Assembly: GCA_965655465.1 (NCBI GenBank)
Contig: CBFHGY010000003.1
Location: 12,354 to 76,353, forward strand
DNA: 64,000 bases
From: Bacteroidia bacterium
GTDB taxonomy: Bacteria; Bacteroidota; Bacteroidia; NS11-12g; UBA955
Direction of reading: 5' to 3'
Shown: positions 1 through 64,000 of the stretch, one piece after another
Position numbering within the stretch: position 1 is the first letter of the stretch
How the letters are laid out: the number at the start of each line of letters is the position of its first letter
The notes under the pieces: model-generated
The model's input: only the letters and a program-made list of their open reading frames with translations
Told to the model about the DNA's origin: nothing
Databases searched by the model: none
Translations under genes and position numbers: made by a program

Positions 1-3000
1 TCGGTGGTCATTACATGTTTCACCACGTACGTACCAATTCCTGAATAACTATGATCGATAGAATCTAGATTCGTATCCTTGCCATCGCCCAATTCCCAGA
101 AATGAGTAACCTTTTTACCTGGAACATTCCATGGTTTAGCGCTCACAAAATGGAAACTATTTCCGTCTAGACATTGGGTAGCAAAATCTGGAATAATGGA
201 TGCGTTTGGCTCTTCAAACACAACGACATTACGTTCTACAGAATCTTTACATCCATCGGTGGTTTCGGCAATTAAACGCACCCAATACGTACCTGCGGCT
301 GGAAATTGTTTATTCGGAATAATTTTGGCATACGCGTTTGTACCGTCTTGAAACAACCAGTTGCTTCTAGCCGTGAGTGTGGCATTTGAAGGCGCAGTGC
401 TCCAACATTCCAATTTGAAGAAGTGTTTATCATAACACTGCAATGAATCGGTTACTTTCATAACTGCCTTAGGCTCAGGAGCAACAAATACAGATGCATC
501 AATCGTATCGCGACACCCAACGGATGTAATTGTAACCAAAGAGAATACCTGTCTACCTGTATCCGTGAACGTATGATTTAATGTACCCTGATTATTATAG
601 GTTTTGCCTTCCACAATCCATTGATCGTCGAAACTTTCACCAAACAAGGTATTATCGCTAAATTCAAATGCATTATTTGCAAAACATTTTTCAATTATTC
701 GAGTTCCAATTGCCGCTGGAGCGATAGGATTTACCACGAATGTTGAATCAATGGTATCCCTACAACCATAATCTGTTAAGGTAATTAAACGAATTCCCAA
801 CTTACCAGAATCGCTGAATGTATATAAAATGCTGCTATCCGCACGTGCAGTGAAATTGGTATCTACACCTCCATCACTGAACGACCAATACGAAATGTAA
901 CGGCCTGTTGGTGATTCAGATGCATCCACAAAAACAGACGGGGCATTTTGACAATACACAGAAAAAGGCAATTCCATTTTAGCAATGGGATAAGGATGCA
1001 CCACAAGCATGGTATCGAGCGTATCGCGACATCCTTTTTGGGTTTCAACAATATAGCGCAAAACGTTTTCGCTAGCTGAATCGTATTTAATGTCGAAAGT
1101 AAACGAATCGCTATTAACGTATTCAAAAGTTAACTTTTTAATGGTTTCCCAACGCGAAGATTTCCAAACATCGTCTTTATAGGTGGATCCATCAGATAAT
1201 CTAAAGTAGTTCTCCTTATTACATTGAACCACTGAATCACCGGTAATTCCGGCAAAAACGAGATTTGCACGCATCACATAACTCGAATCAACAGCGGCAC
1301 AAGCTGTGGCAGTATCGATAACGCGCAACCACACTTTTTGATCACTCGTTACTTTAAAAGTAGATTTAGACGATGAGTCCTGCCACTTATACAGATATTT
1401 AATCGAAACAGGTGCTTCCATAACAACATCCAAAGTATTAGCACATTGGATGGTTGTATCTGGAAAATCAAAAATTGGACCCGGCAATACGTTGATGATT
1501 TTACTTCGGTAAATGGTATCCACTTTATTGCAATTATTAAGTACTACGGACTTCATAATTACATAATAGGTACCGACTTTTTCAAATTCATGAACTACGG
1601 TATCTCCATCCATTTCCGCTGTTCCATCACCAAAGTTCCAACGAATACCCGTAACATTCTTATTGGTATATTCAGCCGTTAATGTAACCGGTTCGCTCGG
1701 ACATTTCCCTTTACGAGCAATTTTAAAATCGTATTCCACACTTTCGAATAGTGCCCCAGCGGAATAGGAATAACTTTCATACGGTCCGGTGCCATAGGCA
1801 ACTACAATACAACCGCTATCACATTCTATAATATTGGAACTTGGATTTTGAACGGATACTTGCGCATAAGCATAATTACCACAGCTAACGGTTTTGAATA
1901 TGTTCTTATTCAAGAAATTACCATTTAATTTTACCGCATGAGTGGCGTTTTTATCTACCAGAATGTTTACCCAATGACGCTGCATATTGCTCGTTGTAGC
2001 AGTTCCTACGATTGTCTTCAATAAACGTTGATTTACATCTGGCGAAATAAAAATTGCCGCGTCGCCATCTTGGCTCCCACTCCACCCATTACAAGCCCCG
2101 TTTTTCATGTACTGTGCCACGTATGCCGGCTTACTCGTATTGACACAAGCGGGATTATTGCTGGTTTGTTCTAAGGATATCCAATCGCCTTTTTTAGGGA
2201 TCATGGTATAATTAGAACCGTTTATTTTTACATAAGTAGAATCATAAGCAGCTACAACCCGATATACAAAACCATTGTTTTGATTGGCATAAGGCATTAA
2301 CACGTAATCTTTCCCTAGAGCATTAATAGGCAAAACCTGCGTATACAAATGGTCTTTTCCACTAAATCCTGAACAGTTACCTCGAGGCACAAATGAACTT
2401 CGCGTACCCGCAAAAACATTGATTTTACCACATCCGTCAATTACCCGAATTCGTGTACCGGTTAAATCCCCATCCTTCGCACCACTGCCTGTCCAAGAAT
2501 ACGCGGCAGGATTGGTATTATTCGTGCCGTCAGATGTATTGGATTGAACTTGGTAAACTTGACCCTTTGCCAAAGTAATGGTGTAAGGCGTGCCGGCTGC
2601 TTTCCCACCTTTGGTCCGGAAAGCAGGTGTTATTTCTACTTTTACTCCATTATCCATGCCGACTACAGAAAATTCACTTTCTGTGTAGGCGCCACCGTTT
2701 CTCACATTTGGAGGAAAACTCGTAACAAAATATTCAGGTGCTGCTGGAATACTCTCATAAGGCAAAATGAATGTGCCGTCTGAACGATTCAACTCCAGAT
2801 TCATGCAATAAACATTTACAGGTGCATATGAAATTAAACGCAAGCCTTTTTTTGAATTTTGATCCGCTCCACTAAATTCTGATCCAATTGGATAGTAATA
2901 ATTATTATCTACGGCTATTCTATTTACTTTGTTTTTAGTAATGTTATAGGAAACTTTAGATCCCGTTAATCTGGGATTATCAATATCTACTTTGGTATCC

Positions 3001-3185
3001 ACATCCGATGTTACGAATATCAACAAGGTATCAGGAAATCCTCCGTTTCGAGTTTCCATTTCCAGAAATGACATATAAAACTCTTTCCCAGTTGAGCTGA
3101 TCTGACCCTCTAATGTTGAACATAATCCGACCAGGATTAATGTAAAAATGCCTTTAAAAAAGGACCTATAAAAATTGGTAATCAT
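1..3185 (-). CDS. Large secreted PKD-repeat surface protein. The 3' end lies beyond the window start. Start ATG at 3183-3185.
   Basis: My own translation of the minus strand from the ATG at 3185 gives an uninterrupted ORF to position 1. It is absent from the ORF track, presumably because no stop codon falls inside the window. It has an N-terminal signal-like peptide (MITNFYRSFFKGIFTLILVGLCSTLEGQ). It carries repeated PKD-type motifs (WxFGDG/WELGDG, TDxGCxDT/ETTDGCKDS). The C-terminal part, probably a T9SS domain, is outside the window. Confidence 0.6.
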   Translation of the reverse strand, partial: MITNFYRSFFKGIFTLILVGLCSTLEGQISSTGKEFYMSFLEMETRNGGFPDTLLIFVTSDVDTKVDIDNPRLTGSKVSYNITKNKVNRIAVDNNYYYPIGSEFSGADQNSKKGLRLISYAPVNVYCMNLELNRSDGTFILPYESIPAAPEYFVTSFPPNVRNGGAYTESEFSVVGMDNGVKVEITPAFRTKGGKAAGTPYTITLAKGQVYQVQSNTSDGTNNTNPAAYSWTGSGAKDGDLTGTRIRVIDGCGKINVFAGTRSSFVPRGNCSGFSGKDHLYTQVLPINALGKDYVLMPYANQNNGFVYRVVAAYDSTYVKINGSNYTMIPKKGDWISLEQTSNNPACVNTSKPAYVAQYMKNGACNGWSGSQDGDAAIFISPDVNQRLLKTIVGTATTSNMQRHWVNILVDKNATHAVKLNGNFLNKNIFKTVSCGNYAYAQVSVQNPSSNIIECDSGCIVVAYGTGPYESYSYSAGALFESVEYDFKIARKGKCPSEPVTLTAEYTNKNVTGIRWNFGDGTAEMDGDTVVHEFEKVGTYYVIMKSVVLNNCNKVDTIYRSKIINVLPGPIFDFPDTTIQCANTLDVVMEAPVSIKYLYKWQDSSSKSTFKVTSDQKVWLRVIDTATACAAVDSSYVMRANLVFAGITGDSVVQCNKENYFRLSDGSTYKDDVWKSSRWETIKKLTFEYVNSDSFTFDIKYDSASENVLRYIVETQKGCRDTLDTMLVVHPYPIAKMELPFSVYCQNAPSVFVDASESPTGRYISYWSFSDGGVDTNFTARADSSILYTFSDSGKLGIRLITLTDYGCRDTIDSTFVVNPIAPAAIGTRIIEKCFANNAFEFSDNTLFGESFDDQWIVEGKTYNNQGTLNHTFTDTGRQVFSLVTITSVGCRDTIDASVFVAPEPKAVMKVTDSLQCYDKHFFKLECWSTAPSNATLTARSNWLFQDGTNAYAKIIPNKQFPAAGTYWVRLIAETTDGCKDSVERNVVVFEEPNASIIPDFATQCLDGNSFHFVSAKPWNVPGKKVTHFWELGDGKDTNLDSIDHSYSGIGTYVVKHVMTT

Positions 3186-3296
3186 CTTGTCATTGTCGAT
3201 TTAAACACCTGTTTCTCCGTTCTTAACGAAATTTTACATTAATTGTTGTTTGTATGACAAGAAAAAAACGGATTTCGTTGCCTCGTTTTGGCACTG

Positions 3297-4502
3297 TTAA
3301 ACCGAAATCACCCCACTAAAAATCAGTTCATCTTCGGCATATAGGGCTAAAAACTGACCAGGCGTGACATTCTTCTGAACATCACTAAAAATTACTATCA
3401 CATCACCCTCTTCATTCTCTTCAATTTGACATGAAAAGGGCTTTTGTCGATACCTTATTTGGCACGTTAAATTTTTACTTTTAAGCGACAATTCTTTTTG
3501 ACTTGGACGTACCCAATGCGCATCTGCTTTTTTTATAAGTAACCCCCGATATTGCATCGCACCATGTTGCTCTCCTTGCCCAACATAAATAACATTATCC
3601 CGAACTGAGGTTTGCAAAACAAACAAAGGCAATACTTTACCGCCAATATTCAATCCACGTCTTTGTCCTCTCGTGTAATAATGTGCGCCCTTATGACTAC
3701 CTACTTTTATCCCCATATCTGGTTGTAGGTGCAGCCGCATCAAAGCGCCGTCTGCATTGATATTTTTTCCAACATACGATTCGTACTCTATTACCGCTAA
3801 ATTTTCCCTATCAATTTCAATAACGTCGCCTGTTTTAGGAGATAATTGTTGTTGTAAAAAATCAGGTAAACTAACTTTCCCAATGAAACACAATCCTTGA
3901 GAGTCTTTTTTATCCGCAGTGACCAAGTTCATTTTAGTAGCCAAAGCTCGGACTTCACTTTTTTGGAGCTCCCCAATTGGGAATAAGGCCTTTGCCAATT
4001 GCGAGGCATTTAATTGACATAAAAAATAGCTTTGATCTTTGTTCGGGTCTAATCCACGCAATAATTGATATTCCGTTTTTCCATCCGAATAGGTGACGGT
4101 TCCTTTGCGCACGTAATGACCCGTAGCTACAAAATCTGCACCTAATTTCAAGGCTTCCTTAAGAAACAAATCAAACTTAATTTCTCGGTTGCATAACACA
4201 TCTGGATTAGGGGTTCTTCCCTCCTCGTATTCTTTAAACATGTAATCTACAATCCGTTGCTTGTAAGCCACACTAAAATCTACCACTTGAAATGGGATTC
4301 CTAATTGCTCAGCAACCATCATTGCATCGCGACTGTCGTCGATCCACGGACATTCATCTTCAAGGGTTACACTGGCATCGTTCCAGTTGCGCATGAACAA
4401 TCCGATGACTTCGTACCCTTGCTCCAAGAGTATATATGCCGCTACCGAACTATCGACACCGCCACTCATACCTACGACTATTTTTTGCTTTGCTTTCGTC
4501 AT
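3297..4502 (-). CDS. mnmA: tRNA-specific 2-thiouridylase MnmA
   Basis: PP-loop motif SGGVDSS close to the N-terminus (KIVVGMSGGVDSSVAAYIL). The 401-aa length is typical. It is conserved along its whole length with the MnmA/TrmU family. Confidence 0.9.
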   Translation of the reverse strand: MTKAKQKIVVGMSGGVDSSVAAYILLEQGYEVIGLFMRNWNDASVTLEDECPWIDDSRDAMMVAEQLGIPFQVVDFSVAYKQRIVDYMFKEYEEGRTPNPDVLCNREIKFDLFLKEALKLGADFVATGHYVRKGTVTYSDGKTEYQLLRGLDPNKDQSYFLCQLNASQLAKALFPIGELQKSEVRALATKMNLVTADKKDSQGLCFIGKVSLPDFLQQQLSPKTGDVIEIDRENLAVIEYESYVGKNINADGALMRLHLQPDMGIKVGSHKGAHYYTRGQRRGLNIGGKVLPLFVLQTSVRDNVIYVGQGEQHGAMQYRGLLIKKADAHWVRPSQKELSLKSKNLTCQIRYRQKPFSCQIEENEEGDVIVIFSDVQKNVTPGQFLALYAEDELIFSGVISV

Positions 4503-6514
4503 ATTTTACCCATCCATTTTCTGATGAACCATTCTCCGGTTAATAAGCCGATGAGCAAAAGCAAGAATAACCCAATGCGCTCAAACGGCAAAAATCGTTG
4601 CATAGTTTGAATAATGCCCGTATCTAGTTTTAATGCATGTATTTGGGAAATCCATTCACGGCGTTTACCGCGAAAATCGCCAAAACATGCCCCTGATTTT
4701 TTTGCAATATTCGCTAAAAAATCATGATTCGCCTGGCTTTGCAAATCTTCCAAATATTGTGCCTCAACTTGCAAAATGCCCGTACCTTGTGGAATTCCAT
4801 TTTCACCCTCAAGATGAACGGAAATAATTCCATTTTGCTCCGCTTTAATATAACTTACAAATTCCTTATTCTCTATAAACAAGGGCAATGGTATTTTCTT
4901 GCCATTATTATCTGTTAAAATAGCCTCCATGCCTGGAGGAATTTGTTTTTCTCCAGATTCATCATAGTAAATCCACTTTACTTTCTGTTTTTCACCTAAT
5001 GTAAGATTGCTTTCAGGAGCAATAAAATTCCAACCTTTACGCACAGTACTAGATCGAAGTAACCACTGTATATTTCTTCCTACCCAAGCATCAAAAAATG
5101 GCGCAAGACCCTCTTGTTTCGATTCATTCATGCGCCAACGCCATATACCCGCACCTAAAAACACATGCTCAGGATGTTCCTTGTTGCGTGAAAGCATTAG
5201 GGGCACCTCCGTTTTTTCCCCATTCCAAAACTGATACATTTGAACTTGCTCAGCAGGAGCTTTTAAGGTCATATAGGGCGTTTCTACCCGATTCCAAGTT
5301 GGTGCAATCTCCGGTTGCTTAGGCAATTCAAATGATTGAAATTGTTCGTTGATAAAGGGAGTCGACTCTTGAAATCCATTCAACCCCCTTCGCATTAGCG
5401 CGGATTCTTCCGCATCACTTACCGCAGCCAAGGAAACCGGATTAAATGCGAACCACCAAATCGGCTTTTTAGATTTTACTACCAGCTCTCGAACCAAAGG
5501 ACGCGTTATTCCGTGCAGCACATATGCATCTGCATCTGATTTCAGCGTTTGATATTCTGGATATGCGCGCACACTATAAGCCTCTTTATTCAAGATGGCT
5601 AATTGTAGGGCTTTAATGTCAGGGTGTGGACCTCCGTAAACTATATCAATGATCTTACGCGAGTCTAGGACTTTAATAACCGCTGACTTTGAATTATTTT
5701 GAACATTCCGCTCCCCACTTAAGGGTTCAAGTTGTAACGTAACTTTGATATAATTTCCCTTCGATTTTGACGCCGCTAAAGACACGTTCCATCTTTTTTG
5801 AGCGCGATCGGATTCGGGTATCCAAATTTCTTCTTGAACCTTTTCATCGTTCACCTTAAATATAATTTTCAGCGACTTATCTTTTGCTGAAACAGCTTCT
5901 AAATTCGCCTCTATTTCACTGGAATTACCTTGATAAACCTCTGGATTCGACAAGAGATCTTTTACACGTAAGTCGGCATATCTTCGAGTATCTCCAATAC
6001 CGAGTGTTGCGATTGGTCCCAAATCTGAATAGTCGAATGTTTCAGGCATTCGACCCTGGTTCACAATTCCATCGCTGCAAATAATTCGCAATTTGGTTTG
6101 CGCTTTATTTGCTTGCATATGTGCATATACAGGTTCGAAGCGTGTTGAATTTCCCCCGAGAAGTTGCACATTATCATAAGGTACCAGGTTCTCAGCAAAA
6201 GCAAAAAATCGAAATTGAACCTTGGGATTTGCTTGTTTTAAGGAATCCAAATAAACCCTAATTGCCGATTGATCGGTTTGGGTAGACTTGGAAACATCTA
6301 TATATACATCCCATTGAGGATCTTTGGTTTCGTACGTCGTAAATTGGATTTGTGGATCAAACAACCATAAAACCACCAAAAACAGGGATAAAGCCCGCAT
6401 GATCGCCGCGATTTTCCATGCAATGTGCTTGAAAAACAGATATCGATACGCCCACCAAGACAATCCGATGCCTAAAAGCGCCGAAATGAGCCAGGCATAA
6501 GCGGGTATTTGCAT
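4499..6514 (-). CDS. Large membrane-anchored protein of unknown function (671 aa) with two N-terminal TM helices. It may belong to the 'N-terminal double-transmembrane domain' family.
   Basis: The N-terminus has two hydrophobic helices (AYAWLISALLGIGLSWWAY and ALSLFLVVLWLF) followed by about 600 soluble residues. It overlaps the mnmA start by 4 nt (ATGA), which suggests an operon. Confidence 0.4.
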   Translation of the reverse strand: MQIPAYAWLISALLGIGLSWWAYRYLFFKHIAWKIAAIMRALSLFLVVLWLFDPQIQFTTYETKDPQWDVYIDVSKSTQTDQSAIRVYLDSLKQANPKVQFRFFAFAENLVPYDNVQLLGGNSTRFEPVYAHMQANKAQTKLRIICSDGIVNQGRMPETFDYSDLGPIATLGIGDTRRYADLRVKDLLSNPEVYQGNSSEIEANLEAVSAKDKSLKIIFKVNDEKVQEEIWIPESDRAQKRWNVSLAASKSKGNYIKVTLQLEPLSGERNVQNNSKSAVIKVLDSRKIIDIVYGGPHPDIKALQLAILNKEAYSVRAYPEYQTLKSDADAYVLHGITRPLVRELVVKSKKPIWWFAFNPVSLAAVSDAEESALMRRGLNGFQESTPFINEQFQSFELPKQPEIAPTWNRVETPYMTLKAPAEQVQMYQFWNGEKTEVPLMLSRNKEHPEHVFLGAGIWRWRMNESKQEGLAPFFDAWVGRNIQWLLRSSTVRKGWNFIAPESNLTLGEKQKVKWIYYDESGEKQIPPGMEAILTDNNGKKIPLPLFIENKEFVSYIKAEQNGIISVHLEGENGIPQGTGILQVEAQYLEDLQSQANHDFLANIAKKSGACFGDFRGKRREWISQIHALKLDTGIIQTMQRFLPFERIGLFLLLLIGLLTGEWFIRKWMGKI

Positions 6515-6527
6515 TAAACTGTTAAGA

Positions 6528-7214
6528 TTAGCGGTTTACTTGCAGCGTGTGTTGATCTACACCTGCAGCATGTTCTACCCGTAAGAAATAGGTCCCGTTT
6601 ACAAGAGAACCCATAGGCACATTCGTTTCATTCAAATTTTCAAGTGATTGCACCAAGACCCTACGGCCATCAATTGCAAAAATGCTCAATTTCTGAAGAT
6701 TTTTACCCGAAATATTCAAAACAGAGGCTGAATTCGGATTGGGGAAAACCCGTGTTTGCAAAGTATTTAACTCGGAGGTGTTCAAACCCCAACGAGCGTA
6801 AACTTTAAAGGTAAGCGTGTCAATGATATTGGCATTATTGGCATCCCAAATAGCATATTTCACGATAGCTGTATCCGCGCCTCCGCTTGGAAACACATCC
6901 AACTTCATATCGGTAGTATCGCCCGGTTTAATTGCGGCGTAGGTTCCCGTTAAAGGGAAATTAGGAAGACAATCGCGATTATCGCAAAACGAGATCGACC
7001 ACGCACTTGGAAAGTCTACTGAAATTTGCTCATATTGAATCACTACATCAGATTCGCTTTTATTGAAGAATTTAATTTTACACGATTTAAAACCATCCGG
7101 TAAATCTTCGTCAACAAAAAAAGTTTCTTCATTTCCGTGAACCAAGCCTACCGTTTGTGCTTGTGCAAATCCAAAAGCGCAAAAACCCATTAAAATCGCC
7201 TTAATTTTCTTCAT
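6528..7214 (-). CDS. Secreted protein with a T9SS (Por) C-terminal sorting domain. The likely start is MKKIKAIL at 7214, though the ORF extends to 7232.
   Basis: Signal peptide (MKKIKAILMGFCAFGFAQAQ). The C-terminus (VFPNPNSASVLNISGKNLQKLSIFAIDGRRV...GTYFLRVEHAAGVDQHTLQVNR) matches the Por_Secre_tail pattern. Confidence 0.6.
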   Translation of the reverse strand: MKKIKAILMGFCAFGFAQAQTVGLVHGNEETFFVDEDLPDGFKSCKIKFFNKSESDVVIQYEQISVDFPSAWSISFCDNRDCLPNFPLTGTYAAIKPGDTTDMKLDVFPSGGADTAIVKYAIWDANNANIIDTLTFKVYARWGLNTSELNTLQTRVFPNPNSASVLNISGKNLQKLSIFAIDGRRVLVQSLENLNETNVPMGSLVNGTYFLRVEHAAGVDQHTLQVNR

Positions 7215-7246
7215 AATTACAAAAATAACCAATTAATAGCAGAAAT

Positions 7247-7984
7247 TCACGGCAGGGATTGACACCATTGAGTCAAAGAATCTACCTCACCACCAAAAAG
7301 TGGATTGGCTTCAAGAGCCGGATCTAAAGTAATTTCTTGATATCGAAACCGGTAAGTTAGGATTCCTGCGTTAATACCGCCCCATACATCGGTCTGCACA
7401 TTGTCTCCGATATACAGACATTCATCTGCTGCGACATCGGCAAATTCCCGAGCGGCATCGAAGAATGCCTTTGCGGGTTTAGCTGTTCCAAAAGCTTCCG
7501 AACTTTGTACATAATCGACATAGCGATTTAGCCCAGATTCTTGCAATTTTATTTTCTGAGTTTCCTCAAATCCATTGGTTAAAATTCCAATTTTAACGTG
7601 CTGCTTGAAAAACGCAAGGCATTCTTTTGCATGGGGAATTAAAACGGTCATGCGCGGACAAATGTCTAAGTATTCATCCCATACATCGGTAGGATACAAT
7701 GCAGGTGGAAGCCCCATTAAAGAAAAGGTATCTGTAAAGCGAGCCGATCGCAACACGTCTTTACTGACTTCGCCTTTCTCATATCTTTTCCAGTAAGCGG
7801 CATTTACATCTTGATACAAGGCAATAAATTGATCGACCTGATAACCGGTATGCAGAGCTAATTGATGCCTTTCGAAGAGCACTATAAGTGCTTCTCTGGC
7901 GTTAGCATCGAAATCCCAAAGGGTATTATCGAGATCTAAAAACACCCACTTAAGCGTTTTTTTCGAAAGGGGGTGTTTTAACAT
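7247..7984 (-). CDS. HAD-IA family hydrolase, YjjG-like noncanonical pyrimidine 5'-nucleotidase
   Basis: HAD motif I (FLDLDNTLWDF). HAD motifs III/IV (YIGDNVQTDVWGGINAGI). The start overlaps the adk stop by 1 nt. Confidence 0.7.
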   Translation of the reverse strand: MLKHPLSKKTLKWVFLDLDNTLWDFDANAREALIVLFERHQLALHTGYQVDQFIALYQDVNAAYWKRYEKGEVSKDVLRSARFTDTFSLMGLPPALYPTDVWDEYLDICPRMTVLIPHAKECLAFFKQHVKIGILTNGFEETQKIKLQESGLNRYVDYVQSSEAFGTAKPAKAFFDAAREFADVAADECLYIGDNVQTDVWGGINAGILTYRFRYQEITLDPALEANPLFGGEVDSLTQWCQSLP

Positions 7985-8556
7985 TATAATGCGTTAATTT
8001 CGGTGCAAAGCGATTGGAAGATATCTTCAATTTCTCCCATACCAGCAACTCCTTTATAGGTTCCCGCCTTTTGATAATAATCTTGAAGCGGCAAGGTTTT
8101 ATTTTGATATTCTTGAAAACGATTTCGGATGGTATTTTCATCTTGATCATCAACGCGGCCACTGCTTTGTCCTCTTAGTAACAAGCGTTTCACCAATTCA
8201 TCTTCTTGTACTTCCAAACCTAAAACAATATGTATTTTCGTCTCAAATTCAGCGAGTAAATTATCTAAGGCTTGTGCCTGTGGAGTAGTTCTTGGGAATC
8301 CATCAAAAATAAACCCTTCTGCGTCAGCATGATCTTTCATAAAGTTACGCACCATTCCCACAACCACTTCATCGGGGACTAAGTCACCTTTGGAGATATA
8401 AGCATCTGCTTGCAAGCCCAATTCCGTACCGGCTTTACGTTCAGCACGCAACAAATCGCCAGTAGAAATATGCATGAGACCATAGGCACCAATTAATTTT
8501 TCGCTTTGTGTGCCTTTTCCTGCGCCAGGAGGGCCAAATAATATCAAATTTAACAT
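7984..8556 (-). CDS. adk: Adenylate kinase. The true start is the internal Met at 8556. The 238-aa track ORF carries a spurious N-terminal extension.
   Basis: P-loop GPPGAGKGTQ directly after MLNLILF. The length is about 190 aa from this Met. The LID/AMP-binding regions are conserved. Confidence 0.85.
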   Translation of the reverse strand: MLNLILFGPPGAGKGTQSEKLIGAYGLMHISTGDLLRAERKAGTELGLQADAYISKGDLVPDEVVVGMVRNFMKDHADAEGFIFDGFPRTTPQAQALDNLLAEFETKIHIVLGLEVQEDELVKRLLLRGQSSGRVDDQDENTIRNRFQEYQNKTLPLQDYYQKAGTYKGVAGMGEIEDIFQSLCTEINAL

Positions 8557-8722
8557 CGCTTGAATGTGATTGTTTAGGGTACAAAGAAAGGCATTATCCG
8601 CAATAAAGTCCAAACCCGCAAGGAAATGAGTTTTACCCGCATATTCGAAAAAATAAGTTGTAAATAGGGCTAAAATATGCGTAATTCGTAAATTAAACAA
8701 AAAACAACTCTATTTATTTAAC

Positions 8723-9712
8723 ATGAAAAAAATCCTACTAGCCTTAACAGCAGTGAGCTTAATGGCAACAATGAACAGTTGTGGTGATGACGAGCCAATT
8801 GATTCTGGTTCTGCCCCTTTGACGGTTGAACAAAAGCAACGTGCTTTAGTTTCCTATATAGGGCATTCTGCCGTTTATGGTGGTTCCGCGGCTGCAGAAG
8901 TAAACATCCCCATTTTTAACGATGTTGTTTCTTCTAGCAATACCAGTTCATTAGTTGGTTTAACGTATCAACCCATTATTGTTGATCAATCCTCTGGAAA
9001 TGCAATCATTCCTTTTTTACAACCCTTTTTCTATAAGGACAATAACGATACTCCATTTGTAAATCTTTTAAACAACGTATTGTTGTCTCACATGAATCCA
9101 CCAACAAGCGGATTCCCAACAAACTATTTTTACAGTGTAGGTTCAAACATGGGTTCTATGGCTACTAAAGATGATATCTTAAGCAATGCGAACTCTTATG
9201 TATCTAGCACTCCTGAAGTAGGTATTGCAGTTAAAGCCAATGCTTCTGGCAATAACATCAACGTAACCTACAAAGCAAAAGCATTTGCTCCCGAGGCTGG
9301 TGCAGAATATTATGTTTCTGTTTTAGTACTTGAAAAGAACGGAACCACCCGTCAAGCAGTAGGTGCTTCTGATTTTAGAGATCTTTCTATTAAGAATATT
9401 TTGAGAACCAGTGCAATTACAGCTAATTCATCAACTGGCCTTAAAACTCCAGTATTGGGACTTCCACAAAACGGATACACTGGTATCAATGCAACCTTTA
9501 ACGGTTCTGCAACTGCAAATACTGAAGTGGAGAAAGTAGTAACTGCAACCTATAAAGGGTTGACTACTCAGTGGGCAGATGTTTTTGGAACAAACTATTC
9601 TAACTGGAAATTCAGCGCAGGCAATACCGCGGTAGTTGCTATCGTTTGGAAATGGTATCCAAGCGAATCAAAAGCCTACTATTCAAACTGTGCTTTTGCA
9701 AACGTACAATAA
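8723..9712 (+). CDS. Hypothetical lipoprotein
   Basis: Signal peptide with lipobox (LMATMNSC). The mature protein is Ser/Thr/Asn-rich. No recognisable catalytic motif. Confidence 0.5.
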   Translation: MKKILLALTAVSLMATMNSCGDDEPIDSGSAPLTVEQKQRALVSYIGHSAVYGGSAAAEVNIPIFNDVVSSSNTSSLVGLTYQPIIVDQSSGNAIIPFLQPFFYKDNNDTPFVNLLNNVLLSHMNPPTSGFPTNYFYSVGSNMGSMATKDDILSNANSYVSSTPEVGIAVKANASGNNINVTYKAKAFAPEAGAEYYVSVLVLEKNGTTRQAVGASDFRDLSIKNILRTSAITANSSTGLKTPVLGLPQNGYTGINATFNGSATANTEVEKVVTATYKGLTTQWADVFGTNYSNWKFSAGNTAVVAIVWKWYPSESKAYYSNCAFANVQ

Positions 9713-9731
9713 TTCTAAAAATAATACTTCT

Positions 9732-9765
9732 AAAAAGGGCCGCTTGAAGCGGCCCTTTTTAATTT
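9732..9765. terminator. Bidirectional rho-independent terminator between convergent genes
   Basis: GGGCCGC-TTGAA-GCGGCCC stem-loop flanked by an A-run upstream and a T-run downstream (aaaaaGGGCCGCTTGAAGCGGCCCttttt). Confidence 0.8.
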
Positions 9766-9772
9766 TTCATAA

Positions 9773-10552
9773 TCACCGGTTCCTAAACTCTGGCTTGCGT
9801 TTCTCGATAAAAGCATTCATCCCCTCTTTTTGATCTTCCGTTGCAAACAGCATATAAAAATTCTTACGTTCAAAATACAGACCTTCCTGCAATCCGGTAT
9901 CAAACGCCTTTAACACGCTTTCTTTGGCCAACTGCACAGCAATAGGAGACTTTTCAGCTATCTTTTGCGCTAATTTAATGGCCTCGTCTAAATATAATTC
10001 TACGGGTACTACTTTGTTTATTAAACCCGCCTCTTTGGCCTCTTGTGCGGATATGAAATTTCCCGTCAACACCATTTCCATGGCACGGGCCTTGCCCACC
10101 GCACGCGTTAATCGTTGGGTACCTCCCGCTCCTGGCATAACACCGATATTGATTTCTGGCTGTCCGAACTGAGCCGTTTCACTCGCTACAATCATATCGC
10201 ATAACATCGTTAACTCGCAACCTCCACCAAGAGCAAAACCACTTACGGCAGCAATGATAGGCTTCTTGGTCCTCCGGATACTGTCCCAGGTACTAAATTG
10301 ATCAATCTGCAACATATCCACCGCGGTGCGGCCTGCCATTTGTTTGATATCAGCACCCGCAGCGAAAGCTCTATCATTTCCATGAATTACAATAGCCCGT
10401 ATGGAATCGTCTGCGTCAAAGGTTTCTAAGGCGTGTCGGATTTCCCCCATTAATTGCAAATTCAATGCATTTAATTCCTTGGGTCTATTGAGTTGTATGG
10501 TAGCTACAAAAGGTACTATTTGTGGATTTACTAAAATGAATTCGTACGACAT
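9773..10552 (-). CDS. Enoyl-CoA hydratase/isomerase (crotonase family)
   Basis: The crotonase fold signature is conserved (HGNDRAFAAGADIKQM, GGGCELTMLCDMIVA). 259 aa. Confidence 0.8.
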   Translation of the reverse strand: MSYEFILVNPQIVPFVATIQLNRPKELNALNLQLMGEIRHALETFDADDSIRAIVIHGNDRAFAAGADIKQMAGRTAVDMLQIDQFSTWDSIRRTKKPIIAAVSGFALGGGCELTMLCDMIVASETAQFGQPEINIGVMPGAGGTQRLTRAVGKARAMEMVLTGNFISAQEAKEAGLINKVVPVELYLDEAIKLAQKIAEKSPIAVQLAKESVLKAFDTGLQEGLYFERKNFYMLFATEDQKEGMNAFIEKRKPEFRNR

Positions 10553-10591
10553 GAAGCAAAATTAAGTCAAATCTGCAGTAGGACCTTCTTT

Positions 10592-11176
10592 TTATACTGC
10601 CCATTTTTGATAATAGCGCCAAACTCCATAACCAATCAACATTCCCAATATTCCCCCAAAAAAGACATCTCCAACATAATGCCTACCCAAATAAACTCGG
10701 GAATACGCAATCCAAAAGGCCACAAAAAAAGCTATAAATACCGAAATGCGTTGGGCTGAATTTTGCGAAAATCGCAATTCTTTTTTGTAAAAAATCATCG
10801 CCACCAATAAGGGGTATACTGCAAAGGCATTTGCAGCATGCGAACTCACAAAGCCATATTTACCTCCAGGCATACCATCGGGAGTGCGCGGATTCAGATG
10901 AACTTCGAAGGCAGGCCGTACCCTTTTGAAGTTTGGCTTAAAAACCTTAGAACTGATGCTATCAGCGAGTCCGAAAGCTAGTATCGCCAATAGAACAGGG
11001 ATGAAAAATTTGCGCTTATACCGTTGAATCAGCTTATAAATAGCCCATAAATAAAACGGCACAAAGGTCTTGGAGCTGCTCAAAATAATCATTACCGAAT
11101 CTAAACTTTCGTGCGCCCATTTTTGATTAATCCATACAAAGAGCCGATCGTCGAATTCTAATAATTGTGCTAACAT
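10592..11176 (-). CDS. PAP2 family phosphatase (membrane)
   Basis: The three PAP2 motifs are present (KRVRPAF, SSHAANAF, SRVYLGRHYVGDV). It has multiple TM helices. Confidence 0.75.
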   Translation of the reverse strand: MLAQLLEFDDRLFVWINQKWAHESLDSVMIILSSSKTFVPFYLWAIYKLIQRYKRKFFIPVLLAILAFGLADSISSKVFKPNFKRVRPAFEVHLNPRTPDGMPGGKYGFVSSHAANAFAVYPLLVAMIFYKKELRFSQNSAQRISVFIAFFVAFWIAYSRVYLGRHYVGDVFFGGILGMLIGYGVWRYYQKWAV

Positions 11177-11916
11177 TACTTTTCTGATACCAAAATGATT
11201 CTTGGTGAGGTTTCCGCCTCGTAAGGATCGAGCTCGTAGGCCCCAAATTCAGCAACTACTTTCAAACCAGCTTCTTTGTGGATGTCTTTCAGCTCTTCAA
11301 TAGAATATATTTTCACCCTTTCTTGAAACTTTTTGATTTCTCCGGCATCATTAACTTCAATATCCTTAATGATATAACCGTTATTCACGTATTTGTTCCA
11401 AGAAAAACGCAGTGCGCCCACTTCCTTTTCGCCTTTCTCGGGAAGGGTGTGCAAAACCGCGGCTGCATTGATATAATCCTGAACAAACTGGCCACCTGCC
11501 ACCAAAGCTTTAGCAACATTTTTCAGACTTTTCACATCTTCTTCTCTCGAATTGAAGTAACCAAAGCTTGTAAAAATGTTAAAGATGGCATCAAATTTTC
11601 CAAATTTGGTAAGCGATTTACGCATATCGTGGATGTCAAAAACCATTTCTTCAGACTCATAAATCTTGGCCTCTTCGATGCTATTTTTAGAAAGGTCAAT
11701 ACCCACCACTTCTAAACCATGTTTTTGCAATTCTCTGCTGTGTCGGCCCTTTCCACATGCCAAATCTAATATGCGTTCACCGGCTCGAAGTTCTAAATAC
11801 ATTACCATGGTGGCAATAAAAACGCGGGCCTCTTCCTCGTCTCTATGTTGGTATAATTCGTGGTAATAACTCGTATCAAACCAAGTTTCAAACCAATTAT
11901 CTGTTATTGTTGCCAT
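11176..11916 (-). CDS. Class I SAM-dependent methyltransferase
   Basis: SAM-binding motif I (ILDLACGKGRHSRELQKHGLEVVGIDLS). It overlaps the downstream PAP2 gene by 1 nt. Confidence 0.7.
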   Translation of the reverse strand: MATITDNWFETWFDTSYYHELYQHRDEEEARVFIATMVMYLELRAGERILDLACGKGRHSRELQKHGLEVVGIDLSKNSIEEAKIYESEEMVFDIHDMRKSLTKFGKFDAIFNIFTSFGYFNSREEDVKSLKNVAKALVAGGQFVQDYINAAAVLHTLPEKGEKEVGALRFSWNKYVNNGYIIKDIEVNDAGEIKKFQERVKIYSIEELKDIHKEAGLKVVAEFGAYELDPYEAETSPRIILVSEK

Positions 11917-11972
11917 ATTTTTCGTTTTAGAGTGTAACTTTTACCGTAAATAGCCGTTTTACGGATAAGAAC

Positions 11973-12461
11973 ATGAACCAACGGGAGTATCAGCAAATAG
12001 TAAATGAACATGCCGATGCCCTATATCGATTCTCCCTCAAAAATATAAAAGTAATTGAAGAGGCGAAAGAAATTGTTCAAAACAGTTTCGAAAAACTATG
12101 GATTCATCGCGAAAATATCGACATGCAAAAAGCCAAAAGCTATTTGTTTACTCTCGCATATCGCAACTGCATCGATATAATTAGAAAGCAAAAAAAAGAG
12201 AGCGAATTCGACATGATAAAATCCGAACCTCAACAGTACTTCAACACCCATTTAATCGGACTCAAAACCATGCTAGACAATGCTTTATCGCAACTCAATG
12301 AAATACAAAGAAGCGCTATTTTATTGCGCGATTACGAAGGATATTCCTACTCCGAAATCGGAGAAATTTTAGAAATAAACGAATCACAGGTGAAAATTCA
12401 AATTTTCAGAGGACGTAAAAAACTTCAAAACATCATTGGCAACGTGGAGGACATTCTATGA
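11973..12461 (+). CDS. RNA polymerase sigma-70 factor, ECF subfamily
   Basis: Region 2 (EIVQNSFEKLWIHRENID) and region 4 helix-turn-helix (YEGYSYSEIGEILEINESQVKIQIFRGRKKL). 162 aa. Confidence 0.75.
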   Translation: MNQREYQQIVNEHADALYRFSLKNIKVIEEAKEIVQNSFEKLWIHRENIDMQKAKSYLFTLAYRNCIDIIRKQKKESEFDMIKSEPQQYFNTHLIGLKTMLDNALSQLNEIQRSAILLRDYEGYSYSEIGEILEINESQVKIQIFRGRKKLQNIIGNVEDIL

Positions 12462-13366
12462 AACACTTACACAAAGACATCGACTGGTCGATTTTTGAAT
12501 TTCTCGAGGGAAATCTTTCCTCTGAGGAAGCCCAATATGTTCAACAACAGATCGACTCGAACGAGGAATGGCAAAAGACACATACCCGTTGGAAGTCTAG
12601 TTATTTAGAGCCTGAATCCATCCCCTATCCCCATAAATCGGAGCTATCACATCCCAAACCACAATTTAAACTGATTAGAAATATTCAATGGTATGTTGCT
12701 GCAGCCACCGTTTTCATGGTATGTGTATGGTTTTTGGGCAGGCCTACTTCTACAAAAACGCCTACAGGGGTCACAGTCAATACGGCTCCAGTTTTGTCTG
12801 AACCGGAAGAAAATGACATCGGAACTGCAATGCCAAACCCAATTGTGACCGACACACTTTCGCCACGATCGGTATTGGCGACTTCCAAGAATCGATTGAA
12901 CATACTTAAAACTGCAAAAAAATCAGAGATCCACAATCAAACATACCCCATTATATTGACCCAAAATCCAAGCGCAACTGTAACACAGCCCGACACACAA
13001 ACTCTCGGCACTTCTATGAGGCCGATTTTCCCAAAAATAACCAATTCGGCACAGGAAATGGATCCAAGTCAGACATTATTGGCCTCTTTTTTTCCTGAGG
13101 AAATTCGCGCAGAAGCCCGCCTCACTTGGATAGCAATTCAATCCAAAAGTGAAACCGAAGCCTCCACTAATATAGAACCTACGCGCATCAGTACTGCCAA
13201 GGTGTACATTGATACCGGCTATTTCAGGGTAACAGAATCGACCGCTCCAAAGTGGCAACAAATATGGCGCCGAACCAAAAAAGGCGAATTACCGTTGGTA
13301 AAATTGGCTTTAGAGACCCAACCAAACAGCTGGATCCCCAGCATGAATATTAACCTTAAATATTAA
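12458..13366 (+). CDS. Putative anti-sigma factor / membrane protein cognate to the ECF sigma factor
   Basis: It overlaps the sigma gene by 4 nt (ATGA). There is a single TM helix (IQWYVAAATVFMVCVWFLG) after a cytoplasmic N-domain (about 80 aa), which is the typical anti-sigma architecture. Confidence 0.5.
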   Translation: MKHLHKDIDWSIFEFLEGNLSSEEAQYVQQQIDSNEEWQKTHTRWKSSYLEPESIPYPHKSELSHPKPQFKLIRNIQWYVAAATVFMVCVWFLGRPTSTKTPTGVTVNTAPVLSEPEENDIGTAMPNPIVTDTLSPRSVLATSKNRLNILKTAKKSEIHNQTYPIILTQNPSATVTQPDTQTLGTSMRPIFPKITNSAQEMDPSQTLLASFFPEEIRAEARLTWIAIQSKSETEASTNIEPTRISTAKVYIDTGYFRVTESTAPKWQQIWRRTKKGELPLVKLALETQPNSWIPSMNINLKY

Positions 13367-13385
13367 AAAATAGAATTAAACAGAT

Positions 13386-14639
13386 ATGATTACTAATTGG
13401 ATAACCCTCTCGATTTCATTGCTAAGTGTAAGCTTTTTTCAACCATTAGCGGCACAGGAGAAAATCACACAAGTTGAAATCGTAACCGACACCACTGAAA
13501 CCACGCGAAAACTGCTTTCGCAGATGGACAATCAAACCTTTTATAAATGGGTGCGTTCGGTAGGATTAAATGCTGAACAGAAACAATTCGATTTTATACC
13601 CCCCCCAATTCCACAATTTAAGGATAGTTTCGATTTGAAATTAAACATCATTGATTTCAATGACACTATTAATATATACCTTCAGCTGCTTCGAAAGTCT
13701 ATCTCCGATGACTCCAAGGTATTGGCCAAGATTACATTCTCTTCCCCCATAAATCAAGATAAAAGTGCGCGCGACTCTCAAATATTATCTAGCTATAACA
13801 AGCAAGAATACACCGATTCGTTGTGGTGGGAATTTGACAAAGCTAGGAAACAAAACAAAATTGTTCAATCCCCCCACAATGATGGTATTGACTTCAATCT
13901 AAAAGACCCAGGATATGACGATACATCGGTGCGCAGTATGCCAAAGGAGATTCAATTCCAAGTTGAAAAACCGGTACATCACGGTACCGCTTCTACCTTT
14001 AATTTCAACTTAGGTCTTTTGCAAATGCAAAACTTCGCAGGTCCTACTACCCCGGTTTTGCGTTACGACGAAATGCCCGATTTGAACAATGCTAAAACGC
14101 TGAATATTGGCTTCGATGCCATGTGGGGCTTGAACCTATTTCGAGGTAATGTGCGCTTTTGGTATGGCTTATCTTATAATTTTTATAATTATCGTTTTCA
14201 AAACAATGCAATCCGAATCGACCCTAATCAAGATCAATTCAAATACCGATTTGCCGATCCCAACGATCCCAACGAAGTCAATCCCGAAAAATCCAAGTTG
14301 GTTTCTGAGTATATTGGAATTCCCTTAGCCATTAGCTTTGAAAACTCGAAATGGGAAGCCTCTAAATTGAGATTGATGATTGGCGTAGAAGGCGGTTATT
14401 TAATGAATGCCTACACCAAAGTGAAGTACTATGACGATCGGGTAACTAAGAATTATGATGATTTTTATTTGAATGAAATATCCGTGCATCCCTTTTTCAG
14501 ATTTCAATGGGATAATTGGGCACTTTATGGAAAATATTCCATCTCTGGATTGTTGCGCAACTCCAATGCCATTAGTATAGATCCTATTGCTGCTGGACAA
14601 AAAAATATGGTAATGGGAATGTCATTTGTAATCGAATAA
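13386..14639 (+). CDS. Hypothetical secreted protein (417 aa)
   Basis: Signal peptide (LSISLLSVSFFQPLAAQE). No recognisable motif. It is co-directional with the ECF sigma/anti-sigma pair. Confidence 0.45.
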   Translation: MITNWITLSISLLSVSFFQPLAAQEKITQVEIVTDTTETTRKLLSQMDNQTFYKWVRSVGLNAEQKQFDFIPPPIPQFKDSFDLKLNIIDFNDTINIYLQLLRKSISDDSKVLAKITFSSPINQDKSARDSQILSSYNKQEYTDSLWWEFDKARKQNKIVQSPHNDGIDFNLKDPGYDDTSVRSMPKEIQFQVEKPVHHGTASTFNFNLGLLQMQNFAGPTTPVLRYDEMPDLNNAKTLNIGFDAMWGLNLFRGNVRFWYGLSYNFYNYRFQNNAIRIDPNQDQFKYRFADPNDPNEVNPEKSKLVSEYIGIPLAISFENSKWEASKLRLMIGVEGGYLMNAYTKVKYYDDRVTKNYDDFYLNEISVHPFFRFQWDNWALYGKYSISGLLRNSNAISIDPIAAGQKNMVMGMSFVIE

Positions 14640-14675
14640 CCGCAAAAAGAACTTAGATTTGTTTAACTAATATTT

Positions 14676-15554
14676 ATGAAACATACTTATATCAAACCCC
14701 TTTTTATCATGGCGCTTTTAGGATTGTCTGCCACCGTTTATGCTCAAACCGATACAGACACCACTACCGCCGAAGACGATGTGGAAATGCCATACCCTAG
14801 TGTGGAGGTGATTGAAGAAGCCGCTGAAGAAGAAGGCGTATATGAGGTTATGCCTGATTATGAAGCCGTTCCTGAATATGCTTACGAGGCTCCCAAAGCA
14901 AAAAAGTGGGATTTTCAAACCCGTTTTGCATTCGGTTTTGTAAGTTTAAATAACGCAATTGCACCTGTATCGCCGGGTAATAATAACATTGGCCGCTACC
15001 TTCCAAAGGCTAAATTTATCAGTTCGAACATTTCAAGTTTTGAAATTGCCTTTGGACGCAATATCAGTGATGGTTTATGGCGCTTCTGGTTCGGTGTAGG
15101 CATTGAAGACGAATATTTCAACTTCGACGATGCAAATGTGAGAATTAGCGCTCGAAGCGATTCATTTTCCCATTATTCGGTAAACAACCTTTCAACTCCT
15201 ATGGTAGGCAATAATGAAACGTCAAAATCTTCTTCTCTTTCCTTTGCTACCGTAACTGTACCATTGGCAATTGGATATCAAAATAAGGCTCGCAGACCCT
15301 TATATAAAATCCAAGCTGGTGCTTATGTGGGATATCGCTTTCAAACCCAGAGTGATGTAGAATATGAAGACAAAACCACGGTTTCAATTAGAGGGGACTT
15401 TCATGCAAATCCAATTATTATAGACCCTTATATCAGTGTTCTATATAAGAAAATAGGATTCTTCGCACGAACCAGCCTAATGCCATTATTGAATAATGTA
15501 GGCGCAGGTAATGAACAAACGCGCAATGCTTTTGGAATTACTTTCGGTATCTAA
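14676..15554 (+). CDS. Outer-membrane beta-barrel protein (porin-like), hypothetical
   Basis: Signal peptide (ALLGLSATVYAQ). It has an acidic low-complexity linker. The C-terminus shows alternating hydrophobic beta-strand character (NAFGITFGI). Confidence 0.5.
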   Translation: MKHTYIKPLFIMALLGLSATVYAQTDTDTTTAEDDVEMPYPSVEVIEEAAEEEGVYEVMPDYEAVPEYAYEAPKAKKWDFQTRFAFGFVSLNNAIAPVSPGNNNIGRYLPKAKFISSNISSFEIAFGRNISDGLWRFWFGVGIEDEYFNFDDANVRISARSDSFSHYSVNNLSTPMVGNNETSKSSSLSFATVTVPLAIGYQNKARRPLYKIQAGAYVGYRFQTQSDVEYEDKTTVSIRGDFHANPIIIDPYISVLYKKIGFFARTSLMPLLNNVGAGNEQTRNAFGITFGI

Positions 15555-15612
15555 TTTTCAATAGATAAGCTTATACACAGCGTTGGCTCATAATACCTAA
15601 ATTTGCACTATT

Positions 15613-16434
15613 ATGAGTCAACGTAATTGGACAGCCATTAAATCTTATAGCGATATTCTTTTCGAATTTTTCGAAGGTATTGCAAAAATCACCATCAACA
15701 GACCCGAAGTTTACAATGCATTTAGGCCACAAACGGTGACCGACATGTTGGATGCCTTCGATATTTGTCGCGAGAATCCTGACATATCGGTTGTAGTTTT
15801 AACCGGTGTCGGCGACAAAGCATTTTGCTCAGGGGGAGATCAAAATGTAAAAGGTGTTGGTGGATATGTTGATGATTCAGGGGTTCCTCGCTTGAATGTA
15901 CTTGATTTACACAAAAAAATTCGTTCTCTGCCAAAGCCTGTTATAGCCATGGTAAATGGATATGCAATTGGTGGCGGACATGTATTACATGTAGTATGTG
16001 ATTTAACTATTGCCGCAGAAGGCGCTAAATTCGGACAAACCGGTCCTAAGGTGGGAAGTTTCGACGGTGGTTTTGGTAGCAGTTATTTAGCACGGCACGT
16101 AGGCCAAAAGAAAGCACGTGAAATATGGTTTTTATGTAGGCAGTATACCGCAGAAGAATGCGAACGCATGGGCCTAGTAAACAAAGTAGTTCCTTTGGCA
16201 GAATTGGAAAATGAAACCGTAGATTGGTGCATGACCATCATGGAACGCAGCCCAATGGCCCTTAGAATGCTTAAGCGTTCTTTTAATGCAGAACTAGACG
16301 GACAGCATGGCCTCATGGAATTAGCTGGCGATGCTACCCTTTTATACTATTTAACCGAAGAGGCACAAGAGGGAAAACATGCCTTTTTAGAGAAACGTAA
16401 ACCTGATTTTCAAAAGTTTCCAAAATTCCCTTAA
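15613..16434 (+). CDS. menB: 1,4-dihydroxy-2-naphthoyl-CoA synthase
   Basis: The N-terminus reads MSQRNWT...[28 protein letters not shown]. The crotonase-type motifs are present ([26 protein letters not shown]) and the C-terminal region is conserved. 273 aa. Confidence 0.9.
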
Positions 16435-16439
16435 TGTGT

Positions 16440-16570
16440 GTAGAGGCTAGAGGCTAGAGTTTAGAGTTTAGAGTTTAGGGATTAGAGGGTAAGAGATTAG
16501 AGTATAAAGTGTATGGTCTAGAGTGTAATGTATATGGTGTAATGTGTATATTCTTTACACATTACACATT
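16440..16570. repeat. Degenerate tandem 7-mer repeat (TAGAGNN, about 9 units) followed by a 12-bp perfect inverted repeat (gtgtaatgtgta/tacacattacac, 16537-16548 and 16556-16567). It lies between convergent genes.
   Basis: Read directly from the sequence: tagaggc tagaggc tagagtt tagagtt tagagtt tagggat tagaggg..., followed by the hairpin ggtgtaatgtgtata ttctt tacacattacac. Confidence 0.7.
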
Positions 16571-16589
16571 AGCCATTACACTTTACTAA

Positions 16590-17342
16590 TTAAAACAAGT
16601 ACGACAATCCCAGGCCACCGTGAAATAATCGTCCCCACGCGAGAGGTTCTAAAATCATTGAATGCACGATGGCTTCATGATCTGTGTAATCCGTTCCTTC
16701 ACCATAAATCGATACGTCTGCATTTCCAGTATTATACACATTAAAGCCTAATCCCATATGATAATCCCAACAAAGTTTATCGAATAATACCCTTCGATGA
16801 CCCCATTGAATTGCAAAACTCACCGTGCTAAATCCTTTGCTGATTGCAGGCATATCTATTGCCTGACTCGACCAAATAATTTTATCGTCAATCCCCACAT
16901 TGGCCAAGGCCAGTTCTATTCCGAAAAAAGAACCAAAAGGAGCTAATGCTCCAGATTCTGTATTGTACCACCGCGGAGCGAAGAAAAACTCTGTTAGACT
17001 GTAACCTAAAGTTCCAGACCTTGGAGATGTATACTCACTGCTACCCCAATCATTATACTTTACCACACTGTAATAGGATAAATCGTGTTTGTCAACATCA
17101 AAAGTTCCCGAACCTTGACGTATTCCACCTCTCAAGCTAAAGTTCCGTTTAGTGGCTTTTTCATACGAAATTGACATGTGATTTTTGATATAAGGGCCAT
17201 GAGCCATTAAACCTGAAATGTACATATTACTCGAAATTTCGACCACTTGAGTACTCCCCAAATAGCCAGGATTGCTTTGCGATTGGGCAAAAGATATATA
17301 AAACCAGCTCAATAAAAAGCCGACAATTTTTAAGAATTTCAT
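16590..17342 (-). CDS. Outer-membrane beta-barrel protein, hypothetical
   Basis: Signal peptide (MKFLKIVGFLLSWFYISFAQS). The C-terminal residue is Phe (GLGLSYLF). The sequence has an alternating amphipathic pattern. Confidence 0.5.
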   Translation of the reverse strand: MKFLKIVGFLLSWFYISFAQSQSNPGYLGSTQVVEISSNMYISGLMAHGPYIKNHMSISYEKATKRNFSLRGGIRQGSGTFDVDKHDLSYYSVVKYNDWGSSEYTSPRSGTLGYSLTEFFFAPRWYNTESGALAPFGSFFGIELALANVGIDDKIIWSSQAIDMPAISKGFSTVSFAIQWGHRRVLFDKLCWDYHMGLGFNVYNTGNADVSIYGEGTDYTDHEAIVHSMILEPLAWGRLFHGGLGLSYLF

Positions 17343-19640
17343 TTATTTAAGTGTTTTGGCGTGTTTGATTTCGTAAAGGGTTTCGTAAATATGTGCTTTA
17401 ATATAGTCGTTTTGCAATTTTACATTGCGATTGCGTTCATGGGTAAGTACCATTTTACTCGTTTCGGTATTAAACACCACCGTAAATTGCTTGGTAAATC
17501 CATCTGTTTGAAGTTGAAAATACAAATACACCGGCAAATAGGGTAAGAACATAATAGAAGTCATTAATCCATTAATATCCAAGGGCCTTTTATACAATAC
17601 ATATTCATAACCGGTCCATGCTACCAAAGGCGTTTTATACCCATTCATTACATCAGTTACATATTGAGAATAAAAGAGAATCATTTGATTTGTGTCGTTG
17701 TTTAGACGCTCCATCATCCAATCATTTACCTGTGTAAAGCGGTTTAAGTCTTCGGTTTTCAATCCTGCTTTTGCCTTGTTTTCAAGCACGTACAAGTTAT
17801 CTTTTGAAGCTTGAGCCACTTCTTTCCAAATTTTGGTAAAGAGCAATTTAGATTTTTCTTCCCCAAAATAATTGCGTTCGTTTTCACTGAAATTCTTCCC
17901 ACTGTATTGGGTTAGTTTGGGCTGCATAAGTACCAATCCTGTATAATCCGGATTTTCATGCTGATATCGCATTTTCTCAGCTTCTTTATTTTTCTGTGCT
18001 TTTTCTCGAGAATCGCGAGTATTTGCAATTTCGTTAAAATCTACAATACCTCTATTCAGTTCTTTTTTTAAATTTTCCCCTTGTGGCAATTGGTATAATG
18101 ACGCGAAGAAATAGGGTTCATCTTGGGCAATAGCAACGGCTGTTTCTGTTCTCCGCGTGGGTCTCGAAAGCAATCCGCTTCCTGGGTTCTCTCCGATCGC
18201 ATCTTCTACCTTAAGGGTTTTAACTGCCGCAGAATCCGTTGATTTTACCGTATAATTTAGGAATGTTCTTAAATCGATTAATGCCTTTTTTTGCGACAAG
18301 GTTAAACACTCATTCCACAATTTACTGATAAACGGATCTTCCGGATATTTCACTTTTTCCAACCATAGAATGCGCAAGGAAAAAGCAGACAACTCTTTAG
18401 AAGACAGTGCTTTTAATCCTGCAGAAATCGGCCTCCACATACCTCGATTGCTTTGAATTTCGCACCCGTATTTGTCTAAATCATGACCCGATAATTTGTG
18501 CGATAAAATACCATAAATCGACATGGACTTAATCCTGGAAACAAAAGGGGTTGGTCCGTATAACAATTCAAAAATGCGCGAAAGGTAGAATGTGCGTCCA
18601 AAATCTGCACGCCGCATGAATAAAAGAAGCAATTCATGTCGGGCAATTTTTTGCATTTTGTCGAAGGAATCCTTGCCTATTACATAAATTTGCTTCCCAG
18701 CCATATTCATTGAGGCAACCCGATCTTTCAAAGCCAAAATTCGCATATCCAAATGCGGATGCGTACGATTGGGATCTATGAGTTCCTTTTCGTCCGATTT
18801 TTTATTTTCTGCATCGCTTTTAGCAATTTCGTTCTGAATGCGTTCCTTTAACTCTGTAGGAAATTTATAGTACTCAGATTCAAAAGAATCTAAGGATAGC
18901 GGGGTTTCTAAAAAAGGATACGAACTGTATTTGAGAACTTCAAAACCATAAATACCCTCCGCAACGTTGTACGGGGTTTTTTCAATCATCTCGTAACCCA
19001 AATCATCGGCTTCTAATTCTTGGTCCTTCGAAAATCGATATAAATCTTGTAGTTTTTGTTCGAGTTGTTCGCCATTCAATTCCTTTTTGGCCTGAGACAC
19101 ATCTTTAAAAGATTGAAAAGAGTGTTTTTTTACGTAATGTTGGATTTCATGAGCCAGTACCACGGCCAATTGAGCCTCATTCTCGATGCGTGCCAATAAT
19201 CCGATGCTTACAAACACCAAGCCGCCAGACGTGGTATATGCATTGGGTACATGCGAACGCAACACGTAAAATTGCAATTTATCTGCAAGATCGGGATAGG
19301 ATTCTAAGACTTTCAACCCCACTTTTTCGACGTAATTTGACATCCCTTCCCCGTACAGAATTTGCCCGCCTGTTAATAGTTCTTCCTCTACAAAACCCAC
19401 CCGAATTGAATGTTCTTGTTCTTGACGCTTGCTTTTTCTGTCAGCTCGACTGCTTTTGATATCCTTGATTTTACTTTGAACCAAACTCGTGGTACTATTT
19501 TTCAAGGTAGTAGGAATTCCACCTCCAGATTGAGCTGGCTTATACTGGGCAAAATCGATGCTTTGACCGGTTAAAGGGAGCATTATTGCGGCAATTGCTG
19601 CGCAGAATACATGCTTAAAAAATGCGGAATGCATCCGCAA
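17343..19640 (-). CDS. Large M48-family-like zinc metallopeptidase domain protein (765 aa)
   Basis: HExxH motif (VVLAHEIQHYVKKH). A downstream ELEADDLG provides the ExxAD third-ligand motif typical of M48. There is an N-terminal signal/TM. Confidence 0.55.
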   Translation of the reverse strand: MRMHSAFFKHVFCAAIAAIMLPLTGQSIDFAQYKPAQSGGGIPTTLKNSTTSLVQSKIKDIKSSRADRKSKRQEQEHSIRVGFVEEELLTGGQILYGEGMSNYVEKVGLKVLESYPDLADKLQFYVLRSHVPNAYTTSGGLVFVSIGLLARIENEAQLAVVLAHEIQHYVKKHSFQSFKDVSQAKKELNGEQLEQKLQDLYRFSKDQELEADDLGYEMIEKTPYNVAEGIYGFEVLKYSSYPFLETPLSLDSFESEYYKFPTELKERIQNEIAKSDAENKKSDEKELIDPNRTHPHLDMRILALKDRVASMNMAGKQIYVIGKDSFDKMQKIARHELLLLFMRRADFGRTFYLSRIFELLYGPTPFVSRIKSMSIYGILSHKLSGHDLDKYGCEIQSNRGMWRPISAGLKALSSKELSAFSLRILWLEKVKYPEDPFISKLWNECLTLSQKKALIDLRTFLNYTVKSTDSAAVKTLKVEDAIGENPGSGLLSRPTRRTETAVAIAQDEPYFFASLYQLPQGENLKKELNRGIVDFNEIANTRDSREKAQKNKEAEKMRYQHENPDYTGLVLMQPKLTQYSGKNFSENERNYFGEEKSKLLFTKIWKEVAQASKDNLYVLENKAKAGLKTEDLNRFTQVNDWMMERLNNDTNQMILFYSQYVTDVMNGYKTPLVAWTGYEYVLYKRPLDINGLMTSIMFLPYLPVYLYFQLQTDGFTKQFTVVFNTETSKMVLTHERNRNVKLQNDYIKAHIYETLYEIKHAKTLK

Positions 19641-19674
19641 TTATACTCAAAATTATGTAGGGAAGAGAAGGACT

Positions 19675-20793
19675 TTAAAAAAAGTCCTTCATTCGATCAA
19701 AAAAGGATTTATTATCCTCCCCGGGTTTAAAGTTTTTACTTTCCTGTAATTTCATCAACAGCTCTTTTTCTTCACTGCTAATTTTTTGTGGAACATATAC
19801 ATTGATCACAACGAGTTGATCGCCCGTGCCATATCCATTTAAATCGGGAAATCCTTTGCCTTTTAAACGCAATACTTTTCCTGCTTGAGTACCTGAATCA
19901 ACTTTGATTTTAGCTTTACCATCTAGGGTTGGAACTTCCACGCTTGCACCCATTGCGGCTTCGGGAAAACTCAACCATAAATTGTAAATCACATTATTAT
20001 TATCGCGTTTCAATTCCTCATGAGCAACTTCCTCTATGAGTACAATTAAATCACCCGATGCACCTCCTGCAGGACCTTCATTTCCTTTTCCTTGCACACT
20101 CAACTGCATGCCATCGGCAACGCCTCCTGGGATTTTGATAGATGTTTCAAATTCCTGTGCAATTAAACCCTGTTCATTAGCTTCCTTCGGTTTGCTTTCG
20201 ATTACTTTCCCCATTCCCTGACATACGGGACACGCACTTTGGGTGGCCATTTGTCCTAAAAAGGTATTGGTAACTTGTTTTACAACACCGCTTCCCCCAC
20301 AATGTCTGCAATTGCCAAATTTCACATCTTGGGCTGCAACCATTCTGCGATACTTAACTTTCTTCTCAACTCCATTGCGCATATCGGCAAGAGTTAGCTT
20401 CAGCTTTATGCGAATATTTGACCCAACGGTTCTTCGGTTTCCACGGCCTCGGCCTCCACCGCCACCGAAGAATGATCCGAAGATATTATCGTCGCCAAAA
20501 ACATCTCCAAACTGAGAGAAAATATCATCCATACTAAAGCCGCCACCGCCGCCAAATCCAGATCCTCCGCCCATACCAGCATGACCAAATTGGTCGTATC
20601 GGCTCTTTTTCTCGGGATTGGACAATACGTCGTAGGCTTCTGCCGCTTCCTTGAATTTTTCTTCGGCATCTTTGTCATCCGGATTTTTATCTGGATGAAA
20701 TTTGATTGCCAATTTGCGGTAGGCTTTTTTTAATTCGTCTGCACTGGCATTTTTGGAAACACCCAGCACGTCATAATAATCTCTTTTGCTCAT
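19675..20793 (-). CDS. dnaJ: Molecular chaperone DnaJ
   Basis: J-domain with HPD ([14 protein letters not shown]). It has a G/F-rich region. It has four CxxCxGxG zinc-finger repeats ([16 protein letters not shown] and others). Confidence 0.92.
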
Positions 20794-20796
20794 TTT

Positions 20797-21399
20797 TTAT
20801 TTCCCCACCACTACTTTGGCGAATCTAATTACTTTATCGTTTAAGAAATAACCCTTTTCCAAAACATCGATCACTTTCCCCTTCATGTCTTCACTTGGGG
20901 CTTCAAATTGCGTCACCGCCTCATGAATTTCAGGATCGAAGGTTTCCCCTTGAGCGTTCATAGGTTTCAACCCTTTCTTTTCCAAAGTGCTATACATTTT
21001 TTTATAGATCAACTCCATTCCTTCAACTGCAGAATTGTTTTCAGCTTGTTGCATGGATTTAATTGCACGCTCCATATCGTCAACAATTGGCAACATTTCT
21101 ACCATTAAATCTTTAGAAGCGGTTTGCATCCATTCTAAACGTTCTTTAGTCGTTCTGCGGCGAAAATTTTCAAATTCACTGTATAAGCGCAAATATTTCT
21201 CTCTTTCAGCCTGAACGGGATCCTGAACATCTCCCGTCACCTCATTACCCTCTTCAATGGGGGATGATTCCTCAGCACTTACTTCGTCGTTTGATGTTGT
21301 ATCCTGCAACGCGTCTGGGTTTACGATGGGTTCCTCTTGAGAATTATTTTTTGACTTCTTATTCATGTTAAACATCTTTCTTCTGTTTCTTTCAAACAC
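20797..21399 (-). CDS. grpE: Nucleotide exchange factor GrpE
   Basis: GrpE coiled-coil region (YLRLYSEFENFRRRTTKE). C-terminal beta domain. It lies immediately upstream of dnaJ on the same strand. Confidence 0.85.
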   Translation of the reverse strand: MFERNRRKMFNMNKKSKNNSQEEPIVNPDALQDTTSNDEVSAEESSPIEEGNEVTGDVQDPVQAEREKYLRLYSEFENFRRRTTKERLEWMQTASKDLMVEMLPIVDDMERAIKSMQQAENNSAVEGMELIYKKMYSTLEKKGLKPMNAQGETFDPEIHEAVTQFEAPSEDMKGKVIDVLEKGYFLNDKVIRFAKVVVGK

Positions 21400-21497
21400 T
21401 TTGCCATTTACAAATTAACAGCACTTTGTGCCAAGATGTCATAATTATTTAGGGATAACCACAATTTTGTCACATTAATTTCGTATTATCGTGTCAC

Positions 21498-22097
21498 ATG
21501 TTTACCGGGATAATTGAAGATACTGCCATACTTGTTGACCGCATCATTGAAAATTCAAATGTGCATTTCATTTTTGAGCATCCGATTGCACAAGAGTTAC
21601 ATGTGGATCAAAGTGTTGCTCACGACGGCATTTGCCTCACTATCGTTCATATAGATTTGGATAAAAACCAATACCGGGTAACAGCTATTAAAGAAACCCT
21701 AGACCGCACACATATTGGTTTTTGGAATATTGGATACCGAGCTAATATAGAACGCTGTATGCCAGCAAATGGCCGTTTCGACGGACATATCGTACAAGGG
21801 CATGTAGATGCGATAGGACATATCGACGAAATACATGACCTCAACGGGTCTCACATGGTATTTGTTTCCCACCCAAAATCTAGCGGAATAACCGTACCTA
21901 AAGGAAGTATTACCATTAATGGAGTAAGTTTAACCGTAGTAGATTCCTTCATTGACGCGTTCAGTGTTGCCATAATCCCGCACACTTGGGAGAAAACAAA
22001 TTTAGGCGATTTAAAAGCGGGCGACAAAGTAAACCTAGAGTTTGATATTTTAGGAAAATATATAACCCGTATGCAACAAATTCAGAACGAATTGTAA
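21498..22097 (+). CDS. Riboflavin synthase alpha subunit
   Basis: MFTGIIE N-terminus. It has two lumazine-binding repeats (GICLTIV..., SITINGVSLTVV). 199 aa. The symbol is left blank because ribC/ribE naming is ambiguous. Confidence 0.88.
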   Translation: MFTGIIEDTAILVDRIIENSNVHFIFEHPIAQELHVDQSVAHDGICLTIVHIDLDKNQYRVTAIKETLDRTHIGFWNIGYRANIERCMPANGRFDGHIVQGHVDAIGHIDEIHDLNGSHMVFVSHPKSSGITVPKGSITINGVSLTVVDSFIDAFSVAIIPHTWEKTNLGDLKAGDKVNLEFDILGKYITRMQQIQNEL

Positions 22098-22106
22098 GAG
22101 TTCGGG

Positions 22107-22133
22107 CAATAATTGCAAAATGCACAATTATTG
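22107..22133. promoter_or_regulatory. Perfect 9-bp inverted repeat CAATAATTG-N9-CAATTATTG just after the riboflavin synthase stop and upstream of the long sdhC leader. It is followed by a T-rich tract. It is either a weak AT-rich terminator hairpin or an operator.
   Basis: Read directly: caataattg caaaatgca caattattg ttgttgatattttttgcatttttcac. Confidence 0.4.
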
Positions 22134-22408
22134 TTGTTGATATTTTTTGCATTTTTCACAAAACAAGTGCCTAAATCTTTAATTACCATTATTTTTAGTC
22201 TATTTCACAGATTTTCAAAACGCTACATAATAAAAAATCGAAAAGCACGTGTGCCAAAAGTTACACAAATCACCTGAAAGACTCAAGAAAGTCCCTTCTC
22301 GACTTACGTAAACTCATTCTAAATAAGGAATACCCCTGCGTACATTATCGTTTGTGATAGGCTTTTTGTAAATTTGCCCTAAATCAATTAGTCGATATAA
22401 AACTAAAT

Positions 22409-23107
22409 ATGGGAGTATTATCGTTTATGTTTTCTTCGAGTCTCGGACGAAAACTCGTTATGGCAGTTACAGGCATTTCACTTATTGCCTTCCTTGTGGT
22501 TCACTGCGCCATCAATGCTACCGTCTTTTTTAATGATGGTGGAGAAACTTTTAACGTTGCCGCGGAATTCATGGCAAAAAACTGGTTCATCCGGACTGCT
22601 GAAATTGGCTTATTTGCAGGCCTATTATGGCATATTGGACAAGGCCTTTGGCTAACCATTGACAACCGCAAACGTCGCAATGCTAAATATGGAGCAAGTG
22701 CTGGTAATGCCAATAGTAAGTGGTATAGCCGCAGTATGGGACTTTTGGGTTCTATCATTTTGATTTTCTTAGTTATGCATCTGAAGCACTTTTGGGTTGT
22801 AAGTCGTTTTGGCTTGCCTCATGAACTCGGTCATCAAGAATATGCATCCGGAGCGCATCTAGAGAACTTGTATATTGAAATGGTCAACGTTTTTCAGAAT
22901 CCAGTAGCGGTTATTGTTTACGTTTTAGGTTGTGCCGGTTTGGGGTATCATTTATTACACGGTTTTGGAAGTGCTTTCCAAACCTTGGGTATTAATCATA
23001 AATCTTATACCCCGATGATTAACAACATCGGCGCTGCATTTTCAATTATTGTTCCCCTCATTTTTGCCCTAATCCCCGTGGTTATGCACCTCGGCTTAAT
23101 TAAATAA
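22409..23107 (+). CDS. sdhC: Succinate dehydrogenase / fumarate reductase cytochrome b subunit (b558 family)
   Basis: It has five TM helices with conserved His ligands. It lies immediately upstream of the flavoprotein and Fe-S subunits. Confidence 0.8.
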
Positions 23108-23111
23108 CACC

Positions 23112-25091
23112 ATGAAATTAGATGCTAAAATACCTGAAGGACCCTTAGCCCAAAAATGGACAAAATATAAGAGTTCTGTTCCTTTGGTAAATCCTGCCAA
23201 TAAGCGCAACCTCAACATAATCGTTGTTGGAACGGGATTGGCTGGCGCTAGTGCTGCCGCTTCCTTAGCCGAAATGGGCTACAAAGTATCTGCTTTTTGT
23301 TTCCAAGACTCCCCACGACGTGCGCATTCTATTGCTGCTCAAGGGGGTATCAATGCTGCAAAAAATTACCAAAATGACGGCGACAGTGTTCACCGTTTAT
23401 TTTATGATACCATAAAAGGTGGCGATTATCGTGCTCGCGAGGCCAATGTGCACCGCCTAGCTGAAGTTTCTACCAATATCATCGACCAATGTGTGGCTCA
23501 AGGGGTTCCTTTTGCTCGTGAATACGGCGGAACTCTTAGTAATAGATCCTTTGGTGGAACACAAGTACAAAGAACATTCTATGCCGCAGGTCAAACCGGT
23601 CAACAATTGTTATTAGGTGCCTATTCAGCCTTAGAACGCCAAGTTGGACTAGGCAATGTAACCATGTATACGCGTCATGAAATGATTGAAGTGGTTAAAA
23701 TCGATGGCAAAGCACGGGGAATTATTGCCCGCGACTTGGTTAGCGGAAAACTAGAACGTCATTTTGGGCATGCGGTATTATTGTGTACCGGTGGATATGG
23801 AAACGTATTTTATTTAAGTACTAACGCCATGGGTAGTAACGTAACTGCTGCATGGAAAGCACATAAGGCGGGAGCCCTTTTCGGAAATCCTTGCTTTACG
23901 CAAATTCACCCTACATGCATTCCCGTTTCCGGTCATTACCAATCTAAACTTACTCTAATGAGTGAGTCTTTACGTAACGACGGACGTATTTGGGTTCCTG
24001 CTAAAAAAGGAGACGACAGACATCCGAATGACATTCCAGAATCAGAACGCGACTACTACCTAGAACGCAGATATCCTGCGTTTGGAAACTTAGTACCTCG
24101 CGATATCGCTAGCCGCGCTGCTAAAGAACGTTGCGATGCCGGTTACGGTGTTGGCCCAAGTAAAATGGCAGTATACCTGGATTTCAAATACAATACCATG
24201 AATAAGTACGGTCGTGCGGAAGCAGCCAAATTAGGTATTGCCAATCCAGATGATGAAACTTTATTGCGATTGGGTAAAGAAAAGGTGAAACAGCAATACG
24301 GAAATCTGTTTGACATGTACAAGCAAATTACCGCTGAAGACCCTTACGAAGCACCCATGAGAATCTACCCTGCCGTTCACTATACTATGGGTGGCTTATG
24401 GGTAGATTATGAATTACAAACTACCGTTCCTGGCCTCTATGCTTTGGGAGAAGCCAATTTCTCTGATCATGGTGCCAACCGCTTAGGAGCTTCAGCCCTG
24501 ATGCAAGGACTTGCAGATGGCTATTTTGTAATCCCTTATACTATCGGAAATTACTTAAGTAAGGAAATTCACACCAAACCCATTCCAACGGATCACGAAG
24601 CATTTGTTGAAGCAGAAAAAAGAGCGAACGAACGCATTACCGGATTTTTAGAAATTAAAGGTACCCGCTCTGTAGAAAGTTACCACCGCGAACTTGGTCT
24701 TATCATGTGGAACAAATGTGGTATGGCTCGCAACGCAGAGGGACTTAAAGAAGCCATCAATGAAATCAAAGCCCTGAGAGAAGATTTCTACAAAAACGTA
24801 CGTGTACCTGGAACTGACAACGGGTTCAACCCCGAATTAGACAAAGCAGGTCGCGTAGCGGATTTCTTGGAATTGGGAGAATTGATGTGCTTAGATGCAT
24901 TATCTCGTGAGGAAAGTTGTGGTGGTCATTTCAGAGAAGAATACCAAACAGAAGAAGGAGAAGCTATGCGCGACGATGATAAATTCCTGAGTGTTTTTGC
25001 ATGGGAAAACATTGGAAACAACGAATACCAACTTCACCGAGAAGATCTGAATTACGAAAACATTAAAATCCAACAACGCAGTTATAAATAA
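23112..25091 (+). CDS. sdhA: Succinate dehydrogenase / fumarate reductase flavoprotein subunit
   Basis: FAD-binding GxGxAG ([12 protein letters not shown]). Covalent-FAD histidine region ([11 protein letters not shown]). Active-site HYTMGG. 659 aa. Confidence 0.92.
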
Positions 25092-25096
25092 TTGAC

Positions 25097-25852
25097 ATGG
25101 GAAACACAATGAATATTAACCTGAAAGTATGGCGCCAGCAGAATGAACATGCTCAAGGCCATTTTGAAGAACATAAAGTTCAAGCAAGTCCCGATATGAG
25201 CTTCCTTGAAATGTTCGACGTTTTGAACGAACAGCTCATCGAAACCGGAAAAGAACCCATTGCGTTTGACCATGATTGCCGCGAAGGTATTTGTGGAATG
25301 TGCTCAATGGTAATTAATGGAAGACCTCATGGACCTAAAGGAGGTGTAACCACCTGTCAATTACACATGAGGAGCTTTAACGACGGCGACACCGTAGTAG
25401 TTGAACCTTGGAGAGCAAATGCTTTTCCCGTTATACGCGATTTGAGTGTTAACCGTGGTGCCTTTGACCGTATTATTGCTTCTGGAGGTTATGTTTCCGT
25501 TAATACGGGAAATGCGGTAGATGCCAATTCGGTGCTTATTCCCAAGGAAATTGCAGATACCGCGTTCCAAGCTGCAACTTGTATTGGTTGTGGAGCTTGT
25601 GTGAGCGCTTGTAAAAATGCTTCTGCCATGCTTTTCGTTGGTGCTAAAGTAACGCAATTATCTATGTTGCCACAAGGTCAACCCGAGCGCGAATCTCGCG
25701 TTGTTGCCATGGTAAATCAAATGGATGCTGAAGGTTTTGGAGCCTGCACCAATACAGGTGCCTGCGCCGCCGAATGTCCTAAAGAAATTCCATTATCGGT
25801 GATAGCTAATTTAAATCGAGAATATTACCGAGCCAAATTAAACGGCAAATAA
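25097..25852 (+). CDS. sdhB: Succinate dehydrogenase / fumarate reductase iron-sulfur subunit
   Basis: 2Fe-2S cysteines (CREGICGMC). 4Fe-4S motifs ([11 protein letters not shown]) and 3Fe-4S motifs ([12 protein letters not shown]). Confidence 0.92.
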
Positions 25853-25859
25853 TTAAAAA

Positions 25860-25889
25860 GGCTGTCTTATTAAAGACAGCCTTTTTTTT
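25860..25889 (+). terminator. Rho-independent terminator after sdhB
   Basis: GGCTGTCTT-atta-AAGACAGCC followed by TTTTTTTT. Confidence 0.85.
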
Positions 25890-25926
25890 GTTTTCTGGAA
25901 ACGCTGCTTACGTTTCAAATTATGTA

Positions 25927-26769
25927 TTATGGCAAGGGATATACAATTCCTAGATCTAGAGAAAATCGCACACTGTTTGCTTGTTGAACCCCATTGAAGT
26001 TAGGTAACAAAGCCATATCCACACGTGGCTGTGCCAAAAGTTTAATCTTCTCATCAAGTGCATACTCAGCTCGCAAACCCGCAGCTACAAATACATTAAA
26101 CACGGGATTTACCACTTTATTCACAACAGCTCTATCGCTTGCATCTAAATCTATGGTATAATCATAGGTGTCCACCTCCGAACCTTCATTCAAGGAAAAT
26201 CCCCGGGTGATTATTTTAACTTTATCCTCCACCAATACACCCGGTATGGCAGAAACAAAACCATATAATTCAGTATCTGGAATCCGCAATTTAACTCCAT
26301 CTAAACGCCTTAAATACTGCAAATCTAATGTTATATACCTTTGGATGAAATGATAGTCCATTACCTGAACAGGACCATCTACCCAATTATCGATAATTGC
26401 CAAATCGGGATGCGGTTGATAGCCAAACATTCCATTTTCCTTGCGACGTATAAAACCCCATTGTTGGTAACCAAAACTAGCACTAAAAGCCACATTGCGC
26501 TCTCTTTGAAAAACCACACCTACGAAGGCACTCAGCGCATTTTGAAAGTGATCTGAATTTCGAAAAGAATCCTTTAATCCCATTTCTGTAAATTGAGATC
26601 GGGGCATCGGATTAACGTTTGACAAAATTCGAAATTGTGAAGATGGGGTAAGTCCTGCTTGTACTCTGCGAGTCCAAGGTGCATTTTGTGCCGAAACCGT
26701 TCCCAAAAATCCCCCAAGTAACAGGCAAAAAAACGATGATCTTATCATAAAAGTCGGCAACTTACTCAT
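25927..26769 (-). CDS. Hypothetical secreted / outer-membrane protein (280 aa)
   Basis: Signal peptide (SSFFCLLLGGFLGTVSAQ). No recognisable motif. Confidence 0.45.
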   Translation of the reverse strand: MSKLPTFMIRSSFFCLLLGGFLGTVSAQNAPWTRRVQAGLTPSSQFRILSNVNPMPRSQFTEMGLKDSFRNSDHFQNALSAFVGVVFQRERNVAFSASFGYQQWGFIRRKENGMFGYQPHPDLAIIDNWVDGPVQVMDYHFIQRYITLDLQYLRRLDGVKLRIPDTELYGFVSAIPGVLVEDKVKIITRGFSLNEGSEVDTYDYTIDLDASDRAVVNKVVNPVFNVFVAAGLRAEYALDEKIKLLAQPRVDMALLPNFNGVQQANSVRFSLDLGIVYPLP

Positions 26770-26824
26770 TTTTTGGGTGAAATTGATTATTCAGGTATAA
26801 TATTACCTACTAAATACAATCTCT

Positions 26825-28189
26825 TTAGGCAAACGTAAGCCGGTTGATTTTTTGGTAAAAACGGTACACGCCTAAAATGGATGCCACTAATAAGCCCACC
26901 GTAAAGCCAGTCCAAACTCCGTATACCTCTTTGTTCAAAACTTCTCCCAGATAATAAGAAAGTGGCATGCTCACAATCCAGTAAGAGAAAACGGAAATCC
27001 CGCTTGCCCAAAGCACATCCTTGATGCCCCGGAGTAACGACATGGCGGCGGCTTGTATGCCATCACTTACTTGAAATACTGCAGCTAATACAAATAAGGG
27101 AAGAATCAGGGGCATCACGGCAGGTTCGACCCCATATAAACCTGCAATTTGTCGGTTGAAAATCACAAAAATCAATGCATTAATAAGCTCAAATAGAACC
27201 ATTAAAATAAAGGTAGCATGTGCCACTTTCCGAATTTTCTGGGCATTGTGTTCTCCAAATGCATTTCCCACAAGAATACTTCCCGCCATTCCAATTCCAC
27301 TGGCAACCATATAAGTAACAGAGGCGGCATTTAAGGCTACCGCATGCGCTGCTACTTGTACTTCACCATACCAACCCACCATAATTCCCGAAACAGAAAA
27401 ACAGGCCCATTCCGCAAAGGTTTGCAAGGCAATAGGTATGCCCATACTCCAAATACTTTTTGTTTCTGCCCATACTTCGCGCCATTTCGGCATGATTTGT
27501 GGGACATAGGTTTTCATAAATTGTGAATATCGCACATACCATAAAGCCGCCAGCATCATCGCCACTCGGGAAATAAGCGTAGCCCAAGCGGCTCCTTCAT
27601 AACCCATTGCTGGAACTACCCAAAATCCATAAATAAGGATGGCATTCAAAATTACATTCAGTCCCAAGCCCGCTAAGGTCAAAACCATGGAAATCTTCGT
27701 ATGCCCTAAACCATCCGTAAATTGTCTTGCAGTTAAGAAAACCAGCATAGGAAGGACCGAAATATTTACAATATTCAAATACTTTGGAGCGATTTTATTT
27801 ACCGCCTCGGTTTGCTTCAACCAATCAAAATGTGCAGTTAAAATTTCTAAAAGTCCAAATTGGAAGGCAAACAATATCAAACTCACCAAGAGACCCGCTC
27901 GATATATGAGAAATCCACTATTGGATTTTTTTTCACCCACTTTAATACTTACCAGCGTACTCACGGCAAACAGCACCCCAAATGTGAGTCCACTCGTCAT
28001 AAAAAACAAGCTATTCGCTTGGTTTACACCCGCTAAAGCTTCTTTTCCCAAACGGCCAACCATTATCGTATCAGCAACACCCATCAACACCAATCCCAAT
28101 TGACCTAGAATGATTGGATACGACAATTGAAAGATGTCTTTAACAAATACCCGATATTGACTCCACAAGGCGCGCATATAAAAGCGCAA
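26825..28189 (-). CDS. MATE family efflux transporter
   Basis: 12 predicted TM helices. The MATE N-terminal motif is present (LSYPIILGQLGLVLMGVADTIMVGRLG). 454 aa. Confidence 0.85.
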   Translation of the reverse strand: MRFYMRALWSQYRVFVKDIFQLSYPIILGQLGLVLMGVADTIMVGRLGKEALAGVNQANSLFFMTSGLTFGVLFAVSTLVSIKVGEKKSNSGFLIYRAGLLVSLILFAFQFGLLEILTAHFDWLKQTEAVNKIAPKYLNIVNISVLPMLVFLTARQFTDGLGHTKISMVLTLAGLGLNVILNAILIYGFWVVPAMGYEGAAWATLISRVAMMLAALWYVRYSQFMKTYVPQIMPKWREVWAETKSIWSMGIPIALQTFAEWACFSVSGIMVGWYGEVQVAAHAVALNAASVTYMVASGIGMAGSILVGNAFGEHNAQKIRKVAHATFILMVLFELINALIFVIFNRQIAGLYGVEPAVMPLILPLFVLAAVFQVSDGIQAAAMSLLRGIKDVLWASGISVFSYWIVSMPLSYYLGEVLNKEVYGVWTGFTVGLLVASILGVYRFYQKINRLTFA

Positions 28190-28262
28190 AAATACGATAA
28201 GATGCGGCGCTTCCTAATTAAATTAGCCAAGTTCCATAAGAAAAGCCCGTACCTTTGTATTT

Positions 28263-28970
28263 ATGTTCGACGTACTTTGGGAAGATAATCATTTATTGTT
28301 CGCAAACAAACCTGCCGGAGTTCCTGCTCAAGGGGATTCAACCGGCGATGTGCATTTCTTGGAAATGGCTGAAGAATACATTCGCGTAAAATACAAAAAA
28401 CCCGGAGCGGCTTACGTTGGGTTGGTGCATCGTATAGACCGCCCCGTTAGCGGAGTAGTTTTATTTGCAAAAACTTCTAAGGCCTTAACTCGCTTGAACG
28501 ATATTTTTCGCGAAAAACAGAACATTAAAATATACCATGCATTAACATCAAAGCCGTTAACGGAAGAATCAGGTACTTTAGAACATTATTTGATTAAAGA
28601 TTCAGAAACCCATCGCGCGCACGCTTACAACCAACCTCGCGGTGCTGCCAAAAACTCCATTTTGCATTATAAATTACTTAGCAGTTTGGCAGGCAGATAT
28701 TTATATGAAATCCGTTTAGAAACGGGTCGTTTCCATCAAATTCGCGTTCAACTCTCTAAAATGGGATGTCCGATTATTGGTGATTTAAAATACGGCGCTA
28801 AAAACAATCTCCCCGACCGTTCAATCGCCCTGCATGCGCGCACTTTAATAACGCCACACGTAGTTCGAGATTTGCCTTCTGTAACGGTTCATGCACCTTA
28901 TCCTAAAAAACAATGGTGGGGATTGTTTAAAGAAGATCTAATGAAAAAGGGTCCCAAAAAACCTCGTTAA
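28263..28970 (+). CDS. RluA-family pseudouridine synthase
   Basis: Catalytic Asp motif HRIDRPVSGVVLFAK. 235 aa. Confidence 0.8.
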   Translation: MFDVLWEDNHLLFANKPAGVPAQGDSTGDVHFLEMAEEYIRVKYKKPGAAYVGLVHRIDRPVSGVVLFAKTSKALTRLNDIFREKQNIKIYHALTSKPLTEESGTLEHYLIKDSETHRAHAYNQPRGAAKNSILHYKLLSSLAGRYLYEIRLETGRFHQIRVQLSKMGCPIIGDLKYGAKNNLPDRSIALHARTLITPHVVRDLPSVTVHAPYPKKQWWGLFKEDLMKKGPKKPR

Positions 28971-29262
28971 AATCTTTCACTTTGTCGTTTTCGACGCGGA
29001 TTCCTTCGGATTCTAACAAATGTTGCATGCGCTCGGGATCTGAGAAATGGGCTTTACCCGTTAGGAGACCTATTCTATTTACGACCCGATGTGCAGGCAC
29101 CTCAGGGATTACGGAATGGCTTAAATTCATGGCCCAGCCTACCAACCGAGAACTTCTTTTTGCACCTAAATAAGACGCGATGGCACCATACGTGGTAACC
29201 CGTCCATAGGGTACTAAGCGCACTACATCGAAAACTCGATCATAAAAAGATATTTTTTCCAT
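28927..29262 (-). CDS. MGMT-family DNA-binding protein lacking the acceptor cysteine (alkyltransferase-like, ATL)
   Basis: The Ogt/Ada C-terminal helix-turn-helix fold is present (VPYGRVTTYGAIA). PAHRVVN replaces the canonical PCHRVV active-site motif. 111 aa. Confidence 0.65.
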   Translation of the reverse strand: MEKISFYDRVFDVVRLVPYGRVTTYGAIASYLGAKRSSRLVGWAMNLSHSVIPEVPAHRVVNRIGLLTGKAHFSDPERMQHLLESEGIRVENDKVKDFNEVFWDPFSLDLL

Positions 29263-29329
29263 GGTAGTAAACGAAATTGGACCGAAATTTGTCTAACTTT
29301 CAAGCAAAACTACATTATTCTCAATAAAA

Positions 29330-30988
29330 ATGAAGAAATTCGGTTTAATACTCAGTACCCTCGCATTTCTAACTTCGGGATATGCCCAAAAAGCAAAAAC
29401 AATTCCTCTCGGAGTAACCGTTTCCGCAGAAACCCAGCCAACTACAGTGGATGCTAACCAAGGACTAGCTTCTGATTTAAATCCCACATCGTATAAAAAT
29501 CCAAGGATCATTCCATACAAAACCCCTCATACCTATAATAAGGTTGCTAATGTGGGGAATTTCCCTCGGATAAAAGACAAAAAACCATGGGATGGTCGAA
29601 TGGATGGAGAGTACCATATTCGTTTCAAAATAAAAGGCCTCAAGCCCGGAGAAACGGTATTCTTAGCAGATCACCATATCGGAGGGAAATATTTACGCGA
29701 TACTGCCGTGGTAGATAAAAAGGGGGTTGCCGAATTCGAAGGCAATAAACTCTTGCAACGCGGTATGTATTTGTTTGTATTGCCCGAAAAAGCAGACTTC
29801 TTTGAGTTTTTAATTGACGACGATCAAGATTTTACCATAAAAACCGACACCTCATTTTATAAGCATGATTACTACGCAAATATGACGGTTGAAGGGTCGG
29901 ATGAAAATTCATGGTTTGTTACGTATCAAAACCAAAAAACAAACATCATTGAGCGCATCCTAGAAATAGATGCCCAACTCAAAATCGACAGTTCCGATGC
30001 GAATTTAGCTATTTGGACCCCTCGTCGGAATGCCTTGTTAGAAGAAAAAATGAACGCAGATAGTTTATTCGTGGCGCAACATCCTGAATCCATGCTTTCT
30101 CGTTTCCTTTTGGCGTTAATGCCCGTAGAAGTACCCGAAGCACCGGTTGACGAAAACGGCATTGTAGATTCTGCTTGGAGATATCGTTATTTTAAAAACC
30201 ATTATTGGGAAAACGTAGATTTTAACGAAGATGCCTTGGTTCGCATGCCGGTAAATGTATTGAAGAATAAAATGGATTTTTATTTCGATAACGTTATCAT
30301 TCCCGATGCCGATTCTTGTATAGAAGCTTGTAATATTATCTTGAGAGAAGCTAAAAATAGCCTCGAAAATGAAAAATACATCATTTGGTATCTAACCAAT
30401 CGCTTTGAATCCAGTAAAATCATGGGCTTAGACCGGGTTTTTGTGCACATGGCCTTATCTCAATATTGCCAAGGTCGTACTTGGTGGGTAGACAGTACTA
30501 CCACTGCCAAAATGTGCGAAAATGCCTATCGCAGATCGTACTCCTTAATTGGAGCTCAAGCCGCAGATTTACAGCTAAAAAATCAAGATTCTGTTTGGAT
30601 TAACACCAACAGCATAAAGGCTCCTTATACCATTTTAATGTTCTGGGATCCAACATGTGGCCATTGTAAAGAAATCATGCCGAAAATTGCTAAAATTTAT
30701 GCCGAAAACAAGCAAAAAGGTTGGAAAGTTATTACGCTTGCTGCCGGCAATAAAAAGAAGGAATGGTACGAATACCTAGCGGCACACCCTGAAATTTCAG
30801 AGTTTACCAATTTAATCCGGGGAGAAGTTTTAGACCAACGCTATGCCGATGCTTTACAAGCGTATTATGTTATTGCAAGTCCCACAATTTTCCTATTAGA
30901 CGAAAATAAAAAGATTGTAGCTAATAGAATTGATGCTGAAAAAATAGTGGAGTTTATCGATCACTTAGAAAGCAAGAAAAAACTTTAA
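29330..30988 (+). CDS. TlpA-like thioredoxin-fold thiol-disulfide oxidoreductase with a large N-terminal domain
   Basis: Signal peptide. The C-terminal thioredoxin motif is WDPTCGHCK (CxxC). 552 aa. Confidence 0.65.
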   Translation: MKKFGLILSTLAFLTSGYAQKAKTIPLGVTVSAETQPTTVDANQGLASDLNPTSYKNPRIIPYKTPHTYNKVANVGNFPRIKDKKPWDGRMDGEYHIRFKIKGLKPGETVFLADHHIGGKYLRDTAVVDKKGVAEFEGNKLLQRGMYLFVLPEKADFFEFLIDDDQDFTIKTDTSFYKHDYYANMTVEGSDENSWFVTYQNQKTNIIERILEIDAQLKIDSSDANLAIWTPRRNALLEEKMNADSLFVAQHPESMLSRFLLALMPVEVPEAPVDENGIVDSAWRYRYFKNHYWENVDFNEDALVRMPVNVLKNKMDFYFDNVIIPDADSCIEACNIILREAKNSLENEKYIIWYLTNRFESSKIMGLDRVFVHMALSQYCQGRTWWVDSTTTAKMCENAYRRSYSLIGAQAADLQLKNQDSVWINTNSIKAPYTILMFWDPTCGHCKEIMPKIAKIYAENKQKGWKVITLAAGNKKKEWYEYLAAHPEISEFTNLIRGEVLDQRYADALQAYYVIASPTIFLLDENKKIVANRIDAEKIVEFIDHLESKKKL

Positions 30989-31043
30989 TCCCATCAAGGA
31001 AATTCTCCGAAACGCGGCATTCTAAAATAGAGTGTCGCGTTTT

Positions 31044-31652
31044 TTATGGATGGTGTTCTAAATGCAACACTTTTTCAGCCGTTTTGGCTAATTCGTCGGT
31101 ATAGAAGCACAAGCCAAAGGTGTAATACGATGCAGAGAAGTAGGTATTGGGGGTTAAGGAAAAACGCGCACCCACTCCGGCAGAAAGTCCAAAATAACGC
31201 CAAACCCGATAACTCGCACTTACCCCTGTTTCTAAGGGAAGTATCATCAGATCCCGATATTCATACGTACCATCCGCTTGTTTGAACGTAAGTGTTGCCG
31301 TGCCTACACCCAATTGCACCGTTTGTGTTAAAAACCATCTGTAATTTTTAAACCAGCGGTACTCTCCAATTCCACTGAGGTAAAAATATTCATACATATT
31401 ATCGGTTTCATCTTGAAAAAAAGTGGAATACAAACCTATATATGCCGCTGTTTTATGATAATCTGCCCCAACTCGAAGTCCGAAAATATCTATAGGCTTG
31501 CCTTTGAGATACGAACGTCGATTGTCTAAACCGCCGGTAAGCGTAGGCTTGTTTAAAAAACTCCGTTTAATGGAATCTAATGGGGCCCATTGTTGTGATT
31601 TCAGCACATGCGCACTAAAAAAGAGGGCTGTAGAAACCAACAAATGCTTCAT
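31044..31652 (-). CDS. Hypothetical secreted / outer-membrane protein (202 aa)
   Basis: Signal peptide (LVSTALFFSAHVLKSQ). It is aromatic-rich with a beta-strand pattern. Confidence 0.4.
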   Translation of the reverse strand: MKHLLVSTALFFSAHVLKSQQWAPLDSIKRSFLNKPTLTGGLDNRRSYLKGKPIDIFGLRVGADYHKTAAYIGLYSTFFQDETDNMYEYFYLSGIGEYRWFKNYRWFLTQTVQLGVGTATLTFKQADGTYEYRDLMILPLETGVSASYRVWRYFGLSAGVGARFSLTPNTYFSASYYTFGLCFYTDELAKTAEKVLHLEHHP

Positions 31653-31707
31653 TCAAAGACAAAGTTAGTTTAAAATACAAACACTACCTTTGTAGTAATT
31701 TCAAGTT

Positions 31708-32553
31708 ATGAAGCAAAATCCTTTTGTCCTTTGCCTGGTGCTCTTCACATTTGCCATTTCGAGCGTTGGCAACGTATATGCTCAAATTCGCAGAAAGCCC
31801 ATAACTCCGGATTTAAATCCACAAACTACTCCTGCTTTAAGTGCTCCAAGCAACAATACAAACTTGAACAATAACGCGCCCGTATCGATACCCCCAATCA
31901 TCATTAAACAAGAAAACGAATCGAAAGATATCGTTATTCGCAAGCCTGAAAAAGGAAGCATTACTGCTGAAGGATTGATGCAAATTAGCTTTGGAGAAGC
32001 TCCCATCATGATTAAATTTCCGGAAATAAAAGGGCGCTACTTTGCAACCAATAAACTTGCTTACAGAGGAACATTGGGCTTTACCCTTAATTCTCAAACT
32101 TTAGAATTTGTAGATAATAAACAAACCGCATCGTATGTAATCTCAAACCAGGTAATAACCGCTGGCGGGGGCGTAGAAATGCATGTGAAATCTAGCAAAC
32201 GAATATCGCCCTATTACGGCGCGGAAGGTTTGATTTTACTAAATTCCCAAAAAATTTCAGGAACTAATACCGACGATATTAAAACGTACAATTTGGGCGC
32301 GGGTTATCAACGCGATTCAACCTATACTGGAATTTATATGGGTGCCTTAGCTGGACTTGATTATTATCTTAGTTCGGATATATTTATAGGCTTTGAATTG
32401 GGTATGGGTCTGAGTTCCTACTCTACCACGCTGGTAGGTGAAAGAAAAACAATGCGCGGCGTTCTCGTAAGTGAATCTAACGTAGTAACTGGCAGAGGAA
32501 CGGGAATTGGACTTCGTTATTCCCAAGGAATTCGAATTGGCCTCAAGTTTTAA
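31708..32553 (+). CDS. Outer-membrane beta-barrel protein, hypothetical
   Basis: Signal peptide (LVLFTFAISSVGNVYAQ). C-terminal Phe (IGLKF). Confidence 0.45.
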   Translation: MKQNPFVLCLVLFTFAISSVGNVYAQIRRKPITPDLNPQTTPALSAPSNNTNLNNNAPVSIPPIIIKQENESKDIVIRKPEKGSITAEGLMQISFGEAPIMIKFPEIKGRYFATNKLAYRGTLGFTLNSQTLEFVDNKQTASYVISNQVITAGGGVEMHVKSSKRISPYYGAEGLILLNSQKISGTNTDDIKTYNLGAGYQRDSTYTGIYMGALAGLDYYLSSDIFIGFELGMGLSSYSTTLVGERKTMRGVLVSESNVVTGRGTGIGLRYSQGIRIGLKF

Positions 32554-33636
32554 TCAATTCCATAAATAGCTCAACCCGAATTCCATGTAATCGGCTTTAT
32601 TGAGATGGGCTTTTAAACGGCTGCGCGCCACCCAATGGTGACCGAGCCGGTAATCGAGTCCAAAGGCATTATAAAACCACGGTTTTTCACTATGAAAAGG
32701 CTTGACTATATACATTCCAAGGTCTAAACGCAAACCCAAACGACCGTACAAGAATACTTTTCCTCCTCGAACTGCCAACTCATAATTCTCAGACTCTCCT
32801 GCTCGGGTAAGACTTCCATCGTCGTTCCATTGGTAATTGGGATCCAAAAAGCCATCCAAGCCCACATCTACATACGAGAACTTACTTTTCTGATAACGGT
32901 AACTCAGATCCGCAATCCATACATAGGTTCTTCGAGGATATTCCAAGCTCTTTTGTCGTGTACCCATTTTAAGTCCAGCCGCAAACGGGAAGGCAAAATA
33001 CTTATGTTTGGCTTCGTAGTATTGATTTCTTTTATTATGTTTATTTAAAAGATAACTTACACCTACATTTAAATTTAATGCATTCAAGCCCACATTAGGT
33101 TTACTGTAATTACCATTAGAACAATGGGTTAAATTTGCACTCGTAAAAATGCCAAAACGTTGTACATTGAACCTCGCATTGGCCGATATCACCGCCAAAT
33201 AATTCCAATGAGAACCGATAGCATAATTTATTGGAATTTGTGTGGTATCGTATATTCGGGTTAAATATGAAAGTCCATGAGATATGCGCCAGCCCAGAGC
33301 CAAATGTTTACCTAATGGTTTCGCTGCACCAAAAGTAACCCCCGCTCCAATTTGTGTACCCGTTTGCGGCAATCCCATATCCATAATGAGAAACGTAGCA
33401 CCTAAGTACCTGGTGGCATGTTTGCGTTCTGCTAATATATTCGGTACCCGGGGTTCATGTGGAACTTCCCAATCCGCATCTATCTGAAGTCCATAAACGG
33501 GAGCCTTCAGGTCTTGTGTATACGAACTATGGGGTTGCATCGTACCAAACAAAAGTGAAGCATCGGCTCTATATTGTGCAAGGGCCGATTGCACACATAA
33601 AAGCCATAAGGAAAGCAGTTTAAATTTGCTTTTCAT
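32554..33636 (-). CDS. Outer-membrane beta-barrel protein, possibly a PagL-like acyloxyacyl hydrolase family member
   Basis: Signal peptide (LLSLWLLCVQSALAQ). The sequence is aromatic/Gly-rich with a beta-barrel pattern. It ends GLSYLWN. Confidence 0.35.
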   Translation of the reverse strand: MKSKFKLLSLWLLCVQSALAQYRADASLLFGTMQPHSSYTQDLKAPVYGLQIDADWEVPHEPRVPNILAERKHATRYLGATFLIMDMGLPQTGTQIGAGVTFGAAKPLGKHLALGWRISHGLSYLTRIYDTTQIPINYAIGSHWNYLAVISANARFNVQRFGIFTSANLTHCSNGNYSKPNVGLNALNLNVGVSYLLNKHNKRNQYYEAKHKYFAFPFAAGLKMGTRQKSLEYPRRTYVWIADLSYRYQKSKFSYVDVGLDGFLDPNYQWNDDGSLTRAGESENYELAVRGGKVFLYGRLGLRLDLGMYIVKPFHSEKPWFYNAFGLDYRLGHHWVARSRLKAHLNKADYMEFGLSYLWN

Positions 33637-34072
33637 GATTTGTTTTTACACTAAAGTAAAGGGCATAGGCCACGAAAACAATCACATACACTGGAGAAGC
33701 AATAATTTCAATAATCCGGTTATACATATCATGCAGTACGGTGTGCTCTCCTACAAACTGCCTATATAAACCGATTGACAGACAAATGAGGTCAAAAAAA
33801 GCTAAGAGCAGCCAGAATTGCAGCCTAAAATTAGGATGTAATGTTTCCCTTTTGAGAAAAAAATACCCCATAAATCCGAAGGTATATACCACGATTTCTC
33901 TGAGTGCAAATCGCACTGCATTGGTATTCCAAAAATCAGATTCTTCCTTTTGTTCGCGCACATATTCGCTGAAGAAATGATACATGACGTATAGGATCCA
34001 CATGATTAGGACCCATAATCCGAAACGGATTACTTTTCTGCGGATTTGTTCCCCCGTAAATAAATAATCCAT
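33620..34072 (-). CDS. Exosortase F system-associated membrane protein (partner of XrtF)
   Basis: It is a small multi-TM protein of 150 aa. It lies immediately downstream of, and overlaps, the XrtF-like gene. This is the conserved two-gene arrangement for XrtF. Confidence 0.5.
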   Translation of the reverse strand: MDYLFTGEQIRRKVIRFGLWVLIMWILYVMYHFFSEYVREQKEESDFWNTNAVRFALREIVVYTFGFMGYFFLKRETLHPNFRLQFWLLLAFFDLICLSIGLYRQFVGEHTVLHDMYNRIIEIIASPVYVIVFVAYALYFSVKTNHEKQI

Positions 34073-34587
34073 ATAGCAAACATGATTACGTAAACGATAA
34101 ATTGAAAAATAGTTTTATGAAATATTTGAAACCAATCGGGATGATTTTTCGCCAGAAAAAACAACGCAACAATGCGCAAGATATTGGTTATATATAAGAA
34201 GACAACCCCCCCAATAGTAAACCAGGCCTTGCGTTTCCAATTTATTCCTGGGAATATCAAAATAAATGCAGCGCACAAATAATACAATTCCCAACCGTCG
34301 CAAGCAGAACCTATTAAAATACGCCCTCGCACATCTGCAACGTTCCAGATGCAGTACCCTGTAATATTTTCGGTTGAACTGAAGGTGGTAGGCTCCGTAC
34401 CGGTAATCCAAGAAATAAGGATAGCCGAATTTTCAGCTAAACTGCGAACCAAAACATTGTGAATAAGATCGATATCCGCAACGGGAAACCAGAGAAGAAA
34501 TGCAATTACCCCGTTTCTCAAAAACGCCATTTGGGTAGGCGTAAATTGTGAAAAGAGGGAATTGATTTTGAAAATTTTCTTGATCAT
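34030..34587 (-). CDS. xrtF: Exosortase family protein XrtF
   Basis: About 185 aa, polytopic. A conserved Cys (GSACDGWELYY) and an NxxR motif (ITNILRIV) match the exosortase/archaeosortase catalytic-residue pattern. The short length is typical of XrtF. Confidence 0.6.
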   Translation of the reverse strand: MIKKIFKINSLFSQFTPTQMAFLRNGVIAFLLWFPVADIDLIHNVLVRSLAENSAILISWITGTEPTTFSSTENITGYCIWNVADVRGRILIGSACDGWELYYLCAAFILIFPGINWKRKAWFTIGGVVFLYITNILRIVALFFLAKNHPDWFQIFHKTIFQFIVYVIMFAIWIIYLRGNKSAEK

Positions 34588-34621
34588 GCCCTACAAAGAT
34601 AGGCAAAGAAAACGAGGGGAA

Positions 34622-35083
34622 TTAGCGGGGCATTTCACCAAAAAGCGCAATCAATTTTTCGAAGCGATAATCGAAAATACCTTTAACTTTTGCATCTACA
34701 AAAAGCGCGCCTGCAATGGAACCTAGAGGACCTTTACCAATATCATAGTTGAGGATATCGGTCATTTTTACTCCACCCTCAATGGCTTCAAAATGATGTT
34801 CGTGGTGCCAAATATGATAGGGCCCTTTACGTTGTTCATCTACAAAAAAGGCGTGTTCTTTTATATGGGTAATTTCGGTACACCAGTCGAGTTGAATTCC
34901 TAAGAACGGCGAAATCTTGTAGGTAATAAACATGCCTTCATACATTTTTTCGGGTATATCCGAAGTGATTTTGAAGGTCATATCTGTCGGGGTGATTTCA
35001 TTCAAGTTTTTTGGGGAGGAAAAGAAATCCCAAGCTTTTTCCAAACTGATAGGCAAGGATTGTACAGATACGAGTTTTTTCAC
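34622..35083 (-). CDS. SRPBCC (START/Bet v1-like) ligand-binding domain protein
   Basis: 153 aa. The pattern is typical of the polyketide-cyclase/SRPBCC superfamily. Confidence 0.5.
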   Translation of the reverse strand: MKKLVSVQSLPISLEKAWDFFSSPKNLNEITPTDMTFKITSDIPEKMYEGMFITYKISPFLGIQLDWCTEITHIKEHAFFVDEQRKGPYHIWHHEHHFEAIEGGVKMTDILNYDIGKGPLGSIAGALFVDAKVKGIFDYRFEKLIALFGEMPR

Positions 35084-35236
35084 TAATAACTAACAAAGGT
35101 GGTGGGGAAAGGTTTATGAAATATAATTTCAAAAGCTACATTTCATTTTCATGAATTATTATAATTCTAGTTAACAAACATGAAAATCACGCGAAGGATT
35201 AAGTATAATTTTTTCAACAACTCCTAAAAACTACCC

Positions 35237-36061
35237 TCAATCCACAATCTCCACTATCGACAACACCATCTCTGGATAAATCAATACCCCGTCATCTCCA
35301 TTTGTGCGGCGGATTTGTACCTTTATTGTTAGGCTCGAACTTGAACTATTATCATACACCCCACTAATCGGAAACAACATGGCTTCCCGAGCACCCGTTC
35401 CCGTTCCCTGAACATATAACTGCCTCTTCGCCTGTAACGTACTCGTAGTACTGCCATCGTTGATGGTTAAAATTGCCTCGTTCTCATCGTCGCTACCGGA
35501 TGTAGCTTGACCCCGTATACTCGAACGTGTATCGTAGCGAATCCACAATCTCGAACTGCTCGAAACCGGGGTATAAGAGTAACTGATTACATCGGTATAA
35601 CTCGTTGAATTAATCGTGACATTACTCGAAAAATTCAAATCACTCGCATCTAATAAAACCTGCCGCAATACCTGCCCCTTTGCCGTACCTCGAACAAAGC
35701 CGCTTGCCTTCAAATTGCCGCTTACATGTAATGCCTCCGCAGGCGTCCCTGTAATTCCAATACCTACATTTCCTCCATTGGGCTGCAACCTCAGACCATC
35801 TACATCGCTGTAATCGCCCTTATTCCTGGATTGAAGCCAAACTGCGTCTGTGGCCAACTGTAACCCAAGGTCCAAGGTAGTTGTGCCCAAGCTTCCACCG
35901 ATACGTAAAAATCCATTACCCGAACTGCCAGTATTGGATACATCCGAAGCCGCTGCTTGAATTTCAAGGGTGTTTTTAGGGGTTGTGGTACCCACTCCCA
36001 ACTGTGCCTTCAAGGAAACAGCTGTTGCGAAAATTGCAAATAATAATTCCCCTTTTTTCAT
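35237..36061 (-). CDS. Secreted protein, paralog 3 of 3, with a tail-fibre-like N-terminal motif
   Basis: Signal peptide, then QLGVGTTTPKNTLEIQ. It shares blocks with the two upstream genes (LQPNGGNVGIG, GQVLRQVLLDASDL, SYSYTPVSSSSR, LTIKVQI). Confidence 0.6.
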   Translation of the reverse strand: MKKGELLFAIFATAVSLKAQLGVGTTTPKNTLEIQAAASDVSNTGSSGNGFLRIGGSLGTTTLDLGLQLATDAVWLQSRNKGDYSDVDGLRLQPNGGNVGIGITGTPAEALHVSGNLKASGFVRGTAKGQVLRQVLLDASDLNFSSNVTINSTSYTDVISYSYTPVSSSSRLWIRYDTRSSIRGQATSGSDDENEAILTINDGSTTSTLQAKRQLYVQGTGTGAREAMLFPISGVYDNSSSSSLTIKVQIRRTNGDDGVLIYPEMVLSIVEIVD

Positions 36062-36846
36062 CTTGCCACCTCCGTAATCGTTAATAACATATCGGGTTCA
36101 AGGGTAAAAGTATCGTCAATGCCTAATTCCTGAACGTCGATTTTAATTGTGAGCGTGCTGGTACCCGAATTGATATATACTCCGCTAATAGGTAACAATG
36201 AAGTGGCGCGACCTCCGCCTCCACTTGCATTGTCGAAATACGACTGACGGGTTTGGATGGTCGTACTTCCTACCAATAAATAGGAATACCAATCGTCGTT
36301 ACCAGATCCTCCTATGCTATATTTCCCGTTGAAGGCCACAAAAATCTTACTGTTTGAAGATACCGGAGTATAATTATATGATACTATGGTAGATCTTGCA
36401 TTTGCAACCTGTGTATTTCCCGATTTTGACAAATCCGATTCATTGAGCACCACGGTATTCAAAACTTGACCCGCTTGAGCGGCCTTTACGCTTCCGGATA
36501 GATATATATCGCCGTTTACGGTAAGTATTTCACTGCCTTCGCTCCCATTTATGGCTACTTTTCCGCCATTGGGATTTAATAAAAGTGGGTTTGAATTGGA
36601 GTAATTTGAGGCATCACGAGCTTGGATCCATGCATTCGTAGTACCGTTAACACCCGCATCCCCAGCGGCATTCGACCCCGTTTTTTGAATGCGCATCACC
36701 CCATTGGCTGCACTTCCCGATCCCGCAGCTGCTGCAGACACCCCAACAACATCCAAATTATTCACCGGAGCATTCGTTCCAATACCGGTTTGCGCGAGTA
36801 CCGGCAGCACCGTTAATCCACAAACCAAGAATATCATGTTTTTCAT
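36058..36846 (-). CDS. Secreted protein, paralog 2 of 3, with a tail-fibre-like N-terminal motif
   Basis: Signal peptide, then QTGIGTNAPVNNLDV. It shares blocks LLNPNGGKVAING, AGQVLNTVVLNESDL, SYNYTPVSSNSK and LTIKIDV. It overlaps its neighbours by 4 nt. Confidence 0.6.
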   Translation of the reverse strand: MKNMIFLVCGLTVLPVLAQTGIGTNAPVNNLDVVGVSAAAAGSGSAANGVMRIQKTGSNAAGDAGVNGTTNAWIQARDASNYSNSNPLLLNPNGGKVAINGSEGSEILTVNGDIYLSGSVKAAQAGQVLNTVVLNESDLSKSGNTQVANARSTIVSYNYTPVSSNSKIFVAFNGKYSIGGSGNDDWYSYLLVGSTTIQTRQSYFDNASGGGGRATSLLPISGVYINSGTSTLTIKIDVQELGIDDTFTLEPDMLLTITEVAR

Positions 36847-37643
36847 CGTGCGATCTCCTTAATAATTAACGTAGCGTCTGGATAAACGATTAAATTGTCA
36901 TCGGTACTGGTACGATAAGCCGAAACACGAATTGTCAAAGCATTTGTGCCGCTATTTTGATAGTATCCCATTAGAGGAAAGGGCGGATTTCCGCGACCAC
37001 CGCCTCCGCCACTACTCCCCCCATCAAATCGCATGGCATTTGCTTGAACACGCGTTCCCCCAATAGTCAAAAACGTTTCTACAATATCGGAAGCACTACC
37101 ACTTAAAAAAGCCCGCCCGTCGTATTCAACATAAATTTTAGAACTGCTCGAAACGGGAGTGTAGGTATAGGAAACCAAGGTCGTTTCAGAAGTGCCACTT
37201 ACGGTAATGCTGGAACCGAAGTTTAAGTCCGACTCGTCTAAAAATACCATATTAAGAATCTGTCCGGCACCCGCTGCTATCACACTGCCGTTGACCTGAA
37301 CGTTGCCTTGAACCGTTAATTTTTCATCGGGGGAAGTATTACCTACCCCTACGTTTCCGCCATTGGGATTCAACAGCAAGGGCATATTGGAAGTATAATT
37401 GGTGGCATTTCGCGCTTGTAACCATCCATAATTGTCTTTGCTCAAGCCAAAATCTAAAACTCCGTTGGCATTGGTACTCCCCAAACGCAGCACTCCATTT
37501 TGGGAACTTCCCGATTTAGCGGCAGCGGCAGTATCGCCAATTATATCAAAAGCATTTACGGGGGAAGTGGTATTCACACCGACCTGAGCAGATAAGACCG
37601 AACCTCCGACCAAGAGCGCAAATAATGAAACGAATTTCAACAT
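36843..37643 (-). CDS. Secreted protein, paralog 1 of 3, with a tail-fibre-like N-terminal motif
   Basis: Signal peptide, then QVGVNTTSPVNAFDI. It shares blocks LLNPNGGNVGVG, AGQILNMVFLDESDL, SYTYTPVSSSSK and LTIRVSA. Confidence 0.6.
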   Translation of the reverse strand: MLKFVSLFALLVGGSVLSAQVGVNTTSPVNAFDIIGDTAAAAKSGSSQNGVLRLGSTNANGVLDFGLSKDNYGWLQARNATNYTSNMPLLLNPNGGNVGVGNTSPDEKLTVQGNVQVNGSVIAAGAGQILNMVFLDESDLNFGSSITVSGTSETTLVSYTYTPVSSSSKIYVEYDGRAFLSGSASDIVETFLTIGGTRVQANAMRFDGGSSGGGGGRGNPPFPLMGYYQNSGTNALTIRVSAYRTSTDDNLIVYPDATLIIKEIAR

Positions 37644-37829
37644 ATTATAACAAGAGTGTGAAGCGACTCAAAAATATACTGAAAATGCCCTAATTCGGCA
37701 GATTTACATCCACAAAAGGCTAAAAAAAACAAAAAAGTACACATAAGAACACGAAGTCATTTCGATTCGGCACCTTTAATAGGCCCGTACATGAACCATT
37801 TATAACGTACCGTTTGGCACCTGTATGCA

Positions 37830-38441
37830 TTATTTAACCCGAACGGTATTCAACTGTTCCATTACGACCTTTTGCCAATTATTCTCATCGGGCACGTATT
37901 CCCAATTCAATTCAGCAATATAACGATCCATAAACAAGATGATACGTCGGGCGGTAAAACGGTTTTTCTTTACCGTATTCAGCAACTGATTGTCGGACCG
38001 GGTAAATTTATAACTGAACTGCAATCCGCGGTATCCCATTACTTCAACAATCTCGGGCATTCCCAATTCTACTTGTTGATGCTTAGATGGATCCAAACCC
38101 TGTCGTTGTTTATTCCGGGTATCCATGGCAAAGTTCCGAACATAGGGGGTAAGTGTATCTTGTTTTAAATCTAAAAGAAATTTAGCATGGGCTTTTTCAC
38201 TCCAAGGATAACTGCGAATTGGTTGAATCCAAAGTACCACATGGGTAAATTGGGGATCGAAGCCCCCGCCTTTATACCCTTTTTGTCGGAAGCAATAGCC
38301 GGGTTGATTATTCATTTCCTCGGCGGAGACCCATTCTAATTTCGGGTGTGTTTCTTTAATAATAAACTCGGGGTATTGGGCTTTTAAAACAGAACTCACA
38401 ATAACAAATCCGCAAAGTAAAAAGGGGCCTAATCGTTTCAT
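37830..38441 (-). CDS. Hypothetical secreted protein (203 aa)
   Basis: Signal peptide (FLLCGFVIVSSVLKAQ). No recognisable motif. Confidence 0.45.
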   Translation of the reverse strand: MKRLGPFLLCGFVIVSSVLKAQYPEFIIKETHPKLEWVSAEEMNNQPGYCFRQKGYKGGGFDPQFTHVVLWIQPIRSYPWSEKAHAKFLLDLKQDTLTPYVRNFAMDTRNKQRQGLDPSKHQQVELGMPEIVEVMGYRGLQFSYKFTRSDNQLLNTVKKNRFTARRIILFMDRYIAELNWEYVPDENNWQKVVMEQLNTVRVK

Positions 38442-38547
38442 ACAAAATGCAAAGGTAAATCAATCTTAAGACCTTTTAATAAGGCGTGAAAAGTTCCAAG
38501 TGTCTCCTACTTAAGCTGTATATTGCAGCGTTAAAGGGTAGAATTAA

Positions 38548-39651
38548 ATGAATTCGGAAATTTTTAAAAATATCAATAAAATCATAGAGCGAGACAATAA
38601 AACCTCGACCTATAAATTCGCGCTGTTGCGCGGAGTGATTGATATTATCCAAAGCAATTCTCCATATATAAAAATCGAAGGGGAACGGGCTATTTTACCC
38701 ATGGGTTTGCTTATTGAGAATTGGATACTGTATTACTATCCCATCTTAGCAAATAAAATCCCACAGATTTATGGGAAAAATACCCAACTTCAATTCGAGA
38801 CTCATTTAAGTGAAGTAATTGAATTCTATGCAAAAAAAGGAGGGATGTCTGCCTTCTATCGAGATATGCGCAATAATGGCATTGCCGATATCCAAGATAT
38901 TTTCACTCCCTTGGTTAAATCAATGCGAAAGACTATCGCTACTATGCCCATGAAATACATTGGCAAATCGATCTACAATGAAGAATATGCCATTTTCAAG
39001 CCCAATAGCGACACCTATAAAACAACTAAAATATACGACACCCACAGTTTGCTTAACTATTCCGGCACGTTTAGCATTCCACTTGATTATTATGAAGCGT
39101 TTAAACTCTTAGGAAGTTTTATTTCCGGACAAAACACATTATTGTTCAAGTGGGCAGAGTTTTCATACGAAGCATCTGGAAGATCCATTCAAAAAGAAAC
39201 CGTTTTCGAACAAATGACCGAGTATGCCGTGGTAGACCGAAATATCACCGCAACAAAGCGCATTTATAGTGAATTATTGGAACGTCAGAAAAAGATCTTT
39301 TGTGTATGGACCGGTGAAAAAACAAGTTCATTTGATATCGATCATATGCTGCCATTTTCTGTTTGGAAAAATAACGATTTATGGAATCTGCTTCCAGCAA
39401 AAACATCGGTTAATCGTGAAAAAAGTGACAAAATCCCTACCCCTGAATTAATCCATAAAAGACAAGACATTATTTTCGAATACTGGGATCTTCTAAAGAA
39501 TAGTTTTGAATTTCGATTCGAAAAAGAAATTGAATTCGCCCTTATTGGAGATAAGCAGAATAATTGGAAAGATGCAGCAATTTCGCAAATTCAAAATAAC
39601 TGCGAATACCTTATCGAATCGCGCGGATATACCCCATGGAGTCCTAAATAG
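38548..39651 (+). CDS. Protein with a C-terminal HNH-type nuclease motif and an uncharacterised N-terminal domain of about 270 aa
   Basis: C-terminal CVWTGEKTSSFDIDHMLPFSVWKNNDLWNLLPAKTSVNREKSDK matches the HNH pattern (C..G...D.DH..P.S...N..N.LLP...N..K). The N-terminal region (KTSTYKFALLRGVIDII...) has no motif I can assign. Confidence 0.6.
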   Translation: MNSEIFKNINKIIERDNKTSTYKFALLRGVIDIIQSNSPYIKIEGERAILPMGLLIENWILYYYPILANKIPQIYGKNTQLQFETHLSEVIEFYAKKGGMSAFYRDMRNNGIADIQDIFTPLVKSMRKTIATMPMKYIGKSIYNEEYAIFKPNSDTYKTTKIYDTHSLLNYSGTFSIPLDYYEAFKLLGSFISGQNTLLFKWAEFSYEASGRSIQKETVFEQMTEYAVVDRNITATKRIYSELLERQKKIFCVWTGEKTSSFDIDHMLPFSVWKNNDLWNLLPAKTSVNREKSDKIPTPELIHKRQDIIFEYWDLLKNSFEFRFEKEIEFALIGDKQNNWKDAAISQIQNNCEYLIESRGYTPWSPK

Positions 39652-39659
39652 TCCAATAT

Positions 39660-40781
39660 TTAAATAAAACAGGCATTACAACCCTCGCCCTCGTTATCGA
39701 GTACAATATCCTTCCATGATTCCTTTTTAATAAGCTTCTCCCTCTGCGTGCGCTTGTAATGATCTCTCTTAATTTGAGCTACACGTTCTGGCCTAGATAA
39801 ATCCTCCAATCGCTCTTCGCTCCAGGAATAACCATCCTTTTCATAATCCATAGCTGTAGCAAATAATTCCGGATGTGTCTCTAAAAGCCATACCCACTCA
39901 ATTTTCTGCTGATAAAAACAGAAAAAGCAACCACTGCGACTTCTAGAATATGTTCCTTTTACTATTTCACCGTCTAATTCTACCTCGTATTCCAAAGGCG
40001 TGTAATACGCCGGAATTCCCACCCCACTTTCTTCTAATATCCTGTAAATATCGTCAATACCAAAATTCGAATCCTTATAAATCAAAGGAAAATCTTCCAA
40101 TTTTCCCACCGGATAATCTGTCGTTTTCAAAAAGTCAAATACTACTTTATTAAAAGCCACCACATCAATATCCAACAAATCCGATACCTTTTGTTTTTGA
40201 CCGTATCGCATGGATATCGGCTGCTCTAAATAATACAATACCGCATTTAACTTATCGCCCTCAACATGACTTTTATAACTCTCTATCAAAGAGGAAATCC
40301 GGCTATTGGCGAATGTTTTAGTAATTACATCTTCGCTCCAAATATTTCGACGAAATGGGAAAATGCTCTGAATATTCTCCTTTTTAGAAATATATCCCTC
40401 TCTGTCTTCATCTCCTCGTATGCCCACATAAGAAATGGTAGGATTCATTCCTATCTCTTTCTCGAATGGATCTAATTTCATCTTCTTTGTGCACCACCTC
40501 GATGTAGAAGAGGGCAAATACCCTCCGTAAACAGCCAAAAAATGATCGAAGGAAGAAGACTCCGACGTTGCAAATACATCTACCGACTTATACTCCGTTA
40601 TATTCTTTCCCAATACTGAATTTAAACGCTCAATCAAATCATAGGTTTCTTTGAGCTCCTTACCGGTATCACAGGTATAATAATTGATATTTAAAGCCGG
40701 AAAATTCTGACTCATGTAAATAGCCAAAGCCGCACTATCTTTCCCTCCTGAAATCCCTAAAACATGATTGATCGTATTCAT
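39660..40781 (-). CDS. Phosphoadenosine phosphosulfate (PAPS) reductase family PP-loop ATP pyrophosphatase with a C-terminal Cys cluster
   Basis: PP-loop motif LGISGGKDSAALAIYM and an RWCTKKMKLDP block typical of the PAPS reductase family. The C-terminus has CFFC ... CNAC (two CxxC). 373 aa. Confidence 0.65.
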   Translation of the reverse strand: MNTINHVLGISGGKDSAALAIYMSQNFPALNINYYTCDTGKELKETYDLIERLNSVLGKNITEYKSVDVFATSESSSFDHFLAVYGGYLPSSTSRWCTKKMKLDPFEKEIGMNPTISYVGIRGDEDREGYISKKENIQSIFPFRRNIWSEDVITKTFANSRISSLIESYKSHVEGDKLNAVLYYLEQPISMRYGQKQKVSDLLDIDVVAFNKVVFDFLKTTDYPVGKLEDFPLIYKDSNFGIDDIYRILEESGVGIPAYYTPLEYEVELDGEIVKGTYSRSRSGCFFCFYQQKIEWVWLLETHPELFATAMDYEKDGYSWSEERLEDLSRPERVAQIKRDHYKRTQREKLIKKESWKDIVLDNEGEGCNACFI

Positions 40782-40836
40782 AGTCCCCCAGCAAGAATAA
40801 TCGAGCCAACTGGATTAAACAATGTCCAAATAAAAA

Positions 40837-41262
40837 ATGAATGTATTTTTGCTTAAATCATTTCAAACCACAATCTTGAATCAACAAAATAACAATACAT
40901 GCCTCTTTTGCTACACAGATCGCGAAATACTCATTGAGAATGAGCTTGCCTTTGCGATTTTCGATAAATTTCCTGTTGTGGAAGGACATATTTTGATTAT
41001 TCCCAAAAGACACTTCGACAATTATTTTGAAATAACGCAAGCCGAACTAGAAGCGAACCATGCGATTATCCTTGAATTAAAACAACAATTACAAGAAAAA
41101 GACGCAAGTATTTCGGGGTTCAACATAGGAATAAACCAAGGCATCGATGCGGGTCAAACGGTTATGCATTGCCACATACATTTAATTCCCCGTCGATTGG
41201 GTGATGTTGCCGAACCACGCGGTGGCATCCGGCATTTAATACCAGGGAAGGGGTTTTATTGA
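40837..41262 (+). CDS. HIT (histidine triad) family nucleotide hydrolase/transferase
   Basis: Histidine triad HCHIHLIP. CxxC-like N-terminal zinc motif (CLFC). 141 aa. It is divergent from the PAPS-reductase-like gene across a 55-bp spacer. Confidence 0.75.
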   Translation: MNVFLLKSFQTTILNQQNNNTCLFCYTDREILIENELAFAIFDKFPVVEGHILIIPKRHFDNYFEITQAELEANHAIILELKQQLQEKDASISGFNIGINQGIDAGQTVMHCHIHLIPRRLGDVAEPRGGIRHLIPGKGFY

Positions 41263-41301
41263 GGGCTTGGACTTTCCAAAATTACCAACTTTCCCCTCAC
41301 G

Positions 41302-41616
41302 CTAAAGCCCATACCGCAGCCACTCGTAACCAGTCCGTGTCCACACGCGGAGGAGCTCCCGCTCTTGTTCGCTGAAATCCCCGTTGTTGAATCCTTCTAA
41401 ATCTGTAATGTCCATGTTAAAATCCCCCAATTCATCGATTTCCCAAGAAACCCAATCCGGATTTACATGTAATGTTCCTACACAGGGAAAGGACTTTCCC
41501 GCACGAATTAAATTTCCCATAATACAACGTTGCCCTCCATTACCCCCACGTATTTTTACAGGAGGTTTGGGAGGAGACACCTGTTTTTTGATACGTTTAG
41601 TAGTACTCACTTTCAT
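41302..41616 (-). CDS. Hypothetical small protein (104 aa). Strand assignment is uncertain, because an overlapping 103-aa ORF exists on the + strand at 41384..41695.
   Basis: ORF only. It has a basic N-terminus (KRIKKQVSPPKPPVKIRGGNGGQR). No assignable motif. Confidence 0.25.
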   Translation of the reverse strand: MKVSTTKRIKKQVSPPKPPVKIRGGNGGQRCIMGNLIRAGKSFPCVGTLHVNPDWVSWEIDELGDFNMDITDLEGFNNGDFSEQERELLRVWTRTGYEWLRYGL

Positions 41617-41901
41617 AATCCAATGGCAAAATCAATATGTGCAAAATAACCCCCGTTCCCCTATTCTTTCGGTTTTTTTAAATTCTCAAGAATAAAAAAA
41701 AACAACTCTTTTGGTAAATCCCAAACAAATCTGCTATTCAATAGCCGATTTATCTAGAACCTAAAACTTTTTAAATTGGATTCTTGGCAAGCCTATCGTT
41801 ATATATAGCTACTCGTTGCACAATACCCAGATTTGGAATGATTGCGTGCTAAGGGCCTTGTATACAAATAGAGAGCAAACTTAAATTCGTAAGTAAAAGT
41901 T

Positions 41902-42252
41902 TTATGTTCTGTCGTGTATAAACACCCACGTATTTCCCTCCAAAATTATGAAATGTGCAAGGGTTACCACACATTCGTGCTCTTCGATCATGGGTGATTT
42001 TCCAAAACGAGATTCAAATTCACGGTGAAGTGCCACCATACATACATTTTGAGCATTCACTCCAAAAGGTCCGGAGCGCAAATTTTTATTATACGTTTCC
42101 ACCAATTCCTCATTGGAATGAGTTTTCAGGGATTCGGCGAAATCGGCGAAAAGTTGTAGGTTATCGCCGTAAAGCGATGCGATGAAGGTTCGGATTTTCT
42201 GAGGACCTCTGCCTGAGTTTCCGATTTGTGGTTGAGAATGATTGTGATTCAT
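41902..42252 (-). CDS. Hypothetical small protein (116 aa)
   Basis: ORF only. It has the same orientation as the adjacent tRNA. Confidence 0.3.
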   Translation of the reverse strand: MNHNHSQPQIGNSGRGPQKIRTFIASLYGDNLQLFADFAESLKTHSNEELVETYNKNLRSGPFGVNAQNVCMVALHREFESRFGKSPMIEEHECVVTLAHFIILEGNTWVFIHDRT

Positions 42253-42518
42253 AGTGCTTTGTTTTTGACTTTAAGTCCCCATCATTTTGCCACCGTGGTA
42301 AGCTACCCGGTTGGAGCGAAGCCGAAGCGCCGCGTCTTGATGTACTGCAAATATAAAATCAAGTTATGACAATTTTAAAAAAGACATTCTCGAAATACTC
42401 CATTTCATCCATTCATGAATATATTTAGTCTAAAACCTGGATAGATCGCGTATAAAAAAATGCCAAGGTGAATTGTTAAGTGATCAAAAAAATTAAGTTA
42501 AATTACGGGGAGCAAAAA

Positions 42519-42543
42519 AAAAGCCTCGCGATTGCGAGGCTTC
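42519..42543 (-). terminator. Rho-independent terminator immediately 3' of tRNA-Phe
   Basis: The minus strand reads GCCTCGC-AATC-GCGAGGC followed by TTTTTTTT. Confidence 0.8.
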
Positions 42544-42619
42544 TGGTGGTATCGGACGGAATCGAACCGCCGACACAAGGATTTTCAGTCCTTTGCTCTA
42601 CCGACTGAGCTACGATACC
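42544..42619 (-). tRNA. tRNA-Phe (anticodon GAA), 76 nt with an encoded CCA
   Basis: The minus-strand sequence folds as a cloverleaf: GGTATCGTAGCTCAGTCGGTAGAGCAAAGGACTGAAAATCCTTGTGTCGGCGGTTCGATTCCGTCCGATACCACCA. It has an acceptor stem GGTATCG/CGATACC and a GTTCGATTC T-arm. The anticodon loop is CTGAAAA with GAA at positions 34-36. Confidence 0.9.
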
Positions 42620-42877
42620 TTTTCAGAACTTCCTAATAGCACTTGCGTTTTATTAGGGAGTGCAAAAATACGCATTTTATTGACTCATCCAAGCCCACAA
42701 AAACATTTTTTTGAAAAAATCTCAAAATGACTCCTTTTTGACTTCCTCAAGGCCGGTTTTGAACGAAAATTCGCCTATGTGACATAAAAGTACACTTTTA
42801 AGATAAATTTAGGGTTCATTTCTACGAGAAAAAAATTGCAATCTCAATTTTGGTCTTATTTTTGATTATCAGAAATT

Positions 42878-45718
42878 ATGAAAGCATTAAACATCAAAAA
42901 GTACTTATTAATCGGAATGATTTTAGGACTTGGATGGAACTTTAATTTATATGCACAAACGATTACCAGCGTATCGTTACAAGGAGCTAAGCCTACAGGA
43001 ACCAATACATGGGATGTTGATTACATAAATGGAGCAAATTCTATTATTGAAAAAGAAGTTTCCATAGGTTATTCGAATCATACGAATAATGGAAATGGTA
43101 ATGGAAAAGATTATTTTTATTACACACAATCAGGAACAAGCCTTTGTTGGGAAGTATTACAAGGAGGTTCAGGCTCAAACTCATGGAAAACATTGCCATT
43201 TTGTGAATCAGCCAATGGTGGATTAAACAATGATCCGACACAAGGAACACATATAACTTATTTCCGGTATAACTCTGGTAAAACTGGTTGTGCTACCACA
43301 GGTACTTTCACAGAAACGTTGTCCATTGGATGGTCAACAGTAAGCGGAAGTTCTTGCTCTGGATTTAAAACGGGTACCACACCGTTAGAATTAGAGGTAA
43401 CTGTACAGGTTGTAACCGACAATCTTTACACTTGGTCAGAACCAACATCGGGAACAGACAGCTCGTATAAAATTGCTGGCAACTGGACCCCTACTCGAAC
43501 CTCTCCTAGTACAGACGATATTTTAGTTGTAGACTTAGCACAAGGTTCCAATCGAAACACGACGATTTACATGGACGGTGTATCTGATCAAATAAATCAA
43601 TTTAAAATATTTCCGAATAATTATGTCACCTTTAAATGCTCTACCAGCACCAACACGGGTAATTGGACCACAGGGAATGTCACATCTTCTGACGGCGACG
43701 ATTTTGTTTTAGATTCCCTAGCTGGGATGCGCTTTGACGCAGGAACACTTAACTTGAATATACCCTCAGGCAATACGGCTATGTTCAAGTCTGACCTTAA
43801 CGTGGCTGGAGGCACCTTAAATATTAATGGACCTGGATCCATCACCCACAGAAAAAACATCAACACAACAGGTGGAGCATTGAATTACAAATCTTCAGCT
43901 ACCACTACGCTTAATCTAGCTGGTAAAGACACCAAACTATCGGGTACCGGGGGTTCATTGTATATCGATTCCACCGTAAATGTGGTTATTGGAAACGGCG
44001 CGACATCGAGCTACACGCTTGAAAGAATACTTCCTATAATTTCTAATCTTTCACTTAAATCGGGTACAACCCTATATTCTAATGCTCCTACTTCTTACAC
44101 ATCGGTAAGTGCTATTAATGCATGGACGCCCTTTTTACAATTAAAGGCAACCCCTAAACCTAACTCTACAGCCCACGGTCAAATTGTAGAGATATTGGGG
44201 AATGCCACTATCGATGGTGGCGCACAATTTGAGATTTATAACAACAAACAACGTGCTTACAGAGCTTTTGGTATTCCTTTAAAAAATGGAACACTAATTC
44301 CACAATTTACAGATGATATTGTCGTAACCGGTACCGTTACTGGAAGCAATGCCAATGATTTCACTACCACCTGTTCCTACTGCACGCATTCCATGTTCCA
44401 GTGGAACGAAAGCACCAGTTCATGGACGCCATATGCTTCAGGCAATGATCTCACGAATATTCCTTTGGGAACTGGAATCCTTACCTTCTTCAGAGGTGCT
44501 ATTGGAAACGGATTGGGTGATACATCCGCATCAGCTAACGAACAAATCATCGACTTTAAAGGTGAACTTACCGTAGGGAGGCCCAGTATTGTACTCAACA
44601 ACGGTGGAACTGGAGCCTTAAAAGGCTATAATTTAATAGGCAACCCCTACCCCTCTGCCATTGACTTACGATTAGTTTATGAATCTAATAAGTCCAAAAT
44701 TTTACCCAGATTCTATTTCTACGATGCCATTGCCCGCAGATACAACGAGTGGGATAGTGTAACAAGCAACGGAAATTCTACGACGCCCAAGAAAAACGGA
44801 ACTACCAAATTCCAAAATCCTGGAAATAGTGTAAAAAAAGAAGCCCGAATATTAGATGCCGGTGGAGCCGTATTCGTTGTGGTAAGCTCCAATAACGCCA
44901 CAGAAACCATAACCTTCAACGAGTCACATAAAGAGCGTAGCTTACGCTCAGCAACCAAACATTTTTCAAGCGGTGTTCAAGAAGAAAATACCGTACCATG
45001 CAACGAATTGAAAGGAATGTTGCAATACCAAAAAACCGACTCCTTTCCTGAAAACGATGGTTTTACCCTAGAATTTGATATCGAAGATGGCAATCCCAAA
45101 GGCGATATCATGGATATGAATAAGTTGTATGCAGGATACTTAGGACTAGGTACCTTAACTTCTAACGACTATTGGTTATCTATAGACCGCCGCAATAAAA
45201 TTGCAGAAATTGGAGAAACCAAATCTATTCCTTTAAAGGTAGCCTATCCCAAGGAAAGTCCTGCAGCCGTGGAATTGGTGTTTCAAACTTGCGATGAGAC
45301 TAACAAATCTTACGATATTCAATTATTCGATAAATTAACTCAAAAGGCCCATCCCGTGAATAACGGCAGTGTATATCCATTTACAGCTCAAACCGCTGAA
45401 GAGAAAAAACCGGATCGCTTTGAATTGCTCTTTACCGGTATTGAAAAACAGAATAATATTTCAAGTCAACACGTAAATCCCATCGCTGTTTTCCCAAATC
45501 CTTCAGAAAATGGTGTGTTTTATGTTCTTAACAAAGAACAAAACACAAAAACAGCTTACGAAGTATTCGAACTGAATGGTCAAGTTATCACCAAAGGCAC
45601 CTTGGAGTCTAGCAATCAAGTAAATACCATAAATCTAAGCGATGCTCCCAAAGGCATCTATATAATCAAATTCACTTCAAACAATCAAACTTCAACTCAA
45701 AAAGTACAACTTTATTAA
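42878..45718 (+). CDS. Large secreted T9SS cargo protein (946 aa), tandem paralog A
   Basis: Signal peptide (LLIGMILGLGWNFNLYAQ). The passenger region is Thr/Ser/Gly/Asn-rich. The C-terminal Por sorting domain is FPNPSENGVFYV...KGIYIIKFTSNNQTSTQKVQLY. Confidence 0.7.
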   Translation: MKALNIKKYLLIGMILGLGWNFNLYAQTITSVSLQGAKPTGTNTWDVDYINGANSIIEKEVSIGYSNHTNNGNGNGKDYFYYTQSGTSLCWEVLQGGSGSNSWKTLPFCESANGGLNNDPTQGTHITYFRYNSGKTGCATTGTFTETLSIGWSTVSGSSCSGFKTGTTPLELEVTVQVVTDNLYTWSEPTSGTDSSYKIAGNWTPTRTSPSTDDILVVDLAQGSNRNTTIYMDGVSDQINQFKIFPNNYVTFKCSTSTNTGNWTTGNVTSSDGDDFVLDSLAGMRFDAGTLNLNIPSGNTAMFKSDLNVAGGTLNINGPGSITHRKNINTTGGALNYKSSATTTLNLAGKDTKLSGTGGSLYIDSTVNVVIGNGATSSYTLERILPIISNLSLKSGTTLYSNAPTSYTSVSAINAWTPFLQLKATPKPNSTAHGQIVEILGNATIDGGAQFEIYNNKQRAYRAFGIPLKNGTLIPQFTDDIVVTGTVTGSNANDFTTTCSYCTHSMFQWNESTSSWTPYASGNDLTNIPLGTGILTFFRGAIGNGLGDTSASANEQIIDFKGELTVGRPSIVLNNGGTGALKGYNLIGNPYPSAIDLRLVYESNKSKILPRFYFYDAIARRYNEWDSVTSNGNSTTPKKNGTTKFQNPGNSVKKEARILDAGGAVFVVVSSNNATETITFNESHKERSLRSATKHFSSGVQEENTVPCNELKGMLQYQKTDSFPENDGFTLEFDIEDGNPKGDIMDMNKLYAGYLGLGTLTSNDYWLSIDRRNKIAEIGETKSIPLKVAYPKESPAAVELVFQTCDETNKSYDIQLFDKLTQKAHPVNNGSVYPFTAQTAEEKKPDRFELLFTGIEKQNNISSQHVNPIAVFPNPSENGVFYVLNKEQNTKTAYEVFELNGQVITKGTLESSNQVNTINLSDAPKGIYIIKFTSNNQTSTQKVQLY

Positions 45719-45721
45719 TAA

Positions 45722-48478
45722 ATGAAAAACTCTTGGCTATTATTATTCATCTTCTTCCAAATTTCCATTGTCAAAGCGCAATCCATTACAGGAATTATTG
45801 CTCAAGGAGCAAGCGCTACTAGCACCAACGGTGTTTGGAGCCTTGAATGGGATGATAATGAAGATACTACCTCTAAAATAGTTAAAGAAATAACCCTTAC
45901 GCTTTCTGGAAGCACAAACGGTAAGAAGTTAATTTTTGATGCCAGTAATGCGAGCGCCGATTGGCAAATCCAATTTGGCAGTAGAAATTCCAAAGCCTGG
46001 AAAACCTTTTGTCAGGAAACTCCAGGCTTAGGAAGTAACAAAACGGATTACACCTTCTCGATAAGAGATTTAAGCACATCTTTAGGCACACATACGAATA
46101 CAATATATGTCGGATTTGGAAACAATTGTAATAACGGATTTACTCCGCTTGTAACTATTAACATTTCGGTAAATGTAACCGACAAAAAGGTATACACTTG
46201 GGAAGGCCGAAGCGGTATAGATTCTTTTTATGATACTGACGAAAACTGGTACCCGGTAAGAACAAATCCCAATGTCAATGATATTCTTGTAGTGGACCTC
46301 GGCTCATCAACGAATAAAGTGAATACAACCATAGATATTTCTGGAGTAAGCGAAAATATTGGACAATTTAAAATCTACCCCTATAATCATGTTGATTTCA
46401 AATGCACCACGGATGCCAATTGGACTGTAGGTAGACCTTCCTCATTGAGTGGAGTAGATTTTAATGTTTCCTTAAATTCCGACATTCGTAAAACCGGTGC
46501 CGGTGAACTTGAAATTATTGTACCCGCTAATAATTCTTTAGATATCGATGGCAGCATTACCACCCTTGCTGGAGATTTATTATTCTCAGGTGCTGGTACC
46601 CATAATATTTCAGGTAATATAAATACCCTTGGCGGTTTGCTCAATTTCACCCCCAGTAGTGGTACAAATACCTTATATTTAGATGGCAGCAAACAAGTTC
46701 TTTCGGGAAACAGTTATGTGAGTGGAACTCCTACCTTATACATCGATACCAATTTCAACGTTACCGTTGGTACTGCCTCTACTAGTCCCGTTGATACACT
46801 AACATTACAACGCACACTTCCGATTTATTCGGTAGTTACCCTAAGTCCTGGAACTCGCATTATTTCCAATAATCCTGCTTCAAGTTCTGAATCAGATTGG
46901 AATGCCTGGGAACCCTATTTCCAGTTAAAAGCCCCTCAATTTAACCAAGCGGTTAAACGCGGACAATTGAACGTGGTTCCCACTAGTTCAGAAATTGTTG
47001 GGGGAAGCTTATTCGAAATTTATGGAACCAATGTTAGAGCTTATCGCATGATTGGCCTCCCCTTCGCAAATGGGGTGCACCTTTCTCAATTTTCAGATGA
47101 CATAGATCTAACCGGTACCTTAAATGGCACTACCAATAAAGATTCCTTTGAAACCAGTTGCAGCGTATGCAAAACTTCCGCATTTTATTGGAATGAATCA
47201 TCAGGCTCTTGGAATGCCTATGTTTCTGGCGCTACTGCAAATATTTTACCTAAAGGAAATGGAAGTTTGATTTTCTTTAGAGGTCGGAAATCCAATGGTT
47301 TGGGAGATACCGGTGCTACTGCTAACGAGGGCATTATTGATTTCAAAGGCAAGTTACAGGTGGGCAATTATACGCATACCCTCACGAAATCATCCGGTTC
47401 TGGTGCTTTAACAGGCTTTAATTTAGTAGCAAATCCATACCCATCGAATATTACCTTTGACGAAGTCTACTCCAAACACAAAGGAAGGGTAAAACCAAGA
47501 TATAGAACTTACGATGCACGCCGTAAAACCTATAATATCTGGGATTCAACCGTTCAGAACAGTCCTGGTAAATCTGGAGCCCGAAAATTTGCAAGTTCAA
47601 GCAACCAACAAGCCAAAATCATTGCCGCTGGAGCTGCATTTTTTATTGAAGCTGAGGCCAATAATGAAACAATTTCATTTACCGAAAGCATGAAAACTCC
47701 GTTTACTGAAGCTACAACCGCTCAACATGGAGTGCAAGAACTAAACGAAACCCCCTGCAATCATTTATTGGTGAATTTAGCATACCGCAGCGATACCCTT
47801 TTCGACTCCGACAATGTTACCATTCAATTTGATATTGAAAACCCCACCGTAACTCACAATGCTACAGAAACAGACGTAGTAGAGTTTTATGCGGGATACC
47901 TAGGTATCGGAACGCTATCTCCAGAAGGAACCTGGCTCACCATAGACCGCAGACCTAAAATGGCCGAAATCAATGAAAGTTATACCTTACCGCTTAAAAC
48001 CGTTTATCCTAAAGATGCCCTAAAACAAATGGTAATGGATTTCAATTATTGTACTGAAGAACAATCCAATTATCAGATTTTATTAATCGACAAAGTAAAG
48101 AATACAAGTACCGAAGTAAAGGATCTTATGAGTTATTCTTTTGAGATTTCAAGTTCTGAAGAAAAGCGTGACAATCGTTTTGAACTATTATTTACTGGAA
48201 TAGAAAAACAAAATTCAACGGAGAATCTATCACATACATCATTAAGCATTTTCCCAAATCCTTCAGATAACGGAGAATTCTTTATCGCCAATCCCCAAAA
48301 TCATGCTATAAATACCCTACAAATTCTAGATCAAAGCGGTAAAATCGTTCTGGAATCATCGATTGAATCAAAACAAAGTCTTATCCATATGAACATCGAA
48401 ACCTTAAAGTCGGGTTGGTATATTCTGCGTATAAATAGCCTTACAAACAGTGAAAACCACCCCATAATCATCAAATAA
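45722..48478 (+). CDS. Large secreted T9SS cargo protein (918 aa), tandem paralog B
   Basis: Signal peptide (LLLFIFFQISIVKAQ). Blocks are shared with paralog A (YTWxxxSGxDSxY..NWxPxRTxP..DILVVDL, QFKI(F/Y)P, ELLFTGIEKQN). The C-terminal Por sorting domain is FPNPSDNGEFFI...SGWYILRINS. Confidence 0.7.
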   Translation: MKNSWLLLFIFFQISIVKAQSITGIIAQGASATSTNGVWSLEWDDNEDTTSKIVKEITLTLSGSTNGKKLIFDASNASADWQIQFGSRNSKAWKTFCQETPGLGSNKTDYTFSIRDLSTSLGTHTNTIYVGFGNNCNNGFTPLVTINISVNVTDKKVYTWEGRSGIDSFYDTDENWYPVRTNPNVNDILVVDLGSSTNKVNTTIDISGVSENIGQFKIYPYNHVDFKCTTDANWTVGRPSSLSGVDFNVSLNSDIRKTGAGELEIIVPANNSLDIDGSITTLAGDLLFSGAGTHNISGNINTLGGLLNFTPSSGTNTLYLDGSKQVLSGNSYVSGTPTLYIDTNFNVTVGTASTSPVDTLTLQRTLPIYSVVTLSPGTRIISNNPASSSESDWNAWEPYFQLKAPQFNQAVKRGQLNVVPTSSEIVGGSLFEIYGTNVRAYRMIGLPFANGVHLSQFSDDIDLTGTLNGTTNKDSFETSCSVCKTSAFYWNESSGSWNAYVSGATANILPKGNGSLIFFRGRKSNGLGDTGATANEGIIDFKGKLQVGNYTHTLTKSSGSGALTGFNLVANPYPSNITFDEVYSKHKGRVKPRYRTYDARRKTYNIWDSTVQNSPGKSGARKFASSSNQQAKIIAAGAAFFIEAEANNETISFTESMKTPFTEATTAQHGVQELNETPCNHLLVNLAYRSDTLFDSDNVTIQFDIENPTVTHNATETDVVEFYAGYLGIGTLSPEGTWLTIDRRPKMAEINESYTLPLKTVYPKDALKQMVMDFNYCTEEQSNYQILLIDKVKNTSTEVKDLMSYSFEISSSEEKRDNRFELLFTGIEKQNSTENLSHTSLSIFPNPSDNGEFFIANPQNHAINTLQILDQSGKIVLESSIESKQSLIHMNIETLKSGWYILRINSLTNSENHPIIIK

Positions 48479-48602
48479 CACAAAATAATACACTAAATTT
48501 CAGCAAAAAAATTAAAACTATGCACAAAACACTTGTTTAGACAACGCACATTTGTATTTTTGTATAGAATTATAATCATCGAAAAAAATAAAAAGAAATC
48601 AT

Positions 48603-48782
48603 ATGAAAAACATTCTTCGCACCTTAGCCCTAATAGCTGCCGTAGTTGCAACTAAAACAGTTCTTGCTCAGGGCATTCCTGACGATCCAGACATTGCTGT
48701 TCCTGTAGATGGAGGAATCTTTACAGTTGTAGGATCAGCCGTTGCTTATGGCGTTTACCGGTTGAAAAACAAAAACAAGTAA
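48603..48782 (+). CDS. 59-aa mini-protein with a signal peptide plus a PEP-CTERM-like tripartite C-terminus
   Basis: My own translation, since the ORF is below the track's 60-aa threshold: MKNILRTLALIAAVVATKTVLAQGIPDDPDIAVPVDGGIFTVVGSAVAYGVYRLKNKNK. A strong terminator follows 25 nt downstream. Confidence 0.45.
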   Translation: MKNILRTLALIAAVVATKTVLAQGIPDDPDIAVPVDGGIFTVVGSAVAYGVYRLKNKNK

Positions 48783-48807
48783 ATTACCCAAGTAAAAGTT
48801 TATATGT

Positions 48808-48834
48808 GAGGCCGCTTTAGCGGCCTCTTTTTTT
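48808..48834 (+). terminator. Rho-independent terminator
   Basis: GAGGCCGC-TTTA-GCGGCCTC followed by TTTTTTT. Confidence 0.85.
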
Positions 48835-49010
48835 GCACTCCTGTAAGACACAAAGCCGCCTAAGGTTTACCAAATTGTGCAATTAAAGTTTGAGGAATTT
48901 CCTTTTAGATAATCCAATAATTCGAGTGTGTAGAACCCCTTAATAAACTGTAAATCAGCTCATCCGGACTTCTATACTCGGATAATACAAAAATTGTATA
49001 TCTTGCGAAA

Positions 49011-49745
49011 ATGAATCGCAACGCCCTGCATGATACCATCGCAATTGGAGATCCCCTTTGGATTGCCATGAATTTAGGACTCGTATTTGCTGCTCTCATT
49101 GTTTTCATTATTAGTAATAAAGCCAGCGAACAACGCCTAACCTATATTGCCTATATAATAGCCTTCATCATAGGGATCAATTTTATTGGGGAACAATTAG
49201 AAGCATGGTACCACGGAATTTGGCGCATTGATACCTATTTGCCTTTGCACTTATGTTCGCTTTCTACCTTCCTTTCTGTGTATTTTCTTATTTCCCGAAA
49301 ACAATGGACATACGAATTTCTTATTTACTGGAGTGCCGGAGCCATTCACGCCTTTATAACCCCTGAAATCACCAATGGACTTACCCCCTATCATTTGGTA
49401 GAATTCAGTATTTCCCATGGGGGGATCATCATAGCCGCACTGTATGGAAGTCTAAGAATGGGTTTTAAACCACGTGCGTATTCATGGCTAAAAGTATTTG
49501 GGTATACCCAACTGGTTTTACCTATTATAGGCATTATTAACTATTACTTAGATTCGAATTACATGTATATTGCTCAAAAACCAGAAGCTAATAACCCAAT
49601 GATTATTGGAGAGTGGCCTTGGTATATCATCGGACTCGAATTTGTAGTTCTTTTGCATTTTATCGCCTTCTTTTGGATTCATAGCCGAGTGGCTTCAGTC
49701 CGTTGGGAAATGCCCAAAACCGAAAAAGACCCTACACTCGTTTAA
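49011..49745 (+). CDS. Hypothetical integral membrane protein (244 aa, about 7 TM)
   Basis: Multiple hydrophobic helices. No catalytic motif recognised. Confidence 0.5.
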   Translation: MNRNALHDTIAIGDPLWIAMNLGLVFAALIVFIISNKASEQRLTYIAYIIAFIIGINFIGEQLEAWYHGIWRIDTYLPLHLCSLSTFLSVYFLISRKQWTYEFLIYWSAGAIHAFITPEITNGLTPYHLVEFSISHGGIIIAALYGSLRMGFKPRAYSWLKVFGYTQLVLPIIGIINYYLDSNYMYIAQKPEANNPMIIGEWPWYIIGLEFVVLLHFIAFFWIHSRVASVRWEMPKTEKDPTLV

Positions 49746-49769
49746 TTTTTAGATTTAAAAATACGGATG

Positions 49770-52700
49770 TCATTCTAGTGTCATGACCGTTGGATTGATT
49801 AAAATTTCATCGATAAAAATAAAGGCATCTCCATCAAAATCATATCCAGGGTGCCCTTTCGGAAGTTTACCAAAATTCTTTGCCTTCACTTTGATATATC
49901 TTGCATCGACTCCCTTTCTCCGTTTTTTATGTCCCATTATTATAGGATAAATCCCTATTGCGTCTCTGGGTACATACTTAAATTCATAATTATTAAAGGG
50001 TTTGTATTTAATCCCATCATGGGAATATTCCCATTCCACATTCGTTGGAAGAAAAATCCATGCACGCTCATCTGATAAAAATCGCGCGCCCAAATAATCA
50101 ATATGCGTTTCTTTATTTAGGTCAATAATCGCTTCAAAGTCTTGTTTTTGATACCCTTGCCAAGAACCCGATCTCCATTCCTCGCTTCCGAAAACGCCGT
50201 CTATTAATGCATCATCTCCCCCACCGCTGTACTGTGAATTATAAGCACCTTTTATTTCTAAGACCTTAAAATCATTCATTTGTTCGTGAATATACCTGGC
50301 GGTAAAGGGTTTATCCGCCCAATCGTTCTTTTGGAAATAGGCGGCCCAAACCAAAGTACTCCCTTGGAGTCTAATTTGAGTATCGGAATAACACCAAAAT
50401 CCCAAATGGTGCGCCCCAAAACCAGGAATTCTAGCAGGTTCTAAAATACGTACGTCCTCTGTTGGGGGAATCCATTTCAACACAGAATCTTTCCCCACTT
50501 CTTTTTCAAAATTCAATTTGGCAGCTCCAAAATCCAGATTCTCATCCATCAAACGAATCATAACATATACCGGATCTAATACCGATGCCCCTTTAATTTG
50601 TACATCATATACCGCTCCCTTTTTTACTTTAGAAGGACTAATTATTTGAGGCAGATATGGCTGAATTTTCCCATTTTGACCCAATTCTGATACCGTTACT
50701 TGGTTATCTCCGGAACCAGAAACCACTCCTTCCAATTCATTAATGGGGATCCATTCGAAGTGCACGGCTCGATGTATCATCAAGAAATCCTGAGAAATAT
50801 CCGCGATAACACCGTTTCTTTTTTGTATTAATTGCGAATAATTTTCTGGAATTTCGATGAATTTCTCTTGATACTTGTTTCGAGCATGCCCCTCTGAAAG
50901 CGACCAATACCCCGCATTTCCTATAGGTTGATCTTGTGTCCGTTTAGCCCGGGTAATAGAAATCGGACTTGCATCAGATTGAAAAATCAAGACGCTATCG
51001 AACCATGGAACCCCTAAACTCCATTGTCCGCTTCCCGGAGCTACGGGGTAGATTCCCAAAGCAGAAAGCACATGCCATGCGCTCATCTGTCCGCAATCTT
51101 CATTTCCAATGTAACCGTCAGGACCGGTAGTGTAAAACTCCTTTTGAATCTTTGAAATCAAGGCCTGAGCCTTCGCAGGCTTGCCTACGGCATTATATAA
51201 ATAGGCCATGTGGTGACTCGGCTCATTTCCATGGGCATACTGACCAATAAGCCCGGTAATATCGGCTTGCTCCCGTCCTTTGGTTTCACTGGAACCTTGA
51301 AACAAACTGTCTAAAGCCCAATCAAAAGATTGATTCCCTCCAAAATATTGAATGAGTGTAGGAAGATCCTGGGGAACGGCAAAACGATATTGCCAGGCAT
51401 TGGCTTCGGTGTAGTGATTGTTCACTTCATTCAGAAAATAGGGTTCCAAAAACATCCCGTTTTGTCTAGGTCGAAAACTCCTAGTTGCGTTATCCCACAA
51501 ACCTTTCCAACGTTCACTGCGTGCTTGGTAAGTTGCATACTCCTTTTCAAAGCCCCATTCCTTGGCCAAAGCGGCCACACAAGCATCGTCAAAGGCATAT
51601 TCCAAGGTTTTCGAAACCGATTCACTCTGATTTAGCACATCGATATATCCCAATTTCAATCCATATAATGTCAACAATTCATTGGCAATGGGAATATGAT
51701 ATTCGTAAGCCAATTCTTTATAATCCGAACTGTGAGTTACCGCTTTCCAAATTCTTTTTTGTTCCTCATCAGAAAAGTAAATACCCTGTTTTATCGCATC
51801 TAAGATTACAGGTACACTGTGAAATCCAATCATGCAATTGGTTTCACAACTTCCCAATTCCCAAACGGGCAAGCGTCCGCCATCTTCGTATTGATCTAAC
51901 ATGGTAAGTATAAAATCCCGAGTTCGGTTTTTATCAATCATGGAAAGCAAGGGATGTAACGATCTGTAGGTATCCCAAAGCGAAAAAACATGGTAGGTTT
52001 TATGTTCTTTTTTATGAATGGCTTGATCTCTACCCCGATAACTACCATCGACATCTGAAGCCAGAGAAGGATGAATCATGGTATGGTATAAAGCCGTATA
52101 AAAAATGGAAAACTGCGAATCCGGAGCGTTATCATCTTGAATTTTAATGCGACTCAATTCAGTCTCCCACGCTAATTTTGCAATATACACAGTGTTTTCA
52201 AAAGGAGGTATATTCTGAATGTGGTCTCCGCGTTCGTACCCGAAATCGCCATCAAGCATTTGATTTTGAAGGGTAAACTGTTGGTTTCTAAATGCCCCTT
52301 CAGGGGAGGTAAAGCTCAAACTGGTTTGAATCAATAAGGTATCCATGGGCAAATCAAATCCTAAAATCACTTGCGTAGAATCCGAGTTATAGCGCCATTC
52401 TTGTATATTTTCGCTGAATCTTGTGCTAAAAAATACCCATTGATTATCGGCCCATTGTTTGCTTTGTCGGTGACCGCGTATGCTACGGGAATCTTCAGAA
52501 ATCAATTGAGAACTCAAAAGTGCATCCCGGTGTTTCAAATCGATCAAAAGCCATTTTCTTCCGTTTTTTTTGGGAAATACCACTCGCTGGGAACCGGCAT
52601 AAAGGCTTGCGCTAAGTTCAACCTGTATGCCGCTTTCCGGGAATAGAACCCGGTAATATCCCGCTTCTGCATGTTCTAAATCATGAGAGAATCGCTGTTT

Positions 52701-53201
52701 ATACTTTTCAGGCTCAAACTCTGGATTCAATAAGGGCTGCATGAGAATATCGCCCAAATCAGAAACTCCCGTACCGCTTAAATGGGTATGAGAAAACCCA
52801 TATATAAATGAATCGTAATAATAATATCCTCCGCAGGCGTCCCAAGAGGCATCATTGCGGGTATCTGGACTCAATTGAACCATTCCGAAAGGCACCACAG
52901 CTCCTGGAAACGTATGTCCATGACCGCCGGTACCGATAAACGGATTAACATAAGGAACTCGTTCTAATTTCAGGGGGCGATTTTTACGAAAATTATTCAG
53001 GTCAAACTTCCCATTATCCGCTGAAATTTGATGGGGATTACCCATGTAATTTTTGCAAAAAATCGGCAAATTGAATTTTGCATTATTCGCAAAACTTAGC
53101 GTTTGAAATCCCATAAAAATCAAAAGGCACAACACTTTGAAACGAAAAGCAAAGTGCTGCAGGACTGGGGAATTTCCCCCGAAAACAAAAGGCCGCAACA
53201 T
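49770..53201 (-). CDS. Glycoside hydrolase family 92 (alpha-mannosidase) with a C-terminal extension of about 350 aa
   Basis: GH92 N-terminal signature VNPFIGTGGHGHTFPGAVVPFGMVQLSPDT. The core is about 750 aa and is followed by an extra C-terminal domain. 1143 aa in total. Confidence 0.8.
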   Translation of the reverse strand: MLRPFVFGGNSPVLQHFAFRFKVLCLLIFMGFQTLSFANNAKFNLPIFCKNYMGNPHQISADNGKFDLNNFRKNRPLKLERVPYVNPFIGTGGHGHTFPGAVVPFGMVQLSPDTRNDASWDACGGYYYYDSFIYGFSHTHLSGTGVSDLGDILMQPLLNPEFEPEKYKQRFSHDLEHAEAGYYRVLFPESGIQVELSASLYAGSQRVVFPKKNGRKWLLIDLKHRDALLSSQLISEDSRSIRGHRQSKQWADNQWVFFSTRFSENIQEWRYNSDSTQVILGFDLPMDTLLIQTSLSFTSPEGAFRNQQFTLQNQMLDGDFGYERGDHIQNIPPFENTVYIAKLAWETELSRIKIQDDNAPDSQFSIFYTALYHTMIHPSLASDVDGSYRGRDQAIHKKEHKTYHVFSLWDTYRSLHPLLSMIDKNRTRDFILTMLDQYEDGGRLPVWELGSCETNCMIGFHSVPVILDAIKQGIYFSDEEQKRIWKAVTHSSDYKELAYEYHIPIANELLTLYGLKLGYIDVLNQSESVSKTLEYAFDDACVAALAKEWGFEKEYATYQARSERWKGLWDNATRSFRPRQNGMFLEPYFLNEVNNHYTEANAWQYRFAVPQDLPTLIQYFGGNQSFDWALDSLFQGSSETKGREQADITGLIGQYAHGNEPSHHMAYLYNAVGKPAKAQALISKIQKEFYTTGPDGYIGNEDCGQMSAWHVLSALGIYPVAPGSGQWSLGVPWFDSVLIFQSDASPISITRAKRTQDQPIGNAGYWSLSEGHARNKYQEKFIEIPENYSQLIQKRNGVIADISQDFLMIHRAVHFEWIPINELEGVVSGSGDNQVTVSELGQNGKIQPYLPQIISPSKVKKGAVYDVQIKGASVLDPVYVMIRLMDENLDFGAAKLNFEKEVGKDSVLKWIPPTEDVRILEPARIPGFGAHHLGFWCYSDTQIRLQGSTLVWAAYFQKNDWADKPFTARYIHEQMNDFKVLEIKGAYNSQYSGGGDDALIDGVFGSEEWRSGSWQGYQKQDFEAIIDLNKETHIDYLGARFLSDERAWIFLPTNVEWEYSHDGIKYKPFNNYEFKYVPRDAIGIYPIIMGHKKRRKGVDARYIKVKAKNFGKLPKGHPGYDFDGDAFIFIDEILINPTVMTLE

Positions 53202-53244
53202 AGCAGCAAGTTAACCTGAAATACAGGGAACTCAAATAGGGTAC

Positions 53245-53270
53245 AAAAAAAAGGCCACCCAAGGGCGGCC
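53245..53270 (-). terminator. Putative rho-independent terminator after the OmpA-family gene
   Basis: The minus strand reads GGCCGCCC-TTGG-GTGGCC (one mismatch) followed by TTTTTTTT. Confidence 0.5.
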
Positions 53271-53292
53271 TAATTCTTAATGGAAACGATTT

Positions 53293-53934
53293 TTATTTTA
53301 CCGAAACGCTAATAATTGCTCGGCGATCCAACAAATACGTCTTAGAAAACGCATCTTGATTGGTTACAATATTTATGGCACCTTTTACACCTAAAGCTTC
53401 AGTAAGGAATTTCTTAACGGCTTCTGCACGACGCACGCGAAGGCGGTCGTTTACCGAAGAAGGTCCTGTTTTATCGGCAGATGCATTGATATTGATGGTG
53501 TAGTTATAGGTAGAAGGCGCTTTATCGATACCTGATTTCCAACGGTAAAGTTCCTGCATGGAAGCGGCTGAAAGCATTGCACTTCCGGTATTGAAGAATA
53601 CCACAGAGGTGTTAGAACGCTCAAACTCTGACTTCGATTCTTTTTCAAGGTTTTCGATGGTTTTCAATTTAGCTTCTAATTTTTCAACCACATCTTGTGC
53701 TTTTTTATTGTTGGCATCCAAGGCGGTAACACGCATGTCTACAGCCTGAATTTTGGCTTCAACGGGAGCTAAATCTGCTTTTGGCGGATTTTTAGCTAAA
53801 ATATCTTTGGTTTGTTCGGCTACGAATCCGGATAATTTGGACTTTTCATAGGCCTCTTGAGAATTGATGCAACTGCTCATAGAGAAGGACCCTATAACAG
53901 CTAAAGCGATTGTATTTAATGAAAATATTTTCAT
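53293..53934 (-). CDS. OmpA-family lipoprotein. The true start is the internal Met at 53934. The longer track ORF, extending to 54141, is rejected.
   Basis: Signal peptide with lipobox (IALAVIGSFSMSSC). The C-terminal OmpA-like peptidoglycan-binding domain is VVFFNTGSAMLS...NASADKTGPSSVNDRLRVRRAEAV. Confidence 0.7.
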   Translation of the reverse strand: MKIFSLNTIALAVIGSFSMSSCINSQEAYEKSKLSGFVAEQTKDILAKNPPKADLAPVEAKIQAVDMRVTALDANNKKAQDVVEKLEAKLKTIENLEKESKSEFERSNTSVVFFNTGSAMLSAASMQELYRWKSGIDKAPSTYNYTININASADKTGPSSVNDRLRVRRAEAVKKFLTEALGVKGAINIVTNQDAFSKTYLLDRRAIISVSVK

Positions 53935-54063
53935 AATATGTACGAAATTACGCCACTCGTATGAAGTTTCCCAAATCTTCATCGAACATTTACTTAGAAT
54001 CGTGGAATGTGCATAGAAAAAGCGACAGTCTGAGGCATTTAATCTAAGTTGTATCTTTGCGGC

Positions 54064-55080
54064 ATGGCCAATATCTATATCCAAGACGTAACCTTGCGCG
54101 ATGGGCAACACGCAATCAAACACCAATACAGCCTCGAACAAGCGAAATCCATCGCTCGAGCTCTAGATCGCGCTGGTGTTCATGCCATAGAGGTAGCCCA
54201 TGGCGATGGACTTTCTGGGGGAAGCTTTAATTACGGCTTTGGTGCCCATACCGATTGGGACTGGATAGAGAGTGTGGCTCAAGAATTAAACAACGCCCAA
54301 TTAACGACCTTATTATTACCCGGAATAGGCAGTATTCATGATTTACAGCGCGCCAAAGATGCTGGAGTTGGTTCGGTCCGTATTGCCACCCATTGCACCG
54401 AAGCAGATATTGCCATTCAGCATATCGGTGCTGCACGCAAAATGGGAATGGATGTAGCCGGATTTTTAATGATGGCCCATATGAACGATCCTGAATCCTT
54501 ATCGGTGCAAGCTAAAATCATGGAAGATGCCGGTGCCCATTGTGTTTATGTTACCGATTCTGCTGGAGCATTGCTCATGAACGATGTTAAAGAACGGGTT
54601 CAGGCCTTTAAAAGTGTCTTACGCCCTGAAACTCAAATAGGAATCCACTGTCATCATAACCTATCCTTAGGGGTAGCAAATACTATCGTGGCCTATGAAC
54701 ACGGGGCCACTCGATTAGATGCCTCATTGGCGGGCATGGGTGCAGGGGCTGGAAATGCGCCATTAGAGGTGCTCATTGCCACTTTAAATAAAATGGGCGT
54801 AGATTCTGGCTCTGATTTGCATCAATTGATGGATGCTGCCGACGATTTGGTTCGGCCTTTGCAAAGTCGTCCCGTACGGGTAGATCGCGAAACCCTTTCT
54901 TTGGGGTATGCAGGTGTATATTCCAGTTTTTTATTGCACGCGGAAAGAGCTTCACAGCGCTACGGAATTGATACGCGCACTATTCTTGAGGAATTGGGTC
55001 GACGCAAAATGGTGGGTGGACAAGAGGACATGATTGTGGATGTTGCATTGGACATGAAAATACAACAAGAAAAACGCTAA
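54064..55080 (+). CDS. 4-hydroxy-2-oxovalerate aldolase (MhpE/DmpG/BphI family). The likely start is MANIYIQDV.
   Basis: DRE-TIM aldolase motifs ([37 protein letters not shown]). It has the C-terminal DmpG communication domain. Confidence 0.88.
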
Positions 55081-55113
55081 TACGCGAGAAAAATCCCGAT
55101 AGGTTATAATGGC

Positions 55114-56022
55114 TTAAAGAGCCTCTGCAACTGCTTTCGCCGCGCTTGTCATGATATCCAAATTTCCTGCATACTCGGGGAGGTAATGTCCGGCACCTTG
55201 AACTTGCAAAAATACCGTGGTTTTCAAGCCGTGAACATTACCCAAGCCCTCAATAAAAACGGGATTTTGTTCGGAAATTTCTTCAAACTGCACATCTTGG
55301 TGTAATCGGTAACCTGGAACGTATTGTTTCACGGTTTCGACCATCTCTAAGATACTTGCTTCTACAGCCGCTTTATCTGTCAATGCGCTCAAGGTAAAAA
55401 CCGTATCGCGCATTATTAGCGGAGGTTCAGCGGGATTCAATACGATAATCGCTTTGCCTTTCTTTGCACCTCCTACTTTTTCTATTCCCAATGAAGTTGT
55501 TTCGGTAAACTCATCGATATTGGCACGGGTTCCAGGTCCTGCGGATTTAGATGCAATCGAAGCTACAATTTCTCCATAATATACAGGTGTTACCCGATTT
55601 ACTGCGGCAACAATGGGGATAGTGGCTTGACCTCCACAGGTTACCATATTGACATTAGGAACATCCTGCAGGGAAGCCAAGTTAACGGCTGGAACCATAA
55701 AAGGGCCAATTGCGGCAGGGGTTAAATCGATTACCTTCTTACCTGGAAACTGTTGTATTTTATCGTAATTATAGAGGTGTGCTTTGGCTGAGGTAGCATC
55801 AAAAACAATTGAAATTTCTGCCCATTCTGGCATTTTTATTAAGCCATCAACCCCTTCATGCGTGGTTGCTACTCCCATTCTTTGAGCTCGCGCCAAGCCG
55901 TCGGAAGCTGCATCTATTCCCACCATAACCGACATTTCGAGGGTATCCGAATACCGCAACACTTTAATCATTAAATCTGTTCCAATATTTCCAGACCCAA
56001 TTATAGCTACCTTCTTTTTCAT
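55114..56022 (-). CDS. Acetaldehyde dehydrogenase (acetylating) (MhpF/DmpF/BphJ family)
   Basis: N-terminal Rossmann motif [18 protein letters not shown]. Catalytic Cys region ([11 protein letters not shown]). 302 aa. Confidence 0.88.
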
Positions 56023-56024
56023 CT

Positions 56025-56834
56025 TTATTTAACGTTAAATGATACCGAACCTAATCCTTCAATTTCTGCATTGAAATGATCGCCTTTATCTAGAGGAACC
56101 ATCGGGCCAAGAGCTCCGGACAAAATTATATCACCCGCTTTAATGATAACGCCTTTTTCTAAGAATGTATTGCAGAGCCATAATACGGCATTCAAAGGAT
56201 TGCCCATGCACGCTTGAGCGTTGCCTTCTGAAGCAAGTACTTCATTTCGATACAATTTCATGGCTGCATGTTGAAAATCGACTTTTTCTGCTGGCAAACG
56301 GGTTTCCCCCAAAACAAAATGAGAAGCTGAAGCATTGTCTGCTACTGTATCCGTAATTCTAATATTCCAATTTTCAACCCTTGAACCTACGATTTCAATT
56401 GCCGCACATACATAATCGATTTTCTCTATCAGTTCGTCGCAATTTTTTAAGGGTTCGGTTATAGGCGTATTCAGCACAAAGGCCATTTCAGCTTCCGCTT
56501 TGGGTTGTGAAAGTTCTTCAAAATTCAAATACGCATTATCAGCAATTTGTGTATGCGCAAAAAGCACCCCAAAATCGGGTTGTGACACGCCTAATTGCTG
56601 CTGTACCGCCGCTGAGGTAAGTCCAATTTTATATCCCACAGGAACCTTTCCATCTTCAATAAAATGTTGTACCAAGCGTTCTTGAACGGCGTATGCCACA
56701 TCAATATCCGTTTCGCCAATAAGTTCGCGAACTGGGGCAATATAGGCGCCCGTTTCAAACGCTTTTTTAAGATTTTCAAAGGCTTGTTGTACCGCAGAAT
56801 TCTGAGATTGCATGCTACAAAGGTACACATGCAA
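56025..56834 (-). CDS. 2-keto-4-pentenoate hydratase (MhpD/BphH family). The start could instead be the internal Met at 56813.
   Basis: It belongs to the FAH-fold hydratase/decarboxylase family. Its neighbours support a hydratase role. Confidence 0.7.
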
Positions 56835-56941
56835 ACAAGAATATTATACCATTAGAACATATCGCAATGTGTAACTTATTGTACGCTCTCGTCACTTTAA
56901 GAAAAAAAATCGTCATTTCCCGTAAAATATAACCGAATTTT

Positions 56942-57715
56942 GTGTGCATGTCGAGAATCGAGCAAATTGCTGCTGCCCTTCATCACGCACAACGTACACA
57001 AACCCCAACTACACAATTCAGCCTCAGCCAATCATTAAGTTTGGAAGACGCCTACGCTATACAACACCAGCTTATCCAACTTAGAATTGCTGAAGGCGAA
57101 CAATTATTAGGTATTAAAATGGGATTCACTTCTGAGGCTAAAATGGCTCAGATGGGTGTTTCCGAAATGATTATAGGTCAGTTGACCGATGCGATGTACT
57201 GCCCCAATGGTGGGAGCATCAAACAAAAGCAATTTATTCATCCTCGGGTAGAACCGGAAATTGCATTTCGCTTATCCCAAGATATTGTTGCTCCAATTGC
57301 ATTGAACGAGGTACTCGATTATGTAGATGGAGTTTGCGGGGCACTTGAGATCATCGATTCGCGTTTTGAAAACTTTAAATTCTCACTAGAAGATGTTATT
57401 GCAGATAATTGTTCTTCTGCTGCCTATGTATTGGGAGATATGCAAGCCCCAAAAGACGTTCTTACCGATTTGGAAATCGACTTATTTATAAATGGGAAAC
57501 GGGTAGAACAAGGCAATTCAAACGACATATTGGGAAATCCATGGAAATCACTGGTGGCCGCGTCAGAGCTTGCCTCAAAATATAACTTAACCCTAAAAAA
57601 AGGCAGCATTGTTTTGGCAGGAGCCGCCACTTCGGCGCATTTTATTCATAAAAATGACGAAATCTCTGCGGAGCTGACCTCCTTTGAATCCGTTTTCTTT
57701 AGATCGGCAGAATAA
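56942..57715 (+). CDS. MhpD / 4-oxalocrotonate decarboxylase family paralog
   Basis: It is a paralog of the preceding gene (shared blocks GIKMGFTS, GALEIIDSRFENF, IVLAGAATSA). It is divergently transcribed. Confidence 0.65.
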   Translation: MCMSRIEQIAAALHHAQRTQTPTTQFSLSQSLSLEDAYAIQHQLIQLRIAEGEQLLGIKMGFTSEAKMAQMGVSEMIIGQLTDAMYCPNGGSIKQKQFIHPRVEPEIAFRLSQDIVAPIALNEVLDYVDGVCGALEIIDSRFENFKFSLEDVIADNCSSAAYVLGDMQAPKDVLTDLEIDLFINGKRVEQGNSNDILGNPWKSLVAASELASKYNLTLKKGSIVLAGAATSAHFIHKNDEISAELTSFESVFFRSAE

Positions 57716-57817
57716 GCAGCGGCGGGTTAATTAAACCCAAATATAACGTCTCAATAACATTGAGGTAATACTAAAGTATGTGTTTTGCATTCGTTAAAAG
57801 ACAACAAACACATACTC

Positions 57818-59029
57818 ATGAAAAAAATCAATTCTTTTCTATTTGCAGCTACTTTGTTAAGCTCTAGCTTCGTGTTCAACGCTTGTGGCGATGACACCAC
57901 AGATAACGGAGACAACAATAACAACACGAGCAGCGAGGTTATCATTTCTGAAAACATTAAAGCTAACACCACCTGGACAAAAGATAAAACTTGGATCTTA
58001 GGCGGTCGTATCGCTGTTGAAGCAGGTGCAACTTTAACCATTGAAGCTGGAACCGTAATCAAAGGTCAAGCCGGAACTGGAGCCAATGCAACTGCATTGA
58101 TTATTGCTCGCGGTGCTAAGATTGATGCTCAAGGTACTGCTTCTGCTCCTATCATTTTCACCTCTATTGCGGATGAAATTAAAAGTGGTATGATTGAGTC
58201 TCCAAACTTAGCTCCCGACTTTAACGGTCTTTGGGGTGGTTTGATCGTTTTAGGAAATGCTCCTGCTTCCTTAAAAGCGGATGTTCCTGAAACCAATATT
58301 GAAGGAGTTCCCGTAACAGACCCTAATGGTTTATATGGAGGTAATGATGCTGCCGATAATTCTGGAGTAATCAAATACGTTTCTATCCGTCACGGTGGTG
58401 CGAATATCGGTGAAGGTAACGAAATCAATGGTTTAACCCTTGGTGGTGTTGGCAGTGGAACCGTAATTGAAAATATCGAAGTTATTGCAAACCAAGACGA
58501 CGGTATCGAATGGTTCGGTGGCACTGTAAACGTTAAAAACGTGATTATCTGGAATGCAGGTGACGATGGTTTAGACACCGACCAAGCTTGGGCAGGTACT
58601 TTAGATAACTTCATCGTTGTTTGTGGTGACGAAACCGACCACGCTTTAGAAATCGACGGTCCTGAAGGTGCTGCAAATGCAGGTCACAACCTAATAAACG
58701 GTTGGGTTAAAGGACATGCAGTATCTGAATTAGGCGATTTCCGTTCTAATGCTCAAGGAAGTTTCAAGAACATCTACTTCTTCAACTTTGACGCAGGTAT
58801 GGTTGACGGTCGCGGTGATTTATCTTTAGATGCAAACACTGTTGGCAACTACGGAACTTCATTGACCTTTGATAAATTAGAAATCACAACCGATTCTACG
58901 GACCTTTCCAAAATCTTTAAAGGTGGAACGGTAGCCAATGCTACTAAAGTTACTACTCCTACAGTTGGTGCGTCTACTGGAACATTTGCAGGATGGTCAT
59001 GGGCTGCTAAAGTGGAAGCTTACAAATAA
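57818..59029 (+). CDS. Lipoprotein with a parallel beta-helix-like repeat region. The likely start is MKKINSF at 57818.
   Basis: Signal peptide and lipobox (SSSFVFNACGDD). There is a poly-Asn/Asp linker. It has repeated G-x-T/A-x-I blocks (AGATLTIEAGTVIKGQAGTGANATALIIARGAKIDAQG). Confidence 0.5.
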   Translation: MKKINSFLFAATLLSSSFVFNACGDDTTDNGDNNNNTSSEVIISENIKANTTWTKDKTWILGGRIAVEAGATLTIEAGTVIKGQAGTGANATALIIARGAKIDAQGTASAPIIFTSIADEIKSGMIESPNLAPDFNGLWGGLIVLGNAPASLKADVPETNIEGVPVTDPNGLYGGNDAADNSGVIKYVSIRHGGANIGEGNEINGLTLGGVGSGTVIENIEVIANQDDGIEWFGGTVNVKNVIIWNAGDDGLDTDQAWAGTLDNFIVVCGDETDHALEIDGPEGAANAGHNLINGWVKGHAVSELGDFRSNAQGSFKNIYFFNFDAGMVDGRGDLSLDANTVGNYGTSLTFDKLEITTDSTDLSKIFKGGTVANATKVTTPTVGASTGTFAGWSWAAKVEAYK

Positions 59030-59136
59030 TTCTTAACAAAATTTAATCAACGATTAACTAAAATACCCAGTAAAGGTTCAGGTTTCTCCCCTGAACCTTT
59101 ACTTATAAACACCGCGATCCTATTTACACGCAAAAA

Positions 59137-62058
59137 ATGAACTTAAAAAATATTAAAATAACAACAACCTTAATGCTAATAGGGTTGTTTACTACCGTAA
59201 ACTCATTTGCCCAAACTTCCGCAGATACTTTAACAACTGTACTTCTAAGAGGGAGAATTATAGATAACAATCAGGCAAAACCTGTGTTTGGGGTAGATAT
59301 TGAAATCAATGGTCAAATTCAAAGTACGGATATCGATGGAAAATTTGAATTTTCACTCCGTTCAGGAACCTATACGTTAAATGCTGAAGCAGATGGATTT
59401 GCATCTTTGATCCTTGAAGATATTTTTGCTAATGAAGCAATAAACAACCTTGGAGACATCCGGATTAGTCCGAAAACAGAAACCATCGGGCAGGTGAACG
59501 TGAGTGTGAAACGCATGCAAAACACCGAAGAAGCCCTGTTAACGGCCAAACGTATTGCGCCGAATTTAATCGATGGTATTTCTTCTGCAAGCTTCAAAAG
59601 AATGGGCGATGGCGATGCCGCCAGCGCCATGAAACGCGTAACGGGTGTTTCAATTGAAGGAGGTAAATATGTGTATGTTCGAGGTTTGGGAGATCGCTAT
59701 ACCAAAACCACCCTAAATGGGATGGATATCCCCGGCTTAGATCCAGATAGAAACTCCATTCAGATGGATTTATTCCCGACCTCTGTAATAGATAATATCG
59801 TTGTAGCTAAAACGTTTACCGCTGATTTACCTGCAGATTTTACAGGTGGAATTATAGATATTGCGACAAAGGATTTCCCATCTAAGCGCAGCTTCAATGT
59901 TTCAGCAGGAATTGGCTACAATCCTTCAATGCACCTTCAAAATGATTTTTTGGGATATTCAGGTGGCAAAACAGATTTTCTTGGATTCGATGATGGAACT
60001 CGTAAAAACCCCACACAAGGGATGAATAGAATTCCAAGCACCGTAGATGTATTAAGAGGCGGAGCCAATGCACAGGAATATTATAATATTCTGAATGGTT
60101 TCGACCCTAATTTGGGAACTACCCAAAAAACAAGTCCTTTGAATTTTGATTTTAGCATTTCCTACGCCAATTCTCATAAAATCAACAAAAAATACACATT
60201 GGGATATCAGTCAGCCCTAACGTATAAAAACGAAACTGAATTTTACCGCAATGCTGAATTCAGCCTTTGGGCAAAACCCAATGAAACCAGTCAAAATGAA
60301 CTGATTCCTTTTGAGCGTCAAATAGGTAATTACGGCACCAATAATGTAATAGTGGCTTATTTGGGCAGCATTGCATTGAAATCTAAGAGCGATAAATTCA
60401 ACTTGAATCTCATGCATATCCAAAACGGAGAATCTCGTGCCGGTGATTTCTTCTTTCAGAACACGGTACAAGGGGCTAATTGGGATGCAAAACAATACAA
60501 TTTAGAATACAATCAACGAAGTTTAACCAATCTGTTTTTAACAGGTAAACATATCCGCGACCGCGGTAATTGGATTATCGAATGGAAAATTGCGCCAACT
60601 CGCTCTGCCCTTTCGGATCCCGACATCCGTGTTACCCGTATCCGCGTACCCGATTTAACCGTGAGTTCAGAAGCGGGTTTCCCTACACGTATTTGGCGCG
60701 AATTAGAAGAGTACAATCTCGCCAATCGCATTGATTTCACTCGAGTTACCCAAGTATTTGGCTTAAAAAGCAACCTGAAATTCGGAGGAGCCTACACCTT
60801 TAAATATCGCGATTTTTCGATTGAGTCGTTTCAAATACAAGGTGGAATTGATGGATTTGAAGATCCACAGGTTATCATGAAACCTGAAAATCTTTTCAGC
60901 AAAGAAAATCAAGGTGGTTTTTATTATGTGGCCGACTTCGTAGATGGAAATGGATACCGCAAAAACCCGAACTCATTTAACGGTCGAGTTAATTATGCCG
61001 CTGCTTACGTTTCTACCGAAACCGAAATCAACAACAAGTTAAAAATTGTTGCGGGATTGCGTACTGAAATGTATACTCAGAATTATTCTGGATTGAATCA
61101 ATCTGGACAAAATCTTAAGAATGAAAAAGTAATGGAAGATTTCGGGTTGTTTCCAACCCTAAACGGAGTATACCAATTGGGAAAAACAACCAATTTAAGA
61201 GCATCGTATGCCCGAACTACTGCCAGACCCTCTTTCAAAGAATTGTCTTTTGCGCAAATTTTAGATCCCATAACAGGTCGCAGTTTCCAAGGCGGATTAT
61301 TTGGCGAGCAAACTACTATTTTCGAAAATGGCAATCCCGTAAATTTACAGTTATGGGATGGAAAACTCCGATCAACCATCATCAACAATTTCGATATTAG
61401 ATGGGAAACTTTCCAAAAACAAGGCGATATGATTTCGGTAGGATTGTTCTATAAAGGAATGAAAGATCCTATTGAAATTGTACAATATGTAGCCGATGAC
61501 AATGCATACCAACCACGCAACGTGGGTAATGCCACTTTATATGGTGCCGAATTTGAAGTGCGTCAAAATTTGGAAATCATTGCCCCAGAATTCAAGCAAA
61601 TTCATTTCAACGCGAACATAACGTATACGTACTCCCAAATTTCTATTAATGAGGCTGAATTTTTATCTAAGACCTACGGCGCGCGTGAAGGGCAAACCAT
61701 TTCTCGCAAACGTGAAATGGCTGGACAAGCTCCATATATAATAAACGGTGGATTGTCTTGGCTAAGCAAAGCCAAACGTTTTGAGGCGGGAGCCTATTAT
61801 AACGTTCAAGGTGCCACTTTGCAATTCGTTGGATATGCAAACCGTGCAGACATCATTTCGGTGCCTTTCCACAGTTTGAATTTTAGTGCGAGCGGCAAAT
61901 TCGGCTATAAAAATCGCATGAACGTTGGCATACAAGTAAGCAATTTACTTAACGACAAACGGGAATCTATTTTCCGTTCTTACCAAGCACAACAACAGTA
62001 TTTCCAGCGATTAGCACCTGGAACCGCTGTTTCTGTGAAGTTCTCTTACAGCTTGTAA
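59137..62058 (+). CDS. TonB-dependent receptor with an N-terminal carboxypeptidase-regulatory-like domain
   Basis: Signal peptide. It has a CarbopepD_reg-like block (LRGRIIDNNQAKPVFGVDIEINGQ). It has a plug domain. The C-terminal beta-barrel ends VKFSYSL. 973 aa. Confidence 0.8.
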   Translation: MNLKNIKITTTLMLIGLFTTVNSFAQTSADTLTTVLLRGRIIDNNQAKPVFGVDIEINGQIQSTDIDGKFEFSLRSGTYTLNAEADGFASLILEDIFANEAINNLGDIRISPKTETIGQVNVSVKRMQNTEEALLTAKRIAPNLIDGISSASFKRMGDGDAASAMKRVTGVSIEGGKYVYVRGLGDRYTKTTLNGMDIPGLDPDRNSIQMDLFPTSVIDNIVVAKTFTADLPADFTGGIIDIATKDFPSKRSFNVSAGIGYNPSMHLQNDFLGYSGGKTDFLGFDDGTRKNPTQGMNRIPSTVDVLRGGANAQEYYNILNGFDPNLGTTQKTSPLNFDFSISYANSHKINKKYTLGYQSALTYKNETEFYRNAEFSLWAKPNETSQNELIPFERQIGNYGTNNVIVAYLGSIALKSKSDKFNLNLMHIQNGESRAGDFFFQNTVQGANWDAKQYNLEYNQRSLTNLFLTGKHIRDRGNWIIEWKIAPTRSALSDPDIRVTRIRVPDLTVSSEAGFPTRIWRELEEYNLANRIDFTRVTQVFGLKSNLKFGGAYTFKYRDFSIESFQIQGGIDGFEDPQVIMKPENLFSKENQGGFYYVADFVDGNGYRKNPNSFNGRVNYAAAYVSTETEINNKLKIVAGLRTEMYTQNYSGLNQSGQNLKNEKVMEDFGLFPTLNGVYQLGKTTNLRASYARTTARPSFKELSFAQILDPITGRSFQGGLFGEQTTIFENGNPVNLQLWDGKLRSTIINNFDIRWETFQKQGDMISVGLFYKGMKDPIEIVQYVADDNAYQPRNVGNATLYGAEFEVRQNLEIIAPEFKQIHFNANITYTYSQISINEAEFLSKTYGAREGQTISRKREMAGQAPYIINGGLSWLSKAKRFEAGAYYNVQGATLQFVGYANRADIISVPFHSLNFSASGKFGYKNRMNVGIQVSNLLNDKRESIFRSYQAQQQYFQRLAPGTAVSVKFSYSL

Positions 62059-62083
62059 GAGGATCGCAAAATAGGAGAAAGAG

Positions 62084-62107
62084 AAAGGCCGCAATTGCGG
62101 CCTTTTT
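62084..62107 (+). terminator. Rho-independent terminator after the TonB-dependent receptor
   Basis: AAAGGCCGC-AATT-GCGGCCTTT followed by TTTTT. Confidence 0.85.
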
Positions 62108-62159
62108 CAATGAAACTTAATATTGCCTTTAAACTTGCAGGCGTATTTTTGCAGCAAAT

Positions 62160-64000
62160 ATGCCGTTAAAACCCATCATTCGCGATATCAGTTGGCTTGC
62201 CTTTAACCAACGCGTGATGCAAGAAGCAAAAGATCCTAAAGTTCATTTATACGATCGACTTCGTTTCTTAGGGATATTCTCCAATAATTTAGATGAATTT
62301 TACAGGGTACGAGTTGGCACATTAAACAAGATGCTCGATATCGATAAAGGGAAAACCAAAATCCATTTGGAACAACATCCCGAAAAAATCCTTAAAGAAA
62401 TTCAAAGAACTACGGTAAAATTACAACGGTCATTCGACATTACGTTTGGGGAAATTATCCGTGATTTAGAGAAAGAACACCGCATTTTTTTCAAAAATGA
62501 ACGGCAACTTAACCCCGAACAAAAAAAATGGGTACGTACCTATTTTGAAGACAAAGTACGTACGCAAATTGTTCCTTTAATGATCGAAAGCATGCCCTTA
62601 GAACCCATGCTCAAAGATCGATCCATTTATTTAGCATGCCTTATGGGGAATTCCCAAAATCCCATGTTGCAACGCTATGCATTGATTCAAATTCCCGAAG
62701 AACAAACCCCAAGATTCGTAATACTGCCCGACTCAGGAAGTGAAACACACCTGATTATGCTGGAAGATATTATCCGATATAATCTCAAATATTTGTTTGC
62801 ACCGTTTGGTTTCGACCGCTTTAAATCGCATATAATAAAAGTTACCCGCGATGCAGAAATGGATATGGATAATGGGTTTCATTCCAATCTGATCCAGGAA
62901 CTTGAAAAAAGTTTACAACAACGTCGCAAGGGTGAAGCAACCCGTTTCGTATACGATAAACGGATCGACCCGCAACTCTTAGAATATTTAATAAACCGCC
63001 TCGATCTTACCGATAAAAGCAATTTAATACCCGGCGGACGTATACATAACTTTAAGGCCTTTATGAACTTTCCAAAGAATGTTTTTAAAGACTTAAAACC
63101 CCGCCCACGACCCTTTGTACACCCCTTATTAAAACAGCCCTGTCGCATCATGGACGTTATTGAAAAAAGAGACGTGATGCTGCATTTCCCATACCACTCC
63201 TTTGATTCCGTTATAGATCTGTTGCGAGAAGCGGCGATAGACCCCAGTGTTCAAAGTATCCGCCTAACGGTGTACCGACTTGCAAAAGAATCTAAAGTTA
63301 TCAATGCCTTATTAAATGCCGTTCGCAATGGCAAAAAAGTCAGTGTAATCATGGAACTTAAGGCCCGTTTCGATGAGGAGGCAAATTTATATTGGAAAAA
63401 AACACTCGAAGAAGAGGGCATTCACGTATATGTAGGGGTTCCCAAAATGAAGGTTCACGCAAAACTGTGCGTGATCAAAAAACGTGAATTCAACCGTACC
63501 ATACAATATGGGTTTATTTCAACAGGAAATTTCCATGAAGGCACAGCACAAGTGTATGGCGATCATTTACTCCTTACCACTAAATCCCAAATTATTGCCG
63601 ATATCAACACCATTTTTGATTGTTTGGAAAGTAAAAATCCGGATCTCGAGAAGATTAATAATTGCAAAGTCTTGATAACCTCTCCATTTAATATGAGAGA
63701 TCATTTCCTCAATCGCATCGAACAAGAAACAAATGCCTCTGGCAATCAACGTAGAATGATTGTTAAGTTGAATAGTTTAGTCGATCGCACCCTCATTAAT
63801 GCCTTGTACAAAGCTGCAGAAGCAGGAGTTAAAATCGATCTTATAATTCGAGGAATTTGCACTGCTAACACGCAACAAGAAACGTTCACCAAGAAGATGA
63901 ACGCTATCAGTATTGTAGATCAATATTTAGAACACGCACGTATTTTCATTTTCTCTCAAGGGGAAGAGCCTCGTATTTACATTTCTTCTGCCGATTGGAT
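62160..64000 (+). CDS. ppk1: Polyphosphate kinase 1, partial. It continues past the window end.
   Basis: My own translation from the ATG at 62160 gives MPLKPIIRDISWLAFNQRVMQEAKDPKVHLYDRLRFLGIFSNNLDEFYRVRV..., the conserved PPK N-terminal signature. No stop occurs before 64000. Confidence 0.85.
   Translation, partial: MPLKPIIRDISWLAFNQRVMQEAKDPKVHLYDRLRFLGIFSNNLDEFYRVRVGTLNKMLDIDKGKTKIHLEQHPEKILKEIQRTTVKLQRSFDITFGEIIRDLEKEHRIFFKNERQLNPEQKKWVRTYFEDKVRTQIVPLMIESMPLEPMLKDRSIYLACLMGNSQNPMLQRYALIQIPEEQTPRFVILPDSGSETHLIMLEDIIRYNLKYLFAPFGFDRFKSHIIKVTRDAEMDMDNGFHSNLIQELEKSLQQRRKGEATRFVYDKRIDPQLLEYLINRLDLTDKSNLIPGGRIHNFKAFMNFPKNVFKDLKPRPRPFVHPLLKQPCRIMDVIEKRDVMLHFPYHSFDSVIDLLREAAIDPSVQSIRLTVYRLAKESKVINALLNAVRNGKKVSVIMELKARFDEEANLYWKKTLEEEGIHVYVGVPKMKVHAKLCVIKKREFNRTIQYGFISTGNFHEGTAQVYGDHLLLTTKSQIIADINTIFDCLESKNPDLEKINNCKVLITSPFNMRDHFLNRIEQETNASGNQRRMIVKLNSLVDRTLINALYKAAEAGVKIDLIIRGICTANTQQETFTKKMNAISIVDQYLEHARIFIFSQGEEPRIYISSADW

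What the first reader, a model, noticed from the sequence alone, without database searches (positions are those of the whole stretch)
37650..42619. AT-rich accessory segment abutting the 3' end of tRNA-Phe with a mixed-orientation set of nuclease, PP-loop ATPase, HIT and orphan genes
Directly downstream of the tRNA-Phe 3' end (42544) the gene content changes abruptly. Housekeeping and operon-organised genes give way to short, AT-rich, mixed-orientation ORFs: a secreted 203-aa protein, an HNH protein, a PAPS-reductase-like protein, a HIT protein and two unknown ORFs of 104 and 116 aa. tRNA 3' ends are classical integration sites for genomic islands. Nearly every gene here lacks an assignable function. 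No integrase is visible, so the segment may be an old, decayed island or may be delimited differently.
Basis: partly seen in the sequence, partly recalled or inferred. Interest (0 to 1): 0.7.

Follow-up and report, generated by a model that had tools for sequence, protein, structure and literature searches.

The report
Orphan SspD flanked by HNH and HIT
Next to a tRNA-Phe gene lies a swappable slot holding a conserved three-gene cassette, in which an unnamed nuclease-plus-HIT gene pair has replaced most of a DNA-sulfur-modification (Ssp) defence system and kept only its sulfur-insertion enzyme.

Summary
Relatives show that the stretch between tRNA-Phe and a conserved SRPBCC gene is hypervariable. 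There is no integrase and no attachment repeat, and the compositional shift is small.

The core (38548-41262) is not a decayed set of orphans. It is a cassette under purifying selection with three genes:
- a winged-helix + Cas9-type HNH nuclease;
- SspD, the PP-loop enzyme of Ssp DNA phosphorothioation systems;
- a HIT hydrolase.

HNH followed directly by HIT is a widespread two-gene operon of Bacteroidota that I did not find described. It occurs in 56 of 66 informative metagenome loci and is absent from the phage collections.

This pair sits repeatedly inside broken ssp operons and, in this sample, never beside an intact sspBCD. Two ~97% identical contigs carry either sspB-sspC or HIT at exactly the same place upstream of sspD.

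I read the cassette as an Ssp-derived hybrid defence module. Its biochemistry is inferred only.

The parts
38548..39651 (+). 367-aa nuclease with N-terminal winged-helix domains (about residues 1-180), a helical linker, and a Cas9-type HNH (HNH_4) domain with catalytic H266, N280 and N289 invariant
39660..40781 (-). 373-aa SspD, the PP-loop ATP pyrophosphatase / sulfur-insertion enzyme of Ssp phosphorothioation systems. It has the SGGKDS motif and C-terminal CFFC and CNAC cysteines. Here it is an orphan, with no sspB, sspC or sspE nearby.
   Evidence: PADLOC SspD, E 2.3e-83. It is 91% identical to the SspD of a canonical sspB-sspC-sspD-sspE locus, L081. dN/dS against L082 is 0.017. No other Ssp gene is found in the 64-kb window.
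40837..41262 (+). 141-aa HIT-family nucleotide hydrolase/transferase with an intact HxHxHxx motif (HCHIHLI). It is the usual operon partner of the HNH gene.
   Evidence: Pfam HIT, E 6.4e-22. The closest solved relatives are generic Hint/Fhit proteins. HIT directly follows HNH in 56 of 66 informative loci. dN/dS against L082 is 0.10.
41302..41616 (-). 104-aa orphan ORF of unknown function; possibly not a gene
   Evidence: No Pfam, PADLOC or NCBIfam hit. No homolog in any fetched locus.
41902..42252 (-). 116-aa ORF of unknown function, accessory at this locus
   Evidence: No family hit. A 53% identical homolog lies at the right edge of L082. It is absent from this slot in L171, L174 and L175.
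42251..42348 (-). SAM-I/IV riboswitch aptamer abutting the start codon of the 116-aa ORF
   Evidence: Rfam RF01725, 44.4 bits against a gathering score of 41.1, full-length match.
42544..42619 (-). tRNA-Phe (GAA), the conserved right-hand anchor of the variable slot
   Evidence: ARAGORN and Rfam tRNA at 73.5 bits. 100% identical copies (74 of 76 nt aligned) lie in the equivalent position in L171 and L174.
37830..38441 (-). 203-aa protein with a signal peptide. It is a conserved resident of the slot, not part of the accessory cassette.
   Evidence: 72% identical homolog between SOUL and SRPBCC in L174, and 32% in L175/L176. An identical copy is in L090.
35237..37643 (-). Three tandem paralogs (274, 262 and 266 aa, with signal peptides). 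This is a separate, GC-rich, lineage-specific insertion between the SRPBCC gene and the 203-aa gene.
   Evidence: Repeat families D1 and D3. GC is 0.45-0.46. The paralogs are present only in L090.
34622..35083 (-). SRPBCC-family gene, the conserved left-hand anchor of the variable slot
   Evidence: 82-89% identical orthologs with conserved synteny beyond them in L082, L171, L174 and L175.

Best explanation
The segment is accessory DNA in a hypervariable, defence-island-like slot between tRNA-Phe and a conserved SRPBCC gene. It is not an integrase-type island.

Its core is one selected three-gene cassette:
- a winged-helix + HNH nuclease;
- SspD;
- a HIT enzyme.

HNH followed by HIT (often fused to a SAM methyltransferase) is a widespread, so far unnamed two-gene operon of Bacteroidota defence islands. 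In this lineage it has replaced the sspB-sspC genes upstream of sspD and the sspE gene downstream of sspD in a canonical SspBCD-SspE phosphorothioation system. Only sspD was kept.

Proposed working:
1. The nuclease reads DNA through its winged-helix domains and nicks or cuts it.
2. HIT clears or transfers nucleotide-phosphate adducts, either adenylates or thiophosphates.
3. SspD, an optional third component co-opted from the old operon, activates or thiolates phosphate. This links the nuclease to a phosphorothioate-type mark.

Shown: gene content, the recurrent association, allele replacement, purifying selection, and variable presence among relatives.

Inferred: the defence role (about 0.6) and every biochemical step (about 0.3).
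For: Variable slot. Relatives carry tRNA-Phe and SRPBCC with different contents between them.

Same trio in a second species. L082-L084 have the same arrangement at the same chromosomal place, at 83% nt identity.

Purifying selection. dN/dS is 0.069 for HNH, 0.017 for SspD and 0.10 for HIT. In an independent clade (L069/L074/L077/L132) SspD has dN of 0.08-0.11 with dS above 1.5 where it could be estimated (3 of 6 pairs; not estimable for the rest).

The HNH-HIT pair. HIT is adjacent downstream of HNH in 56 of 66 informative loci; 29 of these are MTase-HIT fusions and 27 are HIT alone. The family has 1321 homologs at E of 1e-3 or better and 413 cluster representatives at 50% identity.

Defence-island neighbours. 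These include CBASS, PDC-M11, PLD nucleases and helicases.

Link to Ssp.
- Of 80 SspD loci, 73 are canonical or consistent with canonical and 2 are uninformative. All 5 loci lacking sspB/sspC carry HIT, plus HNH where the contig reaches.
- 13 of 67 HNH loci have N-terminal sspB/sspC remnants directly upstream.
- L057 keeps only SspC residues 756-991 before sspD-HNH-Tpt1-MT-HIT.
- The sspBCD cluster is present in only 3.0% of genomes (PMC12914056).

Allele swap. L081 and L033 are 96-98% identical in the Peptidase_C92 gene and in sspD. Between those two genes L081 has sspB-sspC (4.3 kb) and L033 has a reversed HIT gene (0.48 kb).

Independent origins. HNH/HIT-linked SspDs fall in at least three clades, each sister to canonical SspDs.

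Methyltransferase link. The MT domain of the MT-HIT relatives best matches TIGR04096, 'DNA phosphorothioation-associated putative methyltransferase' (E 1e-19).

HIT chemistry. HIT enzymes are known to desulfurate nucleoside 5'-phosphorothioates (PMC8775712).
Against: - No experiment supports any step, and no PADLOC model matches the pair.
- All but one of the 80 metagenome HNH loci lack SspD in cis, so SspD is not required for the pair.
No sspA, sspB or sspC is in the window, and I could not search the rest of the genome.
- In the window, sspD lies inverted between HNH and HIT, so the three genes are not one operon.
- The trees are simple NJ trees.
- The two locus samples (80 + 80) are ranked by similarity to the window proteins, not drawn at random.
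Confidence: 0.5

Rival explanations
1. Antagonist model. HNH-HIT is a phosphorothioate-dependent (type IV-like) restriction module. The winged-helix domains sense PT-DNA, HNH cuts it, and HIT desulfurates the released thiophosphate nucleotides. Such a module cannot coexist with a PT writer. It is therefore found only where sspB/sspC have been destroyed, and sspD is a harmless leftover.
For: - HNH-HIT never sits beside an intact sspBCD. That is 0 of 73 canonical SspD loci and 0 of 13 Ssp-linked HNH loci.
- The remnants are truncated at varied points.
- Most HNH-HIT loci have no PT writer in cis.
- HINT1 desulfurates dNMPS.
- ScoMcrA is toxic together with dnd genes (abstract of PMC3009677).
- A Hymenobacter plasmid relative has a MazG-like NTP pyrophosphohydrolase in place of HIT. 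That fits a nucleotide-sanitising partner.
Against: - A useless sspD should decay. Instead it is the most constrained of the three genes (dN/dS 0.017).
- sspD is retained in at least three independent lineages.
- In L074 and L132 sspD is tightly coupled to MT-HIT in the operon, with gaps of 15-16 nt.
- The similarity to sulfur-binding domains is no better than to generic winged helices.
Confidence: 0.25
2. The cassette is a nucleic-acid end-processing or repair module rather than a defence system. HNH makes ends, and HIT, the methyltransferase, Tpt1/KptA and SspD modify or heal 5'-phosphate or 2'-phosphate ends. This would be analogous to Pnkp-Hen1 RNA repair.
For: Relatives add Tpt1/KptA RNA 2'-phosphotransferase and a class I methyltransferase to the operon. 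HIT enzymes such as aprataxin act on adenylated ends (my own knowledge). Some relatives carry a LexA-like S24 peptidase domain, which suggests coupling to DNA damage.
Against: The patchy, strain-variable distribution, the position in defence islands, and the replacement of a defence system all argue for a conflict role. No ligase or kinase partner was seen.
Confidence: 0.1
3. The cassette is a decaying remnant of an Ssp island with no present function.
For: sspB, sspC and sspE are missing. No integrase is present. The 104-aa ORF is an orphan.
Against: All three genes are intact with catalytic motifs. dN/dS is 0.02-0.10 across a divergence with dS of 0.7 to above 2. The same trio is kept in a second species, and equivalent trios are kept in other clades.
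Confidence: 0.05
4. The segment is a classical integrase-mediated genomic island inserted at the 3' end of tRNA-Phe.
For: The segment adjoins the tRNA 3' end and is variably present among relatives. There is a mild compositional deviation.
Against: - There is no integrase and no direct repeat of the tRNA end.
- The slot contents differ piecemeal between relatives rather than as one unit.
- A conserved resident gene (the 203-aa ORF) lies inside the variable zone.
- No relative of the HNH protein was found in the viral or phage collections.
Confidence: 0.05

Closest known systems
SspABCD-SspE single-strand DNA phosphorothioation defence system
   Same: The 373-aa protein is a bona fide SspD (PADLOC E 2.3e-83). 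It is 91% identical to the SspD of a canonical sspB-sspC-sspD-sspE-dndB-like locus, L081. That locus shares its Peptidase_C92 flank with relatives of this window.
   Different: sspB (DUF4007 nickase), sspC (ATPase) and sspE are absent here and in L082. HIT stands where sspB-sspC stand in L081. HNH stands where sspE stands.
ScoMcrA-type SBD-(SRA)-HNH enzymes, and the wHTH+SAD+HNH nucleases encoded beside Dnd modification genes (PMC6224610; PMC10853773)
   Same: The architecture is winged-helix DNA-binding domain(s) plus an HNH nuclease. The gene is physically associated with phosphorothioation genes.
TIGR04096, DNA phosphorothioation-associated putative methyltransferase
   Same: The methyltransferase domain fused to HIT in about half of the relatives best matches this family (E 1e-19, N-terminal 90 residues).
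   Different: The score is below the family cut-off (70.7 against 150 bits) and covers only the N-terminal part. The window's own HIT protein has no methyltransferase domain.
tRNA-associated integrative genomic islands
   Same: Variable accessory DNA directly next to a tRNA 3' end.
   Different: There is no integrase, no att direct repeat and no unit-like gain or loss.
HINT/Fhit histidine-triad nucleotide hydrolases
   Same: The HIT fold and HxHxHxx motif are present. The closest solved relatives are generic Hint/Fhit proteins. HINT1 cleaves P-S in nucleoside 5'-phosphorothioates.
   Different: This is not an ortholog of housekeeping HinT: it scores 73.7 bits against a cut-off of 130. It is encoded as the downstream partner of a nuclease.

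Membership tests
Ssp phosphorothioation system (SspABCD plus SspE or SspFGH) | SspD PP-loop ATP pyrophosphatase | tested here: met
   PADLOC SspD, E 2.3e-83. 91% identical to the SspD in canonical locus L081.
Ssp phosphorothioation system (SspABCD plus SspE or SspFGH) | SspB (DUF4007) and SspC (about 1050-aa ATPase) encoded next to sspD | tested here: not met
   No tblastn hit in the whole window. No PADLOC hit among the other 49 ORFs. 68 of the 80 comparison loci have both genes.
Ssp phosphorothioation system (SspABCD plus SspE or SspFGH) | PT-sensing restriction partner SspE (DUF262/DUF1524) or SspFGH | tested here: not met
   No hit in the window.
Ssp phosphorothioation system (SspABCD plus SspE or SspFGH) | Phosphorothioate actually present in the DNA | not testable with these tools
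   Needs LC-MS/MS of nuclease-digested genomic DNA.
Integrative genomic island at a tRNA gene | Adjacent to a tRNA 3' end and variably present among relatives | tested here: met
Integrative genomic island at a tRNA gene | Integrase gene and a direct repeat of the tRNA 3' end at the far border | tested here: not met
   The Pfam domains found in the segment's ORFs are only HNH, PAPS_reduct and HIT-family domains (HIT, DcpS_C, Ap4A_phos_N), plus a sub-threshold Headcase match. The 25-mer of the tRNA end occurs once at up to 3 mismatches. No such repeat was found.
Integrative genomic island at a tRNA gene | Compositional deviation from the host | tested here: inconclusive
   This is the lowest-GC and most tetranucleotide-deviant 3-kb window, but by only 3 GC points (z about 2).
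SBD-HNH phosphorothioate-dependent type IV restriction enzymes | Active HNH nuclease domain | tested here: met
   HNH_4 domain with H266, N280 and N289 invariant across 30 homologs. Enzyme activity itself was not tested.
SBD-HNH phosphorothioate-dependent type IV restriction enzymes | Sulfur-binding winged-helix domain | tested here: inconclusive
HIT superfamily | HIT domain with the histidine-triad motif | tested here: met
   Pfam HIT, E 6.4e-22. The motif HCHIHLI is read directly from the translation.
Catalogued anti-phage defence systems (PADLOC v2.0.0) | A specific model match for the HNH and HIT proteins | tested here: not met
   Only generic domain-level hits were found: Cas9 HNH, PtuB and ThsC2.

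The most novel reading that the evidence does not exclude
HNH-HIT, with optional SAM methyltransferase, Tpt1 and SspD, is a previously unrecognised family of phosphorothioate-linked conflict systems that supplants SspB/SspC in Ssp operons. Two versions of this reading remain open. In one, SspD plus the winged-helix HNH nickase forms a minimal PT writer that needs no SspB or SspC. In the other, the nuclease, HIT and methyltransferase form the first dedicated PT 'reader-eraser', which cuts PT-DNA and desulfurates or S-methylates the products. Either version would drive recurrent replacement of the writer genes.
Probability: 0.2. Interest if true: 0.85.

Novelty: new variant of a known kind. Interest (0 to 1): 0.6.

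Why it matters
Ssp and Dnd phosphorothioation are the only known DNA-backbone modification defences. Their effector repertoire and evolutionary turnover are still open questions.

This locus offers a clean natural experiment. Near-identical strains carry either sspB-sspC or HIT beside the same sspD. The locus also shows a widespread nuclease-HIT gene pair that repeatedly takes over ssp operons while sspD stays under strong constraint.

If the pair is a defence system, it adds a family that is abundant in Bacteroidota. If it reads or erases phosphorothioate, it would explain why many genomes carry partial PT gene sets. It would also give a biological role to the known P-S-cleaving activity of HIT enzymes.

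All of this is directly testable with a three-gene construct.

Tried and rejected
- An attachment-site repeat of the tRNA 3' end: none found.
- An exact-match lookup of the window's SspD: not on record.
- Foldseek of the HNH model against the PDB: no significant match.
- A viral-contig scan and a phage-database tblastn with the HNH protein: no relatives, so a phage homing-endonuclease origin is unlikely.
- A conserved cassette end or inverted repeat upstream of HNH: the upstream sequences of 75 loci share nothing beyond subgroup-specific stretches.
- Flavo-1 RNA copies occur at some junctions but are not universal. My nhmmer attempt for them failed.
- Literature searches found no description of an HNH-HIT(-SspD) module in the held library.
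- PDB sequence searches for SspD and for the MT domain gave nothing useful.
- A third conserved gene downstream of HIT: none. The neighbours are only varied defence-type genes.

Full report
**1. The observation**

ARAGORN finds one tRNA in the window, tRNA-Phe(GAA) at 42544-42619 on the minus strand. Its 3' end faces lower coordinates.

Domain searches give the following:
- HNH_4 in the 367-aa protein.
- PAPS_reduct in the 373-aa protein.
- HIT in the 141-aa protein.
- Nothing for the 203-, 104- and 116-aa ORFs.

PADLOC sharpens the second assignment. The 373-aa protein is SspD, the PP-loop enzyme of Ssp DNA phosphorothioation systems (E 2.3e-83).

Composition deviates only mildly:
- At 3-kb resolution, 38001-41000 has the lowest GC (0.374 against 0.405, z -2.1) and the largest tetranucleotide distance (z 2.4) in the window.
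- The 104- and 116-aa ORFs are GC-richer than average.
- The neighbouring 35-38 kb block deviates in the opposite direction (GC 0.438).

The 25-nt tRNA 3' end occurs once in the window at up to 3 mismatches. No relevant direct repeat exists.

**2. Is the segment variably present?**

I searched with the SRPBCC gene at 34622-35083 and recovered contigs from related bacteria. I compared all window proteins to them.

Synteny to the left of SRPBCC (PagL, thioredoxin-like protein, MatE, succinate dehydrogenase) is conserved. The content between SRPBCC and tRNA-Phe differs in every lineage:
- L175/L176: tRNA-Phe | 222-aa homolog of the 203-aa gene | SRPBCC.
- L174: tRNA-Phe | SOUL | 203-aa gene (72% identical) | SRPBCC.
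- L171: tRNA-Phe | four unrelated genes | SOUL | SRPBCC.
- The window: tRNA-Phe | riboswitch + 116-aa ORF | 104-aa ORF | HIT, SspD, HNH | 203-aa gene | three paralogs | SRPBCC.

It is not gain or loss of one integrase-bounded unit.

L082-L084 come from a further relative. Window 29002-35097 aligns to them at 72-83% nt. They carry the same trio in the same order and orientation at 83% nt identity, but with different neighbours: a SocA/MqsA-type gene on one side, and Peptidase_C92, a 211-aa gene and a WYL gene on the other.

**3. The trio is a selected unit**

Between the window and L082, dN/dS is 0.069 for HNH, 0.017 for SspD and 0.10 for HIT, with dS from 0.7 to above 2. All catalytic motifs are intact:
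- SGGKDS and the C-terminal cysteines in SspD.
- H266, N280 and N289 in the HNH domain.
- HCHIHLI in HIT.

This excludes a decaying remnant.

**4. HNH-HIT is a widespread two-gene module**

- The HNH protein has 1321 homologs at E of 1e-3 or better, mostly about 369 aa, all listed with HNH_4 as the precomputed Pfam domain.
- Its N-terminal 230 residues define 413 cluster representatives at 50% identity.
- In 80 metagenome loci found with the family alignment, HIT lies directly downstream of HNH in 56 of 66 loci that have enough sequence. It appears 29 times as a SAM-methyltransferase-HIT fusion and 27 times alone.
- In more distant relatives the methyltransferase is fused to the nuclease itself, sometimes with a LexA-like S24 peptidase at the C-terminus.
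- On a Hymenobacter plasmid a MazG-like NTP pyrophosphohydrolase replaces HIT.
- Neighbours are typical of defence islands: CBASS, PDC-M11, PLD and DpnI-like nucleases, and helicases. No third gene is constant.
- No relative is found in IMG/VR or in GenBank phages.
- PADLOC has no specific model for the pair, and I found no paper describing it.

**5. The link to Ssp**

Of the 80 genome loci holding SspD homologs:
- 68 have sspB and sspC immediately upstream.
- 5 more are cut by a contig end but still show sspC.
- 2 are uninformative.
- The remaining 5 (L033, L057, L069, L074, L077) lack sspB/sspC. All 5 carry HIT, with HNH wherever the contig reaches.

Their operons are:
- HNH - MT-HIT - SspD (L074).
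- HNH - MT-HIT - Tpt1 - SspD (L077).
- sspC fragment (residues 756-991) - SspD - HNH - Tpt1 - MT-HIT (L057).

Conversely, 13 of 67 HNH loci have pieces of sspB or sspC directly upstream of HNH. These are always N-terminal pieces, cut at different points:
- SspB residues 1-28, 10-34, 10-46, 3-72, 13-79, 6-189 and 1-219.
- SspC residues 4-217 to 4-224, 4-290 and 4-421.

L132 reads sspB(3-72) - HNH - MT-HIT - sspD. For comparison, sspBCD is present in only 3.0% of genomes (PMC12914056). In neither sample does HNH-HIT sit beside an intact sspBCD.

The SspD tree places the HNH/HIT-linked SspDs in at least three clades, each sister to canonical ones. In the L069/L074/L077/L132 clade SspD is again constrained (84-88% aa identity; dS above 1.5 for the three pairs where it could be estimated).

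**6. A natural allele swap**

L081 is the closest canonical locus. It reads Peptidase_C92 - sspB - sspC - sspD - sspE - dndB-like. L033 is 97.7% identical to L081 over the 135-aa gene plus Peptidase_C92, and 96.2% identical over sspD. Between those two blocks, L081 has sspB-sspC (4.3 kb) and L033 has a reversed HIT gene (0.48 kb). The breakpoints lie at the Peptidase_C92 stop codon and 8 nt inside sspD.

L082 has orthologs of the same Peptidase_C92 and 211-aa genes next to its trio. So in this group of bacteria the canonical Ssp system and the HIT / SspD / HNH trio are alternative alleles built around a constant sspD.

**7. Structure and chemistry clues**

- The AF2 model of the nuclease (pLDDT 78.7) shows two winged-helix-like modules, a helical linker and the ββα HNH core.
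- The HNH core resembles that of Cas9.
- The methyltransferase domain of the MT-HIT relatives best matches TIGR04096, 'DNA phosphorothioation-associated putative methyltransferase' (E 1e-19, below the family cut-off).
- HIT enzymes are known to convert nucleoside 5'-phosphorothioates to phosphates with release of H2S (PMC8775712).
- SspD, SspB and SspC are described as a PAPS-reductase-like pyrophosphatase, a triple winged-helix DNA-binding protein and an ORC/Cdc6-clade AAA+ ATPase (PMC10853773 and PMC12914056).

**8. Interpretation**

Shown:
- A hypervariable slot next to tRNA-Phe.
- A conserved, constrained trio.
- A widespread HNH-HIT operon.
- Recurrent physical replacement of ssp genes by that operon, with retention of sspD in several independent lineages.

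Inferred:
- The pair is a DNA-targeting defence module (about 0.6).
- SspD has been co-opted as an accessory component that links the module to phosphate activation or thiolation (about 0.3).

The main rival is that the pair attacks PT-DNA and is incompatible with the writer. That explains the mutual exclusion with intact sspBC. It does not explain why sspD is the most constrained gene of the three. A repair-type role, a decayed relic and an integrase island are less likely, for the reasons given under the rival explanations.

**9. Limits**

- Only 64 kb of the source genome is visible, so sspA, sspB or sspC in trans cannot be excluded.
- The locus samples are similarity-ranked, most are metagenome contigs, and the trees are simple NJ trees.
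- No biochemical step is tested.

Noticed in passing
window 42251-42348 (-) and 41902-42252 (-): A SAM-I/IV riboswitch (RF01725, 44.4 bits against a gathering score of 41.1) abuts the start codon of the unknown 116-aa ORF. An uncharacterised small protein therefore appears to be under SAM control. A 53% identical homolog lies at the edge of L082. The gene is absent from this slot in three other relatives.
   Followed up: partly
window 35237-37643 (-): Three tandem paralogs (274, 262 and 266 aa) with signal peptides and no family assignment. They are GC-rich (0.45-0.46). They are present in the same-species contig L090 and in none of the four related lineages, so they are a separate lineage-specific insertion in the same slot.
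   Followed up: partly
window 42878-48478 (+): Two large paralogous secreted proteins (946 and 918 aa) lie on the other side of tRNA-Phe. The first has a Por_Secre_tail domain. Both are absent in L171, and a single copy is present in L174. Both sides of the tRNA are therefore variable.
   Followed up: partly
L099 2228-2318, L098 324-399; pattern matches in L108, L132, L069: Copies of the Flavo-1 RNA motif (RF01705), whose function is unknown, sit at junctions between ssp remnants and the HNH cassette, and between MT-HIT and sspD. They may be repeat elements that mediate these rearrangements. None lies in window 35-43 kb.
   Followed up: partly
L093 1263-1466, L099 2344-2547, L108 194-394, L132 5793-5948: A conserved 67-aa ORF lies immediately upstream of HNH and overlaps its start in one subclade. 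Plasmid relatives likewise have a small gene (79-94 aa, one annotated as DNA-binding) just upstream of HNH. It may be a regulator. It is absent from the window.
   Followed up: partly
P0448, P0489, P0470, P0481 (relatives of the window HNH protein): These fusion architectures read SAM methyltransferase + winged-helix domains + HNH, and two of them carry a C-terminal LexA-like Peptidase_S24 domain. One methyltransferase domain passes the Pfam TPMT (thiopurine S-methyltransferase) cut-off.
   Followed up: partly
L091 2496-5994 and L095: An AAA_17 kinase-like gene, a 367-aa unknown gene and a PDC-M11A/B candidate defence pair are inserted between a truncated sspC (224 aa) and HNH. MT-HIT there is followed by a 400-aa unknown gene and an MksE-like gene.
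   Followed up: no
window 38548-39651 against 39660-40781: Synonymous divergence from L082 differs markedly between adjacent genes: dS is 0.72 for HNH, 2.6 for SspD and 1.5 for HIT. This hints at a more recent exchange of the HNH gene or at different codon constraints.
   Followed up: no

What the first reader, a model, noticed from the sequence alone, without database searches (positions are those of the whole stretch)
38548..40781. Convergent pair of an HNH-nuclease-domain protein and a PAPS-reductase-family PP-loop ATPase with a Cys cluster: candidate undescribed nucleic-acid modification/restriction module
The 373-aa protein has the SGGKDS PP-loop and the RWCTKK block of the PAPS reductase family. 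This is the same enzyme family as DndC/SspD of DNA phosphorothioation systems and the ATP pyrophosphatases of 7-deazaguanine pathways. It also has two C-terminal CxxC pairs (CFFC, CNAC) that could ligate an Fe-S cluster as in APS reductases/DndC. Its stop lies 8 bp from the stop of a 367-aa protein whose C-terminus is a clean HNH motif (DIDHMLPFS...NLLPA...N..K). The N-terminal 270 aa of that protein match nothing I can name. A PP-loop adenylating enzyme next to an HNH nuclease in an island context suggests a compact modification plus nuclease system, or a modification-sensing nuclease. The canonical partners (cysteine desulfurase, SMC-like ATPase, DndB/DndE) are absent, so it is not a standard Dnd/Ssp/Dpd cluster.
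Basis: partly seen in the sequence, partly recalled or inferred. Interest (0 to 1): 0.8.

Follow-up and report, generated by a model that had tools for sequence, protein, structure and literature searches.

The report
Orphan sspD inside HNH–HIT nuclease cassette
The flagged gene pair is not a conserved two-gene module: a known DNA-sulfur-modification gene (sspD) that has lost its neighbouring partner genes sits wedged between the two genes of a widespread, unnamed nuclease-plus-nucleotide-hydrolase cassette, and that cassette is repeatedly found tangled up with broken sulfur-modification operons.

Summary
Both ORFs and every quoted motif are real. The interpretation needs revision.

- **The PP-loop protein is a bona fide SspD** (PADLOC SspD, E 2e-83). 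It keeps all 111 residues that are invariant in operon-encoded SspDs. A sister-lineage contig carries a 91%-identical sspD at the same chromosomal site, inside a complete sspB-sspC-sspD operon followed by DUF262 and DndB-like genes. In the window sspB and sspC are missing.
- **The HNH protein's real partner is the third gene, HIT (40837-41262).** HNH followed by HIT or methyltransferase-HIT occurs in 62 of 75 informative genomes. HNH next to sspD occurs only in the window's close clade and in two other loci.
- **sspD lies, inverted, in what is a ~70-bp HNH-HIT spacer in the nearest relatives.**
- **All three genes are under strong purifying selection** (dN/dS 0.02-0.10).
- **The cassette is tied to ssp loci.** 17 of 80 cassettes abut ssp remnants. 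No fetched locus shows sspB, sspC and sspD all intact beside the cassette.

Verdict: a composite of a known Ssp remnant and an undescribed, probably modification-sensing, HNH-HIT cassette. Moderate interest.

The parts
38548..39651 (+). wHTH(SBD-like)-HNH nuclease, 367 aa; first gene of the HNH-HIT cassette
   Evidence: ORF. Pfam HNH_4 at aa 260-297. The HNH domain is Cas9-type by PDB profile search. The family has 1321 hits, about 369 aa each, mostly Bacteroidota. Catalytic D265, H266, N280 and N289 are invariant. dN/dS is 0.07 against L088.
38548..39297 (+). N-terminal domain (aa 1-250) of the HNH protein: helical/winged-helix module, possible phosphorothioate reader
39660..40781 (-). sspD: PP-loop ATP pyrophosphatase of the SspABCD phosphorothioation system, here without neighbouring sspB/sspC
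   Evidence: PADLOC SspD E 2.3e-83. Pfam PAPS_reduct. It keeps 111 of 111 columns invariant in 16 operon-type SspDs, including the PP-loop, C97, C285/C288 and C368/C371. dN/dS is 0.02-0.03. It is 91% identical to the sspD of a complete operon at the same site (L091).
40837..41262 (+). HIT (Hint/Fhit-like) nucleotide hydrolase, 141 aa; second gene of the HNH-HIT cassette, separated from HNH here by the inverted sspD
   Evidence: Pfam HIT E 6e-22. The HCHIHLIP triad and an N-terminal CLFC motif are in the sequence. Closest solved relatives are Hint/Fhit/Ap4A enzymes. A homologue lies directly downstream of HNH in 62 of 75 genome loci. dN/dS is 0.10.
41302..41616 (-). 104-aa ORF of unknown function, conserved next to HIT in the nearest sspD-less relative
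   Evidence: ORF. No family hit. A homologue (65% identity) lies directly after HIT in L008. It is absent from L088.
42544..42619 (-). tRNA-Phe next to a block of variable gene content (about 35100-41950)
   Evidence: ARAGORN. Synteny with sister contig L088 holds for 29002-35097 and 41948-42343. Gene content between those stretches differs, except for the HNH-sspD-HIT block.

Best explanation
The locus is a composite of two units, not one two-gene module.

**(1) sspD.** This is the intact ATP-pyrophosphatase/sulfur-insertion enzyme of an SspABCD single-strand DNA phosphorothioation (PT) system. A sister lineage still has the full operon at this chromosomal site: sspB-sspC-sspD followed by DUF262 and DndB-like genes. 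In the window's lineage sspB, sspC and the downstream genes are gone. In characterised systems the SspB nickase and the SspC ATPase are required. So this sspD cannot write PT with its neighbours alone, and any activity depends on unlinked partners. This last step is inferred.

**(2) HNH plus HIT.** These two genes form a separate, widespread, so far unnamed cassette found mainly in Bacteroidota. A winged-helix N-domain is fused to a Cas9-type HNH nuclease. This gene is normally followed directly by a HIT or methyltransferase-HIT nucleotide hydrolase, often with overlapping reading frames.

My best reading is that the cassette is a modification-sensing nuclease module, most likely one that reads PT DNA. 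It would be of the same functional kind as the SBD-HNH type IV enzymes or SspE. The HIT partner would dispose of or process nucleotide products. Under this reading the cassette's presence goes with erosion of the PT writer genes next to it.

Shown: gene identities, the cassette pairing, the rearrangement history, and purifying selection. Inferred: PT sensing, the role of HIT, and the incompatibility logic.
For: **Identity of sspD:**

**Same-site sister operon.** L091 reads PeptC92>sspB>sspC>sspD>DUF262>DndB-like, with flanks homologous to L088. L088 carries the same HNH> <sspD HIT> trio as the window.

**The cassette**
- HIT or MTase-HIT lies directly downstream of HNH in 62 of 75 genome loci: 45 MTase-HIT and 17 HIT only.
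- The nearest sspD-less relatives (HNH 63-77% identical) have HNH, a ~70-bp spacer, then HIT.
- The trio is restricted to the clade with HNH at least 88% identical.

**Link to ssp**
- 17 of 80 cassettes adjoin ssp parts, always in the same geometry: sspB(-sspC) upstream on the same strand, or sspD downstream.
- They form a nested series. sspC is kept to aa 1035, 556, 468, 441 or 76. sspB survives as 5' stubs of 19-131 codons ending at the HNH start.
- The proteins are true SspB, SspC and PbeA by PADLOC.
- Two different Ssp clades are involved: the L070/L027 type, and the L091 type with SspB only 36% identical to it.
- No fetched locus shows intact sspB, sspC and sspD together with the cassette.

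**Reader domain**
- Window motifs 22-YKFALL-27 and 63-YYPILA-68 parallel ScoMcrA 116-HRPVLL-121 and 164-YPFWAL-169. The ScoMcrA residues are taken from PMC6224610. K23 is invariant, and Y62, Y63 and P65 are at least 90% conserved.

**Conflict-system context**
- No relatives were found in phage collections.
- Distant relatives are MTase-Ndom-HNH and MTase-Ndom-HNH-Peptidase_S24 fusions.
- In a Hymenobacter plasmid a gene annotated as a nucleoside triphosphate pyrophosphohydrolase replaces HIT.

**Selection:** dN/dS is 0.07 for HNH, 0.02 for sspD and 0.10 for HIT, with pS 0.46-0.73.
Against: - I could not superpose the structures to check that K23 and Y64-P65 line a cavity.
- 63 of 80 cassettes show no ssp trace within 10 kb, so the cassette clearly works without a neighbouring writer.
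- A 'remnant' model does not explain why the orphan sspD is so well kept. It retains 111 of 111 invariant residues. Its rate is not accelerated relative to the operon copy (9 versus 5 unique changes).
- It also does not explain how sspD came to lie inside the HNH-HIT spacer.
- Only 64 kb of the genome is visible, so sspA, sspB and sspC may exist elsewhere.
- No experimental data exist for this HNH family in the literature I could search.
Confidence: 0.55

Rival explanations
1. The three genes are a functional minimal modification-restriction unit. The winged-helix HNH protein would replace SspB as the site-recognising nickase. SspD would adenylate the backbone and insert sulfur, or a related group, using housekeeping IscS. 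HIT would resolve or proof-read adenylylated DNA intermediates, replacing SspC-dependent steps.
For: - The trio is conserved as one block (83% nt identity) in lineages whose synonymous sites are near saturation, with all three genes under strong purifying selection.
- The orphan sspD keeps every invariant residue and shows no rate acceleration.
- Two unrelated loci have a tight co-directional HNH-MTaseHIT-sspD operon without sspC: L043 with gaps of 4 bp or less, and L143.
- HIT enzymes work through nucleotidyl-enzyme intermediates (established knowledge of the family).
Against: - sspD is absent from all but one (L043) of the 80 fetched genome loci that encode the HNH protein.
- 51 of 54 sspD loci have sspC directly upstream, and only 2 of 80 have any HIT.
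- The sspD of L043 has lost 12 of the 111 invariant positions, against 0-5 in operon copies, so it looks relaxed there.
- The HNH of L143 is divergent and possibly split into two ORFs.
- In the window, sspD is inverted between HNH and HIT, which breaks the usual HNH-HIT gene overlap.
Confidence: 0.12
2. This is a chance neighbourhood in a variable island beside a tRNA gene. HNH-HIT would be a generic nuclease-based defence or selfish cassette with no connection to phosphorothioation. sspD would work with unlinked sspA, sspB and sspC genes. The association with ssp loci would reflect only shared residence in defence islands.
For: - 63 of 80 cassettes have no ssp gene nearby.
- Neighbours are hypervariable and defence-like: CBASS, PDC-M11A, RecQ, integrases, AAA_15.
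- Gene content between the conserved flanks differs between the window and L088, and tRNA-Phe lies next to the block.
- Foldseek gives no SBD signal.
Against: - 21% of cassettes adjoin ssp parts. The geometry is fixed, the genes are interleaved rather than merely adjacent, and two different Ssp clades are involved. This is hard to get by chance. By my own rough estimate, well under 1% would be expected for a random gene.
- sspBCD genes are normally contiguous (51 of 54), so an unlinked sspBC would be unusual.
Confidence: 0.25
3. HNH-HIT is a homing-type mobile element that targets ssp operons. The HNH enzyme would cut a site between sspC and sspD, and the cassette would be copied into the break, with collateral deletions.
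For: - The insertion position is constant relative to ssp genes: downstream of sspB/sspC and upstream of sspD.
- One end is fixed at the HNH start while the deletion end-points on the other side vary.
- The cassette is patchily distributed across Bacteroidota at about 50% identity.
Against: - No repeats, integrase or transposase travel with the cassette.
- It is absent from phage and viral collections.
- The 250-aa N-domain and the HIT partner are strongly conserved, which is unlike free-standing homing endonuclease genes.
- Most copies are nowhere near ssp genes.
- The variable-length sspB 5' stubs are explained equally well by deletions that preserve the operon promoter.
Confidence: 0.07
4. 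The PP-loop protein is an assimilatory PAPS/APS reductase (CysH) or another sulfur-metabolism enzyme.
For: It has a Pfam PAPS_reduct domain.
Against: - NCBIfam cysH scores 12.9 bits against a cut-off of 165, and PRK02090 16.8 against 154.
- The PADLOC SspD model matches at 278 bits.
- Relatives sit in sspB-sspC-sspD operons, not sulfate-assimilation clusters.
Confidence: 0.01

Closest known systems
SspABCD(-SspE/SspFGH) single-strand DNA phosphorothioation systems (Xiong et al. 2020; PMC8092258)
   Same: The 373-aa protein is an SspD by full-length profile, by invariant residues and by orthology to an sspD inside a complete operon at the same site.
   Different: sspB and sspC are absent next to it, and sspA, sspB and sspC are absent from the whole 64-kb window. 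sspD lies inverted between two unrelated genes. No SspE, SspFGH or PbeA is present.
SBD-HNH type IV phosphorothioate-dependent restriction endonucleases (ScoMcrA, SprMcrA, Hga; PMC6224610)
   Different: There is no sequence-level homology and Foldseek is not significant. There is no SRA domain. The HNH domain is of the Cas9 (HNH_4) type. The N-domain is about 250 aa and has additional helices. It has an obligate-looking HIT or MTase-HIT partner that the McrA-type enzymes lack.
SspE (DUF262 + DUF1524), the PT-sensing nickase encoded downstream of sspBCD
   Same: It would be a nuclease effector encoded inside or beside ssp operons that can persist without the writer genes. The sister contig has a DUF262 protein in the position where the window has the HNH gene.
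   Different: The domains are unrelated. There is no NTPase domain. The HNH protein is never found downstream of an intact sspBCD in the loci examined.
DndC / BrxP (PAPS-reductase enzymes of Dnd and BREX type 4 PT systems)
   Same: They share the PP-loop superfamily and a Cys-rich C-terminal region (PMC12839542).
   Different: Matches are only partial and weak: DndC E 1e-4, BrxP E 4e-8, TIGR03183 12 bits against a cut-off of 290. There is no DUF4007 fusion.
Hint/Fhit branch of the HIT superfamily
   Same: The histidine triad HxHxHxx is present, along with an N-terminal CxxC motif. The closest solved structures are Hint, Fhit and Ap4A enzymes.
   Different: This HIT is encoded as the immediately downstream, often overlapping partner of a nuclease. 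In 45 of 62 cases it is fused to a class I SAM methyltransferase domain. Its substrate is unknown.

Membership tests
SspD (protein family) | PP-loop SGGxDS ATP-pyrophosphatase motif within a PAPS_reduct domain | tested here: met
   S11-GGKDS-16 is in the translation. Pfam PF01507 matches aa 6-128, E 3e-8.
SspD (protein family) | Full-length match to an SspD profile, better than to DndC, BrxP or CysH | tested here: met
   PADLOC SspD PDLC02782 scores 278 bits, E 2.3e-83. BrxP scores 30 bits and DndC 19 bits. cysH scores 12.9 bits.
SspD (protein family) | Conserved cysteines (Cys of RWCTKK plus two C-terminal CxxC pairs) and other invariant residues | tested here: met
   111 of 111 columns invariant in 16 operon-type SspDs are kept. 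C97, C285, C288, C368 and C371 are invariant in all 20 sequences.
SspABCD phosphorothioation system (complete system) | sspB (DUF4007) and sspC (BrxC-like ATPase) immediately upstream of sspD in one operon | tested here: not met
   tblastn with SspB and SspC from two loci (L004, L005) finds nothing in the 64-kb window. HIT lies upstream, divergent. In related loci 51 of 54 have sspC directly upstream.
SspABCD phosphorothioation system (complete system) | Cysteine desulfurase SspA (or housekeeping IscS) available | tested here: inconclusive
   No SspA homologue is in the window at E 1e-5. However, sspA is often unlinked or replaced by IscS (PMC8092258), and the rest of the genome is not visible.
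SspABCD phosphorothioation system (complete system) | Single-strand 5'-CpsCA-3' PT modification in genomic DNA | not testable with these tools
   This needs LC-MS/MS of PT dinucleotides or PT-specific sequencing.
SBD-HNH PT-dependent type IV restriction enzymes | Sulfur-binding domain fold | tested here: inconclusive
SBD-HNH PT-dependent type IV restriction enzymes | Sulfur cavity residues (H116, R/K117, Y164, P165 of ScoMcrA) | tested here: inconclusive
   Candidate equivalents are Y22-K23 and Y64-P65. K23 is invariant and P65 is at least 90% conserved. The spacing is similar, at 42 against 48 residues. No structural superposition was possible, so equivalence is inferred only.
SBD-HNH PT-dependent type IV restriction enzymes | PT-dependent DNA binding and cleavage; restriction of PT-modified DNA | not testable with these tools
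   This needs EMSA, cleavage and transformation assays.
HNH_4 (Cas9-type) nuclease domain | D-H...N...N catalytic core matching PF13395 and Cas9 HNH | tested here: met
   Pfam HNH_4 E 1e-8. A profile search of the PDB hits only Cas9 HNH domains, E 3.5e-8. D265, H266, N280 and N289 are invariant.
HIT superfamily | Histidine triad HxHxHxx in a HIT domain | tested here: met
   HCHIHLIP is in the sequence. Pfam HIT E 6e-22. PDB Hint/Fhit hits reach E 8e-16.
Assimilatory PAPS/APS reductase (CysH) | Score above the curated CysH cut-off, and a sulfate-assimilation gene context | tested here: not met
   TIGR00434 scores 12.9 against 165.1 and PRK02090 16.8 against 154. No cys genes lie nearby. Relatives sit in ssp operons.
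DndC | Match to TIGR03183 / PADLOC DndC over the full length | tested here: not met
   TIGR03183 scores 12.4 bits against 290.4. PADLOC DndC gives E 1e-4 over aa 5-110 only.
SspB / DUF4007 (as the identity of the HNH N-domain) | Profile similarity of HNH aa 1-250 to DUF4007 | tested here: not met

The most novel reading that the evidence does not exclude
The HNH-sspD-HIT trio would be a self-sufficient, three-gene backbone-modification and restriction unit. A winged-helix HNH protein would take over SspB's site recognition and nicking. SspD would insert sulfur. The HIT enzyme would handle the adenylylated DNA intermediate. This would be a minimal phosphorothioation machinery that needs neither SspB nor SspC.

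A weaker variant of the same idea: the HNH-(MTase)HIT cassette is a new, widespread family of phosphorothioate-reading nucleases with a nucleotide-sanitising partner. It would supply part of the 'missing' restriction partners of the 84% of sspBCD systems that lack SspE or SspFGH (PMC8092258).
Probability: 0.12. Interest if true: 0.8.

Novelty: new variant of a known kind. Interest (0 to 1): 0.45.

Why it matters
Phosphorothioation is the only known natural DNA backbone modification. Most sspBCD systems have no known restriction partner (PMC8092258).

The survey turned up an unnamed HNH-HIT cassette in at least 582 species-representative genomes and about 1300 protein clusters. It is not in PADLOC v2, Pfam (N-domain) or the papers I could search. 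It is physically interleaved with ssp operons in about a fifth of cases, and its reader domain most resembles sulfur-binding domains.

If the cassette reads PT DNA, it adds a new reader/effector family.

The intact, strongly constrained orphan sspD raises a second question. Does SspD have a function outside the canonical four-protein machine? Published neighbourhood screens would have missed such cases, because they required a P-loop NTPase next to sspD (PMC12914056).

If none of this holds, the locus is just a decaying Ssp island next to an ordinary nuclease gene.

Tried and rejected
1. **CysH or DndC identity of the PP-loop protein.** Rejected by the profile scores.
2. **DUF3440/IbrA, SRA or EVE domains.** No Pfam hit at E 0.1 or better in either protein.
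3. **HNH N-domain as DUF4007/SspB.** Rejected.
4. **HNH and sspD as a conserved pair.** Rejected. sspD occurs in 1 of 80 HNH genome loci. HNH occurs in 1 of 80 sspD metagenome loci.
5. **sspD as a decaying pseudogene.** Rejected.
6. **Phage origin or phage-borne homing element.** No relatives in IMG/VR or INPHARED.
7. **Integration repeats flanking the block next to tRNA-Phe.** Only short chance repeats were found. Promoter and terminator scans were at background level.
8. **First full-length AlphaFold model.** It used 15 sequences and reached pLDDT 73, giving only weak winged-helix hits. It was superseded by the N-domain model.
9. **The afdb50 fold library.** It was not available.
10. **Sequence search of the MTase domain against the PDB.** No hit, so there is no clue to its substrate.
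11. **Literature searches for an HNH-HIT or orphan-sspD description.** Nothing was found.
Full report
**Observation.** One is 38548-39651 (+), 367 aa. The other is 39660-40781 (-), 373 aa. Their stop codons are 8 bp apart. All quoted motifs are present: SGGKDS, RWCTKK, CFFC, CNAC, and the D-H...N...N HNH block. Pfam gives HNH_4 (aa 260-297) and PAPS_reduct (aa 6-128). Nothing in Pfam, NCBIfam or PADLOC matches the first ~250 aa of the HNH protein. A third gene belongs to the story. It is a 141-aa HIT hydrolase at 40837-41262 (+), divergent from the PP-loop gene and 55 bp away. tRNA-Phe lies at 42544-42619.

**The PP-loop protein is SspD.**
- It matches the PADLOC SspD model over its full length (278 bits, E 2e-83). 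It matches DndC, BrxP and CysH only marginally.
- Its family is very large, with at least 7990 hits, typically 375 aa and 66-70% identical.
- In four genomes the homologue is the third gene of DUF4007(sspB)-sspC-sspD operons. A cysteine desulfurase and SNF2/HATPase modules lie nearby.
- Among 80 metagenomic relatives, 51 of the 54 with enough upstream sequence have sspC immediately upstream.
- The window's protein keeps all 111 alignment columns that are invariant in 16 operon-type SspDs. These include the PP-loop, C97 and both CxxC pairs. So the 'Cys cluster' is a family trait. This agrees with the Cys-rich C-terminal region described for SspD and BrxP in PMC12839542.
- tblastn with SspA, SspB and SspC finds none of them in the 64-kb window.

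**The HNH protein's partner is HIT, not SspD.**
- The HNH family has 1321 hits of about 369 aa, roughly 52% identical, mostly Bacteroidota, and is annotated only as 'HNH endonuclease domain-containing protein'.
- I fetched 80 genome loci out of at least 582 matching stretches. In 62 of the 75 with enough downstream sequence, a HIT gene follows directly on the same strand. The reading frames often overlap (for example L002 and L043).
- 45 of these are class I methyltransferase-HIT fusions of 288 aa, and 17 are HIT only.
- De novo clustering of all neighbours found no other family in more than 16 loci.
- sspD occurs in only one of the 80 loci, L043.
- Distant relatives of the N-domain are MTase-Ndom-HNH fusions (~580 aa) and MTase-Ndom-HNH-Peptidase_S24 fusions (~770 aa).
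- On a Hymenobacter plasmid the downstream partner is annotated as a nucleoside triphosphate pyrophosphohydrolase instead of HIT.
- No relatives exist in IMG/VR or GenBank phages.

**History of this locus.**
- A related metagenome contig, L088 (with L089, L090, L172 and L173), carries the same HNH> <sspD HIT> block. It is 83% identical in nucleotides to window 38542-41260. It lies between flanks syntenic with the window, while the other genes between the conserved flanks differ.
- A third contig, L091, has an sspD that is 91% identical in protein. It shares the flanking Peptidase_C92 and SocA-like genes with L088.
- At that site L091 carries a complete sspB-sspC-sspD operon, then a DUF262 (GmrSD_N) gene and a DndB-like gene. 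It has no HNH or HIT gene.
- Relatives whose HNH is 63-77% identical (L174, L175, L008) have HNH, a ~70-80-bp spacer, then HIT, with no sspD. L008 also has a homologue of the window's 104-aa ORF.
- So sspD came to lie, inverted, inside the HNH-HIT spacer only in the clade with HNH at least 88% identical.
- I cannot say whether the ssp operon was inserted into the cassette and then trimmed, or whether the operon's flanks were replaced.
- All three genes are under strong purifying selection between the window and L088. dN/dS is 0.07 for HNH, 0.02 for sspD and 0.10 for HIT, with synonymous differences of 0.46-0.73 per site.
- The orphan sspD has not sped up relative to the operon copy.

**The cassette is entangled with ssp loci elsewhere.**
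- Seventeen of the 80 genome loci, plus L002 and L003, carry ssp parts next to the cassette. The geometry is always the same.
- In some loci sspB, with or without sspC, lies upstream on the same strand. sspC is full-length (1035 aa) in L027. Only its N-terminal 556, 468, 441 or 76 residues survive in L054, L044, L025 and L039.
- In ten loci only a 5' stub of sspB, 19-80 codons long, lies just upstream of the HNH start.
- In L043, and in the metagenome locus L143, sspD follows MTase-HIT directly.
- The proteins are genuine SspB, SspC and PbeA by PADLOC.
- The Ssp clade involved (L070/L027 type) differs from the one at the window's site. The SspB of L091 is only 36% identical to that of L070. 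The association therefore arose at least twice.
- No fetched locus shows sspB, sspC and sspD all intact together with the cassette.

**What the HNH protein looks like.**
- The HNH domain is of the Cas9 type, and its catalytic residues are invariant.
- A first full-length model was mediocre (pLDDT 73).
- A model of aa 1-250 built from 66 diverse sequences reached pLDDT 92.
- Foldseek finds nothing significant, and there is no sequence-level match.
- Two conserved motifs, 22-YKFALL-27 and 63-YYPILA-68, resemble the SBD cavity motifs HRPVLL and YPFWAL described in PMC6224610. I could not verify structural equivalence.
- The N-domain is not DUF4007-like.

**Interpretation.** The flagged pair is a composite. 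One part is a known enzyme, sspD, orphaned from its operon. The other part is one half of an undescribed HNH-HIT cassette.

My best-supported mechanism for the cassette is a modification-sensing nuclease, probably PT-sensing, with a nucleotide-hydrolase partner. That would also explain why it is found beside eroded rather than intact PT writer genes. This is inference from weak structural similarity plus genomic association.

The strongest unexplained facts are the tight conservation of the orphan sspD and its position inside the cassette. They keep alive a more novel reading: a minimal HNH-SspD-HIT modification unit, at about 12% probability. A plain chance neighbourhood remains possible at about 25%.

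**Literature.** I found no paper describing this cassette or orphan sspD genes. One published sspD neighbourhood screen required an adjacent P-loop NTPase, and would have excluded such loci.

Noticed in passing
window 35237-37643 (- strand): Three tandem paralogous genes (274, 262 and 266 aa) with signal-peptide-like N-termini and a shared internal 25-nt repeat spaced about 790 bp apart. They fill the variable stretch where sister contig L088 has a SocA/Panacea-domain gene instead.
   Followed up: partly
window 42878-48478 (+ strand): Two adjacent large paralogous proteins (946 and 918 aa) with similar N- and C-terminal regions, just beyond tRNA-Phe. No family search was run on them.
   Followed up: no
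L002 5261-10001 (also L003, L039, L051): A four-gene block lies between an sspB 5' fragment and the HNH gene: AAA_18, a 362-aa protein, HNH_5, and a 500-aa PIN/EVE-like protein that matches PADLOC candidate PDC-M11A at E 8e-213. It looks like a second cassette inserted into the same eroded ssp operon.
   Followed up: partly
proteins P0337, P0354: Distant relatives fuse a class I methyltransferase, the same N-domain, HNH and a C-terminal LexA/UmuD-type Peptidase_S24 domain in one ~770-aa protein. This hints that the nuclease can be placed under RecA/SOS-type autoproteolytic control.
   Followed up: no
L177 (Hymenobacter plasmid NZ_CP095057.1) 7980-9467: In this distant relative the gene after HNH is annotated as a nucleoside triphosphate pyrophosphohydrolase rather than HIT. 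In cyanobacterial and Deinococcus plasmids a conserved ~80-aa ORF precedes HNH. So the partner is variable, and in some relatives it is again a nucleotide hydrolase.
   Followed up: partly
L043 11986-13092: The sspD that follows HNH-MTaseHIT in this Prolixibacteraceae MAG has lost 12 of the 111 positions invariant in operon SspDs. Operon copies lose 0-5 in leave-one-out controls. This suggests relaxed constraint there, unlike in the window.
   Followed up: yes
L001/L028 (Mucilaginibacter aquatilis) 12148-14681: A CBASS-like pair (SMODS/AGS-C cyclase plus an HNH-SAVED effector) lies 1 kb downstream of a HIT-less copy of the HNH gene. This fits a defence-island setting.
   Followed up: no
window 41302-41616 (- strand): A 104-aa ORF with no family match has a 65%-identical homologue directly after HIT in L008. 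It is absent from L088, so it may be an accessory gene of this sub-lineage of the cassette.
   Followed up: partly

Follow-up and report, generated by a model that had tools for sequence, protein, structure and literature searches.

Organization of the locus

The window, that is, the whole stretch of 64,000 nucleotides analysed here, carries a block of three genes that encode a nuclease with an HNH domain (X-HNH), an SspD-like protein and a HIT nucleotide hydrolase. The block, its genes and the parts of the nuclease are as follows.

38542..41262, both strands: three-gene block X-HNH / SspD / HIT (gene order shared with L168-L170, synteny)
38548..39651, plus strand: X-HNH gene, 367 aa (open reading frame with ATG start; homologues; dN/dS)
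38548..39291, plus strand: X domain, aa 1-248, predicted family-specific alpha/beta domain (alignments, profile search, structure model)
39301..39438, plus strand: Cas9-type HNH (beta-beta-alpha-metal) core, aa 252-297 (Pfam HNH_4, Cas9 alignment, Foldseek)
39439..39651, plus strand: helical tail, aa 298-367, plus stop codon (conservation, Cas9 alignment)
39660..40781, minus strand: SspD-like orphan PP-loop gene of the PAPS-reductase family, 373 aa (PADLOC, Pfam, motifs, tree)
40837..41262, plus strand: HIT nucleotide hydrolase gene of the Hint/Fhit type, 141 aa (Pfam HIT, motifs, orthology, dN/dS)

The X-HNH open reading frame coincides exactly with the limits given above, and residues 18 to 40 of its product are KTSTYKFALLRGVIDIIQSNSPY. 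We found 1321 homologues at E<=1e-3, and the comparison with L168, a relative at 90% identity, gave a dN/dS of 0.068. The number of homologues and this dN/dS of about 0.07 indicate a real gene and not a chance reading frame, and X-HNH is almost certainly a genuine, conserved nuclease that carries an unplaced domain. The family is large, has no name and belongs for the most part to the Bacteroidota, with members in several phyla and also on plasmids. Its two-gene form comprises more than 1300 sequence clusters and its fused form more than 600.

The sspD-like gene is convergent with X-HNH, with 8 nt between the two stop codons, and lies between X-HNH and HIT. Its product matches the PADLOC SspD model at 2.3e-83 and Pfam PAPS_reduct at 3.3e-08, its translation shows an SGGKDS PP-loop and C-terminal Cys motifs, and it nests among SspDs from ordinary SspBCD operons. 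No tblastn match to SspB or SspC was found across the entire 64-kb window, and the cassette of the window includes no methyltransferase. In the 90%-identical relative (L168-L170) the order and orientation of the block are identical; DNA homology with L168 begins at 38542, and a tblastx synteny map places the block inside a variable island with syntenic flanks and differing cargo on both sides. Relative to L168, dN/dS was 0.017 for SspD and 0.10 for HIT, and the ω values of 0.02-0.10 show purifying selection on each of the three genes. The strong selection on SspD argues that this gene is not a decaying remnant. Selection maintains the cassette of the window as a block of three genes, one of them an orphan SspD.

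A candidate terminal inverted repeat (38541-38561 / 41168-41188) was rejected, since its right arm consists of codons of the HIT catalytic motif, it drops to 14/21 in L168, and repeats of its quality are no more frequent than expected by chance. A scan for promoters and terminators, which does not model Bacteroidota promoters, remained at chance level.

Domain structure of X-HNH

The alignments resolve X-HNH into a family-specific X domain of about 250 aa followed by a Cas9-type HNH domain that is catalytically intact. The first-pass annotation had described a textbook HNH in the last 45 residues, preceded by some 320 residues of N-terminal region. The HNH itself is confirmed by a Pfam HNH_4 (PF13395) match at aa 260-297 (E 1.2e-08, 35.2 bits against a cut-off of 22), but its position had to be revised: the core occupies aa ~252-297 and is followed by a helical tail of about 70 residues, so the unassigned N-terminal region measures about 250 aa. 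The Cas9 HNH domain was matched by phmmer at 1.9e-06, and the Foldseek matches of the HNH region were exclusively to Cas9 HNH. The catalytic residues D265-H266, N280 and N289 align with the D-H/N/N positions of Cas9 HNH and are invariant in 42 homologues, and the motif was found at 85/88 loci; by these comparisons the core is of the Cas9 type, with an intact active site. In PADLOC, the Cas9, PtuB and PDC-M01B models match the HNH core only; no system model of PADLOC-DB v2 matches X-HNH over its full length, and distant X-HNH proteins gave no match at all. The tail contains conserved Y312, W313, F324, C352, Y354, R359, G360 and W364, and its first part aligns with the helices behind the Cas9 HNH core.

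The X domain is as conserved as the HNH core, and the alignments reveal residues of the X core that are invariant in both architectures of the family (D16, K18, T21-Y22-K23, A25-L26, E57, W59, Y62, W202 and R231). The earlier statement that no motif could be placed in this region was borne out: X belongs to no family in Pfam, NCBIfam, PADLOC or PHROG, and a profile search against PDB sequences gave a best E of only 0.58. The structure prediction and Foldseek search proposed at that time yielded a model with pLDDT 85 and pTM 0.82, for which nothing significant was found in the PDB (best E 0.06, prob 0.10, TM 0.14) and no fold match in BFVD; as measured by Foldseek alone, in these two databases, X has no fold relative. 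Three assignments were considered and set aside. An SspB/DUF4007-type triple-wHTH domain received an hhalign probability of 0.5%. A ScoMcrA-like sulfur-binding domain, which the R-G and Y-P motifs of X presumably recall, is supported neither by the PDB profile search nor by Foldseek. A PD-(D/E)xK nuclease suggested by an 'ERDxK' motif is disfavoured by the model, where the motif would lie at a helix end and in a loop, outside the beta-strand core.

An exhaustive profile search with X collected 652 representatives at E<=1e-3, among them other architectures. X is reused in MTase-X-HNH and MTase-X-HNH-S24 proteins, in a giant protein with a REase and a DpdF-like helicase, and in a DUF3427 protein. 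Such reuse across restriction-type architectures fits a specificity or sensor module, and bacterial immunity is known to use nuclease effectors whose sensor domains can be exchanged. The view that the region might be a new sensor or specificity domain gains from the absence of relatives and from the reuse of X, and loses from the fact that X resembles none of the domains already known to read PT (SBD/SRA of ScoMcrA, DUF262 of SspE).

The HIT partner and related architectures

The HIT protein of the window matches Pfam HIT at 6.4e-22, carries the motifs CxxC and HCHIHLI and a GDxxxPxGG tail, and has Hint, Fhit and Ap4A-phosphorylase proteins as its closest solved structures. It shares 48% identity with the HIT portion of the methyltransferase-HIT fusions that follow X-HNH elsewhere and, by sequence comparison, is orthologous to this fused HIT. 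Across the family, a HIT partner is present at 73/88 X-HNH loci, always as the downstream neighbour on the same strand; the two genes overlap by 13 nt at 55 loci, and the triad HxHxHxx is kept in 71/73 partners. The near-constant partner of X-HNH is a translationally coupled HIT hydrolase of the Hint/Fhit type. X-HNH is not a stand-alone type IV enzyme, and the first-pass annotation overlooked this partner and the methyltransferase that may accompany it.

The partner HIT is often fused to a class-I SAM methyltransferase (MT-HIT). A sister family carries the methyltransferase on the X-HNH polypeptide itself, in some members together with a LexA-like S24 peptidase, and neither HIT nor ssp genes occur among the neighbours of these fusions. 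On a Hymenobacter plasmid, a MazG/PRA-PH-like nucleotide hydrolase occupies the position of HIT.

These architectures bear on a reading of the cassette as a restriction-modification-like system, which we consider unlikely. X would be a target-recognition domain common to the modifier and the HNH nuclease, with unmodified invader DNA cut and host sites spared. Modification would fall to the class-I methyltransferase, whether joined to HIT or to X-HNH, or in the window to SspD, and the S24 domain of some fusions would provide SOS-triggered alleviation of restriction; one of them, P0221, has a LexA-like cleavage motif and the catalytic Ser/Lys. The MTase-X-HNH proteins suit this scheme as single polypeptides with X between methyltransferase and nuclease, encoded by self-sufficient genes in defence islands, and their methyltransferase is homologous to that of MT-HIT. 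Further support comes from BREX type 4, a precedent in which a methyltransferase is exchanged for a PAPS-reductase, and from the match of the fused methyltransferase to PADLOC mad2 (2e-16), the predicted DNA methylase of MADS (10.1101/2023.03.30.534895). However, the methyltransferases of the relatives contain no DPPY/NPPF, that is (D/N/S)PP(Y/F), or PCQ motifs, and their profile has the look of a small-molecule class-I enzyme (Methyltransf_23/25/11, TehB/TPMT). About 20 loci with HIT, the window included, have no methyltransferase, and 19 of these also have no SspD. Moreover, we know of no modification of DNA by SspD without SspB and SspC, and the scheme leaves HIT without a role.

The same partners would also suit a nucleotide-signal-gated abortive infection, another improbable explanation. 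X would bind a small nucleotide whose level rises during infection or stress, and would then switch on the HNH nuclease; by degrading or masking this ligand, HIT, MazG-like or methyltransferase partners would serve as an off-switch or noise filter, and the S24 variants would add a RecA-dependent trigger. All of these partners (HIT, the Hymenobacter NTP pyrophosphohydrolase, the small-molecule-type methyltransferase) are typically enzymes of free nucleotides, and they appear interchangeable, as HIT-only, MT-HIT and methyltransferase fused without HIT. Pairs of a toxin and its safety partner are typically coupled in translation, and the HIT of the window matches the PADLOC model of ThsC (1.7e-09), the HIT accessory of Thoeris type II that is hypothesised to be an off-switch (PMC8565338). 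Nevertheless, the cassette has no conserved signal-generating enzyme, X shows no similarity to the nucleotide-sensor domains SAVED, CARF and STING in the Pfam and Foldseek searches, and the explanation does not account for a link to ssp operons that is both specific and recurrent.

Association with ssp genes and mobility of the cassette

At about 12 loci the gene directly upstream of the cassette is SspB or SspC, and in L038 and L139 the one directly downstream is SspD; in L038, X-HNH, MT-HIT and SspD form one co-directional operon with 3-nt spacing. A complete ssp set was found at 0 of the ~14 ssp-adjacent cassette loci, and those where SspB or SspC adjoins the pair are without SspD, whereas about half of the ordinary SspD loci carry SspB, SspC and SspD. 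Conversely, only 1/79 SspD loci carries the HNH-HIT pair, and that locus is without SspB and SspC. Since this locus is single and no complete SspBCD adjoins the pair, the latter cannot be a regular SspE-like effector of Ssp. A 362-aa gene of L002, considered as a divergent SspD, showed no similarity. About 85% of the cassette loci have no ssp gene within 10 kb.

The SspDs associated with the pair are polyphyletic, and the ssp-adjacent X-HNH genes are dispersed over the tree. The cassettes of L039 and L024 are 86-88% identical, whereas identity is 59% for the SspC and 42% for the SspB that flank them. The cassette sits after a full-length SspC in L024 and after truncated SspCs in L039 (489 aa), L049 (553 aa) and L084 (284 aa), and its left boundary falls a few nucleotides from the X-HNH start codon. 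These comparisons indicate that the cassette entered different ssp operons independently and that the adjoining ssp sets are always incomplete. The adjacency could partly reflect hotspots within defence islands.

All cassette forms lie in defence islands, where their neighbours belong to restriction, CBASS and toxin-antitoxin systems or are PADLOC-candidate genes. In L083 and L036 the gene immediately before the pair belongs to Cluster 5, which was considered as PbeA, a PT-linked helicase; its best match is a type IV methyl-directed REase and is not PT-specific. The comparison with type IV and Ssp-associated nucleases drawn in the first-pass annotation is upheld as regards the defence islands and the physical link to ssp genes, and not as regards a complete SspBCD beside the pair. 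A match of the N-terminal region to a DNA-binding domain of homing endonucleases or to another non-defence family, which would have spoken against a new sensor fold, was looked for and not found: Pfam detects no homing-endonuclease DNA-binding module in X-HNH, and the context is a chromosomal defence island. X-HNH had no tblastn match in 50,697 phage records, and PHROG matches were limited to the HNH core (E>=1.7e-4). The cassette is absent from PADLOC v2 and from the searchable comparative-genomics papers on Dnd, Ssp and BREX, and no description of an HNH+HIT or SspD+HIT system was found in the literature.

Insertion into ssp operons would also be expected of a selfish or counter-defence cassette, an explanation that we regard as very unlikely. 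Either the HNH nuclease would drive its own spread much as homing enzymes do, or the cassette would persist only where it disrupts PT-writing operons, and the ssp association would mean targeting or inactivation of Ssp systems and not cooperation. The cassette is indeed much younger than its ssp flanks, with different entry points in different ssp operons and a left boundary close to the X-HNH start codon, and the contrast between the incomplete adjoining sets and the ordinary SspD loci points the same way. Against this stand the phage search and the lack of any phage, intron or intein context, the ~85% of insertions outside ssp genes with no common target sequence seen, and the absence of terminal repeats, the sole candidate being the one described above. 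In addition, two or three catalytically intact genes are kept, unlike in minimal homing endonuclease genes, and purifying selection on the orphan SspD of the window is strong.

The least probable explanation is an alternative PT writer, in which X-HNH would replace SspB, a DNA-binding nickase, together with SspC. In the window, X-HNH, SspD and a housekeeping cysteine desulfurase, an enzyme that can stand in for SspA, would install PT, with HIT as a proofreader of adenylated intermediates; aprataxin-type HIT enzymes take AMP off DNA ends. The triad X-HNH/SspD/HIT, conserved under purifying selection without SspB or SspC, the L038 operon and the fact that SspD and DndC are PP-loop ATP pyrophosphatases agree with this proposal. 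Nevertheless, SspD adjoins the pair in just 2-3 lineages of the family and is missing where SspB or SspC adjoins it, and the P-loop ATPase (SspC, DndD or BrxC) reported as essential for PT synthesis (PMC12914056) is absent here.

Proposed role of the cassette

Our preferred explanation, tentative and a little short of an even chance, is that X-HNH provides the nuclease of a previously undescribed cassette that moves horizontally between defence islands and is probably linked to PT-DNA, by a mechanism that we infer. An anti-invader role of the defence type is rather likely for the cassette; a PT-related mechanism is possible, with the chances leaning against it. X would recognise the target or act as a sensor, directing or gating the cleavage of DNA by HNH, and HIT and/or the methyltransferase would process a nucleotide-linked substrate, either keeping the nuclease safe for the host or handling its products. 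The recurrent tie to ssp genes makes PT-related DNA the most likely target of X and substrate of HIT. The nuclease might then read PT and act like SspE or ScoMcrA, and HIT might strip sulfur or AMP from adducts of nucleotides or DNA ends. For this chemistry there is a precedent: HINT1 desulfurates (d)NMPS (PMC8775712), and HINT-type enzymes convert dNMPS to dNMP and H2S. The HNH gene of a Bacteroidota PT operon and the PT-reading HNH nucleases beside dnd genes, both compared below, are precedents on the side of the nuclease.

Several observations speak against this preferred explanation. X has no homology to the PT-binding domains SBD, SRA and DUF262, most loci have no ssp gene within 10 kb, and the MTase-X-HNH fusions occur without HIT and ssp. 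What HIT does is deduced from chemistry common to the HIT family, phages also have relatives of this HIT subfamily (phrog_19494), and the retention of the orphan SspD is left without account.

A more specific version, in which the cassette is a PT 'reader-eraser', is decidedly unlikely. X would recognise PT DNA, HNH would nick it, and the partners would destroy the sulfur mark or the products. HIT might desulfurate 5'-thiophosphate ends or dNMPS, the TehB/TPMT-like methyltransferase might S-methylate thiophosphate, and the MazG-like enzyme might clear dNTPαS. If true, no earlier enzymatic system would be known whose purpose is to remove or detoxify sulfur of the DNA backbone, and this version would account for cassettes in, or in place of, broken ssp operons.

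The interpretation given in the first-pass annotation is thus partly supported. What is new is a large, well-conserved domain without detectable relatives, and its unusual partner, a HIT hydrolase that may be accompanied by a small-molecule-type methyltransferase. That the cassette has inserted into Ssp operons repeatedly and independently, always leaving them incomplete, together with the kept orphan SspD, points to an unexplored interaction with DNA phosphorothioation (PT), and the reading, turnover and countering of PT marks are still poorly understood. The cassette is easy to test, since it consists of just two or three genes.

Comparison with known systems

SspE is a PT-sensing nicking effector of defence, encoded beside ssp genes, in which the sensor precedes an HNH-like nuclease at the C-terminus (PMC9646914, PMC13251355). 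X-HNH is likewise of two parts, with the HNH C-terminal to a putative sensor and ssp genes adjoining in some loci. SspE, however, combines DUF262 (NTPase) with DUF1524, goes with complete SspABCD and has no HIT partner, whereas X-HNH has neither domain, does not match SspE in PADLOC and occurs with incomplete ssp sets, mostly with none.

PT-reading HNH nucleases are also encoded beside dnd genes (PMC10853773). The ScoMcrA-type enzymes (SBD/wHTH + SRA + HNH), often just downstream of dnd, resemble X-HNH in the HNH behind an N-terminal region and in the linkage to PT genes. Their SBD and SRA have no counterpart in X by sequence or Foldseek, and X-HNH differs from them in its HNH of the Cas9/HNH_4 subtype, its HIT partner and its linkage to ssp instead of dnd. 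In Bacteroides salyersiae, the BREX type 4 PT operon brxP-mcrA-brxC-brxZ-brxL contains an HNH gene, 'mcrA', which PT synthesis does not require and to which the restriction function is presumptively assigned (PMC12914056). By description, it is similar to X-HNH as a Bacteroidota HNH gene among PT-writer genes; unlike the X-HNH loci, that operon is a complete PT writer with no HIT gene reported.

The HNH domain of Cas9 is the best sequence and structural match of aa ~235-320 of X-HNH, with D-H...N...N in common, whereas the RuvC, REC and PI domains and the CRISPR context are missing from the 367-aa protein. Thoeris type II, through ThsC, also has a HIT protein attached to a defence module; here there is no ThsA or ThsB, the HIT partner is an HNH nuclease, and the role of ThsC is itself hypothesised. 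From type IIG R-M enzymes, the protein of the window differs in having no methyltransferase, and its relatives in a methyltransferase without the motifs of DNA amino- or C5-methyltransferases. The MTase-X-HNH sister family nevertheless joins, as type IIG enzymes do, a methyltransferase, a putative recognition domain and a nuclease, and its methyltransferase matches mad2 of MADS.

The nuclease and its N-terminal domain

Three genes of the window form the block studied here:

38548..39651, + strand: X-HNH, a protein of 367 aa starting with ATG, with an N-terminal domain X (aa 1-248)
39660..40781, - strand: SspD of the DNA phosphorothioation (PT) system Ssp, between the other two (PADLOC 2.3e-83), PP-loop intact
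40837..41262, + strand: HIT, a Hint/Fhit-type nucleotide hydrolase

The first of these lies where the first-pass annotation had placed an HNH protein, and the assignment is borne out by a Pfam HNH_4 match at aa 260-297 (35 bits, cut-off 22), the only Pfam family found. That annotation had put the HNH in the C-terminal 45 residues, behind some 320 others; the core instead spans aa ~252-297, with a conserved helical tail of ~70 aa behind it, so the N-terminal region measures ~250 aa. Matches in NCBIfam, PADLOC and PDB sequences were confined to the Cas9 HNH domain, whose catalytic and metal-binding positions align with D265-H266, N280 and N289, none of which varies among 42 aligned homologues. 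The 1321 homologues at E<=1e-3 (nearly all 366-375 aa; best name "HNH endonuclease domain-containing protein") and a dN/dS of 0.07 against the 90%-identical relative at locus L168 indicate that X-HNH is a real gene. Judged from its sequence, it is a conserved HNH nuclease with predicted catalytic residues intact and a 250-aa domain of no detected relatives.

Conservation of X equals that of the nuclease in the homologue alignment, and X by itself, used as the profile in an exhaustive search, retrieved 652 representatives at 50% clustering. The earlier remark that this region carries no placeable motif held: Pfam, NCBIfam, PADLOC and PHROGs contain no relative of X, and none was found among PDB sequences by profile search (best E 0.58) or BFVD viral structures. 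A full-length model (pLDDT 77) matched only Cas9 HNH domains in a Foldseek search of PDB; the domain-only model of X was better (pLDDT 85, pTM 0.82), and its top match there had E 0.06, probability 0.10 and TM 0.14. Kinship with SspB/DUF4007 was rejected (hhalign probability 0.5%).

Our analysis also found X in further architectures:

MTase-X-HNH, ~580 aa
MTase-X-HNH-S24 peptidase, ~760 aa
X-containing protein with DUF559-type REase and DpdF-like helicase, 2400 aa
X-containing DUF3427/PDC-M57B protein, 1023 aa

The core of X (D16, K18, T21-Y22-K23, A25-L26, E57, W59, Y62, W202 and R231) is invariant in all architectures. The fusion family counts 606 matches in several phyla; its members stand alone in defence islands beside NERD, AbiEii, Bub and toxin-antitoxin genes. 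A recognition or sensor module of restriction-type effectors would be expected to show such reuse in several protein types. The MTase-X-HNH proteins P0221, P0226 and P0253 and ~50 relatives end in an S24 peptidase, whose LexA-type cleavage motif GR(L/V)AAG and Ser/Lys dyad (GRLAAG and GDSM...K in P0221) suggest that the nuclease may be processed upon a RecA/SOS trigger.

The HIT partner and the methyltransferase

The first-pass picture left out a partner gene. Of 88 loci surveyed (the window, 80 genome loci and 7 from contig look-ups), 73 carry a HIT-containing gene. In every one of them it lies directly 3' of X-HNH and in the same orientation, with a 13-nt overlap of the X-HNH stop in 55. Some 50 of the partners join a class-I SAM methyltransferase to HIT (MT-HIT, 284-297 aa), and ~20, the window gene included, lack the methyltransferase; the window HIT and the HIT half of MT-HIT share 48% identity. 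Of the 73 partners, 71 keep the HxHxHxx motif, and 50 of the 51 fusions keep SAM motif I; the closest solved structures to HIT are Hint, Fhit and Ap4A-phosphorylase proteins. On a Hymenobacter plasmid a MazG/PRA-PH-like NTP pyrophosphohydrolase takes the place of HIT 3' of X-HNH. Gene order, coupled translation and fused domains tie the genes together, so the stable unit is X-HNH plus a nucleotide-directed accessory enzyme. An abortive-infection nuclease gated by a nucleotide signal, with HIT, MazG or the methyltransferase as off-switch, may be compared with ThsC (PMC8565338); we regard it as unlikely.

The methyltransferases of MT-HIT and MT-X-HNH are homologous (hhalign 98.9%), and DNA-methyltransferase motifs are absent from both; the one fused in MT-X-HNH matches PADLOC mad2 (2e-16). 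It is likewise improbable that the genes form a restriction-modification-like system with X as the recognition domain common to its enzymes.

Several further genes were seen around the pair. A 104-aa ORF directly downstream of the window HIT (41302-41616, - strand) has a clear 113-aa homologue in the same position beside the HIT of L008, an X-HNH locus with 63% identity; it is missing in L168, and Pfam, NCBIfam, PADLOC and PHROGs assign it to no family. At some loci it may act as a fourth gene. The HIT subfamily of 40837-41262 (+) strongly matches phrog_19494, a phage family of unknown function (1.5e-26). A small HTH_17 DNA-binding gene lies 5' of the distant X-HNH on Hymenobacter plasmid NZ_CP095057.1 (L177:4627-6467), the one with the MazG/PRA-PH-like gene in place of HIT, and a small gene of 79-84 aa just 5' on Deinococcus and Tolypothrix plasmids. 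In Mucilaginibacter aquatilis (L001/L025:10001-11386), X-HNH has no HIT, and a transposase HTH fragment of 57 aa comes after it; PDC-M36A (DUF8370) lies 5' and a CBASS operon (SMODS and SAVED-HNH) just 3'. At L139:6205-8839 a short 204-aa HNH protein without X precedes MT-HIT and SspD; the partnership of MT-HIT (and SspD) is therefore not limited to X-containing nucleases.

Association with ssp operons

After HIT, no specific neighbour of X-HNH recurs more often than the ssp genes. An SspB-like gene lies directly 5' in 12 loci; SspC beside the cassette is full-length in L024 and truncated in L039 (489 aa), L049 (553 aa) and L084 (284 aa); SspD is directly 3' in L038; and neither SspB nor SspC occurs within the 64-kb window. 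The window-type SspD is typical of ordinary Bacteroidota SspB-SspC-SspD operons: among 79 SspD-side loci, SspC occurs in 61 and SspB in 39, and an HNH-MT-HIT neighbour in one, L139, without SspB and SspC. The cassette genes of L039 and L024 share 86-88% identity (dS 0.5-0.9), whereas the flanking SspC and SspB share only 59% and 42% (dS saturated), which indicates that the cassette moved into different ssp operons. This contrast, the polyphyly of pair-associated SspDs among operon SspDs, the scatter of ssp-adjacent X-HNH genes over at least seven places in their tree and the incompleteness of every adjoining ssp set show that the link is no single accident. The cassette is recurrently associated with broken ssp operons. 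The orphan SspD of the window is no decaying remnant, since purifying selection on it is very strong (ω 0.017, 93% aa identity to L168).

The environmental Bacteroidota SspD-side loci (L088-L167) usually show the order SspB-SspC-SspD with no adjoining SspA, and a PbeA-like helicase is close by in 16/79, which suggests an Ssp writer paired with a Pbe-type effector.

A PT-related mechanism is our preferred, though tentative, reading of the cassette. It draws on the desulfuration of dNMPS by HINT-type enzymes (PMC8775712), on the many methyltransferase members that clear TehB/TPMT (chalcogen methyltransferase) thresholds, on the PT-reading HNH nucleases adjoining dnd genes (PMC10853773) and on the HNH "mcrA" gene of a Bacteroides PT operon, dispensable for PT synthesis (PMC12914056). 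X would direct or gate DNA cutting by the HNH. HIT and the methyltransferase would work on a substrate linked to nucleotides, most likely related to PT DNA, either as a safeguard or to clean up. However, the majority of loci lack a neighbouring ssp gene, X is unlike any PT-binding domain, and the fusion family is linked to neither ssp genes nor HIT. A selfish or anti-Ssp cassette seems quite improbable, and an alternative PT writer, with X-HNH replacing SspB and SspC, very improbable.

Genomic setting

X-HNH neighbours include CBASS, PDC-M11, PDC-M36, DpnI/Dam, type I/II/IV restriction, PDC-S07 and toxin-antitoxin modules, and the upstream gene is co-directional in 57/76 loci. We found 22 plasmid matches and none in phage genomes. 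The window and L168 share the chromosomal site, with both flanks syntenic, and the X-HNH(+)/SspD(-)/HIT(+) order is identical; the cargo flanking the block differs on both sides. The cassette is a mobile resident of defence islands.

Three tandem paralogues (35237-37643, - strand; 274, 262 and 266 aa) with overlapping stop/start codons and N-terminal signal-like sequences separate the triad from the syntenic left flank; being missing in L168, they are part of the variable island. Two neighbouring large paralogues (42878-48478, + strand; 946 and 918 aa) have C-terminal ends resembling type IX secretion sorting domains (FPNPS..., translation read by eye). Immediately 5' of X-HNH/MT-HIT in L002, L004 and L046 are PDC-M11A (500 aa) and the PADLOC candidate PDC-M11B (128 aa; L002:9615-10001, L004:9606-9992, L046:9605-9991). 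Because PDC-M11B shares a BLAST cluster with the N-terminal half of SspB/DUF4007 and adjoins X-HNH/MT-HIT, PDC-M11 may be a module that derives from Ssp, or may belong to a larger unit of four genes.

Comparison with known systems

X-HNH belongs to the HNH_4 family by its nuclease core only. It lacks the features that define SspE, ScoMcrA-type enzymes, homing endonucleases and type IIG enzymes, and matches no system model of PADLOC v2. No description of the X-HNH and HIT module was found in PADLOC or in open-access comparative papers on Dnd, Ssp and BREX. The module is noteworthy as a large family with an unusual partner and a PT link that takes only two or three genes to test. In its way of working, X-HNH would by analogy stand nearest to sensor-nuclease effectors of the SspE or ScoMcrA kind.
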